From the NCBI GenBank assembly GCA_000002435.2, contig CM018789.1: 64,000 nucleotides of DNA. One strand, given 5' to 3'. The notes beneath the pieces were generated by a model. The model had not been told where the DNA came from, did no database searches, and was given only the letters and a program-made list of their open reading frames with translations. Shown here piece by piece: positions 1-64,000 of this stretch (position 1 is its first letter; each line of letters begins with the position of its first letter). Source of the DNA: Giardia intestinalis. Its lineage: Eukaryota. The position numbers and the translations under genes were made by a program.

Positions 1-36
1 GTAGGCAAATCACAACAGCGTAAAACATCCTTAAAA

Positions 37-2739
37 ATGCACTCGTATAACAACCAAACAGTCACGATAAGCTCATCCGATATCGCGAATAAGCCCCTCT
101 CAATGCCTAGTGGTCCACTTACAAGCTCTAAAAAGAACGTCCCACGAAGTACCAGTGTGGAAAGTAAGGGAAGCCTACTCAGCGGAGTGAGCTCGGGTAT
201 ACGCATAGCCACCAAACTTAGCACGGATTCCAAGCTGAGCCAAAAGAAAATAGTTAACCTTGTTATCAAGGATGTCACAAATAATAGTTCATTAATGCAA
301 GATAGTCAAGCAGACTCCATAATTCATAATGAGCAAAATGATTCTTTTCTAACTTTTACGAATGACAGGGCCCAGAATGCCTCAACTTCGGCTTCTTCTT
401 CAATCAAAAAGGCATCTGGAGCCCGGAAAAAAGTAGATATAAACGGTTATGTGCCAATTACTACGAAAGGAAAAGTCGAGACTGTTACAATCAATCTACA
501 TCGAATGGATACGTCCCCTATTCGCCCCCGTTCCCCAGTACACTCATCGTTTAACGAGGAGCCATCCCAAGACTCTATTATTCATGGTGCCCACTCTCTA
601 GAGCCAATTGGAGGGGATTCGTGTTCCATGTCTGGATTGGAAGACTCCGACGAGGCAGTATCCCCTTCAAATTTAAATTCGACCAACAGCAAGCAACCTA
701 AGAGTCAGACAAATGGACGAGACTATCGAGAGTTCACTAAGACTCCGTCGATCAATACAATTGTCCCTCTTGGCACAGCAGCGGGTACATCTGCGGAGCC
801 ACGTAGCGTCGCTACTGCGTCATTAAGCATACTGACTGCTCTAAGGGCATATCACATTGTTACTACCAGGAAACGGATGATTAAATCTAAATTGCGGAAC
901 ATTGGTCCCAGTATTTTGGAGCCTGCGCTTGCTTCACAGTTATATAGATCATCCCACTACACACATCTGGTCTTCCGTTGGTGCCTCATTAATGAAGATT
1001 TTGCCCACTATGTTGGATCTATTCGACGACAGAGACGGGTCACAACGCTCAACCCCATGTGTGAGAACTACAAGTGGATTAAGGACTCGTTAGGGTTTCA
1101 TAATATAACCATGTACCTGACATCCATGCTGATACGCGATATCTTAGATTGCATTCCCTTGCCAGATAAATCTAATAAGGGCAAACTGGTTCTTCATAGG
1201 TCAAAGGGTGGTGCCATTAAGGATGTAGAAGTGGATCAAGAAGCAAGCACAGAGGACCTGGTAGCGCCGGACGGGCCTTCGTTACTCAACTCCACTGATA
1301 TAAGCCTGACAGCGTTTGTTATTACCGGATTTAAAAAGTTACTGACATCAATTGCAAAGCTATCAGATATCTTCAAGTATCGCTCCCCCGATGACAATAT
1401 GAATGAGCCTCTTGATACTGAAACAGCTCTGGGTACGGTGGACAAGCATGTCACTTTATCACTGACACGGAAACAGTCCCAGAAATGCAAGAAGAAGTCG
1501 TCTATCCAAGTGTCTCCGAAGCCAGTTGCGTCCCCATCATACTACAATCTTTACAATCTGCGGCGGATTGTCTCTCAAATGTATAGATACCTGTATAGGT
1601 ACGCGGATGCGGATGGCTCTGACCCTTACACGATCTTGAACAAGCTAGATCCTCTGGTATTTAAGTCTTTATCTACTAGGCAGCAAAGCTACTTGTCACA
1701 CAACCTTCAGCGAAGTAGCGCCGTCTCTCTTCAGCACACCCATATCTCTGTTTTTACCGACTCAGAGCTAGATGCACAACAAGACATTGATGCGTGCATA
1801 GATAATTGGCTGAGCCCCGGTCAGTCACAGACACCTGAAAGTCCTAACTTTGAACCACTTGTTTGTGACAACAACTACGATATCAATACCAACATCCCGG
1901 CTCTGGCCGTTTATCATTCATTCAATAGTGTGTTTTGGAGCAGTACTATCAGATCAGAGCATTTAAAAGACTACCTTTTACCCCATGACCAGCTCTTTCA
2001 AACAATCGTCACCAAGGATATATTGCACAACCATTTTGAGCCCATTCGAACTAATTCCCTAGGGACAGCAACTGCTAGTTCAACACAGGATCTAGAAGGC
2101 GTCAACGATAGTAGCGCAATGGGGAGTCACTCTTTTAATGTACCGCTTGATATTTGGAAAGATAGCCAGATCTCAGATAAAGCCTTTCACGATTTGTCCG
2201 ATGGGCATCTCACCAATATCATACCTGGGAGATCTGCCGTATACCGCTCTCAGGCGCTCAAAGTAACAGATGATGGCAACCTTGCTATTCGGCAGCAATC
2301 GCATCACGAGCTGGGGGATTTGCTGGCAAAGATGTCTGTTCACATGGATCAGGGTACTCTTGTTGTAGGCTCTACTGACTCGGGCGCATACACCACGGGG
2401 TCTCCTGTCTCTAAGCCCCTCTTTCTATCTTCTCCCAGCCTTATAGATCTTCCCTTATATAAGTTTCTTGTACCGGATGAGGCCGCTGGCTTGGACCTAT
2501 CTTATAAAACATTTGGTGCAGGCTTGAGCAACGAACGTCTAATATTGAATACCTACTTTTATACCAATAGGTTTTTCATCCCACAACCAAATAGATTGGC
2601 TATGTTTAATATCTTGGCAATATCTGGCGGGCTGTTCATGAGCCGAGACGAGCGTCTATCGATGGAAACAATCATGCGTGAAACACTTGCATGTCTACAT
2701 TTAACCTATTACGATCTAGATTACTACTATTATACTTAG
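37..2739 (+). CDS. hypothetical protein with a Ser/Thr-rich N-terminus; possibly 5'-partial
   Basis: 900-codon ORF from ATG at 37. The frame stays open upstream to base 1, so the true start may lie outside the window. No domain recognised. Stops 39 bp before the next gene. Confidence 0.5.
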   Translation: MHSYNNQTVTISSSDIANKPLSMPSGPLTSSKKNVPRSTSVESKGSLLSGVSSGIRIATKLSTDSKLSQKKIVNLVIKDVTNNSSLMQDSQADSIIHNEQNDSFLTFTNDRAQNASTSASSSIKKASGARKKVDINGYVPITTKGKVETVTINLHRMDTSPIRPRSPVHSSFNEEPSQDSIIHGAHSLEPIGGDSCSMSGLEDSDEAVSPSNLNSTNSKQPKSQTNGRDYREFTKTPSINTIVPLGTAAGTSAEPRSVATASLSILTALRAYHIVTTRKRMIKSKLRNIGPSILEPALASQLYRSSHYTHLVFRWCLINEDFAHYVGSIRRQRRVTTLNPMCENYKWIKDSLGFHNITMYLTSMLIRDILDCIPLPDKSNKGKLVLHRSKGGAIKDVEVDQEASTEDLVAPDGPSLLNSTDISLTAFVITGFKKLLTSIAKLSDIFKYRSPDDNMNEPLDTETALGTVDKHVTLSLTRKQSQKCKKKSSIQVSPKPVASPSYYNLYNLRRIVSQMYRYLYRYADADGSDPYTILNKLDPLVFKSLSTRQQSYLSHNLQRSSAVSLQHTHISVFTDSELDAQQDIDACIDNWLSPGQSQTPESPNFEPLVCDNNYDINTNIPALAVYHSFNSVFWSSTIRSEHLKDYLLPHDQLFQTIVTKDILHNHFEPIRTNSLGTATASSTQDLEGVNDSSAMGSHSFNVPLDIWKDSQISDKAFHDLSDGHLTNIIPGRSAVYRSQALKVTDDGNLAIRQQSHHELGDLLAKMSVHMDQGTLVVGSTDSGAYTTGSPVSKPLFLSSPSLIDLPLYKFLVPDEAAGLDLSYKTFGAGLSNERLILNTYFYTNRFFIPQPNRLAMFNILAISGGLFMSRDERLSMETIMRETLACLHLTYYDLDYYYYT

Positions 2740-2778
2740 TCACTTGTAAACAGATTACGAATAAATTTTAGTTCCAGG

Positions 2779-5700
2779 ATGTTTAATGAAATTCTCACCA
2801 GAATACTGACCAAGTATATAAACAAGTATGTGTACGAGCTGAACTCCGCCAGCATGCGCAGCAGCCTTCTTCGCGGGATTGTTGAGCTGAGCAATCTCTT
2901 CATCAGACCAGAGGCACTGGATATGCTTCAAGGAGTTCGATTGGCGTTCGGATACGTTGAACATATGTCCTTGCGGATCCCGTGGCAAAGCTTCTGGAAG
3001 GAGAATATTTCCATAAAGGTATCAACAGTTTATGTGGTGGTTTACGGCTGCAGCCCTGACCTGACAGAGGATGCTATCAGGCAACAAGTACTCAGCAACT
3101 TCAAGAACAAGTTGAAATCGTTGATTCGAATGGAACAGCGTATTCTAGAACAGAACAAAGAGCAAATCATGCTGGAGGTAGGTACTACGGCTAAGACAGG
3201 GTCGCAGAAAACAGGAAAAATGAAACGGTGGATACTGTGGCTGCAAAACCTTGCCATAAACAACATCTCTCTAGCTATTAACAATGTAGCCATCTTGTGG
3301 TCGGCCCCTGAGTTAGGGGGAGTGTCTGGAGCGCTGTGTCTTCAGAGTATGCTCATAGCCACTGCAGATAATTCTGTTATAGACAAGTCAGGGTTGAAAG
3401 AAAAGGATTGTATTCTTAAAGATCTGGCTTTTCGCTATTATCTCGTCAGTGCGGATGAGCACCCTGATCACAACTATAACAGTCTCGCTGAATGTGAAAG
3501 GGGGCTCTCATTTTGGCGTCCTCTATTCGAAGGCCCAGCCTATATAACAGTGGTTGATCCTCTTCAGGTTACCACTAGAATACAGCTGTGCCGTAACTTT
3601 GCTCATGAAAACAAACCATTTGTCACCATCCAGTTGCAGATTCCTAACCTCTGCGGCTGCACAGATCTACAGACCATATTATCACTTATAGAATCTTTGA
3701 ACAAGAGCATGGCCGCTGGCGAGTTTGCGTTTGCGCTAACAAGTAATGAGATAACGCATCTAGGTAAGAATAGTTCGCCAGATGATGCAATAAGATGCCT
3801 GGGAAAAGTGTTAATTCGTAGCCAAGCCATAAGCAAGATAGAGGCATTGGTGTCAACTGAAAGTGGGGGACGATTGTCCTCATTGAAAGACCAACTGCAT
3901 AGAACCTTTAAAAAGCACTATCTTTCGCATCTACGATGCAAGTACATCATGCCGCTATTGCCCAAGTATGGTGATGCACCTGCCGTAAGTACATTCAATG
4001 ACGAGTATCTAAACGCAGTGCAGGACGTTATCGGTTATGCAGGTCACTCCGCTCAAACGCTTGCCGAGCTCACGGCATCTATCCCTACGCCTGTCATAGC
4101 TAAACTGCAACAAGAGTGTTTCTCAGCATTTCTTCACAATTTGCCAGAGAACATAGAGCAGTCGAAACGTGAAGCTTTGACAAAGGAATCGGAAACCAAT
4201 GAAGACAGTACACCAACAAGGCTGAGCAAGAAAGATTTAGCTGAACTTCAGAAATTGGCAGGTGTGCCATCTAAATTAGACATTAGTGACATGGGGAACA
4301 GCTCAGATTCCGGAGAAGAAAGATTGGAACTCGTTAAAATTGTTGCATACCTAAAGGGAGTAGACATCAGTGTTTGCGAAAAGATTGCTGACTGCTCCAT
4401 TGGTTCCACATCTGCCAAACTATTAAGGTTATCTCTACAGACAATCAGTTGTGCGTTTAGTCTTTTTAAGTCGACAGACTTTACATTCTTATGCGAGCTG
4501 AGCCGCATTCGAGGAGAATGCGCAGCAGTAAAAGAACCGGTGTTAACTACACTCAGCGAGTCTTCTGCCTTTTCTATAGAAATCTGCAGCCCTGGTCGCT
4601 TAGGAGGATCCATGTGCATTAAGAGTCTACTTGTGCCTATTCAGGTGATGTGCGTTCCCAGCCTGCTACCATTTGTAGTCAACTTGATGACCGTGTTACA
4701 AAACACGTTCTCTAATAATGTCAAAGTGCCTATACAAAAGGCTTCGTCACTGGATCTAGTTACGCTTTATAATGAGATTGACAAGGGCATCACCACTTTT
4801 CTTCAAGAACGTGCCGCTACCCTTGAGCTAGACCTTGAGCTGGGCGCCCCAGTGGTCACAATCTCCGCTCCAACAATAACTTCGCTTAGCTGCTCACTCG
4901 GTCAAGTGTCCATTAAATCCTTGCATTTTCTGTCAGAGATAGACCATCCCAAACTGACACCCAAACCCCAAACACTGGTACTATTTGTGAAGCTAAGTGA
5001 TACAGCCATCAGCATGAAGAGTAATACCAAAGATGGCTCAATTGATGGGGGGACTATAGAGACACATGTGGAGGAAGAGACTATTGTAAGGCCGTGCTCA
5101 GTAAGCATCTACTTACAGATTCCCTTGGTAACTGGTCCAATGATCGCTGATGTATCTCAAAGTCTATTCGATATTGTGCTCACAACAGCCAGTATCCAAT
5201 CGCTGATGCTCTTATGCAGTAGATATGCTTATGAGTTGCTTCACATACCGATCCACAGACAAAACGCAATGAACGCAGTAGCGCCGTCATTGCACCAAGA
5301 TCACCAAGGTACCTCAGTACAACAAAAACCTGATACGGAAGATAGACTAGAGCAAACGATGCTGCTACTGCGAAAGAACACAGCCACAGTTATTATTACT
5401 GTAACTTTAGAAGGGGCAAAGCTGGCCATAGGAGACGCAAAAGAAGTTGAGGCTTATGTCGGACAAGGATATCTTGAAGTGTATGTTATGACAGCGCAGA
5501 ATAAAACCAGTTATGCCAAGTTCAAAATGAGCATGCTCGACTTCTTTGTTTGCGGTACTCCGGTAGCCTATCTAACAAGCGAAACAGAGGACTACGAGGA
5601 CGACAAAATAGCCTCGGGATCATGGTCAATAGATAAAGGAATCACCCTAAAGCTCGCGATTGGCATGTTGCACATTATTGCAGATGTAATACTCTTCATC

Positions 5701-8700
5701 AGACTAACTTCTGTGTTAGAGAAACTCTTGCAGTCTTACACTGATGCAGGACTAGCCTTGCTATGGAGCCAGATATCTCATAAGTTTTCTTCTTCGCAAG
5801 CCCCATCTCGGCCGTCACTGCAAGAGCGCAACGAAAGTACCATCGCTCTACTTGTAGATTTTGCTGGATTGGAGATTCATCTACTGAGCACTCCCTATCT
5901 ACTCCCAATTTCATCTGACTTAGAACTGGCCTTAGATTTAAACATGGACACTGCTCTTATCTGTACTGCTAGACTGAAGTCTGTATACTTTAACATAGTA
6001 CTTGATTCCACCGATGTATTCATTAACTGGTCTTTCCATGAGTGCGTCATTGAAGGCTCGGAATCAGAGCCAGCTAGAGTCACCATGCTGCAGTTCATAA
6101 CACCGGTTACATCAGAGGTCTGCGCAATAGGATGCGTTCACCTTTATAGCTGTGTATCCTACGATCCAAATCTGCTTCTCCACGCCCAGATAACTAGTGA
6201 TATTTTAATTACTATCAATGGGCGCTTGGTGCAATATCTGTTGCATAGTGGAGGTCTTCTAGTAGATTGCCTACTCCGGATTAAGGAGTTACTGGGGGGT
6301 GATCTCAAGGTTCAGTCAGCGGGGAATACCACAGCCAAGAGTCCATCCCGCATTTCCTGTAACATCTTCTCTCCCTCATTCGAGATAAGTATCCCGGTTC
6401 AGGCTGACTATCCCAGCCCGCAATTCTCTTTACATCTAATCAACTTTGAAATGTCCACAGACCAAGCACCAGGATCCCCTACCATTAGCCTATATGGATG
6501 CCTTGAACAACTGCTCTTTGAGTTTGTGGACACAATAGAGGGACATGGATGCGCTCACCGTACAATTTGCGCATACGACAGGTTAGAAATTTTGATCGAA
6601 AGAACGCATAGAGTGTACCGTCAAGAAAGACGTGATATCTCTGACAGTCCGCAAGAGTGTATCCTTTTAGCGCACCAGCTCATTGCCATTGGCCTACCAG
6701 AGGTCATCTGCGTATGTCTTACTCCACAAATGCTTCACGCAGCAATGGAGTTGATTGGTGCAGATAGAAATCTAGGGTTTAGCATTGTGGACGATGCCGA
6801 CGAATCAAAGTTGCGAAGCATCAAGCAGACTATAGACGCCCGCGTAGAAGATGGTCAAGCGCAAGATGGTATTAGTGGTTCAGTAGACACAATAAGGAGC
6901 ATAAATAGATTGCTAGCACACGACTTCAAAGGGTTTTTAGGACAAGATATAATGTCTACCCGTGCACAATTAAAGCTTGATGATTCCTTTATAGATATGA
7001 TTGAACAGGAATATATTAATGCTTCTAGTACAGTAGACGAGGAACATGCACAGTTGGATCACTTGAACCAATTCTGTCCACCAGTAGTCAATACCTTTAA
7101 AATGTCATTGTGCACCTTGCATGTGAAGTTATTGGACAGGACAGGGACCTTGATTGATTGTAAGCTAAACAAAAGCAATATAACACTGGAGCGGACAGCC
7201 GATCTACAGGCGAGTGGATTTATAGAATCGCTAACCCTGAAGGCCACAGAATCTTTATTTCCTCTCTTCAGCATTACTCAAGTGACGTTCCAATATAAGC
7301 ACGACTCCATTCATAGGCAAGCGACATTGCTGCTAGCACAGAAAGCAAACCTCACGGTAGTTGTGGATCACATAGCTATTAGCATGGTCTTCTCTCTATT
7401 GGAGTTGGTGCATACGCCATCAGCAGCATACATCTTGGCCCGTCAGGCAAAGCAAGAACTGGTTAGCTCCATCAATGAAAAGGTTTCCGTTCTTCAAGAA
7501 AGAACTACGTCACAGATGAACAAAAGAAATGTCTCTCACGCTCTACTCTCTGCTCTCCACGTCTCTCAAACGAAGAAAACCGTAACAACAGATAAGCCTA
7601 CAATGGAGATAAGACTTTCTCTGCTCACAGTCAAATTTGTAATTATTGTGTCCGTAAACGGGCCAAAAGAAGGAAGCAAACTAGAATCTCTTGAACATGT
7701 AGCGCTTCATGCAGATATAAGTATTGTCACAAGCACATCTTTCAGACAAAAGTACATTATCAGTGAAGCCGAGTGTCGAGTGCAGGATTTCTTTAAGCAC
7801 ACCGAACTATGTGTTGCCCTAAACTTAGATAAGTGCAGAATAACTTCATGTCTGGCTGGGTGGGAGACCGGAGCTGAGAGCATGCAGTTAAATAACATTA
7901 TATTAGTGCCAAAACTGTCGTGCACCTTTACCGCAGTTTCTACAGATATGCAGGGGAGTTATACGGAGGATAACAGACAAAAGGATATTGTTTTGAACAA
8001 GCAGTCTTCCTCAATGGATGTGACAATCGAAAAACAAGCCGAAATAACTATCTCATCCAGGCTCCTCTGTGTGTATCTCCTTGCCAAAGAACGACTTCTC
8101 GGGGCTATTCCAAACAAAATAATTAAAGAAACCAAGCAGATTGCAAAAGAAAAGTTAGAAAAAATAAAATCCAAATCGATTGAATTTTTGAAAGGAGCCT
8201 CCGATTTCCAGGCAGAAAAAGTGGGTAATGCCTTGGTAGATGCCTTTCCTACTGCCGTGCTCAATGCTACTCCTATTATGGTCAGCGGTTTTCATTTTCC
8301 TGTCTACACCATATCAAGCAAGACAAAGGTTGAACTATCTTTCAAAAACCATCCGTTGTTAGTATCACTTACCTCTTCACAAAACATGTGGCCTCTTTTT
8401 ATTGTTGGATGCAATGACATTCGATGCATATATGAAAACGTGCCGGAAGCAGACCCCAATGTGCCTCATCAAACGCTAGCTCTGACAGCATTGTTGTATG
8501 CAAAGTCTTACAACGAAGCACTGAAGTCGTATGACGCCCTGCTATGCTCGACTCCGATAGCGCTCAGCTATAAACTGCAATCAAGATCACTTGCCTCAAC
8601 TGTTGCTGCTAACGAAGCACCAGTGGACACGCTGTCTATGCACAGCACATACAAAACCATATCTGCAGAAATCTCTATCTCTTTTAGTGTCCAATCCGAA

Positions 8701-11700
8701 CTCCTTGTACTTCTCACCCCAACGGCACTGCTTGCTATGATGCATTTCATTGGCACTTTTTCTATGCCAGCTTCTAAATCACTGAAAGCGAATAATGCAC
8801 AGAAAAATACAAACCTAATATTAGAGCGTCAATTTGGCGAAGATGAAACAACAGACCAGTCTCTTATCTCATCTATCTCTGCCGCCTCTCCTCAGTCAGC
8901 AGAGTCTGAAGGACAGCAAGTAATAGAATTCTATCCTAGCGGTATTGTCCAAGTGGTTAAAGTATATAGTGGCTCGTCAGAATGCAGCGCCCACTCAGCG
9001 CTGGGAGGAGCCCTTGTTTTTTACGTATCCTTAAGCAAAGTAGAAGACGCAAGCATGTGGGTTGAATTGCTAAGTGAAGGCGTAATAAAAACAATTCAGC
9101 TTCCTCTGTGCATTCTTCTATTTCACGAACAGTATAATATTGACGAAAGTTGGGGATTTGTGTTTATCAACCAGAGCTCCAGGGTTGAGGTGCACTGTCT
9201 CTCCACCTGTATTCTATTGAATTACACTACACGCGATTATTCTTTTATAGCGGAAGCTCCCATGAGTAGCTCAATCAGATCAACCGATCAGCTGAACAGC
9301 TCCACGGAAACCATGAGCACTATGCTGTCGAGTATGCCAAGTACTCACTCGACAACCGTGTGTACTAGCGTAGAGTGTAACGGCCATGATAGACCTCAGC
9401 TGTCAGGGACCCTGGGCAAGAGTTCATACGTTTCTGTCCCCACAACAGTAGTATCTCTTCAGATTTCCTACAAGAACAACAGTCCCTTGGAACTGCTCTA
9501 CTATTTGCATCACCCAGCAACAAATCCACTGGAAACATTCATAACAGAGAAGGGATATGAATACCTGAAGTTTGTGGTTTTCACAGTACATCTATTCGGC
9601 CGTCCTACGCAAGTTATTCAATTAGTTCCAACGCACTTCATCACAAATGGAATGCCATGTATAGCAAACTTGAAGTTAAGCTATATGCGGGCAAGAGATA
9701 GTAACTCCGAGCCGGAGACAGGAGAACAGACGGCTGCTCTTGCTCCAGTAGAAATCTTTACGCTGAATACATCGCTTAAAGATAAGATTCAGTTAGCATC
9801 ACTTTCAGTTGAGTTGCAGTATGGCGTTGAATCTTATAAGTATATCCTCAAATCCACATATAGCCTAACCTACAATGAAGACTCTATGCCAGCACAACCC
9901 GTAGCTTTGGACCTAGTGCCGGCGCGTCAAGACAGCACAGAAGTGTACCACTGCAATGTTAGCATAAAGAAACAGACCATGAAGAAGACCACCAGAGTAG
10001 ACATATCGCTGCTCAAGGGGCTATATGCTCCCTCAGCTGTCGAAATAAATATCTATGCGACTGCCCTGTTACAAAACAATACCGCACCGGAGCTTTCGTT
10101 TTGCATTTTCCGCCTGGATAGCAAGTACGATAAAAGGACTCAGATTACTAGCTTAGTGAAGTATGAGGAGGCATCTATCATATGGGGCAAGTATTCTGAT
10201 TCAATAAAGCTGAGTGTATCTGTGTTGCCAATCATGCAGAGCGGCAGTCCCATTCAATATCACAAGTCAGACAGCTTTCGGCTGTCAACAGTTGCAGGAT
10301 ATCGCTTGCATCGCATGCACACTAAGACAGAAAGGAAGAAAGTGACACTATTTGTATGTTCGATAAGCAAGCAGCTAAAGGGCTCACCATCAATGATATA
10401 TACATTGCAGGCAGCAATGAAGGTGAACAATTGGATGCCGAGGCCGATCAATGTGCTTATAACTCCCTGGGATCATAAAGATAAGACTGCACAAAAGGTA
10501 GTATGTGCCAATTCAAATGCTAGTGTTTCAGTATTTGAGTTGCCTGGCATCAAAGAAAGATTGGTAGACTATGCTATCAGGTTTCCAGAGGACCAAAAGG
10601 ACCTTCTTAAACGGCTTAAAATAGGATACTCCAAGGAGCTACTTCATATAGATTCTTCCTTGGCAGTTGTGGAGGTCCATTGCACAGAATACAAACTTGA
10701 TATTACAGTTCGGCCCCCCACAACAATTGACGATGTTCAGCTAAAAGTATATAACTCCTTAAATCTAGACTTATATTGCTCTTACAAGCATAGCTCACAG
10801 CGCACGAAGTATACCGTTGCATCTAAGAGCACAGCGACACTCTACTTCCTACTTTCTGACTTAGACTTCTATCATCAAAAGTCAAACGGAGTCTTTTCTC
10901 AAATATTCTGCATTAAGATGGCACCACTTAGCACAGATGTGGAGTTTTACGACCCACGGTCAAAGAAAAAATGCCACGCAAAGCTGCTCATTGGAGAGGG
11001 TGCTATCCACTGTAAAATCTTTTCAGATAATGAGACCTTACCAGAGCCAGCTATAGGCCATTATGATGTTAACCAGAGAGTGCTTATTAATGCAAATCTA
11101 GAAACGAAAAAGATAAGGGTTCTTTTGGTGGGGCCAGATGATAGTGATTTTTCCCGCAGAAGAGAATATGTCTCTCTCAGTACAGCATTTGTAGATATTG
11201 TTTGTTTGGTGAGCGCACAATACTACTTAGTAAGTGCGCAGGTGGGGCAAGTGTCCCTTGAAAATATCTTAGGGTTGACCAATCAGCCGAGAATATTGCA
11301 CCTAAAGCCTGTTAAGCCCACTAAAGGACCATATCAAAAGAGGTCTGCGCAAAAGTTATCGTTAATAAAAAACCCGGAGACACCTGCTATCATGGCTATG
11401 GCCTCTTTATCTACGAACCTTTCTATTTTAGACGTAGATCGCTTCAAAATCAAGATGGGTAAGCTGAACATCCACATTGATCAATCGACCATAGATGTCA
11501 TCCTCCGGTTTCTTCGGATAAATGCGCTGCTTTCAATATCCTTTCAGATTGAGTCTACGGAGTGCCAGTCACTACAAGCTGAAATACATTATCTTCTATC
11601 CCACATGAGCAGAGAGGACAGCAGATACTATGCACTATTGCGCAAGTTATGCAATTCTGTATTTAATGCTACAACCCAAGCAGAAGCATGCGAAAATAGC

Positions 11701-18385: not shown

Positions 18386-21023
18386 TTCTTAAAACCTCCC
18401 CGCAGAATTTAGAAAGGTGATGGGCCATATGTAGGACATGTGGCAAAGATATTGCTTGTGGCCAGTTGACGTACCCGTATGCCATCGCATTTGTCAGCTC
18501 AATGAGCTGATTAAATGAGTCGTTGTCTACTGAGGCCTCCATGGAGTCAAATATGATCTTGTAGCGGATTGGCTTGGGAGTTGTTCCGTGAACTATCGCC
18601 TGACTGGCCATAAGAAACTCGGATCCCTGCTGTCTATTGTCCGGGCTACGGTTAATCACATAGTACCCTGACCGTAAAACAGTACCCCCAACAGCGGAAA
18701 AACGCATAGCGCACGTTTTCTGAGCAACTATAACCTTCAGGTCACACATGGGACGGTTGGATTTGTGATATATTTGACGCAAGCACTCATATAACGACTT
18801 GATTTCTACCTCCAAGGTGGCGCTGATTTGGCTGTCTGATACCCCATCCCGGAAGATGACAATGTGGTCTGGTAAGATCCTGTTATTAAATGCAAGATAC
18901 ACATTACAAGAGTTCTTAATGAAGGCCTCCATAAGAGTTTGCTGCTGGAGCTCTCCCCCATGATTCAATCTGTTTGGCACGAGAGTCTTCTTTTGAGAGT
19001 AAATGTACTCAAAGGAGCCATCATACGTAGATATAAATCCTGCGGTTGATATGGGCACCTCTGCCGGCCTTCCTACGGTCTTCTTCGGGCGAGAGATGTC
19101 AAGTGCACACAGCATCGTAGATTTGGAGTATACATTCTGCGGGGGGAGTACGGGAGCCCACACAGCCCCGCCTGCTTTAGCATATATTTGTTGGCAGACG
19201 CTCCTGAGCACTGCTTGGTCATACCACTGCAGCTCATTTTGAGATGACTTTGGGGCCAAAAGGCACTGGGTAACAATCCCCATATGTGTATAGAATTGCT
19301 TGATACCTTTGTACAAGTCTCCACGATCCTGCTTAGGTCCTGGAATAACGATCACAACAAGTTGAATCTTGGCCACTATCTCACTCTCTCTGGCATCTTT
19401 GTACTCTAATCTAAGCTTATTGAGTAGCGCTTTGAAGGCGTCCTTATATGGTTCCACCCTGTACATCTCACGTCGCTGGTTGCTCAGCTCGACTGCTATA
19501 AGTGGCGGGTCTCCGATGTTAGGAGCCGTAGTGCCTGCCAAGGAGCGAACTCGCTCAGTAAGTTCTTTCCTAAGTCTTCGTGCATAATCATTCCCTAAGT
19601 TCCGTGGAACCATTATCGCCCAAACAGGCATGCCCGTCGCAGGCTGATTGTTATTGGAATAGTAAATCGGAGACACTCCGGGTGATTGGAGAAGATTGTG
19701 AAAGACACCCCCACTATCATCTTCAATGGTAACTATACGAGAGGTATTGTCCATCATGAGCTTGGGGGGCTTGCAGACAAATGTCTCCAGTTCCAGAGGA
19801 TTGCTGGTGAAGCCGAATCCATAATCTCCCAAAAGAGACTGCAGCTCTGTGTCTTCCGCAAGTCTCGCAGCAAACGCTGTTGCTTTTTCGAGCAATGCAT
19901 CTGGGCTCATGGTGCTCAAGGCGACAGCTGCCCTATTAGTGCTGAGCTTGGAGACACCGTAGGGGGCAATTTCATTGTCACTTATAATAATACAAAGGGA
20001 TGATGGTACATTACAAGGTCGTACAACCTTTCCGTTTTGAGTCCTCTTAAGTGGGGTGAGTTTAAGGATGAACTTGTCCTGCTGCATTACAGAGTTACAA
20101 TAATCGTTGTGTCTCAGTAAGGAAAGTCCAGCAGAGTCAATCTTATCTCTATACCTAGTTGAGTAGTAGGTAAAATAGTCTGTTTCATTGCCGTTTGCCA
20201 GTGGCGAGACAATGGTCTGCCCCTGAACTATAGAGTGGACTCTGAAAACCTTTCCGTTGTGCATAGCCATCACAGTGATGACTGCCAGTGCACTAGGGTG
20301 GATGTTTCCACGTCTCTCGGTAAGAAGCTCATTCATGGATTTGGAACGAACCTTTGTTGTTTCTGGAAGGATCTGAAGCCCAAGCTTCCCACGCAATGTC
20401 GCCGTGGTGAGCCGGAAGCCGGGGATCCAGCAGATGTCGTATCCTCTTCCATCAATCTGAATTGCGTGTATAGATGGATTCCTCAAATCGTAAAATCCTG
20501 AGCGAATATTGAGCATACCAAGAGAAGATTCAAAGGTACGTCTAAGTAAAATATTTAGTAGAATCTTCATGGACATCAAGTCCGTGGGATCCATTTGGCG
20601 AACCCGAGTAACCTTGACAGTAGCTTGAACGGGAGTAATGGGCGGTCCTGCTATGTTATTTCGCATGCCCCCTACTCGCCCACCTCTCCTCCTCGGTTTC
20701 TGGGTTGACAGAAATTCAACTGTATGTGTTATAGGCCTGGATCCCAGGTCAATCTGGGAGTAAAAGGAAGATATCGGGCAAGCGTCACTACTAGGGAAAT
20801 CTATAATCAGAGAGTAAAAAAGGCCGTGCTCCAAATTATTTCCAAGGGCCGCGTCCTGTTGCTCGCAAAACCTCTCCAAGGCCCTACAAGAATCTGCGTT
20901 GTCCAGGCTATAGCCTTGATTTGATATATGTATTGAGAGATCATACTGATATACAGGTCTAGCAGATGGTAGAACAGTATACGGATAAAAGTTAATTCGT
21001 GAGGTGACAACATCTGCTACCAT
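18321..21023 (-). CDS. AGO: Argonaute/PIWI protein
   Basis: 900 aa. PIWI domain with [13 protein letters not shown] (first catalytic Asp), [12 protein letters not shown] (RDG Asp) and [15 protein letters not shown] (His), so the DDH triad is intact. A PAZ-like region lies upstream. The 900-aa length matches the single Giardia Argonaute. Initiator tataaaaaactttgtaaATG. Confidence 0.85.
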
Positions 21024-21270
21024 TTACAAAGTTTTTTATATTGATGGAGATCCCAGGTTTGACCTACAAGTGCTCCTGCCAAGGCCCATGCCGCTGCACC
21101 GCAAAGGGGAATAGCGTTGTTTACATAGATCCCAAATTCACGCAATCCAAGGCTACACCGCCAGGTTGTGTTGGACCGAATTGCCCCCCAGGAACTAAAC
21201 CTGTCTCCTAACCTATTTGTAAATAGTAACGTGCGACAAAAATCGAGGCTATTGGTTTGCTTATGCTCCA

Positions 21271-23973
21271 TTAAGGCTCCTGCTCCCCAGGGGCAGCCCC
21301 ACTTCGACCATCATGCGTTACACTAAATCCTCCCCCAACCATTCTGGATGCCGGGCCAGACCCGGAATTTGCTGGCCTAAAGCCGTTTATGCCGCCTTCA
21401 GTGGCTGTCCCGTCACGGAGCATTTGCTCGTATTCTTTCTTCTTCAGAGAAAAGTACTTGCGCTTCATGTCTTGCAGATCACGGGTAAGCCTTTCGATGC
21501 TATCTTTGTACTCGCTAGACTGACTCTGGTACATAGCAAGCTCGCTGCTCAGAGTCTGCAGTTGTCGCGTCTTCGTCTTCAACGCATCCTGATATGCAGA
21601 GAGTTTTTCCAAAACCTCGGACCCTGGTTGCCGCGACAGTACCTTTTTCAGGTCATTGTAGAGCTTCTCCTTTTCTTCTAGCTCAAGATTCTTAGTGGAG
21701 CATTCTTCGGACTTCTGGATAAGTCTTCGCTGGAGATACTGGGTCTTCTTGATCAATTCATATGCTGCAGGATCGGATCCTTCCAGCGAGCGCCATCTAT
21801 GGATATTTACGGGAAGCTGCAGTTCTTGAGACAGCGCCCTGGTCTTTGCGCGCTCGTCGAGCAGGTCACGTTGCAAGCGGTAGAGCTCCTTTTTGTAGGG
21901 TTCTATGCTGGCGGCTTGTCGCCGAAGACTCACTATCTGTCGGCGCAAGTCTGTGATCTTGGCCCGAAGGAGACGAATATCCTCTATCCTGTCTGAATAC
22001 TGCTTTTCTCCCTTTGCCAACGTTGCTTGCTGCACTCTGACACGTTCATAGAGGAGGGAAAGCTCATCATTACGTCGTATCAATTGCGTTCCGAGGATGT
22101 CACGCTCCGATACAACAATACGATACTCCTTCATCTGCCTGTCTCTTTCCATATCAGACTCCGTTATTATGCAATTTAGCTTGGCTATCTCAGTCCTCTG
22201 GATTGCTAGAGCCTCCTCTGCTTCTCGAACCTGCTGCCTGGTCCTCTCAAGCTCCTGGACAGTAGAGTCCTTCTCCTTCAACGCGCTCTTGTGGGCAAAG
22301 TGCTCCTTTAGCAGGCTCTCATCTTTTGTTTGTATCTCCGATTTAAGCTGGTCTATGACGTGAGACAGAACACGAAACTTCCTCCTTAGTTCTGAAACCT
22401 CGTCCTGTGCCTCCACAAGGGACTTTGAGTAAAGATTCCTGTCTGAACGAACACTCTCATAGAGAGCCTGTTGCTGTTTTAGCTTCACATCCGCGTCCGA
22501 TACCCTTTTTTGAAGATCTGAGATCGCTAGATCACGGACCCGTATCTCCTGCACGGCCTGAAGATACTTTTGCTGGGCCTCGGTGGACTTTTGGGAGAAC
22601 ATTTCCCTCTCTTTTTCAAGCGAGAAGATGATTTTGCGCTGCTTTTGTGATTCATTTCTAAATGAGAGTATCTCTTGCTCGTAGTTTTTGGCTTGGTTCT
22701 CCATACGCTTTAGTAGATCGTCCTTGTCTGCTATGGAAACTTGGGCAACATGAAGCGATTTCCCAACAAGCTGAGCTTCTCGACTCAGCTGATCGTGCTC
22801 GCGGCCAATTTCGTTATTCTCATGCTTAAGTTGCTTGAGCTCTTGTTCAGCTTGCGTCAGCTGTCCCTTGAGCTGCTCTACCTTCTCTTCTGTATTATGC
22901 TTGGCTATCTCCAGCGAGTCCAGCTTACTCTGCAGAGAAGTGAGAGTTTTTTGGGCTTTTGCAGCCTCTGCTCGAGCCTGTGCTGCCTCTTGTAGATGCT
23001 GTTGGATCTGTGTTTCCTTCTCGGCGTTAGAGCTCTGTAGATTAGTGGATTGTCTGTTTGCTTCAGAAAGATCGGCCTTTAGCTTGTGTATTTTGTCCTG
23101 TAAAGAGCTTATTGTAGCCTTTGTTTTCTGGAGCTCTTCATATTCTTGTCCAGATCGTGTTTCGGCTTTGGTAAGCTCTGTCTTGAGGTGATTCACATCC
23201 TGTTCCTTGTTGGCTATATCTCGCTCGAGGTTCTCACACTTTAGACGGAGGGATGCTAGCTCACGGTCCAAATGCTCCCTACGCTGTAACTCCCGGGCTG
23301 CCTCAGATCTGTGTTGCGCGACCTGCTCTTTCAGCGCACGTACACGTAACTCCGAACTGACCTTTTCAGACTCTAGTTGTTTAATGCGATCTAGATGTTG
23401 ATTAAGCTCTTCCCGGAGAAGAGAAATGCGCTTTCCTCTGTTTTCGTACTCCTGTTGCAGCACTGCCTTCGCTCTCAGAAGGTCTTCAATATTCTGTTCT
23501 TCTGGTACTCCTACGTTAGTTCCTGCTGTCGCTGTATCTATCATCCCTCTAAGGGATTGGACCTCGGCTCTCAATTTATCAATCTGCTCGGTTTGAACTC
23601 CTTCCTTCTCACGTGCCAAATCGACAATCTTCCATGCTTTGTCTATTTCTGCCTTTAGTGAAGAAATGGTTGATTGATCCTCCTTTGAAAGCCGTAACGC
23701 AGTCTTTATCTTCTGATTATTGATGCTCAGATTCTGGGCTAGCTCTCTTACACGCTGTACAAGAAGCTTCTCGTTCTCGTGCGATTTTCGCAATGCTGTG
23801 TGAAGCTTCTCGTATTCTGTCCGAAACAGGTCTAGAGAAGAGTCACCAACCAGTTCGGCCAAAACTTCGTGGAAGTCTCTCTCAATGGCCGCAAATGCAG
23901 CATCATCGATGGCCAGGTCATATGCCGCAAGTGCCTTCTCGTCTATCTGGATAGGATCGGGATTATCTGCCAT
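21271..23973 (-). CDS. long coiled-coil protein, CFAP58 (CCDC147)-like flagellar protein
   Basis: 900 aa, almost entirely heptad-type E/K/R/Q/L-rich sequence. The N-terminal block AIERDFHEVLAELVGDSSLDLFRTEYEKLHTALRKSHENEKLLVQRVRELA...SKEDQSTISSLKAEIDKAWKIV resembles the conserved N-terminus of CFAP58 as I remember it. C-terminal Gly-rich tail. Confidence 0.6.
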   Translation of the reverse strand: MADNPDPIQIDEKALAAYDLAIDDAAFAAIERDFHEVLAELVGDSSLDLFRTEYEKLHTALRKSHENEKLLVQRVRELAQNLSINNQKIKTALRLSKEDQSTISSLKAEIDKAWKIVDLAREKEGVQTEQIDKLRAEVQSLRGMIDTATAGTNVGVPEEQNIEDLLRAKAVLQQEYENRGKRISLLREELNQHLDRIKQLESEKVSSELRVRALKEQVAQHRSEAARELQRREHLDRELASLRLKCENLERDIANKEQDVNHLKTELTKAETRSGQEYEELQKTKATISSLQDKIHKLKADLSEANRQSTNLQSSNAEKETQIQQHLQEAAQARAEAAKAQKTLTSLQSKLDSLEIAKHNTEEKVEQLKGQLTQAEQELKQLKHENNEIGREHDQLSREAQLVGKSLHVAQVSIADKDDLLKRMENQAKNYEQEILSFRNESQKQRKIIFSLEKEREMFSQKSTEAQQKYLQAVQEIRVRDLAISDLQKRVSDADVKLKQQQALYESVRSDRNLYSKSLVEAQDEVSELRRKFRVLSHVIDQLKSEIQTKDESLLKEHFAHKSALKEKDSTVQELERTRQQVREAEEALAIQRTEIAKLNCIITESDMERDRQMKEYRIVVSERDILGTQLIRRNDELSLLYERVRVQQATLAKGEKQYSDRIEDIRLLRAKITDLRRQIVSLRRQAASIEPYKKELYRLQRDLLDERAKTRALSQELQLPVNIHRWRSLEGSDPAAYELIKKTQYLQRRLIQKSEECSTKNLELEEKEKLYNDLKKVLSRQPGSEVLEKLSAYQDALKTKTRQLQTLSSELAMYQSQSSEYKDSIERLTRDLQDMKRKYFSLKKKEYEQMLRDGTATEGGINGFRPANSGSGPASRMVGGGFSVTHDGRSGAAPGEQEP

Positions 23974-24145
23974 GAGTCTTTTTCCAGATTTTGCAAAATT
24001 AAATGTCTTAATTAATTTACAAATTTAATTATGGAAAAACTCAAGCAAAAACACTACAGTTATTCAATTAGAAATAGATTTAATAGAAGATTGGCACTGG
24101 CAGAACATTTATTGTGAGGCTACAGACGAAGATGAGAATGGAAGA

Positions 24146-25303
24146 CTAGGCTCCTTCCAGCTCAGGAAGATCAGAGGGGATACTACCTTCAATATCACTG
24201 TCGGACACATCCTGAGTGTGGACAATAGGTTCGAGTTTTCGTGCATCCTTGTCTGGAGCAATGACCACGGGGGTCTGGCTAGTAAGCTCCTTGGAGGATG
24301 AAACCCAGATACCTTCCTGGAGTGCGCTGGGGTTTACGACACGTACATAGATCTTTAAGGCTCCAGTAGACGTAATACGACGGCACACAACGCTGTCTGC
24401 AAAGATCTCATAAGGCCAGGCTATCTGCATTTGCTTTTTACTCTCCTTACTGACGAGTAGGATAGAGAAGGGATCTACGTCGATTTCGAGTAAATCTGTC
24501 TGCATGTGGATAGGAACCATTATTTTGCAGCAGATTTCTCTCCTACTAGCATCTTCTTCGAATTGGAATGCGAAGCCTAGCTCGTTATACTGCCTGATTG
24601 AACCGGTATTGGGATCTACTGTGCGTGGAGGGCGGCGTCTTTCCTCCGGCAGGATATTTTTATTCTTATACTCAGCCGAAGCCGTCTCTTCTGCAGCACG
24701 TTTAACCTTTATGTTAGCATCTCTATCTTCATAGTCACTGTTATCACTGTCTTCGTCCCAGCGAGGTATATCACACTCCCGAAAGGATGTTGCAGTTATC
24801 TCCGCTAAATGTTCATTGTAGATACTGTTAGCCAGGATGCGGTCTGTGCGGGTTATCTCATGACCATCAAGCTTCTCTAGATGTGGAAGTACAGTAATCA
24901 AATACTCACGCCAATACGGATAAGTAGTGAGAGGATTCCCCACCACGTAGAGTTCTGTAAGCCGTGAGAGATGGCCCAGCATTGCAAAATCTAAGTAATT
25001 ATGGATATAGTTTGCTGTTAGATCCAGTTTCTCTAAGGATTCCAGGGAAGCAAGATTTTCTAATTTAGTGACTCTATTTATTGCTAGATTGAGATACTTT
25101 AGCTTCTTTAGCGTGCTTAAGTTCTCTATGCGCCGGATTTTGTTGTTCTGCAGAAGGAGAATCTGCAAATTTCTACAAACATCCCCAATGAGTTCAATCT
25201 TTCTGATCATGTACTGATGCAGCGCTATCTCTTCCAGGGTATCCAAGATACTATTGTTGTGCTCTGAGCGCTTCCTGAGAAGATCCAGGGTTATCTTGAC
25301 CAT
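24146..25303 (-). CDS. LRRC6 / tilB / seahorse-type leucine-rich repeat protein with CS domain (axonemal dynein assembly factor)
   Basis: 385 aa. The N-terminus MVKITLDLLRKRSEHNNSILDTLEEIALHQYMIRKIELIGDVCRNLQILLLQNNKIRRIENLSTLKKLKYLNLAINRVTKLENL matches the tilB/LRRC6 LRR plus LRRcap region. A p23/CS-like domain lies at the C-terminus. Initiator atctaaaaaggcATG. Confidence 0.8.
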   Translation of the reverse strand: MVKITLDLLRKRSEHNNSILDTLEEIALHQYMIRKIELIGDVCRNLQILLLQNNKIRRIENLSTLKKLKYLNLAINRVTKLENLASLESLEKLDLTANYIHNYLDFAMLGHLSRLTELYVVGNPLTTYPYWREYLITVLPHLEKLDGHEITRTDRILANSIYNEHLAEITATSFRECDIPRWDEDSDNSDYEDRDANIKVKRAAEETASAEYKNKNILPEERRRPPRTVDPNTGSIRQYNELGFAFQFEEDASRREICCKIMVPIHMQTDLLEIDVDPFSILLVSKESKKQMQIAWPYEIFADSVVCRRITSTGALKIYVRVVNPSALQEGIWVSSSKELTSQTPVVIAPDKDARKLEPIVHTQDVSDSDIEGSIPSDLPELEGA

Positions 25304-25529
25304 GCCTTTTTAGATTTCAGAAGAATCAAAGAGATTTACTCTTCCTATGAAAGCATCAATTTCTCTTGTAGTATTGCACTATCCGTGCATACTATATGTT
25401 GTGCATAGGTCTTCACACTCCTTTACTGCATGAGTCATAGCGAAGATCAATCCATGAGCAAGCGAACGGCCAGTATAACCTGGATGTCAACTATTAAGGA
25501 AGCGCTCTGAATGAATAATTGCCCTTCAT

Positions 25530-27190
25530 GTGAGCCATTGCCGCTCTGAGTAGGCCTCCCGCTCACCGCCCGGGATCCAAATCCAGAGTCCGAAGCTCGG
25601 ATGCCCTCGATCCCGGCGGAAGAACATCTATGCCTCGTCTCTCCTAGAAGCTGCCGCTCCTCGCGGTGCCCCCTAGGACTTTCCTTCCTCTGGCCCGTCG
25701 GGGTCAACTACCGTCTGGCACTGGTGGGCACCTACTATCTCAGGGCCTTGCGTCAGTCGCGGCGATCTAGTCTCAAGAGCAATTGACTCTGGCAATGTAC
25801 TCCAGGATTGCTTCGTGGTGCTGATGCTCTACGACGAAGATCCCACGCCACGACCCCGGGTGTCTACCCCGTTCCTCGGGGTGCTTCTTCGTCTCCTCAT
25901 GGATTGCACCATCAGTCCCGAGTATGACCGGAGGGTGCGCTCCTCGTGCGCCTCTGTCTTGGAGTCATAGTACGCGTTCGTGGATGCCGGCGGAGTACTC
26001 CCATGCGTTGGCGTTGGAGGAGAGGTCTGGCTTCTGGTTTGCCCTCCTATTCATGAATCACAGTGCACTCTTGCAGCTGGTCCGTCACCCAGCACGAGAT
26101 CACATCGACGCTCACCCTGTGCAGCGTGTCTGGCTTAGCTGACCTGTGGGCTGGTCCATCTGCACAGCACACTTGGGGTGATGCTTCGGTCTGTCGAGGC
26201 GTCGTCCAAAGCACCAGGAGCGATCAGGACCGGTTCACCGTCAGGCCGTCTCTCTCTACAACCGGCACCCGTCTACTCGATGGTGTCAAGGGATTACCAA
26301 CTGCTGCGGCAGACGCCAGACAGGTGTTCCAGGCCGCCACTCTTCGGTGCAGGCAGGATCAGTCCGCCTCCGTCAGCCAAGCACCCCAGGGGCTCCATCT
26401 CTTGCCGAGGGATTCACATAGGCCACGTGCGGGTCCATCTCGACCAGCGTGGCGAGTGATTAGTGCCATCACTGGCTTCGGCCCTCCGTTGCCCTGGGAG
26501 CTCCTTCGACCGGCCAGGAAGGAGGCCTCCTGCCCCTCTGTGTTCCTATACTTGTCAGTGTTGACCGTCGAGCCATGTTGCTTCACCAGGCCTGCCGCCT
26601 CTGTGACTACCCCCGCCACGTCATTGTTGCTACTATGGAAGATGAGTGTGTCGTCGGCATGGGCACTGAGCGGGGTCTCTCCTCAGCTCCTGGCGAGCAG
26701 GTTCTGTCCCGCGCAGCACAGAAGCATGCGCAGGGCCCCGAGGGACCGAGTCCAGGGGTGCAGCGTGGCGCAATTGGAGGAAGGCCTCGACGCAGCTCCT
26801 CAGGACGGGAGCACACTCGCCCGGCAGAGGCCGTCTGCTGTTGGGGTTCGTTATGTCGAGCAAGACCGCTGTGCCCATCAGCCTGTGTCTCCCTGTGCCA
26901 TGCGAACGCCACCATGTGCAGTCGGTGGAACGCAGTCTGCTCGGTCTCGAGGAAGACCAATGTCTGGGTCTCCAGGAGGCTCGGGACTGCCTTGTGGAGC
27001 GCATCATGATCGTCCACCGATTGCACTTGCCCTGTCTCGTCCTTGGGAAGAGGGAAGAACAAGAGTTCTTCTTCTCCCGGCGGAGTCGCTTGGCACTTGA
27101 ATTCGAACTCTGAATCTGGATCTTGGTTGATGCAGGGGCGAGAGGTTGCCAGCCTAAGACGGCGATGGCTCGCATGGGAGACCTGTTCAG
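25530..27190. other. GC-rich, ORF-poor island of unknown nature inside a roughly 2.1-kb divergent intergenic gap (ncRNA, decayed gene or foreign insert)
   Basis: Roughly 1.7 kb that is visibly more GC-rich than the flanks, about 60% by eye. All six frames carry only short overlapping ORFs whose translations are Pro/Arg/Ser/Ala-rich low-complexity junk. Followed by a 200-bp AT-rich stretch before DPM1. Sits between the starts of two divergent genes, which are normally under 250 bp apart. Confidence 0.5.
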
Positions 27191-27403
27191 ACAGCAGTTG
27201 ACAAACCAACTTCGGTGAAATAGAGTAAGTGGTGCATCTGTTCACTTACTTCTAGTTCAGCACCTATTAGGAATCGTACTAAAAAGCGTGAGAAGTAGTG
27301 CAGAAGTTTTAGTACATAAGAGTAGATATCACAAGACCAAAAAGTGTTAACTTGTAGCAGTTTTCCTACAGTAGCTGTATAGTTATCAGTACAAAACAAG
27401 CAT

Positions 27404-28165
27404 ATGCTTTACATCATTTTGGCCACCTATCATGAAGAAAGTAACATTGGGGCAGTTGTTTTTCACTTGGTTCGTATACTTGAAGAGCCCTTCTTCCTTA
27501 TTATTGATGATTCCGAAGATAACAGTACTCGTGTGGCTGTTCTTCAGGCTTTCACAGCGCTACGGTTCAGTAACTATAAGTACATTCACCGCGGCCAGAA
27601 GCGTGGCTTGGGGACAGCCTATCGTTGCGCTATGAAAGAACTTACTGCCCTAGCAAGCAATAATGTCAACGAGGCGGATGACATGGTAGCCATTTTAGAT
27701 TCCGATCTTTCTCATGATCCTTGTGATATTGCGAAGCTTGCTACATGTATGCGTGAAACTGGAGCCGATATTGTTGCCGGTTCGAGATATCGGACCGGTG
27801 GATCAGTCTCGGGTTGGCCTCGTCGACGAATAGCAATTAGCTCTACGGCGAATTTCCTAGCACAGACTGTTCTAGGAATCCGGGTGACTGACTGCACCAG
27901 CAGCATGAGAGTCTATAAGCTTTCTACGATTATGTCCATCATTGACCAAACAAGATCTACGGGATTCTCAATTCAGCTAGAACTCATTTCGTTAGCGAGT
28001 ATGTATGGCTATAAACTGCTTGAAGTCCCGATATGCTTCTCCGAGCGCGTCAATGGAAGTAGCTCGTTATCATGTAAGGAAATTTACAAATTTCTGATGC
28101 TCATTGCCCATCTGTGGTGGAAGCAGCGTACCAGCGAGGCACGCAGAACGCTTTGTGGTCAGTAG
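27404..28165 (+). CDS. DPM1: dolichol-phosphate mannosyltransferase (DPM1, GT2 family)
   Basis: 253 aa. Motifs ILATYHEESNI (TYNEREN-like), RGQKRGLGTAY, DSDLSHDP, DIVAGSRY..GG.V.GW, TSSMRVYK and EVPICFSERVNGSS match DPM1. Confidence 0.8.
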   Translation: MLYIILATYHEESNIGAVVFHLVRILEEPFFLIIDDSEDNSTRVAVLQAFTALRFSNYKYIHRGQKRGLGTAYRCAMKELTALASNNVNEADDMVAILDSDLSHDPCDIAKLATCMRETGADIVAGSRYRTGGSVSGWPRRRIAISSTANFLAQTVLGIRVTDCTSSMRVYKLSTIMSIIDQTRSTGFSIQLELISLASMYGYKLLEVPICFSERVNGSSSLSCKEIYKFLMLIAHLWWKQRTSEARRTLCGQ

Positions 28166-31100
28166 TCATCGTCTTGGAAATCCATGTCCGACTCCTCTAA
28201 CACCTCGCCTAGGTACTCGACTACCGAGGTCACTAAGTCAAACATAGCGCGATTCTTGCGAGTGGAAAAGACATTATGCTCGATCATGCTCCCTAGTAAA
28301 TGGCTTGCAATTTCCGCTGCTGTTCTATTCTCCCACGGAAGCGACATCATTGCATCTAGGGTTTTCTTCATGCCATCATCAAGAGGCTTCATTCCATGCT
28401 TGCCAGAAAACGCCTTGTTATCTGCTAATGCTACGAGAGATGCGCACGATACTTCTTTCAGATTATAGCACAGACGCAGCATCTCCAGGGACGCGTCTTT
28501 TGGAATAACATAGTCCCTAATGTCCTTCATACGCTCAACAAAGTGCTTCAATTCGCCGTGCTCATACGTCTCAAACCGCACTAGATAGTTGCAGATTATT
28601 TGAACAGCATTGGCGAGGATGTGAGATTCTTCTGGATTGGTAAAATAGTTCTTAAGCGTCAGCGCATAATGAAGAAGGTTTCCGATTTGCTTCTCGCTAT
28701 AGTATGGGCTTTTTGGAAATGCTCCAGTATCGTGGACTATAATTGCGATCACACCCATTAGATATGCAATCCTATATCCAGACGTAGCCTTAAGGTCATT
28801 GGCTGTATACTCTACTGAACTTATGGTCGTGCTATAAATGGCGTCCATAACTTCACAACCATCACGGTATGCGTCAGTGACGAGCTCAAGAAGGGCGATG
28901 TAGAAGCGATCAGACACAACCCCTACTGGTGCATAATTACGTTCGAGAGGGTCGGCGGGCCTTGATATTGCCAAAGACGTGTCAGCTGTTGGTCCAGAGG
29001 ACTCTTCTGGCGGAAGGTTCTCTATGGAAGCGAGAGCCGAAATAATTCTAAATATATTCTGTGCCTTTTTCATGATGGCTTGTGACTTCTTCTTCTTTGA
29101 ATCAGTAACATCTGAGGTGATCTCCATGGCGATGACAGCGTAGCTCGTTATGACGCACTCCTGTGCTTTCTCCTTCAGAGGAGCCAGTTGTGCGGCAAAG
29201 AAGGGCGCTATTTTCTTACAAATGATGCTTGCCTGCGACAGATCAAGTACATCCTTCCGCTCAGGATATCTATCCAAGTCATGGTTACCCGACAGGCGTA
29301 GATTGACGGCAGCAAGGTAAAGCAAATCATCTGTCGCTTGTTCAATATTAACGGATGCAATGATTGTTAGCAAGTACGCGACCACGACCGCCAAAGGAAG
29401 CGAGACAAAGGTCTCCTTTGGACTATGGATGTAGAGGTCATAGGTTGTAGTCTTGAGCTGATCTGCATTCAGTTTTAGTATACTCCAAAGAATAGTCGAA
29501 TAATCGTAAATCTCTCCTAGTTTGTCGACGATGCAAACCATCCACCCAACGATTACAGCAAGGCGGCGCTCCCCACTGGTATAGCCTCTCTCGAGACTCT
29601 TGGAAAGCGCTGAGGCCATGTCCCACTCATGAGACACACCTAAAGCTTCCAGTAAAGAAGAGTATCGAGCGAACATCATTTGCACAAGACGAAGAAGTAA
29701 GGGCACGAGGACATTCATCACAAGGTAATCGCTGACTCCATCAGTGTGGTGAATTGAAACATAGAGTATTTCTAAAAGGGCGGACAAGTGGGTAATATCG
29801 GTTCGGCGGAAATAGTAATTAATCTCCTGCAACGAGAGGTTTTTGAATCGCTCCATTAGGGCACCTTTATCGCTTGATTTATTGCTACTGCTGGAGTCAC
29901 TATCCTCATCGCTACTATCGTCGGAACTAGCATGCTTCTCGTCACCACCTTTCTGATTATCTACAGCACCCACTTTTTCAAGCTGTGCAACTAGGTTGAC
30001 CTCCGGAATATTCAGCTCTCCAAGATTCTCCTTTTGAAAGAGAGGAAGGAGCATTTCCTCTGTGTCTTTATCCACGAGACTCTGCAAAAACCTCTCCAGA
30101 TGGCGTGATATGGAATTGGAATCATGATAATTCTTGCGAAAAGAAACCAGGGCATCTACTATGTTGCACCTATCAGGCAACAAAAGATCTATCTGATTGT
30201 CAGCAATTTCAACAGGACCGAACGCTGACAAAAGAGCATATGATAGCTTACAATGGGGTGCAGAAACAGCCTCGAAGCCTTTGAGCTCATCACGGATACG
30301 TGTGGTATATTCTGCAGATAGATTGCGAGAAACCTGCAACTTTCTCAACAGGTAGGTGAGATATATTTTTTTTTCCTCGTCTGTACCGTTCTTCAAATTG
30401 TGGTAGACGTCACTGAATACTTCACAATCTTCTACATCATTTATAAATGCTGACAAGGCTAAGGAGAACAAGCTCTTAGGTGTTGTAATCGAGAAAGACT
30501 CCGTGGCCTTAATATTAACGAGGTAAGTCTTAAGAGTCTCAGACAAAACAGAAGGTTCCAGAATCTCTGCCGTTGCGAGGTAAAGATTCCAAAGAAGTGG
30601 AAGGACGGCGGTAGAGCTTCCAGTGTAGAACAGACAAGAGGGGCTCTTTTTCATTGAAGTGCAGACAAATGCAAATCTATGCGCCACAGACGTTGTAATC
30701 GACCCTATCAGTGCCTCATCTGCATCCTCTACGGACAAGAATTTGCTTAGGAATTCTCTCTGTGCCGGCGAGAAACTGTACAGTAGGAGGGTCTTCCCGA
30801 TGGCGTCAGATATGCCAGTCTCTATGTCATTTGCTGAAGCTGTAGATAGCAATATCATGATACGCTGGATGCAAAAGGTCAAGCAGCAGGACGACACCTT
30901 GTTAAACGTGTAGGCTCCCAGGTCAGATGAATGCTTAGAATCTTCTGCAAACTGATAACAAGCAGCTAGTGTTTTAAAGAACGAAGTGCAAAGATCATTG
31001 AAGTGCTCCAGTGAGTTATTTTTGTTGTCTATCAATTCTCTGTGCAAATCCTCGGTTCTGATGTTTGTTAAACTAAAGATCTCAAAGAAAGACACAAGCG

Positions 31101-32091
31101 TCTCTAGTGTCTGCATCATAGACTCATGCTTGATGGGTAGGCACCCGCTTTTGGCCCCATTAGCCTCTTCCTTAGCAGCGGCCTGCTGAACAGCGGCCCC
31201 GGCGCCAGCCCAAAATGAAAGGATAACCTCTGTGCTGGCATTGCTGCCATCCGTGAGATTCTCCATCAAAAAAGAGAAGGCTCTACACGAAACATCATCA
31301 TCGTTTTCATCGTCGGACTCCTCATTGTCCTGAACAAATATATCTATGTTCCCTGTAAACAGGGCATACCCCAAGACAGAAGCAACCAAGGTGAGCATTT
31401 CTGTGCTCCTAAAGAAGTCTGCGCTTGCATATTGGAAGAGTTCTGATATAAACCTCAGCTTCTCGATGCTCATGGGGCTATCTGGAGCTAGTCTGGCACA
31501 ATCAAGTAGGTCGCGAGACCGTGCGTTCCCTAGTATCAGGCCCGGAAACATCCTGGTCTCTGGTATGTAAACGTGACCCATCGGTGCCGCAGGCATGCCA
31601 CTTTCTGCATAGCAGACAGAAAAGTAGTACGGAATAGTGCTCTTCACCTTTTCAGGATAACGAGGGACGTCAGAAGAGGTGGGATCATTCCAAACTTTCT
31701 GAAATGCCTCAGAGAAAACGTTAACAATCAGCTCAAACTCCGGATCCATGAGAAAAGGGGTGATCTCAAAGTACCCACAAAGAGTGGAAAGGAGTGAGAC
31801 AACGTCATAGGGGGAGGTCTCCGAAGGCATATTTTTAACGGCAAGAGACATCTTCTCCCCAATCGCTTGAATAGCTGTTTTAGTCTTCTTCTCCTTGTCA
31901 CTAGGTCTATCGGAATTATTGTTCTGAGACTCTGACTGTAGATACTGGAGAACTGCCTCGTGGGTTAAGTACGCATCCCGTGCATCTCTATAGTGCAAAA
32001 ACTGTGTTACGAACTGACTAACCATTTCTATGGTGAGTTTCTTAGAAAACCTCACTCCGTTGGAGTCGAACTGGTAGCTCCCTTGAGACAT
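28159..32091 (-). CDS. large hypothetical protein (1310 aa), probably helical-repeat (ARM/HEAT-like)
   Basis: Single intronless ORF from ATG at 32091 behind gaatagaaaaaATG. Internal acidic Ser/Asp tract DSSDEDSDSSSS. No diagnostic domain. Its 3' end overlaps the DPM1 stop by 7 nt. Confidence 0.65.
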   Translation of the reverse strand: MSQGSYQFDSNGVRFSKKLTIEMVSQFVTQFLHYRDARDAYLTHEAVLQYLQSESQNNNSDRPSDKEKKTKTAIQAIGEKMSLAVKNMPSETSPYDVVSLLSTLCGYFEITPFLMDPEFELIVNVFSEAFQKVWNDPTSSDVPRYPEKVKSTIPYYFSVCYAESGMPAAPMGHVYIPETRMFPGLILGNARSRDLLDCARLAPDSPMSIEKLRFISELFQYASADFFRSTEMLTLVASVLGYALFTGNIDIFVQDNEESDDENDDDVSCRAFSFLMENLTDGSNASTEVILSFWAGAGAAVQQAAAKEEANGAKSGCLPIKHESMMQTLETLVSFFEIFSLTNIRTEDLHRELIDNKNNSLEHFNDLCTSFFKTLAACYQFAEDSKHSSDLGAYTFNKVSSCCLTFCIQRIMILLSTASANDIETGISDAIGKTLLLYSFSPAQREFLSKFLSVEDADEALIGSITTSVAHRFAFVCTSMKKSPSCLFYTGSSTAVLPLLWNLYLATAEILEPSVLSETLKTYLVNIKATESFSITTPKSLFSLALSAFINDVEDCEVFSDVYHNLKNGTDEEKKIYLTYLLRKLQVSRNLSAEYTTRIRDELKGFEAVSAPHCKLSYALLSAFGPVEIADNQIDLLLPDRCNIVDALVSFRKNYHDSNSISRHLERFLQSLVDKDTEEMLLPLFQKENLGELNIPEVNLVAQLEKVGAVDNQKGGDEKHASSDDSSDEDSDSSSSNKSSDKGALMERFKNLSLQEINYYFRRTDITHLSALLEILYVSIHHTDGVSDYLVMNVLVPLLLRLVQMMFARYSSLLEALGVSHEWDMASALSKSLERGYTSGERRLAVIVGWMVCIVDKLGEIYDYSTILWSILKLNADQLKTTTYDLYIHSPKETFVSLPLAVVVAYLLTIIASVNIEQATDDLLYLAAVNLRLSGNHDLDRYPERKDVLDLSQASIICKKIAPFFAAQLAPLKEKAQECVITSYAVIAMEITSDVTDSKKKKSQAIMKKAQNIFRIISALASIENLPPEESSGPTADTSLAISRPADPLERNYAPVGVVSDRFYIALLELVTDAYRDGCEVMDAIYSTTISSVEYTANDLKATSGYRIAYLMGVIAIIVHDTGAFPKSPYYSEKQIGNLLHYALTLKNYFTNPEESHILANAVQIICNYLVRFETYEHGELKHFVERMKDIRDYVIPKDASLEMLRLCYNLKEVSCASLVALADNKAFSGKHGMKPLDDGMKKTLDAMMSLPWENRTAAEIASHLLGSMIEHNVFSTRKNRAMFDLVTSVVEYLGEVLEESDMDFQDDDY

Positions 32092-32225
32092 TTTTTCTAT
32101 TCCACTTCAATTAATTGCTCTGCCAATTTTGGTAATTATCCACGGTCGGACAGAATTGTGAAAAATTCACAGAACTGATGTAAAATTTGTTACAAAAAGG
32201 CCCTGGCGGCCCTTCTGACTTCTGG

Positions 32226-34610
32226 ATGCCACCTCTGGTTCCCAAGCCGCCGTCTCCTAAACTTCTCAAACAAGCCAAAATGCTACCTATAGACCAATTG
32301 GAGTATACATTCACGCCTCACGTCCTGGAGGCAGCCCGAACTGCAGCCCCCAACGACCCCGAGACTCAAGCCATTAACGTCGTGTATCGTTTGTACAATT
32401 CTCACAAAAGGTACACTGATAAAATGGAGCGTCAGCGCAATGCACTTAAGCAGCAAAGAGAGATGGATGAGGTTGCAGAGTGCTCATTCAATCCACAGAC
32501 GAGAGTGTCGCAGGTTAGCGGTGGTAAAATGCGCGTATACTCTAAACCATTCCTGGAGAGGCAGGAGAAGTGGACTGAAAAGGTAAAGCGAAAGCGAAAA
32601 CTTATTGAGGAGCTGAACCAGATCCGCGAAGATGCTGAGTTACTGTTTTGTCCAGAGGTCAATGAGCGTTCTCGATACCTTGCAGAGAGAAACCCCCAGC
32701 GCCATACTTTTACTGATGCACACACTAGTACAGATGTCCAGGAGTCACGAAAAGCTCCTCTCACCCCATCCAGACATGACGGTATTCCCTATGGGTACAT
32801 AGTACGAGAGAAGGGACTTCGGGGATCCTCAGCTTCTATCAGCAAGCCTGCTGCTAACTATATGACTCTTGCCGACCTCGCTGATATAGTTGAGCAAGAT
32901 CAGTGCTTTGGATACCCCGAAATAACTACGAAGGCTGCAACATTGGATAGGGTAGGGTACGTATTTGATAGGCTTTACGATATGAGCAAGCGCCAAAGAA
33001 GCACTAGTATTGACGTTGCACCAATTCCTCATGATGGCACACGTAAAGGAACACGATCTTTGAGTGCATCCGCTCAGACTTACCAGCGTCTTTACGAAAA
33101 CCATAAGGACATTGCTGCCAGAAAGCACAAGCGCGAAGAGCAATACTATCAGCGCATTACATCAGGTGGTACCAGTGCCGAACGTTATGGAGAGCAATGG
33201 GTGCGGAAGCGCGATGCTCTTGCACGTCGAGCAATGCAGCGCAAGGGCATCGATATAGGTAGTCCTTCACTTTCCCACAACCGGCCCAGTGAGAGTGTCT
33301 CGGACGACACACTTTCCAGTACATCTACCCCTACTTTTGCCACACCTGCAACAGACCACCTTACCAGGCACTTTGTTGCCATAAGAGACTCGCCAACCGA
33401 AGACTATAGCAAACCTGAAAGTAGAAAACAGTCCACCTCTGTCCTCGATCTAGATCTCTTGGCCAAGGAGGCAGAACGCCTAGCCAGCCCTCGGCTAAGA
33501 TCCAATGAACATACCAGCATGAGTGCAGACCTCACCGATTCGCAGTTTCAGTTGATTGGATATGGAGAGGAGCTTGACATGGAGCTGGAGGCCATGAACG
33601 ACGCCATATCCAAGAGGACCCAGCAGAGAAGTGTGCTGAAGCAGAGCCCGGGACCACAACCTCGTTCACAAAAGCGTTCTCAAGCAAGTGTGCAGCAGAG
33701 TCAGATGTCTGTTTTTGATCGACTTGCTGCACTAAAGGCAATAAAGGATAATGAGGAGGTGCAGAAAGCACAAGACGGGACTGCAAAACACGCTCCGAAA
33801 TGCCCCTCTGCTAGCGACGCGGATACTGTTGCGTTTTTGGCGCGGATGCAGCGCTATACCGACAAAGCAAAGGCTAAGCAGGAGCAACTCCGACAAGAGG
33901 TAGAGTCTAAGCGCAACGAAGAAGTATCATTTAAGCCCGATTTGACGCTGAGCAGGATCGGATCGTCACGATATAAGGATCGGATTGTAGGAGATATGCA
34001 CGCTAGAGAAGAGCAATGGCTTGCAAGGAAGAAAGCAAGACAAGAGAAGGTGAAGATCGACATGCTCGAAGAACGGATCAGAAGGGAAGAGCGCGAAGAG
34101 CAACAGCTGAGAAGCTGTCTAGAGAACTCCAAAACACATAACTTGAAACAGCTGCACAGAACACTCGTAGGAAAAAACGAGGATGTGCTTATACATGGAT
34201 CTGGAAGAGCCTTTCCACGGAACGCCGACGAGCTTACCGCTATGGCCGACCAAGTGGAAAAGGCATGTCTTATTTTAAATACTCCCAGCCCACCTGAACA
34301 GTCGCAGACGGGCCGATCGATTCGACGCGGAAACACCTTCGGTCTTACGGATTTGCTGCCAACATCTGTTGGATCCGCTAAGAGTCGCATGGAGTCCGGG
34401 ACAAGCCCGAACTATGCAGCATCAGGCACAGGAGATCCATCTAATAAAACACTTACCCTCCTATCCAGTATAGGTAACGGATCTGTTGTCAATGCCTGCA
34501 ACACAATCGATAGTATCACTAATCACATAGCCCGAATGAAAAAAGGGGCACAGTTGCGTACAGAACGGACGACGGGATACTTATGCCCTGATGAATGGCT
34601 CCTGAGTTAA
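32226..34610 (+). CDS. hypothetical charged/coiled-coil protein
   Basis: The track ORF starts at TTG 32187. The first in-frame ATG is 32226 and the next is 32280, which has a better A-rich context (gccaaaATG). Highly charged K/R/E/Q-rich sequence. Three repeats of a short Phe-X-Pro motif: CSFNPQTRVS, LFCPEVNERS and SFKPDLTLSR. Confidence 0.55.
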   Translation: MPPLVPKPPSPKLLKQAKMLPIDQLEYTFTPHVLEAARTAAPNDPETQAINVVYRLYNSHKRYTDKMERQRNALKQQREMDEVAECSFNPQTRVSQVSGGKMRVYSKPFLERQEKWTEKVKRKRKLIEELNQIREDAELLFCPEVNERSRYLAERNPQRHTFTDAHTSTDVQESRKAPLTPSRHDGIPYGYIVREKGLRGSSASISKPAANYMTLADLADIVEQDQCFGYPEITTKAATLDRVGYVFDRLYDMSKRQRSTSIDVAPIPHDGTRKGTRSLSASAQTYQRLYENHKDIAARKHKREEQYYQRITSGGTSAERYGEQWVRKRDALARRAMQRKGIDIGSPSLSHNRPSESVSDDTLSSTSTPTFATPATDHLTRHFVAIRDSPTEDYSKPESRKQSTSVLDLDLLAKEAERLASPRLRSNEHTSMSADLTDSQFQLIGYGEELDMELEAMNDAISKRTQQRSVLKQSPGPQPRSQKRSQASVQQSQMSVFDRLAALKAIKDNEEVQKAQDGTAKHAPKCPSASDADTVAFLARMQRYTDKAKAKQEQLRQEVESKRNEEVSFKPDLTLSRIGSSRYKDRIVGDMHAREEQWLARKKARQEKVKIDMLEERIRREEREEQQLRSCLENSKTHNLKQLHRTLVGKNEDVLIHGSGRAFPRNADELTAMADQVEKACLILNTPSPPEQSQTGRSIRRGNTFGLTDLLPTSVGSAKSRMESGTSPNYAASGTGDPSNKTLTLLSSIGNGSVVNACNTIDSITNHIARMKKGAQLRTERTTGYLCPDEWLLS

Positions 34611-34662
34611 GTGTTGCTCTTGCTTGCACCCAGGTTTCGTAAATTATAAAACATAATTATGA

Positions 34663-36819
34663 ATGAAACTTAGTAATGATCTATTTCAACAGGAGGGGCA
34701 GCTCAGTGATGATTTTGAAAGGGAGGACGGTGGCATAAACCCAGATCAAGCGAACTCTGGCCCACAGTGTGCAGCAAGTGGTCTGAATTTTGACTTCGCT
34801 GAAGGAGGCAAATTTCACAATTTCCGAGCTCGTGCAGTTACTAAGCTTAACATGCCTGTTTTCCAAACAGATCTAAGCCCTATATATCGTAAATCGGAAT
34901 CAAAGTTGGGACCGAAACATGTCTCTCCCATCATGTCTCTGCAAAGCTTAGATGGCCTTGGATCTGTCCGACGGGTATCGTCCATATCTAAGCCCCCCAG
35001 CTCTGAGACTTATCCATTAACCACCAAGCACAAGATAAATCCAACCAACGCATCTGAAGGAGGCAATCCGATTTACTTTGCGAAGAAGACGACCAGATTA
35101 AAGCCTTCGATGATAAAGAAAAACACATGCAACGTAAGCAATGCCCAGCGAAGATCTTCTGACCTGACCACACAGACACCGCCTCTACCAGGTGTAACCC
35201 TTCTCTCAGATAGCTTAACCTTCAGTGCGAATACCGTACCACATATCGGTGAGAACACGATTGGAAGCTCCAGCCATGTAGGTATTAGCTTGGGGCATAG
35301 CTTGGGGGTAGAGTTTCGAGAACCGTATGAAGTAAAGAAATATGGGTCATCAATCTCAAATCCCCCGGGGAAAGAGGTCGGCATTGCAAAGAAGGCAGAA
35401 TTAGAGACAGAGCTACTCAATCAGAAAATTCAATTCAGTAACCAGCAGCCTGCACACGTTCTCAGAAAAAAGTTCGGTGATCCTGTCAAAGCACCAGCAT
35501 CAGCTGGCAGAGCCTACGGGTCCAGGGCCCCAATGCGAGCCCGGACAATCTCGGACTCGGCATACATTCGTGACTCCATTGCAAAAATGAATTCTGTTGG
35601 AGTAGAATCCAAGAGTGTCAGACCTGTTCCAGCTGGTATAAGTAGTTCCTCAAACCCACCAAGAATGCATCCCAGTCAACGTCGAGACGAAGCGCAAGGG
35701 TCTCTCCTTCGTATATCCATACAGAATACAGATGCGACTGGACCACATCTAGTGGAAATAACACAACCATCACATCAATCGGCGAACCAAAGGCGTCGGC
35801 CGCAATCGGCTGATAGTGCCCTATATGCTAGACGTCGTGTAACAAGCACGTCTGCTCTTATTACTCCCTCCCATGACCTTCATGAGTCCAAAGAGCTCAA
35901 CCAGCGATTGACCAAGAGCTCTTGCATAGATATGAACTCTACGGTTAACCTTGCATTTTCAGTAAGGGGTAGGGACGCGGAAAACGCTGTGTCAGTCCAG
36001 AAACGCCCACAGAGTGCTACAACAGGAAATTCCAAGGAGTATCTTCTGGCTGGGTCATACAAGCTTCCATTCACCAAACAGAACGTAAGAGCAAGGCTTG
36101 GACTGAAAAAGATTGAACCCACTGTGAAGCCAATTGACAGGATACACGAGGTAATCGGCTTCAATCCATCCGGATATATGTATGAAAAGGGTAGAATAGA
36201 GCGCGAAAAGCAGGAGTTTCTGCGTCAATGTAATGGGGCCGTAAGGCAATACCCAGTCTCTGCCACTTTGTACCCGCGTAAGCCACAGAGACTTTCTTGG
36301 CACGGCATCACAAATGTGAAGCAAGGAGGCACATCAGAGAATGCAACTGGGATGGAGGCCCACTCACCAGCCACAGAGTCGCACGGAAGGTGCACCCTTC
36401 AAGATGAAGGAGACCAAATGAATGTGATATCGTTCGATAGTAAGGGAGAGAAACCTGGCAATCAGGTGCTTCAGACGCCCATTAGGAGGCAACAAGGCCC
36501 CGCTAGTGCTAGAACAGCCATCCTAGAGACCCCGGAAAAGAGACCCAGCAACGCAATGGTAGTACAGCAGTATATTGCTTCGTTGTCTGGAGCACAAGGA
36601 TCAAGACCGGCTAGTGCAGCTGCCGGTACCCTTGGTGTTGACAGTCTTCCCACAAAGGTCTTCATAACCAAGGAGCCACTCCCGCTCAGAAGAACACATC
36701 ACAAGCATCAGTTTTCCATGTTCTATGACCCCAACGCCACAACAGAAGTATACGACCGTACTGTTCGCCTTCGGTCACGCCCTAGCAGCGCATCCAAGAC
36801 TTTGTCAACCAAGCATTGA
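34663..36819 (+). CDS. hypothetical Ser/Pro-rich low-complexity protein
   Basis: 718-codon ORF from ATG at 34663 (aaacataattATGaATG context). S/P/T/R-rich with no domain recognised. Confidence 0.5.
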   Translation: MKLSNDLFQQEGQLSDDFEREDGGINPDQANSGPQCAASGLNFDFAEGGKFHNFRARAVTKLNMPVFQTDLSPIYRKSESKLGPKHVSPIMSLQSLDGLGSVRRVSSISKPPSSETYPLTTKHKINPTNASEGGNPIYFAKKTTRLKPSMIKKNTCNVSNAQRRSSDLTTQTPPLPGVTLLSDSLTFSANTVPHIGENTIGSSSHVGISLGHSLGVEFREPYEVKKYGSSISNPPGKEVGIAKKAELETELLNQKIQFSNQQPAHVLRKKFGDPVKAPASAGRAYGSRAPMRARTISDSAYIRDSIAKMNSVGVESKSVRPVPAGISSSSNPPRMHPSQRRDEAQGSLLRISIQNTDATGPHLVEITQPSHQSANQRRRPQSADSALYARRRVTSTSALITPSHDLHESKELNQRLTKSSCIDMNSTVNLAFSVRGRDAENAVSVQKRPQSATTGNSKEYLLAGSYKLPFTKQNVRARLGLKKIEPTVKPIDRIHEVIGFNPSGYMYEKGRIEREKQEFLRQCNGAVRQYPVSATLYPRKPQRLSWHGITNVKQGGTSENATGMEAHSPATESHGRCTLQDEGDQMNVISFDSKGEKPGNQVLQTPIRRQQGPASARTAILETPEKRPSNAMVVQQYIASLSGAQGSRPASAAAGTLGVDSLPTKVFITKEPLPLRRTHHKHQFSMFYDPNATTEVYDRTVRLRSRPSSASKTLSTKH

Positions 36820-36858
36820 CACTGGATGCACATATGTTTATGTTCAGAAAAGATAGCC

Positions 36859-37320
36859 CTATAGCACCATTGGAACCCCTACAAATCGATACTGTGGGTT
36901 ATTGGCATCGAGATTTTGTTCATGGTGGGTACTACTTGTTGGTGTTGCTCTTCGATGGGTTCGTGGAGTTCTTCTGTAGTATTTGGTATTTAAAACGAGA
37001 ACAATACTCCACATTACGCTCCACCACCACGGAAGAAATAGCCAAAAGAAAAAGAACTGCAACGCTGCACATATAAGAAGATTTCTACGTTGATATTTAG
37101 CTGCACCACTGAAGGAGACGACAAACGTTCCCAAACCGCTGATAAAGAAGTTGAGAAAGAGACATGTGACAGCAAAACACGGATGAACTATTGGAGTTTC
37201 CATGCTAAGGACATAAGGCCAGAAAGCGCGACTCCTGTCAGGGGGCCTGCGTGCTGGGTTCTCTATAACGTCGGCATAGTTTGGTTCGAACGGATAGGGG
37301 TACGGGTCTGTGTCTGACAT
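36859..37320 (-). CDS. putative small membrane protein (PY-rich N-terminus plus two hydrophobic helices)
   Basis: 153 aa from ATG at 37320. N-terminus PYPYPFEPNYADVIENP. Two hydrophobic segments: CFAVTCLFLNFFISGLGTFVVSF and LLICAALQFFFFWLFLPWWWSVMWSIVLVL. Fills the gap between flanking genes. The opposite-strand ORF 36816..37076 looks less protein-like. Confidence 0.35.
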   Translation of the reverse strand: MSDTDPYPYPFEPNYADVIENPARRPPDRSRAFWPYVLSMETPIVHPCFAVTCLFLNFFISGLGTFVVSFSGAAKYQRRNLLICAALQFFFFWLFLPWWWSVMWSIVLVLNTKYYRRTPRTHRRATPTSSTHHEQNLDANNPQYRFVGVPMVL

Positions 37321-37329
37321 TGTAGATGT

Positions 37330-37944
37330 CTACCTGTCCTCTACTAGTGATAAATTTATCAAGTTTGCATTTTCCAAAGAGTCGTAAGCTTCGTAGAGCT
37401 TTGGGGTGGCGGTAGTGGTCTGTGTGTGTCTGGGGATATGCAATAAAGGGAGGTGGGTGATGGCCTGCTTGTAGTGCTCTATTCTATTCGCCCTTCCCGA
37501 CGGAGTACCGATGAAAGATGGTGGCACAGATTTAGACGACTTTCTGTTGATTGGCTTAGGGATTGCCGGGACCATGAGGGGGTGGCCTTCGATACGGTTA
37601 ACTATAAGTCGTACATTATCGGCTCTGAAAAGAGTGTAGTTCATGAGTTCGTCCTGTGTTTCCTTTGCCCTAGTGGTTGTCAGTGAATGGCGCTGTTCAT
37701 ATTGGACAATTCTTCTACGTGAGCAAGCAGTTGGATCCACAACAATGTCATCCCTTACTCCATAGCACTTCTGCGGACTGAAAAGCGTTGCCATCGTATA
37801 CTCGTTGGTAGGTGGCTTGCGAGGCATATAGGTCGAAGCGTTGTCTGATAACAAGTAGCGTCCGTGGAGCGCAGGAGGCGACAGGCCACGAAGGATTCTT
37901 CGCTGGGCACTTTGAAGAAGGTCTGGGCCATTAAGGTCCCTCAT
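37330..37944 (-). CDS. hypothetical protein
   Basis: The track ORF begins at GTG 37983. The first ATG is at 37944, giving 204 aa. No domain recognised. Confidence 0.4.
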   Translation of the reverse strand: MRDLNGPDLLQSAQRRILRGLSPPALHGRYLLSDNASTYMPRKPPTNEYTMATLFSPQKCYGVRDDIVVDPTACSRRRIVQYEQRHSLTTTRAKETQDELMNYTLFRADNVRLIVNRIEGHPLMVPAIPKPINRKSSKSVPPSFIGTPSGRANRIEHYKQAITHLPLLHIPRHTQTTTATPKLYEAYDSLENANLINLSLVEDR

Positions 37945-38116
37945 GATTAGAATCTGTAGTTTTTGAGTACCGATTTGGATCACCCGCTTTCCGGATCCTG
38001 ATCACCACAAAACAACTTTGCACATGCAAATTAGTGGCCAACACAGTATGTCGTAATTCACGCGATCTTCATCAAAAGTCATGCAATTTACGAAGGAAAA
38101 TTAAAGCTCGATTGTT

Positions 38117-38608
38117 ATGAAGTCTAGAGCATGTAGCCCTGCATCTGACCTCAACGGATGCTTACAAGACGAGAATCAGTCACTTTCAACGCTTGGCCAT
38201 AGAACCCTGTCATCTAGTAAAATCATCAACTGGTGGAGATATGCAACTGTTACAGGTGCGTTTAATAGTGCGTGTGCAACTGTGACAGAAGCACTAAGGC
38301 CACAAGACAAGCCACAAGCACACTACAAAGGAACAATACCTGAGGCTAAACGATCCTCCAGCTCCTTTGGATTTCATAGCCCGACGTGGGGGTCCCCAGC
38401 AGTTAAACATTGCATTGAACAGCGCACACGCAAGCTCCTGGATGTAAAAATACCGCATATGGGACACGCACAGGCCAGTAACTCCGCCGCAGGAGGGCGC
38501 ACTCAGAGTAGTTTTGAAGTGTGGGCCAGCGCCTCAAATGTCTGGGACAGCGTCAGAAGGGTGTTGCGGAGCTCGTCTGTGGCTCCAAAACAGAGGAGCA
38601 GTCACTGA
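38117..38608 (+). CDS. hypothetical protein
   Basis: 163 codons from ATG at 38117. Ends 2 bp from the convergent LSm gene. No domain recognised. Confidence 0.35.
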   Translation: MKSRACSPASDLNGCLQDENQSLSTLGHRTLSSSKIINWWRYATVTGAFNSACATVTEALRPQDKPQAHYKGTIPEAKRSSSSFGFHSPTWGSPAVKHCIEQRTRKLLDVKIPHMGHAQASNSAAGGRTQSSFEVWASASNVWDSVRRVLRSSSVAPKQRSSH

Positions 38609-38610
38609 AA

Positions 38611-38937
38611 TTACTGAATATATGCATCTACAGGGGCGGGGAAAATCTGTCCGGGGTCGTTTTCCTTTTGCAGTGCGGGGTTCACCACAGGGTCCACCAA
38701 TAATGCAAGCATATCGTCCCCACGTACAAGAACCCAGCCCATAGGAACGTCTGCGTACAGTACCCCGTTGGTTATTCTCTGGGCAGTGTCCTTGAGCAGG
38801 ACGTTTCCGAACCCATCATAATGGGTCAAGGTCCCGAAATACTGTGGCCCTGCTGCAGTTACAACAAGCACTGGTCTCCCGACTGCGTGTCTAAAGCCTG
38901 CTGGGCCAGCCTCACAGGATCCACAGGTAGGAGTCAT
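38611..38937 (-). CDS. Sm-like (LSm) protein
   Basis: The track start is TTG 38940. ATG at 38937 gives 108 aa. Sm1-like segment PVLVVTAAGPQYFGTLTHYDGFGNVLLKDTAQRI and Sm2-like segment GWVLVRGDDMLALL. Confidence 0.65.
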   Translation of the reverse strand: MTPTCGSCEAGPAGFRHAVGRPVLVVTAAGPQYFGTLTHYDGFGNVLLKDTAQRITNGVLYADVPMGWVLVRGDDMLALLVDPVVNPALQKENDPGQIFPAPVDAYIQ

Positions 38938-38986
38938 CAAAAAACCGCCTGTAAGACGATTAAATAATTAAAGGTCTGTAAATTCG

Positions 38987-39934
38987 ATGGCAGTCGATGT
39001 GGAGGATAACCTCAACCATCATCTGAACAACGAGCACTTCGGAGTCCTCGAAGCCAAACCATTCGGGTCAATTCGCTACTATCACTATAGGGCTAACTCC
39101 ACCTCAGATCGCGAGCTAGCGGTGTTCTTCCATGGATTTAACTTTTACTCTAATCTCTATGCGCCATTCCTTAATAAGCTGTCGGAGCGGTTTGACGTCA
39201 TCACATGCGACCTCCCCGGGCATGGAGAGACATCTCCAATGACCGATATGAAAGACTACACACCAGACAATTTCATTCTATGCCTACAGAAGGTTATAGA
39301 GCACTGTGCAGCTGCTGATAGAAAGCTTCACCTTATAGGGCATTCTATGGGCGGACTACTCGCCGGCCTGGCAGCAACAAGGCCCTTCTTCAAGAACAGA
39401 CTCCTTTCGGTAACCATGTGTTGCCCAGCTGGTATCCATCTCGTCGAGGGTTTGGACACCAAGCTGCTTAAAACATCGCTGGGCCAAAAGATAGTTCACG
39501 CAAACCTGTCCAGGTCTCTCAGGATCCTCAAGAAGTCCATGGAGAAGCGTACGTACAGATATCTTCCAGAACATGTGGCAACACAGCTGCGAGAACTATA
39601 CAACGGGTTTCTTGAAAAGCACTGGGAGAAGGTGCTTCTGCGTACATTCTACATGATTCCCAACTTTCCGTGGAGCAACTGTCATGATGAGTTTAAGAAG
39701 CTTTCCGATCTTTCTGTTCCCGTGACAATCTGGCTGAGTAAGCGTGATTCTTACGTTGGGACAAAGAGAACAGCCAAGTTCTTCAGCCAGGATGTATTCA
39801 GTGGAAAGGTTAAGGTTATCATCGAAGAAAACTCTCTTCATGACCTTCCTGTGCTAATCCCTACCAAGGTGGTTGAGGCCATAAAGAAAAAGGATGCTTG
39901 TGCCGCAGATATTGATATTGTTGAAAGTGTCTGA
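38987..39934 (+). CDS. alpha/beta-hydrolase fold protein
   Basis: 315 aa. VFFHGFNFYSN then the nucleophile elbow GHSMGG, with a later Asp and His. AGTAAAT at 39946-39952, 12 nt after the TGA stop. Confidence 0.75.
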   Translation: MAVDVEDNLNHHLNNEHFGVLEAKPFGSIRYYHYRANSTSDRELAVFFHGFNFYSNLYAPFLNKLSERFDVITCDLPGHGETSPMTDMKDYTPDNFILCLQKVIEHCAAADRKLHLIGHSMGGLLAGLAATRPFFKNRLLSVTMCCPAGIHLVEGLDTKLLKTSLGQKIVHANLSRSLRILKKSMEKRTYRYLPEHVATQLRELYNGFLEKHWEKVLLRTFYMIPNFPWSNCHDEFKKLSDLSVPVTIWLSKRDSYVGTKRTAKFFSQDVFSGKVKVIIEENSLHDLPVLIPTKVVEAIKKKDACAADIDIVESV

Positions 39935-39945
39935 TTCGTCTATGT

Positions 39946-39952
39946 AGTAAAT
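39946..39952 (+). promoter_or_regulatory. putative poly(A) signal AGTAAAT
   Basis: Lies 12 nt after the stop of the hydrolase gene. Confidence 0.45.
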
Positions 39953-39975
39953 TACAACAGGATGATTATAGCGAT

Positions 39976-42882
39976 CTATAGCGATCCATATGTTTTAATA
40001 ATCTCTATAAGTTCCAGGTCTCCTCGCTCCGCAGCTAAGTCAAGCGCGGTCTGGCCCTGAACCGAGGAAATATGGCCCTCTGACTCTAACAACAAACTTG
40101 CAGAAATACTATCCCCAGAGACAACTGCGTAGAACAAGGCCGGCCAACCAGCCTCGTCGCGCATACATGTTTCTCTTGTGGCAATAGTTGGATGTAAAGA
40201 GCAGCTAAGCGCTGCGGGTGTACTAGGAAAGTACGTGATGTATCCGTCAAAGTGTGCGCACTTATGGCTATATAGAGAATTCTCCTCCTGTGCCTCGGCC
40301 ATTATGAGCGCTCTAACACAGTTAGGATGCCGTGCTTGGGCAGCAAGCATTAGGGCCGTTTTTCCGCCGCTGCAAACCATCCCCAGCTCCCATGGGATGA
40401 GCAGCTGAACACAGAGATCCATTCCTGCTTGGGCTGCGTACATAAGCGCTGTCAAACCGTCCTGGCGCTGGAGCCGGGCCTCTGTTTCTAGAAGAAGCAA
40501 AGCAATGTCACTGGCCCCAGAAAACGCGGCTCTCATGAGCGCGGTCGATCCTGAATTGTCGACCATCCCACCCTCGTAGTTTGCAAGCAGCTGGGCGCAG
40601 GACAGATGATTCTTTTGCGCAGCAATCATTAGAGCCGTAGATCCGTTAGACGATTGCATGCCTGTTTCTGGAATATAACCTTGTAAGTTGGATGGATATA
40701 TCGAGGCATCACAGGATAGGTCTACAAAAGAGTCCGGAGCGTCGACACCGTGTGGTTGAAGTTCTAGTCCCGATGTACTGCATGGTGAAATGGTAGTGTG
40801 CATCTGCCAGTCCAAGATTTCCTTGACACATGTGGCATAATTCCCTTGGGTAGCCCACATTAGTGCAGTCCATCCAGTTCTATCTTGCATCCCTAACTCT
40901 TTTCCTAGGAGGTATCTTACACAACCATGGTGTCCGTTCTGCGCCGCATGCATGAGGGCGGTGGCACCTGACTCGTCTTGAGCACCCGCCTCCGACGTGG
41001 CAAGGAGCTGCACACAGTCACAATAGCCAGACATTGCAGCGTACATTAGCGCAGTTAAGCCAAAACTATCCTTGATACCTGTCTCCGTAGAGTAAAGAAT
41101 TGTGATGGCTTCGGCAAACCCCCCTTGAGCTGCGAACATAAGAGCGGTGACTCCTGAAAAATCACTCAACCCTTGCTCGTGTTGCTGTAGTAATAAAACG
41201 CTTTCTAATGCAGTATTCTGAACCGCAATCATCAGTGCTGTACGGCCATCGAATGCCTTCATTCCCAATTCAGTGGAGCCCTGTTGAAGAAGTAGCTGGA
41301 TTACGTTGTTATTATTCCTGGACGCTGCTTTCATCAAGGCTGTTTCACCGTTGTTATCCTGCATTCCTTGTTCGTCAGCTAAAAGTAAGTTAACACAAAG
41401 TGTAAAGCCTCCAGCGGCTGCGAACATAAGCGCTGTCCACCCAGTTGTTGTCTGGCCTCTGAGACAGTTAGCCAGTATAGGGCTTTCAAGACAATGGCCA
41501 ACATAAGCCACGTTTCCAAGGGAGGCATAGTACATGAGGGGGGTGACTCCGTTAAGCCCAATCTCTAGCGAAAGCAGTTTGATACATTTGTAATGGCCAC
41601 TCATCATAGCCAGGAGAAGTGCTGAGGACTCAGTACTCTCAGTGGCAAACTCATTCAGCAAAATGCGAACACACGTATCATAGCCACGATAAGCTGCCAT
41701 CATGAGAGCCGTGTGCCCATTGAAGGCACAATGCTTGAGGGAGAAGAAGGAGTCACTAAGCCATAACTCTTTTAACTCATGAACTTGACAGTCATGAACA
41801 TACCTCATAGCTAAAGTGTTTTCATGGACAGGCACTGCAGGAGAAAGAGAGGGAACAGTAAAAAGTCCATGTGTGGAAACATACTCGCTAATCATGAGAA
41901 GAATTCGTGTGGACCTTCTTGATCGCGCGATAGACAGCGTGTTTCGGAGAGTATCTGGGTCGTGAGCACACGTGAGTAGAGAAGCTGCCAAAAAGACATC
42001 ATCAGTAGAAGCTGCTGCTTCAAAAGAGATTGCACTGGCCTCAAACAGCGTAGTCGTAAGTACTTCGAGATCACGGCGTCTAAGCATCTCTTTTTGAATA
42101 AACCCGGTAATAGAATCAACTGCTTTATCGACTAGTTGGGATGCAGTCCTGTTGGCGCTAGAAGTATTAGAGCACGCCTCTAAGCGACTGGTTCTAGCCC
42201 TCTTCAACTCAGGTATATGCAACAGGTGAATGGCGGAGGGTCTTTCCGCTGGATCTAGACTCAGAGAACGGAAAATAGTTTCACTAATCCACTGCGGGTA
42301 CACTGCTGCAAAGTGGGGCTGTTTTGTTAAGGAACTCAACCCGGTGCCCAGGGTCGCCAAATCCAAAAGGATCTTTCCAAGCGACCAAATATCGACTTTT
42401 GTGCTCAGGTAGACATTCTTATGCACCATATACCGATTGGGGATGACCAGCTCTGGGGCATCGGAGTAGAGCCACTTTTCAATTTGACTGCGAGTCATAC
42501 CAGGGAGGAGCATGCGTATGTTCATATGCTGATCGATAAGAACTGTTGATGTACTGAGACTTCCATTAACTATCACACCGTGAGGTTTGAAGGGAACATG
42601 CAGGTAAACGAGTGCATCAACGATTTGCTCAAAGATGAACGCAATTTGATCTGCGGACAACGGCTCTCTGGACAGTCTCCTGTTGGTTAAATATCTTTGC
42701 AGCGTCAGAGAATCCTCAAAATCGGTGAAATCTCTGTGCATTGAAGTGCATTCCAACAATAATTTGTGAGTTAGCGGTTGGTCTGGAGTATACTCTTCGG
42801 TGCAGGTACAAAAACCGTCATTAGCAAGATCCTCGATATCTATTTCAGAACTCAACGAAGATGACACCGAAAAATCCTGCAT
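39976..42882 (-). CDS. NEK-type protein kinase-like domain fused to a long ankyrin-repeat array; predicted pseudokinase
   Basis: The track start is TTG 42912. ATG at 42882 sits behind the classic initiator cttatcaaaaaATG, giving 968 aa. The N-terminal kinase fold (DIWSLGKILL, PAERPS) lacks the Gly-rich loop. It has HGVIVNGSL in place of HRDLKPxN and no DFG. The remainder is more than 15 ankyrin repeats (G.TALM.AA..G...CV..LL). Confidence 0.85.
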   Translation of the reverse strand: MQDFSVSSSLSSEIDIEDLANDGFCTCTEEYTPDQPLTHKLLLECTSMHRDFTDFEDSLTLQRYLTNRRLSREPLSADQIAFIFEQIVDALVYLHVPFKPHGVIVNGSLSTSTVLIDQHMNIRMLLPGMTRSQIEKWLYSDAPELVIPNRYMVHKNVYLSTKVDIWSLGKILLDLATLGTGLSSLTKQPHFAAVYPQWISETIFRSLSLDPAERPSAIHLLHIPELKRARTSRLEACSNTSSANRTASQLVDKAVDSITGFIQKEMLRRRDLEVLTTTLFEASAISFEAAASTDDVFLAASLLTCAHDPDTLRNTLSIARSRRSTRILLMISEYVSTHGLFTVPSLSPAVPVHENTLAMRYVHDCQVHELKELWLSDSFFSLKHCAFNGHTALMMAAYRGYDTCVRILLNEFATESTESSALLLAMMSGHYKCIKLLSLEIGLNGVTPLMYYASLGNVAYVGHCLESPILANCLRGQTTTGWTALMFAAAGGFTLCVNLLLADEQGMQDNNGETALMKAASRNNNNVIQLLLQQGSTELGMKAFDGRTALMIAVQNTALESVLLLQQHEQGLSDFSGVTALMFAAQGGFAEAITILYSTETGIKDSFGLTALMYAAMSGYCDCVQLLATSEAGAQDESGATALMHAAQNGHHGCVRYLLGKELGMQDRTGWTALMWATQGNYATCVKEILDWQMHTTISPCSTSGLELQPHGVDAPDSFVDLSCDASIYPSNLQGYIPETGMQSSNGSTALMIAAQKNHLSCAQLLANYEGGMVDNSGSTALMRAAFSGASDIALLLLETEARLQRQDGLTALMYAAQAGMDLCVQLLIPWELGMVCSGGKTALMLAAQARHPNCVRALIMAEAQEENSLYSHKCAHFDGYITYFPSTPAALSCSLHPTIATRETCMRDEAGWPALFYAVVSGDSISASLLLESEGHISSVQGQTALDLAAERGDLELIEIIKTYGSL

Positions 42883-43137
42883 TTTTTGATAAGTATCCTG
42901 CAGGTCTGGCAAGTGGTCTCCTCAAGTGCATGAAGAAATGCAACCCACACAAGCCTACACATGGCCTGTAGATCTCTGGGGAGGGATAAGATTGAGCTTT
43001 TAATTATTGATCTCAGATGCTTACTCTTTAATGGAAAATTGTAATAAAACTGCTACTTTTTCAACTTGCCTCTCCGCTTTCCTTATCTTTTACCTGAACC
43101 TTTCCTACGTTTTGCGACACGTCTCGTATCATAACAT

Positions 43138-44895
43138 ATGAAGTTTGTAACGTCCTCTTTCATCTTACTGGTTTTTGGATTACTACACTCCTTAGCCGGC
43201 TCCACCCACTGCTTCTACCCTAACGAAAGCATCCTTATCTATGGACGAAATTCAACTGCAGAGCTCCGACTGTGGCCTTTGCAATCAAACCAAAGCCCCG
43301 TCTGTGCCTCTCTAAAGGGCGGGGGCACACTTCTTCTAGAGTCTCTATACTGTACTATATCTACCGAATTCCCTCCAGTGCCCATGAATCAGCCAATTGT
43401 CTTGACCTTTGCATGCACAGATTCAAACGACTGCGAGAGTATAGTTCGGAATGCAAACTCTTTTAGCTATAAGCTGTCTTCCGGGGTGTCTACTAACCAA
43501 GGAGTCGTAGATGGCTCTATCAAATCTTTGCAGCGGCATAACTTTATATACCACGAATGCTGGTCAAACCCTATCCTTTTATACACTGACTCTTCTATCA
43601 GGCCCATCTATGGGCTGTGCATCTCCGTTACCCCGACACCGTGCAGATCCCCGGCCGACTCGCTTCAGCAGGTCACTGCAGAGATACGCTTGGTGATAAA
43701 CGGCACCTCATATAACCTACCTGTCGTCAGCTCGTCTGAGGGCAGTGGTGGGTTCTCATTGCCGTTTGACCACATGAACACGAAGTACTACTGTCACACT
43801 TGCCCCGCCCAAACCAGTGGAGAAGCACTTGATCTGTGTAAGAAAGTTGCCGGCTTGGTTAGGGAAACCATAAACTTTGAAGCGACACTAGTGGTCAACA
43901 TTCCGTACACTAACACACATACCGGCATTCTAGCTCCATTGAGGTACACGACAGATGTTCCCATCAAAGGAAGTGTATATTATTTCAACTGCTTCAAGGA
44001 CCCTCTCGTTGTTATTCTTTGGGACAGGATCTCAGTTTCGCTTCAACAAAATGAGGCCGCGTCGAACTGCGTTCTACCACCAAACACTGAGACTGTTTAT
44101 TTTACTATGACGCTAGTCATAACGAACAACTCTGGAGGCACTTCTGAGTTGTACTTCAGGCACAAGGTAGGCAACTTCGTCTGGACAACCGATAGGTATT
44201 GGTTCCTTTGCAGAGACAACCAAACGTGCCTTTCGTTGGTTCATAATGCATATAGTAATGGGTACGAAGTCAGTGGATACCTGATAATAGAGTTTCACGA
44301 CGCAGACGACTCTTACGTAGACGACCTCACCCTCTGGCTGAGCCCCCGCTATAACTGTTTCAAGCTTGTGGACCTTTTTGCTACTAAGTCAGACATTCGT
44401 ATCGTTGTTCAGACCCAATTTAACTACTGTGCTGAACAGTACAAGGCAATCATAGGCACTAAGACATACAAGCTTCATATCTTTGAAAACCTCCTGGTCG
44501 ACATGGAGTACATGAGAATTTTGCCACTTGGTCTCTTTGTTCAAACAATCACAAACTGGACTCCTCAAGATACATTGGTATTTTCTTGTTCTACCTATGA
44601 TTCTACGTACACCGACAATCTATGCAAGGATGTCCTCGCAAGGGTCTATGAACTAGTGCGTGTTGGCAAAATCATTGCTACAGTCCACGTGGCCGGATAC
44701 AGTACTGCAATTGGTCGTGTCTATAGGGCTAATTATATTCCAATCTATATCACAGCGGGCGTTGCTGGCGCATGCATTGTTATTTCCAGCTCCATATACG
44801 TGTTCTTGATGATTCGGCGCCACAAAGCAATACTTCATTTAATTCATACAGACGTTGAACCAGACGTTGAACCCGCTTTAACTCAGCAAAAATGA
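43138..44895 (+). CDS. hypothetical type-I membrane protein (signal peptide, Cys-containing ectodomain, C-terminal TM)
   Basis: 585 aa. N-terminus MKFVTSSFILLVFGLLHSLAGS. C-terminal helix ITAGVAGACIVISSSIYVFLMI followed by the basic tail RRHK. No CRGKA tail, so not a VSP. Confidence 0.6.
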   Translation: MKFVTSSFILLVFGLLHSLAGSTHCFYPNESILIYGRNSTAELRLWPLQSNQSPVCASLKGGGTLLLESLYCTISTEFPPVPMNQPIVLTFACTDSNDCESIVRNANSFSYKLSSGVSTNQGVVDGSIKSLQRHNFIYHECWSNPILLYTDSSIRPIYGLCISVTPTPCRSPADSLQQVTAEIRLVINGTSYNLPVVSSSEGSGGFSLPFDHMNTKYYCHTCPAQTSGEALDLCKKVAGLVRETINFEATLVVNIPYTNTHTGILAPLRYTTDVPIKGSVYYFNCFKDPLVVILWDRISVSLQQNEAASNCVLPPNTETVYFTMTLVITNNSGGTSELYFRHKVGNFVWTTDRYWFLCRDNQTCLSLVHNAYSNGYEVSGYLIIEFHDADDSYVDDLTLWLSPRYNCFKLVDLFATKSDIRIVVQTQFNYCAEQYKAIIGTKTYKLHIFENLLVDMEYMRILPLGLFVQTITNWTPQDTLVFSCSTYDSTYTDNLCKDVLARVYELVRVGKIIATVHVAGYSTAIGRVYRANYIPIYITAGVAGACIVISSSIYVFLMIRRHKAILHLIHTDVEPDVEPALTQQK

Positions 44896-45155
44896 TACTA
44901 ATGTGCAAATTGCTAGACAGGAGCAGCACACCAACTACTCTACAATCGGTGCATCTATCTTTTGCTGAAGCATCAAAGTAAGTTTATTAGTCATTTATGT
45001 AGAGATTCTAGGAGATTACCTAAAGCAGGTTCTGCGATAGAAACTACCGGCTTTATTTTCTTTTTGGGAGCACTGGGGTTTGCACCAGAACTTTTTCTTT
45101 AGCTGTCTGATCATTAGGCCATGATAACAAGCACAGACTGAGTCTTGTCAGCCCG

Positions 45156-46400
45156 TTAGCCTTGCTGTTTGGTAATTAGCACGAACTCATCCCCCACACG
45201 AATGGATTTCTGCTCTTCTGCAAGGTAGATTACCTTGTGTGTGACGGGTACCTCATAGACCAGCACAATGGTCGATCCGAAGTGGAATTGACCGACCTCT
45301 TCTCCTGCGCTATACTCGTATGGTGTGTGCATATTGTGCTCAAAATAACCTGCCTTCCCTGATATTTCAATGCTCCCCACATTAAGAGCGCCAACAGCAA
45401 CGTATGCGAAATACAGGGGGTCTATGTACTCTTCTAGCCAATATGAGCCTGACAGGATGACCCTCTCGTTTGCGGCCAGTAACCCCTTCACTCGAGGAAG
45501 GAACAAAGAATTCACCGGCAGCAGGTCTCCATGTGCATGTTTGCACCGTGTGACCAGCAGATTGCATGGGGCGTGAAAGCGATGATAATCTCCCGGAGAG
45601 AGATAAAATACGGCCCAGTGGAGAATTGTGTCCTTACATAGACACATCTTATCATCAGCTGAATCGGGAATTAGGAGATCACTTGCGCTGTACACCAGGC
45701 CTTTGCATGTGAGTGTCTGCATATAAGGGAATGAGAATACTCCATAGGATGTCAAGACGCTATCAGCCGGAGAGAATAAGACTGTGCTCGAGAGTATTGT
45801 GGCTTCGGACAGTGCTTCTTTTTGCAGAACAGTGGCTCCAACTAGACATTTCCTATTGAAGGAGAACTTGTAGTCTTCTGCGTCTCTTGAGTGTGTCGAC
45901 TCTTTAAGTTGAAAATTCTTGCGTGTACCAAGATTAACTTTACGTGTGAAGAAGGCGTCGAGCGACAGATAATGGTCCAGAGGCTCTAATATCTCTGACG
46001 TAATAACCCCATAATGCCTGCACCACCAGGAGTAAAGTAAAGTTCGCATAGTTCGCGACTGAATGGGGGTCCTGCACAGCTTCCCCACCAAGGTAGATAT
46101 GGTCGTCCTTGGGCTGAGTAGGATCGCCCAGTACAAGATAAGTTGCCCAAATGTATTAGTATGTCTCACATTTGATTGCTTAAAGTAGTAGCGAGACATT
46201 TGCAGGCCGGCTAACGCGCTGATGACCAAATAGAAAAGCCTTCTGTCAAGATTAACTACCGATTTGCCGAAAACAAGCGTTCCAAGGAAGGCGGCAGCCC
46301 GCTGAATCAAGTAGATGGATGTGACGATGAGGGTGAAGGACCACCAGCGAAACGAGCATGCAAGAGTGCGCTGGGAGGATGTGAGATCAACGATGCGCAT
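45156..46400 (-). CDS. PSD: phosphatidylserine decarboxylase proenzyme
   Basis: The track start is GTG 46403. ATG at 46400. N-terminal hydrophobic anchor. Motif SPGDYHRFHAP and the autocleavage-type motif FHFGSTIVLV (LGST class) near the C-terminus. Confidence 0.8.
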   Translation of the reverse strand: MRIVDLTSSQRTLACSFRWWSFTLIVTSIYLIQRAAAFLGTLVFGKSVVNLDRRLFYLVISALAGLQMSRYYFKQSNVRHTNTFGQLILYWAILLSPRTTISTLVGKLCRTPIQSRTMRTLLYSWWCRHYGVITSEILEPLDHYLSLDAFFTRKVNLGTRKNFQLKESTHSRDAEDYKFSFNRKCLVGATVLQKEALSEATILSSTVLFSPADSVLTSYGVFSFPYMQTLTCKGLVYSASDLLIPDSADDKMCLCKDTILHWAVFYLSPGDYHRFHAPCNLLVTRCKHAHGDLLPVNSLFLPRVKGLLAANERVILSGSYWLEEYIDPLYFAYVAVGALNVGSIEISGKAGYFEHNMHTPYEYSAGEEVGQFHFGSTIVLVYEVPVTHKVIYLAEEQKSIRVGDEFVLITKQQG

Positions 46401-46477
46401 CACGGTGGACTCTTTGCAATTTGCACTAAAAAGAAGAAGGGCCCGAAAAATTATTAAGACAGCTACGATTTTGATCC

Positions 46478-46732
46478 ATGTTTACAGCAGATGATAACCG
46501 GCCCCCCAAGACAGTTATCGGTGACAAAAAGGCCCCTGCCGCGGATGATGATATAATTAGTGAGTTTGCGTTCGACGGAGAAGGCTCCGACACAGATTCT
46601 AACAGCGTTATAATCGAGGATGATGACATCATGTCGACTAAAAGGATAGGGACAGTGACCAGCAGCAAATTGGAGCTCCCAAAAACTATCTCCCTAGGAG
46701 AACTGAGCGACATTGAGAATAGGCTTTGCTAA
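46478..46732 (+). CDS. putative small acidic protein
   Basis: 84 aa from ATG at 46478, Asp/Glu-rich (GEGSDTDSNSVIIEDDDIMS). AGTAAAT at 46786-46792, 54 nt downstream. The antisense ORF 46426..46713 translates as Ser/Leu-rich junk. Confidence 0.3.
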   Translation: MFTADDNRPPKTVIGDKKAPAADDDIISEFAFDGEGSDTDSNSVIIEDDDIMSTKRIGTVTSSKLELPKTISLGELSDIENRLC

Positions 46733-46970
46733 GGCGCGTGCATTTACAAAGGTGTGGGATGGAAGGTACTAGGCGCACGCGGATCAGTAAATTGTTTGGT
46801 GGCCAGGCGGATTTTTGCAGTTATATTTGAGCTTGGGCCGGGATGACTGGGACCAGGGTCACTGCGCTCTGCTCCAATCTCTGTGCAGAGCGGGGTGCCC
46901 AGCTTCAATGAAAATTATATCAAACCCGTAGACCCTCTACATAGGAAACGAAAGTGCACCAATGGAAGCG

Positions 46971-47366
46971 TTAATGGCAGGGAGTCGGGACAATATCAAG
47001 GCCCGGGATCTCAAAGCTTTCCCCACACGAGCAGCTGCCGCTAGACTGAGGGTTGTCTTTGAGGACGAAGTACTGACGGAACGGCTCCGAGATAAAATCG
47101 ATCGTTGACCCCTTAACATATGCTAGAGCCTTATTGTCAACACGCAGCTCAACGCCTCCCTTTTTCGTCACATCATCGTCCTTTCGCCGGTCCGTATCTA
47201 CAGCAAACTTATAGGTTAGGCCTGCACAGCCAGATGTCATTACATTGACGCGAAGGAATTCGGAGGGCTTAAGAATGTTCCTGAGGCTGCTCACAGCAGC
47301 GTCAGTAATCTTTATCCCATTCTTTGTCAGACTACGAACCAACGGGGTAATAAGCGCTGGCAGCAT
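46971..47366 (-). CDS. IscA: A-type iron-sulfur cluster carrier (IscA/HesB family)
   Basis: The track start is TTG 47372. ATG at 47366 sits behind caaaaataaaaaccgaaattgctcATG, giving 131 aa. Motifs SGCAGLTYKF, KGSTIDF and NP...SCSCGESFEI match the IscA three-Cys signature. Short basic N-terminal extension. Confidence 0.75.
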   Translation of the reverse strand: MLPALITPLVRSLTKNGIKITDAAVSSLRNILKPSEFLRVNVMTSGCAGLTYKFAVDTDRRKDDDVTKKGGVELRVDNKALAYVKGSTIDFISEPFRQYFVLKDNPQSSGSCSCGESFEIPGLDIVPTPCH

Positions 47367-47381
47367 GAGCAATTTCGGTTT

Positions 47382-50219
47382 TTATTTTTGACCACGCCCT
47401 CCCAGGTTTGTAGTCAGCTGGACACTCCGTGCTAGGCCAGTGGGATCCGCGTAGTGACCGCTAGCATATGCAAAGCGTTCCTCTTCATCAATCTGAGCCA
47501 GAAAGCAGTTCTTATGGGGTGAAACAAGACCTCCATATGGGACTTGCATTGGTGGCACTCCGCGGCCACTGATTAAGCCTCCTTGTTGGTGGTGCCTTCC
47601 ACTTATCGGGTGAGAGCTGAAGTAGTTTGCTCGGCCCCTACTATACCCTCGGAGGAACGTCGTGGATTGACAACTAGAGCCACTTTTTGATGTTAAGCAC
47701 GTCAAGCTAGAAAAATTAGTTGTGTGTGATGCTACTGTAGAGCGCCTATCTATAGAAGTTTTAGCCTCTATAACTGCGTCCCGCTCTGGGATAGTCTCTT
47801 GATGCTTCCAAAATCTATCTGGAGATGGAGGTTGGTGCAAGACAGGAGTCGTGGGTACGAATGTAGGGGTCGTACCGCTCAAACATTTGTCTATAAAGTG
47901 CTCATAGTTTCTATATGAATTAGCAGATTGAGATCGCGGCGGCACAAAATCAGAAATAGTATTGTTTGCACGCCGTCTTTGGGAGGATGACCAGGGCCGC
48001 GGGTCACTTGCTGCTTGTCTTTGGTTTGCTTTAAGTACCACCTGAGGAGGGGCGATCTGGGGACTCTCATGACGGCAGCTACCCCATTTTGTATATTCCC
48101 CCTCCTTATCTGCTATACGCCTGTCCTGCAAATGCTCGGGAGATGTGAGTTGTCGAATGCGTTCCTCTACTTGTCTCTTTTGTACCTTTTGGTTGCTTGT
48201 ACTAACTTCCTTGGATGGTGTCGCTTGCATCAAGTGTGTGGCACAAGCAGGGAGTTGTGGGCTTATAACGCTCCCGTAGCTATTTGTTTCCATTGCTGCT
48301 TGACGCTTTCGTGAGAGTCGTGCGGACGAAGGGGTAGTAATTTCTCTTCCGGTAGGCCGCCCAGAAAGCTGGAGCGTTGCAACCAATGATGTAGCAGACT
48401 TCACTTTCCTTTTGAACTGCAGCCGCTTCTGCAGATTCACTTCCTCAGGAAACGTATCCATAGAACTGCACTCTTCTCCTGTGTAGTTATACTTCCGCTG
48501 CGGCCTGTGTAAGGCTGACTTTTTAACTGCTAAAATGTGATTCTTAGGAGACGGTGTGGGGAGAAAACTGTTTCGCTTGATCAATGGGGGGAACGAGTCA
48601 TTGAAGGTCACCTCTGCCAGTGGCTCTTCTTGAAGATGTTGTGTCGCAGTTCCCTTCTTCTCTTCTAGCTTTGGGGACAAGCTAAGCTCTCTCCTGCATA
48701 TGGTTGTCTCCACTGTCTGGGCCTCTGACACAAAGGCTAACATGGCGCTCCTAGGCCTCCTGGGCCGCGAGTCGACGGTCAGGCCTGTTGCTACCCGAAG
48801 GGGCGCCGACCTGGGACGAGATTGCTCGTTTCTAGAGAGAAGGCGCATGTGTGCATTGCGCTCCTCTGCTTGCTCTGTTAGAATTTCATGTAATATGCGA
48901 TCTGTGGCTGATATGGAGGTAGCAGGAAGGGGAGCCTTATCTGCTCCTAGATGCAGCTGTGTGTCAGTGCGATAGTCCACATGACTAGATATGTTATTGT
49001 CGGGGTGAGCATAGTCGTCGCTTTCTAAGGGTAGGTTCCTAATTAGGTCCGTACAATTAAGGTATGTTGCATATGTACTAACCTTACCTGCACTGGAGAC
49101 GGTTGGCCTCATCAGTCGCTGAAGACGCTTTCTATCACAATCTTGAGTCTTTGGATAATCTCTGTCAGTATGCCCTTGCACATACAGATTAAGCACGTCC
49201 CCTGTGTATAAAGAAGACCGGTAAAGCGGATGGTTAGAAAACGGGTGTGTTAAGTCAAGGAGCTCACTGTTCAAGGGATTAGTAATCGGTTCACCACATG
49301 AAGTAGTAACCTTTAGAAGATCCGCTTCCTTTAGCGCCTTCTTCTTCCTACTAGGAGTGATTTGCTCTCTATATGAGAGAGCTCTGCCCCTAACATTGAG
49401 CTCAAGAGGCTGCTTTCTACCAGATACAATGCGAGGGCTTCTGGACATTGTTGTGTGATGCACAGATGGCATGCTCATGGTTATATAGGAGATATCTGGT
49501 TTGCTGTTAATTACTACACGGCTAGATTTAAAGTGTGAGCTTCTCTTGAAGCCTCCGTCAAGATAGGTCGTTCTCGCCTCGGGGCCACTGGCTGATAACG
49601 TTCTTTCGGGTGCTGGGATTTTGTGCTTGAAATAGGCCAATTTGATACTTGCGTTACTTGCTTTGAGGGGTACGTGAAGAGAGTTAGAAGCTAGTGTATC
49701 TGTAGAGAGATCAGTGATATCTAGTGCCTGTGACGTATTACATGGAGCAGACTGTTTCTGAGGTCTTGTAGAGGAGGCTGTTGCGGGGAGCGCCGTGGAT
49801 TTCTTGCCTAAATGCGAATCATAGACCTTCTGTTGTCTATCCACTGTTGTGACAGGACAAGGCTTAGGCTTAGCAGTCCGTGGCTTATATGCTTCAATTC
49901 CCAAACCGCTTGTAGGTTGCAGATCGGCTAATTCCACAATAATTTCAGAGGGCATAGAGTAGCCATCAATGGCGCTGTATGGATCGTCGATTGACATGGG
50001 CTGCTGGACAGAGACAGAGGTAAGCTCATGGGGGATGAATTCAGGCTGAATAACGGGATCGGGTCCCCAAGGGTCTGCCTGGGTCCGATGTGGAGGATCA
50101 TCGGTTCCATGATCTACAGGTTTAGTAACGCCATCATCTAAATGAATGACGCTACCTCTGCAATGCTCAGAGATACCAAGTACTGGATAGGTCGCCTCGT
50201 GAGCGATCAAAGACCGCAT
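47382..50219 (-). CDS. hypothetical Ser/Thr/Pro-rich low-complexity protein
   Basis: The track start is GTG 50234. First ATG is at 50219, giving about 945 aa. No domain recognised. The start position is uncertain. Confidence 0.5.
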   Translation of the reverse strand: MRSLIAHEATYPVLGISEHCRGSVIHLDDGVTKPVDHGTDDPPHRTQADPWGPDPVIQPEFIPHELTSVSVQQPMSIDDPYSAIDGYSMPSEIIVELADLQPTSGLGIEAYKPRTAKPKPCPVTTVDRQQKVYDSHLGKKSTALPATASSTRPQKQSAPCNTSQALDITDLSTDTLASNSLHVPLKASNASIKLAYFKHKIPAPERTLSASGPEARTTYLDGGFKRSSHFKSSRVVINSKPDISYITMSMPSVHHTTMSRSPRIVSGRKQPLELNVRGRALSYREQITPSRKKKALKEADLLKVTTSCGEPITNPLNSELLDLTHPFSNHPLYRSSLYTGDVLNLYVQGHTDRDYPKTQDCDRKRLQRLMRPTVSSAGKVSTYATYLNCTDLIRNLPLESDDYAHPDNNISSHVDYRTDTQLHLGADKAPLPATSISATDRILHEILTEQAEERNAHMRLLSRNEQSRPRSAPLRVATGLTVDSRPRRPRSAMLAFVSEAQTVETTICRRELSLSPKLEEKKGTATQHLQEEPLAEVTFNDSFPPLIKRNSFLPTPSPKNHILAVKKSALHRPQRKYNYTGEECSSMDTFPEEVNLQKRLQFKRKVKSATSLVATLQLSGRPTGREITTPSSARLSRKRQAAMETNSYGSVISPQLPACATHLMQATPSKEVSTSNQKVQKRQVEERIRQLTSPEHLQDRRIADKEGEYTKWGSCRHESPQIAPPQVVLKANQRQAASDPRPWSSSQRRRANNTISDFVPPRSQSANSYRNYEHFIDKCLSGTTPTFVPTTPVLHQPPSPDRFWKHQETIPERDAVIEAKTSIDRRSTVASHTTNFSSLTCLTSKSGSSCQSTTFLRGYSRGRANYFSSHPISGRHHQQGGLISGRGVPPMQVPYGGLVSPHKNCFLAQIDEEERFAYASGHYADPTGLARSVQLTTNLGGRGQK

Positions 50220-50306
50220 GTGGATCGCAAACACAAAGCCTTTTATGAAATGGGGAAATCGTGGGCAGAAACCTCACAGTGCGGCAGCACGGTTTACACT
50301 ATACAA

Positions 50307-50834
50307 CTAAAACTGGATTTTTGCATTCATGGCTCCAATGGAGGTAATAAACTTAGTATTTGTAAGCTCTTCCCGTGTACGGCGTTCCTGGGCTTCCCTC
50401 TTTTCAACATTTAACTGCGCACGCTCATCAGATAGAAACTTGATGTCCTCGTATAGCTTATCTCTGGTCTGCACAAGTTTCTTTATGGTTTCCTTGGCTT
50501 TGTCTATGTCGCTGTTATGATGCATGGTCATCTCTCGCTCAACCTCGAACTCGTCATCAAGACGACTGACGTCTGTCTTTTCTGTTGTTAGCTTGTATTG
50601 GAGAGTCATTATCTCGTGGCTCATGGTGGCAATTGATTGCTTGTAACGTGCCCCTTGCTCGAAGATGCGGTCAACCTCCTGCTTCATTCTGTTGTTGCAC
50701 TCATCCTGATCCTGGACCTGCTTTCCGAGAGCCCGGATTTTGTCTCGAAGTTTTGCAGCCTGAGAATTAAGATCCTGAACCTCCTGCTGCTTCCGCTTGT
50801 ATTCATTTGTGACTTTCCTCGCTATAGATGCCAT
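50307..50834 (-). CDS. small coiled-coil protein
   Basis: 175 aa from ATG at 50834. Heptad-type charged sequence throughout. Confidence 0.45.
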   Translation of the reverse strand: MASIARKVTNEYKRKQQEVQDLNSQAAKLRDKIRALGKQVQDQDECNNRMKQEVDRIFEQGARYKQSIATMSHEIMTLQYKLTTEKTDVSRLDDEFEVEREMTMHHNSDIDKAKETIKKLVQTRDKLYEDIKFLSDERAQLNVEKREAQERRTREELTNTKFITSIGAMNAKIQF

Positions 50835-51021
50835 GTAAGTGCTGCTGTTGGAATGCGACTGAGAATTTTGGCTGTTGGTTTTATGCTAAGGAGTTGAATA
50901 GGAGTTTAATAATTGAAATGTTACCTTGCAATCTTGCAATTATGGGTGAAAGTGTGGTGATGACGGTCCTGCAAGTAATGTTGCTTTTCATCCCTTCATC
51001 TAGGGCATTGTACCGGCAGCA

Positions 51022-53217
51022 TCAGTCCTCTGTGACGATGTGAACACTGCTCGAGCTACTCTCGGACCTTTCCGGCCTAAGACCCAGAGATGCCTGCTTG
51101 GATGTGCGGGGCGGGTCGATCGCGGTACCCTGTGTTTCTTCATATGTAGAATTGTTGATAAGATACTGGAGAACCCAATACTTCATTGCGTTCGCAGATG
51201 TTTGTCGATACAGACCAGTCCAGTCCCCTGATGCCAGGTGCTCGGGGGTCATCTCATCTGGCAGTCTGTACCCATCCTGGAGCATTGATAAAAGCGAGAA
51301 GACAAGAACGAACATGTGATAAGCACAGCTATACTGGTCACGCTGCTGGCAAATCTGCAGGGACACCACAGACTTCCTCGTAAATGGTTCTGGGTGGGGG
51401 CTCCCTGTGGAGACCTCGGAGCCAAGCTGCTTATCAAGCGCATTCATGTACTGTATGATCTGTTTGTTATAGCTCTCATCTACCGGATACTGCAGCATGG
51501 AGTTACACTGAAGGATGTTGTCCACCCATATCAAGGTTGGCCTCCCTGTTTCCTTAGATCCACCGCCACATAGCTTTGTAAGTACGTTGCTCAGCTTAGA
51601 CTGCTTTCCAATGTACATGTAAATAGACCAATGATTATTACAACATATGGGAAATATCACCATGTCAATTAGCCAGAGCCTGGTACGCGCTGTTGGTAAT
51701 TCAGTGGACTCCAGGAAACCCTGTGTCAGGAGATCTACGTTATGATAGAAGGTTGATGCAATGGAGTTGTAAGGACCAAGAAACATGAAGGGAGATGCAC
51801 AGAAAGTTGTTGTTCCATAGAATGTGTCGAACATCAACGAGAAGTGCATCAGGACTATATCAACCATGATGTCGTTCGTGTAACAGTTTCGCCGGAGCTG
51901 CTCAAAGTCACTCCTTTTGGACAGCGACCGAGTAAAGGACTGGGTAACAAGACTACTAGTCAACGTGTTGATGTACTTATCTGCTTTTATGCCCTTATCA
52001 TCTTTTCCTGTCGTGTTCATCAGACAGTCCAGTGAAATGTTATCATCACAAAACTGGGGAACCACGCAGTTGTTATTAATGTGATCAACCACCAATCCCA
52101 CTCTGAGCCGTAGCTTGTTGCAAACCTGCCTCTGCTGATCTTTCGTCAGAGCTGTGAACGCATCTTTACACCAGGAGTCTTTTGGACTGGACAGCTGCTC
52201 TTCGTTAAAAATGCCACCACTCAACACATCCAATAGTAGCGCCGAGAGATTGAAGTATTGCCGATATTTTCTTTTCAAGTTATGTAACGCTACTATCCTT
52301 TTAATGGAGTCCAAGGCTACAATCGTAGAGTAGGGCAGGTTCGTATGCGAGCGTCGTATACTGTAGCATAGCATGGTATCATAATTTATATAATGAGACA
52401 CACACTGTTGCTGGCAAAGAAGGCCAACAAGGTATCGAGACTCCTTATCATACTCTGTAGATCTCATACCCTGTTGGATGAACGAAAGCTTCGGTAACGT
52501 GAACGGGCCCATAATGTGATACTTTACTGGATGCATATCTTTTTCTGGGCCAGATGGGGAGGGATGTTCGACCCAATCAGATGCAACGAGAGTCTGCTGT
52601 CTGGAAGGAGAATTAATAGAAGGTATTTGGCGTGTGGTACAGAGCTCCTGGAGTGTTTCCTGCGTCAATACATCTTGAGATAACTGATCATGCAGCACTA
52701 GAGTCTCAGGGGATACATTCAGCATGATATTGGTGATTGCAAGCATAGATTGAATCTGATTGAGTCGTTGATCTCTGGTCTCTGGAGGAGTGACTATGGA
52801 CATCGAGTGTGTGCTATCGAAGCACCGTGGAGGGGACCCCACGTCTTCGTTGTCATTTTGGAGAGAGGTCCTCGGGTCAGAGAGTCTTGGCTGCGATAGA
52901 CTGCAAGACATCACTGCGGGTTTCTTAGGTATAAGCTGGGCATCCTTAGCCTTTTTGTCAGCTCCTGCGTGACTCGGTGAAAACAGCTTCAAAATATTAG
53001 GCTCCAGACGTGCCATTATAGGAGACAAGTCTTTTGCCACGGCACGGTATGGATTTGGCCGTCGGGGCGGTGAAGCGGGAGGCGCATGCTTAACTGTTGG
53101 CTCCATCACCGCTGCACATTTATTCTTAGGAGACTGACTCGGGGACCGGCGTGCTACAGTCTCCCCAAGAAGACCCTTTTTCAGTGACGCACGCGGCTGT
53201 GGTGAAGGCGCGTCCAT
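51022..53217 (-). CDS. Ulp1/SENP-type (C48) SUMO-specific cysteine protease with a long Ser/Pro-rich N-terminal region
   Basis: 731 aa. The C-terminal domain has C48 active-site elements in the correct order. His: LIDMVIFPICCNNHWSIYMYI. Asp: TLIWVDNIL. Gln and Cys: ICQQRDQYSCAYHMFVLVF. Confidence 0.55.
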   Translation of the reverse strand: MDAPSPQPRASLKKGLLGETVARRSPSQSPKNKCAAVMEPTVKHAPPASPPRRPNPYRAVAKDLSPIMARLEPNILKLFSPSHAGADKKAKDAQLIPKKPAVMSCSLSQPRLSDPRTSLQNDNEDVGSPPRCFDSTHSMSIVTPPETRDQRLNQIQSMLAITNIMLNVSPETLVLHDQLSQDVLTQETLQELCTTRQIPSINSPSRQQTLVASDWVEHPSPSGPEKDMHPVKYHIMGPFTLPKLSFIQQGMRSTEYDKESRYLVGLLCQQQCVSHYINYDTMLCYSIRRSHTNLPYSTIVALDSIKRIVALHNLKRKYRQYFNLSALLLDVLSGGIFNEEQLSSPKDSWCKDAFTALTKDQQRQVCNKLRLRVGLVVDHINNNCVVPQFCDDNISLDCLMNTTGKDDKGIKADKYINTLTSSLVTQSFTRSLSKRSDFEQLRRNCYTNDIMVDIVLMHFSLMFDTFYGTTTFCASPFMFLGPYNSIASTFYHNVDLLTQGFLESTELPTARTRLWLIDMVIFPICCNNHWSIYMYIGKQSKLSNVLTKLCGGGSKETGRPTLIWVDNILQCNSMLQYPVDESYNKQIIQYMNALDKQLGSEVSTGSPHPEPFTRKSVVSLQICQQRDQYSCAYHMFVLVFSLLSMLQDGYRLPDEMTPEHLASGDWTGLYRQTSANAMKYWVLQYLINNSTYEETQGTAIDPPRTSKQASLGLRPERSESSSSSVHIVTED

Positions 53218-53329
53218 CTGTAAGCGTGGCTGCCTTAAGGGGTAAAAAATCTAAAGCAAAATCCCAGGAGAGGCGCCGCCAGGTCTTTCTCTCAATTCAG
53301 ACACATATAGTTGTAGACATACATTCACT

Positions 53330-56300
53330 CTATTCTCCGACAGAGTACCCATAGCTTTCCTTCATAAGTGTCCTAGAGTATGCTGCTACGAGATTGTGGG
53401 CAGACATCATGTTGGCTAGAGTAGGGTTTTTTCCAGCAAATCTCTCCTTCATCTTGTCCAGATTGCAAGACCCATAATTTACCAATCTGTCGAGGACTGC
53501 CTTTAGCTTCGTGTGTATGTGATCTGCTGCGTCGGAGATACCGATGCTATTAAACTGGACGCATTCTGCGATGTAACGTGCCTTGCTCACAGCAGCCCCG
53601 TGGATGCAGAATGGGTGTCCATGATTGCCTAATATGGTCTCTATGCAAAGCCCGTGCGCTATGCCAATTGAAATGCAAGCCTTTGACAGGACTCGTCTCA
53701 CTCTTTTGACAAAGTAATCCCGCATGTACTCACCTAATGCCAACATATCGCATAGGCAGACAGCAGTGCACAGTTCCTCCTTGGTATACTTTATGTTTGC
53801 ATTTGTGAGATCACTAGCACCAGTTTCATCGCTGAGCAACCCTGCAGTTGACTCCTCCACCGACACTGTCATCGATTCGCTAAAAAGCTTATGGTTGGAG
53901 TCGAAGGCACGATGATGCTCTCCGAATGGGGCATTCATAGAGCTTAAAGATGAGTTAGATATAAACGGCTTCTCTTTGCCGTATATCTTCTTTAGATATT
54001 TATTATTCAATGTTTTCATTGCTATGGGAAGCATAGTCCGGGCAGATTTGAAAAGAGATAGGAGGTTCAATTGTGTGTTACTTACGTAGGACAAGACGTT
54101 ATTCACCATCTCGTCACTGCAAGAGGTTGCGTTGCATTTTGTGTACATTTCGATTTTATAAAACGAGGTCAATGTCACCACTATGTGTCTTCCGAAGCGA
54201 GCAAGATAAAGGTACAGTATCTCTATGAACTCTCGAATTATCTGAAATTGTATGCTGGAGTAGTAGAATGCATCATTTGTCTGTGTTCTAAAAGGAAGTA
54301 TTGAAGACGGGGCCCCTGGGCAGCTTGTTGATTTGGAGCCTTCAGCAGAAGCCTCTACAGAGAACAGGTTTGAAAAGGAGATGACCATGCATATACTATT
54401 AGGAGAAACATCCGCATATCTCCGCATGCCTAATGTTCGGCTATCATTGTAGCTAGTATATCCAAGAACAAACTCGTCAGCAGCAGCGAAAGCATCCTTT
54501 AGTTCGCTACGCAGTTGATGTACATCTTCTCGCTTATGTTTCCAGTGGTGTCTGAGATCTTTTAGAGTCGCATGGGGCTGAGTAACTCGACTGCTTGCGT
54601 ATCTGGGTGAAAAGTGACTTGCAGACCGAGGTGATACCCTGAGTGTGCTGTCATAAAAGTAATCCACGGGACACGCTTTCCAGTGACTTAGCTCTTCACA
54701 GATATGTTTGCTGGTGCCTACAGTTAACTGGGTGCTACATTTGCCATCCGAGAACTGCTGACTGAAGGATTCATTCGCTAACTGAGATACATCGCCTTCT
54801 TTAACGAATTTTAGGCCAAAGGCAGTGTGTTCTTGTAAAGGGTCTTTGAGCTCAGATAACAGTCCAATGCCGTATCCGTACAATTTTGCAGGTTGAAGTA
54901 TCTTTTCGTTGAAAACGTTCCATATGAAGTCTCCTATTCGATACAAGAGATAGCGATGCGATAACGCTCTGTTGCTTATGGAGCTATCGAACAAAAACAC
55001 CGTCATATCAGTGATAGATCCTCTAATGGATGTGTGTGTCTGAGCGATGAATCCACAATTATTGGTAGAAAGCCGTTTGTAACGCCTACAGGTAGCAGAC
55101 ACACTACCAACGTCATTCTCAGTCGAGTCGTCAGGGAGCGTGCAGCACCGGAGGCCCATATTTTTAGCCATCTCGTTATTTATTTCTCCGTCCTTATCCT
55201 TTAAAATGCTCAGGTTTTCATGCATCCGGAGAGACTTGAGAAGCAGTGCAAACATGTGGTCAGATATCACAAACTGGAAAATTCGCTGGGACTGATACCA
55301 ATTTAATAAGATGCTGACCTTGGCCTTCATAATCAAAATGTAGCTAATCAGGAACGGTTTGACATATTTAAATATAAAGAGACATAAAAGTGCCTGGAGA
55401 AGCAGTACATAGGGGGCCACCTTGAAAACGGAGAACTTCATAACAAGAGAGCAAATGAAGATGACGATGTTATTGATGGAAAGAAGCAATGGAGGAACAG
55501 TGACAACGGAAGAGAGGATAAACCAATACGTTACAATACCAAGAAGTGTCAGGAAAAAATCTAGGATTGTTTTTGTTAATACTCCACGCATGTGCACAGA
55601 GCTCTCCAGACAAGCTGCCTGCAGAGCAGTGTAGACGACGAGCTGATGATTATCTCTCATAGACTTCAGCTCACTTCTACAAAGCTTAATGGTCTTGAGG
55701 AGTCGTGTCATCTGGATAATTTGGAAGTTTAGAAGCAGCTCAATATAGTAAGCGTTGATAAATACCAGAAGCGCATAGAGAGATAGCTCCAGTGGTACGA
55801 TCTTGTGCTGTGTCTGGCACTTTCTCGCGTGCCTATCGTAGTAGAGGAATATCAAGTAGACTGTCGGGAGGAAGACGAGTACATAGATTAGCCGTAGAGC
55901 AGAAATTGACATGCCCTTGCCCGTGATAAATTGAGCTAAGATCCAGAAATATGTCCTCTCAGAATTCCATGATAGCGCTACGGAAGACAGGATATTTTCT
56001 ACAGCACCACGTATCGAAATGCAAATCCTGTGGAGCAGCGCCCATTGTAGCTTAGAATTAAGCAACTCTACTACGCGGATCACTAGTTTAAGGCACATGA
56101 CCATAATAGACCTTAGCGGTATGCAAAATGCTTGCTTAAGAACGTTAGCGGGAATAGGTGCGAGGGTGGATACGTAGTTGTGCGCCAAATCGAAAATGCC
56201 GTTGTCGTGGGTGTTATCCCGCAAGACAAGCAGCTGGATTACGAATAGAAGAACATTAGCTTGGAAAAGGACATTCAGCATGCTAAAGTTAGGGCCCATC

Positions 56301-59300
56301 AATCGGAAAAGGAATGCACACCTTTTGGTGCCCTTGTAGAGAATGAATGAGAAGACGGGAAGTAGCATTGACGTGGATTGTAACGTTTCAAATAAGTGGT
56401 TGAGATATGGAATGGAGTCAAAGACATGCCGAGTTGTCTGCTTGGACGCACTGATGTCTACCTTAGGCAAACCAGCTCTGGTTGGGCTATTTTCTTTGTC
56501 ACTGATATAGGACTCTGTCTCTTCGAAGGTACTGGCTTGCTTCCTAAGCCAGGGACCGAGACAGACACCCTTTAAGAGTCTCTGCATGCGAAAACACCAT
56601 GCAAATAGAATTTTTACTATTGCACTGGCCGAGAAACGCAGCTTGGTCCGTCTAGAAGAGGCCTCGTGGGTAGCAACATCTTCGTCTGGAATCTTGGAGC
56701 TATCAACAAAAGGAGTGGGTGATCTGCTATCTACCATATAATCTGTCAATGCCACGTGACACTGATGGTCTGGTTGATTGGATGCAGCAACAAGAGCTCG
56801 AGCTTCCAAGGAATTCTCCCTGGACAGTTGTGCGATCTTCATGCTATTTTGCATGTCAGTACAAGGCTTCTTGACAAATAGCTTGATATTTTGAAAGGGG
56901 CTGTTTCCACTAGACTCGTGTAAGTCCTTTACAGAGTAGTGCCTGTCCATCTGAAAATCCATTTGAGTGTGTGTGTCACTGTTACAAACAGAAGTAGATT
57001 GGAAAATTATGTCATCAACAAGTGAGAGATTCGTTATTCCAACCACACTTCTAATGTCATCGTCACTTTCAAGAGACTTGGTGTAGCGTCTATCAGTGGA
57101 GTCTTCATCAGAGGAAGATTGCGAGTAGTAGCTGCTTGAGGTCATGCTATGTGTTATGTCACGCAAACAGGGACTAGAGGTTGTGTGAGTAGCAATGCAC
57201 TCTTCTGCCTTCTGATATGTGACTGACAAAACAGTGCTCGCTCTTTGGGCAGGATTAGTTGCCTGGTTAGTGGCATCATCTATTTCACAAGTAGAATCCA
57301 TAAGTTCCCCGTTAGAACAGGTAGCTTCGCAATAGGTCGTGCTTGTTAGCGCAGGGCAATCCAACGGAGAGCTGACCAAGTTGAAAATGCTGTTATCTAG
57401 ACTGTCCTCTGAGTCCCTGGATGCCTGTACTATATCCCCGTTTTGATTGGAAAGGATCGACGAGCTAACAGATAGGGAATCATCACTACTAGACAGACCG
57501 GAGTCTGAGGATGGATTGAATTGATTCACAGCTAAGGACGGTGTAATCACGTTGAAGCAAACGTGGTCTACGGATTGGGAGTATTGCTGGCATGGTTCTG
57601 CGATAACGTTGTCTGTCTTTCCCCTTATGATGCTCAGCTGTGTATCCTCGGAAGTCCTCGTGCTGAGTGTTTCTAACAGAAGGCTGCTTGATTCATTGAT
57701 TGTGCTATCCGCGACCAGTTCTAAGGTACTTAGGCTTTTATCATCATCTGAACGGTCTAGATCGACCAAGGTAGAATCTGAAGGAGGAATGCTAGACAAA
57801 AGATGTACCTCCTTTATCACTACGTTCTGGCCAAGGATATCCGTTACGGGTGAGACAGTAGTAGAATTGCTGTGGCAGTGGTCGCTAGAGGGCTTCGACA
57901 TGCCATGCCCGGAACTTGTATGAGTATTACCGAACGCTTGTGATGAAGAAGACAGGTTTGCTTTAGATGTGGACTTCTCTAAAAGCATTGGATTGTAACT
58001 CTGTATATTGGATACTAGAGTATCGCTGGATATGGCAGAGTGCGGGACATTTCTCATTAAGTTATCCCTTGTTCTTGAGCGAGCCAGTTTTGCGGATATA
58101 GAGGATATCTTAGAAATTTGTCTGGTACGAGGTCTGAACCTTTGATGTTGATCTTTATAATATGGTAGCGCTTTGTCTTTGTCTGATAACTCTATGATAT
58201 CTACATCTGTGGATAATATCTCCTCCGAAGTAGCTGTAGTTGTTTCAGCGAGATTCATGATTGCCTTCAGTTCCGATTTTCCACTATCAGACACTTGATT
58301 TGAAAGCAGCTCCAGGCTCTGTGACTTGTTGGGGAAAAGAAACCCTTTCACAGAACGTGACAGCTGACGAGTGAGGAGCTTAGAATTTATAAGAAGAATG
58401 TCTCTTGGAACAATGTCATTTGCTTCTGGAAAAAGAATGAGCATCCCGTCGTAAAGCTCTTCCTGGTAACGCGCTATGCTTTCCTTGCTAATGGTGTGCG
58501 CGTTGAGGACGTGTTTGTAGTACTCTTGAGCACTCATTCGTCCTGAAAACTGACTGGTTTTGTTAACATGTCGCGCTGTGCCGTAGAACATAAGGCAGTC
58601 ATCATCAATCGGGCTAAACTCTATGTCATAGATGTGCTCTAGCGTCTGACAGTTTGAAAGGTTTTTGAGAATGTCAGAAAAAGTTCCAAGGTGTCTAGAC
58701 ATGGTGGAGTAGCATGTTCCCTGAAACTGGGTTAACGACGACGAATCCTCCGAGTCGTACATCTGCATCTCTATCGATGGGTCTCCGAAGAACTGCAGAC
58801 GCGAACTAAAGTCGGCATTACTGTCTTTCCACTTTCCCTTGGGCAGAGGAAGCATTTGCAGCGGATTTATGTGCAGTAAGTTCCCCACATTGCGAGCCGT
58901 GAACGTAAGGGATGGAAACCTGGTCAAGGAAAGCTGTGACTTATTTTTCTTAACCGTAGAAAGAGCTGCCCTTTTCTCGGAGTTCTTAGTTGAGTTGCTG
59001 GCGCGGAACGACGAGCTAGATTCAGAGAGCATATCTGTCAATCCCAGCCACTTGTTGCCAGTAATGTTGGTGCCGGAGTTGGTATTCGTACACGTGTTGG
59101 TAGTTGTTCTTACGCTAAAGGTAAAGCTAGGGTCACTTGACGTGCAGAGCATCTGTAAGGTATTATCATCAGTGCAGCAGTTAGTGAGGCCAGAACAACC
59201 ACGCTTATCGTTCTTCTTTGCTAGTGTCAACTGGTTATCCGACCTGCTATTAACGACATTGCGGTTGTCGTGATTACTGCTCATCTTATGTGTGAGTCCC

Positions 59301-64000: not shown

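Follow-up and report, generated by a model that had tools for sequence, protein, structure and literature searches.

The window, a stretch of 64,000 nucleotides of Giardia intestinalis DNA, contains at positions 2779 to 12603 of the plus strand an intronless open reading frame (ORF) of 9.8 kb which starts with ATG and encodes a protein of 3274 amino acids with no internal stop codons. Both the ORF list and the translation agreed on this with the preliminary description. An open frame of 9.8 kb in DNA of 44% GC rules out a chance origin. By exact-sequence look-up the protein was found to be 100% identical to XP_001707932.1/KAE8301348.1/UniProt A8BCL3, the "Chorein" of Giardia intestinalis ATCC 50803 (WB clone C6), and the further ORFs of the window were also exact GL50803 proteins. 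The gene has therefore carried a family-level annotation as Chorein for years, and as VPS13 is, to our knowledge, expected in every eukaryote, the identification is correct but not novel. Searches of the literature and of supplements found no dedicated study of Giardia chorein/VPS13, A8BCL3 or XP_001707932. The features of the gene and the neighboring genes referred to below are as follows.

2779-12603, plus strand: complete VPS13 ("Chorein") gene, 3274 codons and a TAG stop, intronless (ORF listing, translation, exact database identity)
2779-3666, plus strand: Chorein_N and first RBG domains, aa 1-296, presumed lipid-entry end (Pfam, hhalign, AF2, Foldseek)
3667-8913, plus strand: strongly diverged central region, aa 297-2045, a repeating-beta-groove rod judging from the family
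8914-11073, plus strand: Vps13 adaptor-binding (VAB) domain of six beta-sandwich repeats, aa ~2046-2765 (Asn pattern, AlphaFold model)
11080-12489, plus strand: post-VAB RBG domains and ATG_C amphipathic-helix region, aa 2768-3237, presumed acceptor-membrane end (hhalign, phmmer)
12325-12360, plus strand: GFFRGLGQGLVG motif, aa 3183-3194, aligned to GFFKGIGKGLVG of human VPS13A and VPS13C
12490-12603, plus strand: short acidic Ser-rich tail, aa 3238-3274, and stop, in the place of the canonical PH domain
12628-13422, plus strand: ferredoxin-domain nitroreductase gene, 24 nt past the VPS13 stop
37-2739 (plus strand), 18321-21023 (minus strand) and 21271-23973 (minus strand): three ORFs of exactly 900 aa
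28159-32091, minus strand: hypothetical protein GL50803_0022543, 1310 aa
45156-46403, minus strand: phosphatidylserine decarboxylase gene (PF02666, E 4e-40)
53330-62077, minus strand: second giant ORF, 2915 aa, GL50803_0016492, "hypothetical protein"

The VPS13 gene begins 39 nt past the stop of the upstream ORF, and its own stop is followed after 24 nt by the ATG of the ferredoxin-nitroreductase gene; the two genes are likewise adjacent in the assemblage-B-like contig L001. None of the flanking genes is related to VPS13. Besides the nitroreductase they encode an S9 peptidase, an Argonaute, CFAP58, a DNAAF11-like protein, a NEK/ankyrin kinase, a GT2 glycosyltransferase and a phosphatidylserine decarboxylase. 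The decarboxylase gene also serves lipid metabolism, but at a distance of some 33 kb its linkage to the VPS13 gene is, in a eukaryote, probably meaningless. The three ORFs of 900 aa are unrelated to one another (one without a Pfam match, one Argonaute/Piwi and one CFAP58) and their equal length is a coincidence. The second giant ORF was considered as another bridge-like protein and rejected, having no Pfam, PDB or VPS13-profile similarity; it has a hydrophobic N-terminus and a weak Guanylate_cyc match (E 0.019) near its C-terminus. The 90%-identity cluster of GL50803_0022543 includes fragments of 36-55 aa labelled Listeria monocytogenes or L. innocua, which suggests either that Listeria assemblies were contaminated by Giardia DNA or that the clustering is at fault. 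The GC content of the window peaks at 0.54 in positions 26001-28000, against about 0.46 elsewhere, and in this peak an ORF of the plus strand (26063-27100) overlaps one of the minus strand (26607-27245); neither has a Pfam match.

The preliminary description had recognized the product as a VPS13-type protein from a chorein-N signature at one end and a glycine-rich motif at the other, and had proposed that the translated ORF be checked against Pfam. Residues 1-173 match the Pfam VPS13_N model (PF12624) with an E value of 2.4e-14 and 52.6 bits; the score falls below the gathering score of 80 bits because the model has 1317 positions and just the first 165 align. This part of the check was positive but the VAB, VPS13_M and VPS13_C models were silent at E values up to 10, both on the whole protein and on six segments of it. 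Pfam searches with the Giardia muris and Chilomastix orthologs were equally uninformative. In phmmer searches of PDB sequences the N-terminus (MFNEILTRILTKYINKYVYELN...) was aligned, starting at residue 2-5, to those of VPS13A, VPS13C and fungal Vps13, the alignments to VPS13A, VPS13C and a Chaetomium Vps13 fragment covering aa 2-130, and VPS13C was matched at both protein ends (E 6e-17). When a fornicate profile (Giardia, G. muris and Chilomastix) was compared by hhalign with a template of 47 full-length VPS13s, aa 1-296 aligned with template positions 1-300 at E 1e-19.

An AlphaFold model of aa 1-1200 reached pLDDT values of 65-84 over aa 1-260 only, where residues 2-14 are predicted as an amphipathic helix and a strand-rich beta scoop comes next. 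In a Foldseek search of the PDB the best fold match of this N-terminal model was the Vps13 crystal fragment 6cbc (E 4.9e-14, TMt 0.68), and the N-terminal domain of Atg2 came second (E 9e-6) with no others under 0.05. The structure prediction called for in the preliminary description thus returned a scoop-like fold of the Vps13 kind within the confident part of the model. No hydrophobic segment was found within the first 600 aa and hence no N-terminal transmembrane helix, and a simple pattern search, which is a crude test, revealed no FFAT-like motif. Two other bridge-like proteins, BLTP1 (Tweek/Csf1) and BLTP2 (Hobbit), carry an ER-anchoring transmembrane helix at the N-terminus (PMC7613979), and an identity with either was ruled out by the lack of an N-terminal hydrophobic stretch and by the amphipathic helix predicted in its place.

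At the other end of the protein, aa 2768-3237 aligned with fungal Vps13 2641-3082 at E 6e-43 (hhalign), and aa 3011-3217 aligned by phmmer with the ATG_C region of VPS13A and VPS13C, the domain E values being 1e-10 to VPS13C 3457-3584 and 2e-9 to VPS13A. The C-terminal motif was located as previously described and lies within this alignment, opposite the corresponding motif of both human proteins. Helical amphipathicity of the ATG_C region was significant (z ~4). Outside Giardia the C-terminal region was best matched by a metagenome protein, P0043 (JGI, 1600 aa; E 1e-17). It ends about 40 aa past its ATG_C match and is perhaps the PH-less VPS13 of a further, uncultured relative.

The GFFxGxGxG motif is followed by 83 residues in G. 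intestinalis, by 74 in G. muris and by 89 in Chilomastix. In the set of 47 full-length VPS13s the motif could be located in 43, of which 41 continue for at least 160 residues beyond it. A profile of the PH region found nothing in the fornicate alignment (E 0.63). By these comparisons Giardia VPS13 has no C-terminal PH domain, nor could one fit downstream because the next gene begins 24 nt after the stop. The loss is shared within the Fornicata, as judged from the G. muris and Chilomastix proteins. Without a PH domain, Giardia VPS13 should rely solely on its VAB and ATG_C elements to target the acceptor.

The VAB domain is found only in VPS13 proteins and consists of six repeats of about 100 aa, each having a conserved asparagine near its start (PMC7068118; PMC7613979). 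In an alignment of the Giardia proteins, G. muris and Chilomastix with nine animal, fungal and oomycete VPS13s the signature asparagine columns were kept at N2148, N2290, N2433, N2551 and N2659, three of them invariant and two nearly so, and all five residues sit in the expected hydrophobic-x-hydrophobic-x-N context. The repeat-1 position is occupied by Val (V2062) in G. intestinalis, by Asp in G. muris and by Asn in Chilomastix. We take this pattern to be direct sequence evidence for the VAB domain. The region from aa ~2057 to 2749 was all-beta in an AlphaFold model of aa 2030-3229 which had a mean pLDDT of 43, with values of 60-80 only near aa 2250-2430; the input alignment held canonical VPS13s and fold matches are therefore not fully independent of the sequence alignment. 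Used alone as a profile the VAB region stayed below significance (E 0.01-0.1), though all of its matches fell inside the VAB of the template, and a search for internal repeats in this region gave just one significant pair, R3-R5, which was in register. Yeast Vps13 has a single adaptor-binding site in VAB repeats 5-6, for which the repeat-6 Asn is essential, and the repeat-1 Asn matters for adaptor binding in the full-length protein (PMC7068118). The conservation of the VAB repeats suggests that adaptor binding is retained in Giardia VPS13.

A chorein_N start and an ATG_C end are common to VPS13 and ATG2, so that these ends could also belong to an ATG2 ortholog supplying lipid to the autophagosome. 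ATG2 transfers bulk lipid through a groove, has no VAB domain, measures roughly 1.6-2.3 thousand aa and works with the ATG18/WIPI machinery. The Foldseek match to the Atg2 N-terminus and a weak Pfam ATG2_CAD match at the N-terminus of the G. muris ortholog point in this direction, but the E value of the Vps13 structure was some eight orders of magnitude better than that of Atg2, every significant full-length match was to a VPS13 protein and a length of 3274 aa is in keeping with VPS13. The ATG machinery is moreover missing from Giardia (PMC8161075). The presence of the VPS13-specific VAB domain effectively refutes an ATG2 identity, and we regard it as very improbable.

The closest database matches of the protein were VPS13A/C-like proteins, fungal Vps13 and VPS13D, and the order of chorein_N, VAB (six beta-sandwich repeats) and ATG_C region is colinear with canonical VPS13. 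Pfam VPS13_N, phmmer against the PDB, profile-profile and fold matches all pointed to the VPS13-type identity proposed earlier. The refuting condition of the preliminary description, a lack of significant Chorein_N or VPS13 profile matches, did not arise. Judged from its sequence the protein is thus very probably the Giardia intestinalis VPS13 ortholog (A/C/D type), a bridge-like lipid transfer protein of about 370 kDa.

Between the two ends the resemblance is slight. With shallow profiles hhalign detected just both protein ends; the 47-sequence template added two weak colinear matches in the center, of aa 543-714 to Vps13 514-709 (E 3e-6) and of aa 1841-1995 to Vps13 1802-1923 (E 5e-4), and apart from these no other profile-profile match was obtained over aa ~300-2030, or about 1,700 aa. 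The AlphaFold models covered aa 1-1200 and aa 2030-3229 and were both of low confidence (mean pLDDT 43), and the input alignments of both included canonical VPS13s. The predicted secondary structure of the central part consists of clusters of long strands broken by helices, at pLDDT <50, and a beta-amphipathicity test on the presumed groove was not significant. Single RBG domains may keep their structure when sequence homology has become undetectable (Levine 2022, PMC7613979). A continuous rod of about 12 RBG domains with a hydrophobic groove would be expected in Giardia VPS13 from its family membership.

A protein with such a center might have kept the VPS13 ends and the VAB domain and yet serve mainly as a contact-site tether or adaptor scaffold, bulk lipid conduction having been reduced or lost through central drift. 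That aa ~300-2030 are barely recognizable by profile comparison, that the beta-amphipathicity signal is weak and that the region is beyond AF2 modelling are all in keeping with such a change of function. The middle is nevertheless still under purifying selection, with dN/dS of 0.08-0.18 in those 200-aa windows where dS was not saturated, its length is maintained across assemblages and the predicted groups of long strands are as expected for RBG units. We consider loss of conduction improbable and retain the reading of a lipid-conducting VPS13.

The comparison was made with the assemblage-B-like ortholog, which lies at a syntenic locus. Over the whole length dN/dS was 0.115 with saturated synonymous change, indicating that the gene is under purifying selection. 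The best-conserved 200-aa window, aa 2999-3198, lies within ATG_C (86% aa identity, dN/dS 0.03) and is followed by aa 2399-2798 in VAB repeats 4-6 (70-72%) and by aa 1-200 at the chorein_N end (69%). With hardly any indels, the frame persists as 3272 and 3255 aa in other Giardia assemblages and as 3127 aa in G. muris. Among the orthologs named Chorein, that of assemblage E strain P15 is 82% identical and that of another G. intestinalis lineage, probably assemblage B, 64%. The G. muris ortholog TNJ27223.1 has 26% identity, and the next relative is a Chilomastix cuspidata transcript of 3173 aa with 20% identity. One profile search missed the G. muris and Chilomastix proteins despite the presence of both in the query alignment; they were found by an exhaustive HMMER search.

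Extreme divergence from other eukaryotic VPS13s and a single Pfam match under its gathering score are also what might be seen in a giant ORF that is decaying, or is mis-annotated, and has no function. Such an ORF would not be expected to show the dN/dS found here, nor to stay intact in four Giardia lineages and in Chilomastix with synteny kept in the assemblage-B-like contig, and we give this explanation next to no weight.

Compared with yeast Vps13 and human VPS13A and VPS13C the Giardia protein has the same order of chorein_N, rod, six-repeat VAB, RBG domains and ATG_C with GFFxGxGxG, and it resembles them in size (3.1-3.8 thousand aa). All of them also have the repeat-6 Asn (N2659 in Giardia), on which adaptor binding critically depends. 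Unlike the yeast and human proteins the Giardia protein has no PH domain, has Val in place of the repeat-1 Asn and shows no FFAT-like motif by simple pattern, and its central rod has diverged past routine sequence detection, with Pfam VAB and VPS13_C silent. The colinear orthologs, G. muris Chorein and Chilomastix cuspidata VPS13, also have PH-less ends (74-89 aa past the glycine motif), and the VAB Asn pattern of repeats 2-6 is identical in G. intestinalis, G. muris and Chilomastix. A precedent for the PH-less state is the plant VPS13X (At3g50380), which is classed as a VPS13 by its VAB repeats and lacks a C-terminal PH domain (Levine 2022, PMC7613979), so that Giardia shares an accepted variant of the family. 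VPS13X is shorter, with nine RBG domains, an inserted lectin-like domain and three helices replacing the PH domain (PMC7613979), whereas the full-length Giardia protein closes with a short acidic tail. Presumably the PH domain was lost independently in the two.

Among bulk lipid bridges the VPS13 proteins are the archetype, and yeast VPS13 can stand in for ERMES at mitochondria. By analogy with the family, the N-terminal end of Giardia VPS13 would dock on the ER and phospholipids would slide along the hydrophobic groove of the diverged central rod. A protein adaptor on VAB repeats 5-6 together with inserted ATG_C helices would position the C-terminal end on the acceptor organelle, and a PH domain would have no share in acceptor targeting.

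The literature we searched bears out the earlier remark on the partner organelles as an open question, and a 2023 paper explicitly left open whether Vps13 fills the mitosome role in metamonads (PMC10648710). The mitosomes of Giardia stay permanently attached to the ER, although no tether or lipid route between the two is known and neither ERMES nor EMC has been identified (PMC5377515; PMC5142787), and the core ATG autophagy machinery is missing (PMC8161075). Because Giardia has no identified ERMES, EMC or core ATG machinery, the best candidates for the acceptor are the mitosomes associated with the ER and/or the peripheral endocytic vacuoles, but we have to concede that this is speculation and guesswork. 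The peripheral vacuoles would be, again speculatively, an equally plausible target because VPS13 has endolysosomal roles elsewhere. We offer it as a tentative and somewhat doubtful proposal that the PH-less VPS13 is the missing lipid conduit from the ER to the mitosome and/or from the ER to the peripheral vacuole, recruited by lineage-specific adaptors on VAB repeats 5-6.

The general family picture of VPS13 is unchanged by the Giardia results. For Giardia itself the gene is a sensible and unexploited candidate for the ER-mitosome lipid route, and the domain map (VAB kept, with repeats 5-6 best conserved; PH domain and repeat-1 Asn lost) can guide tagging and mutation. If the proposal is true, this protein would be among the very few bulk-lipid bridges of a minimal endomembrane system that has no identified ERMES, EMC or ATG2, and would provide a clean model of VPS13 function without PH-domain inputs.
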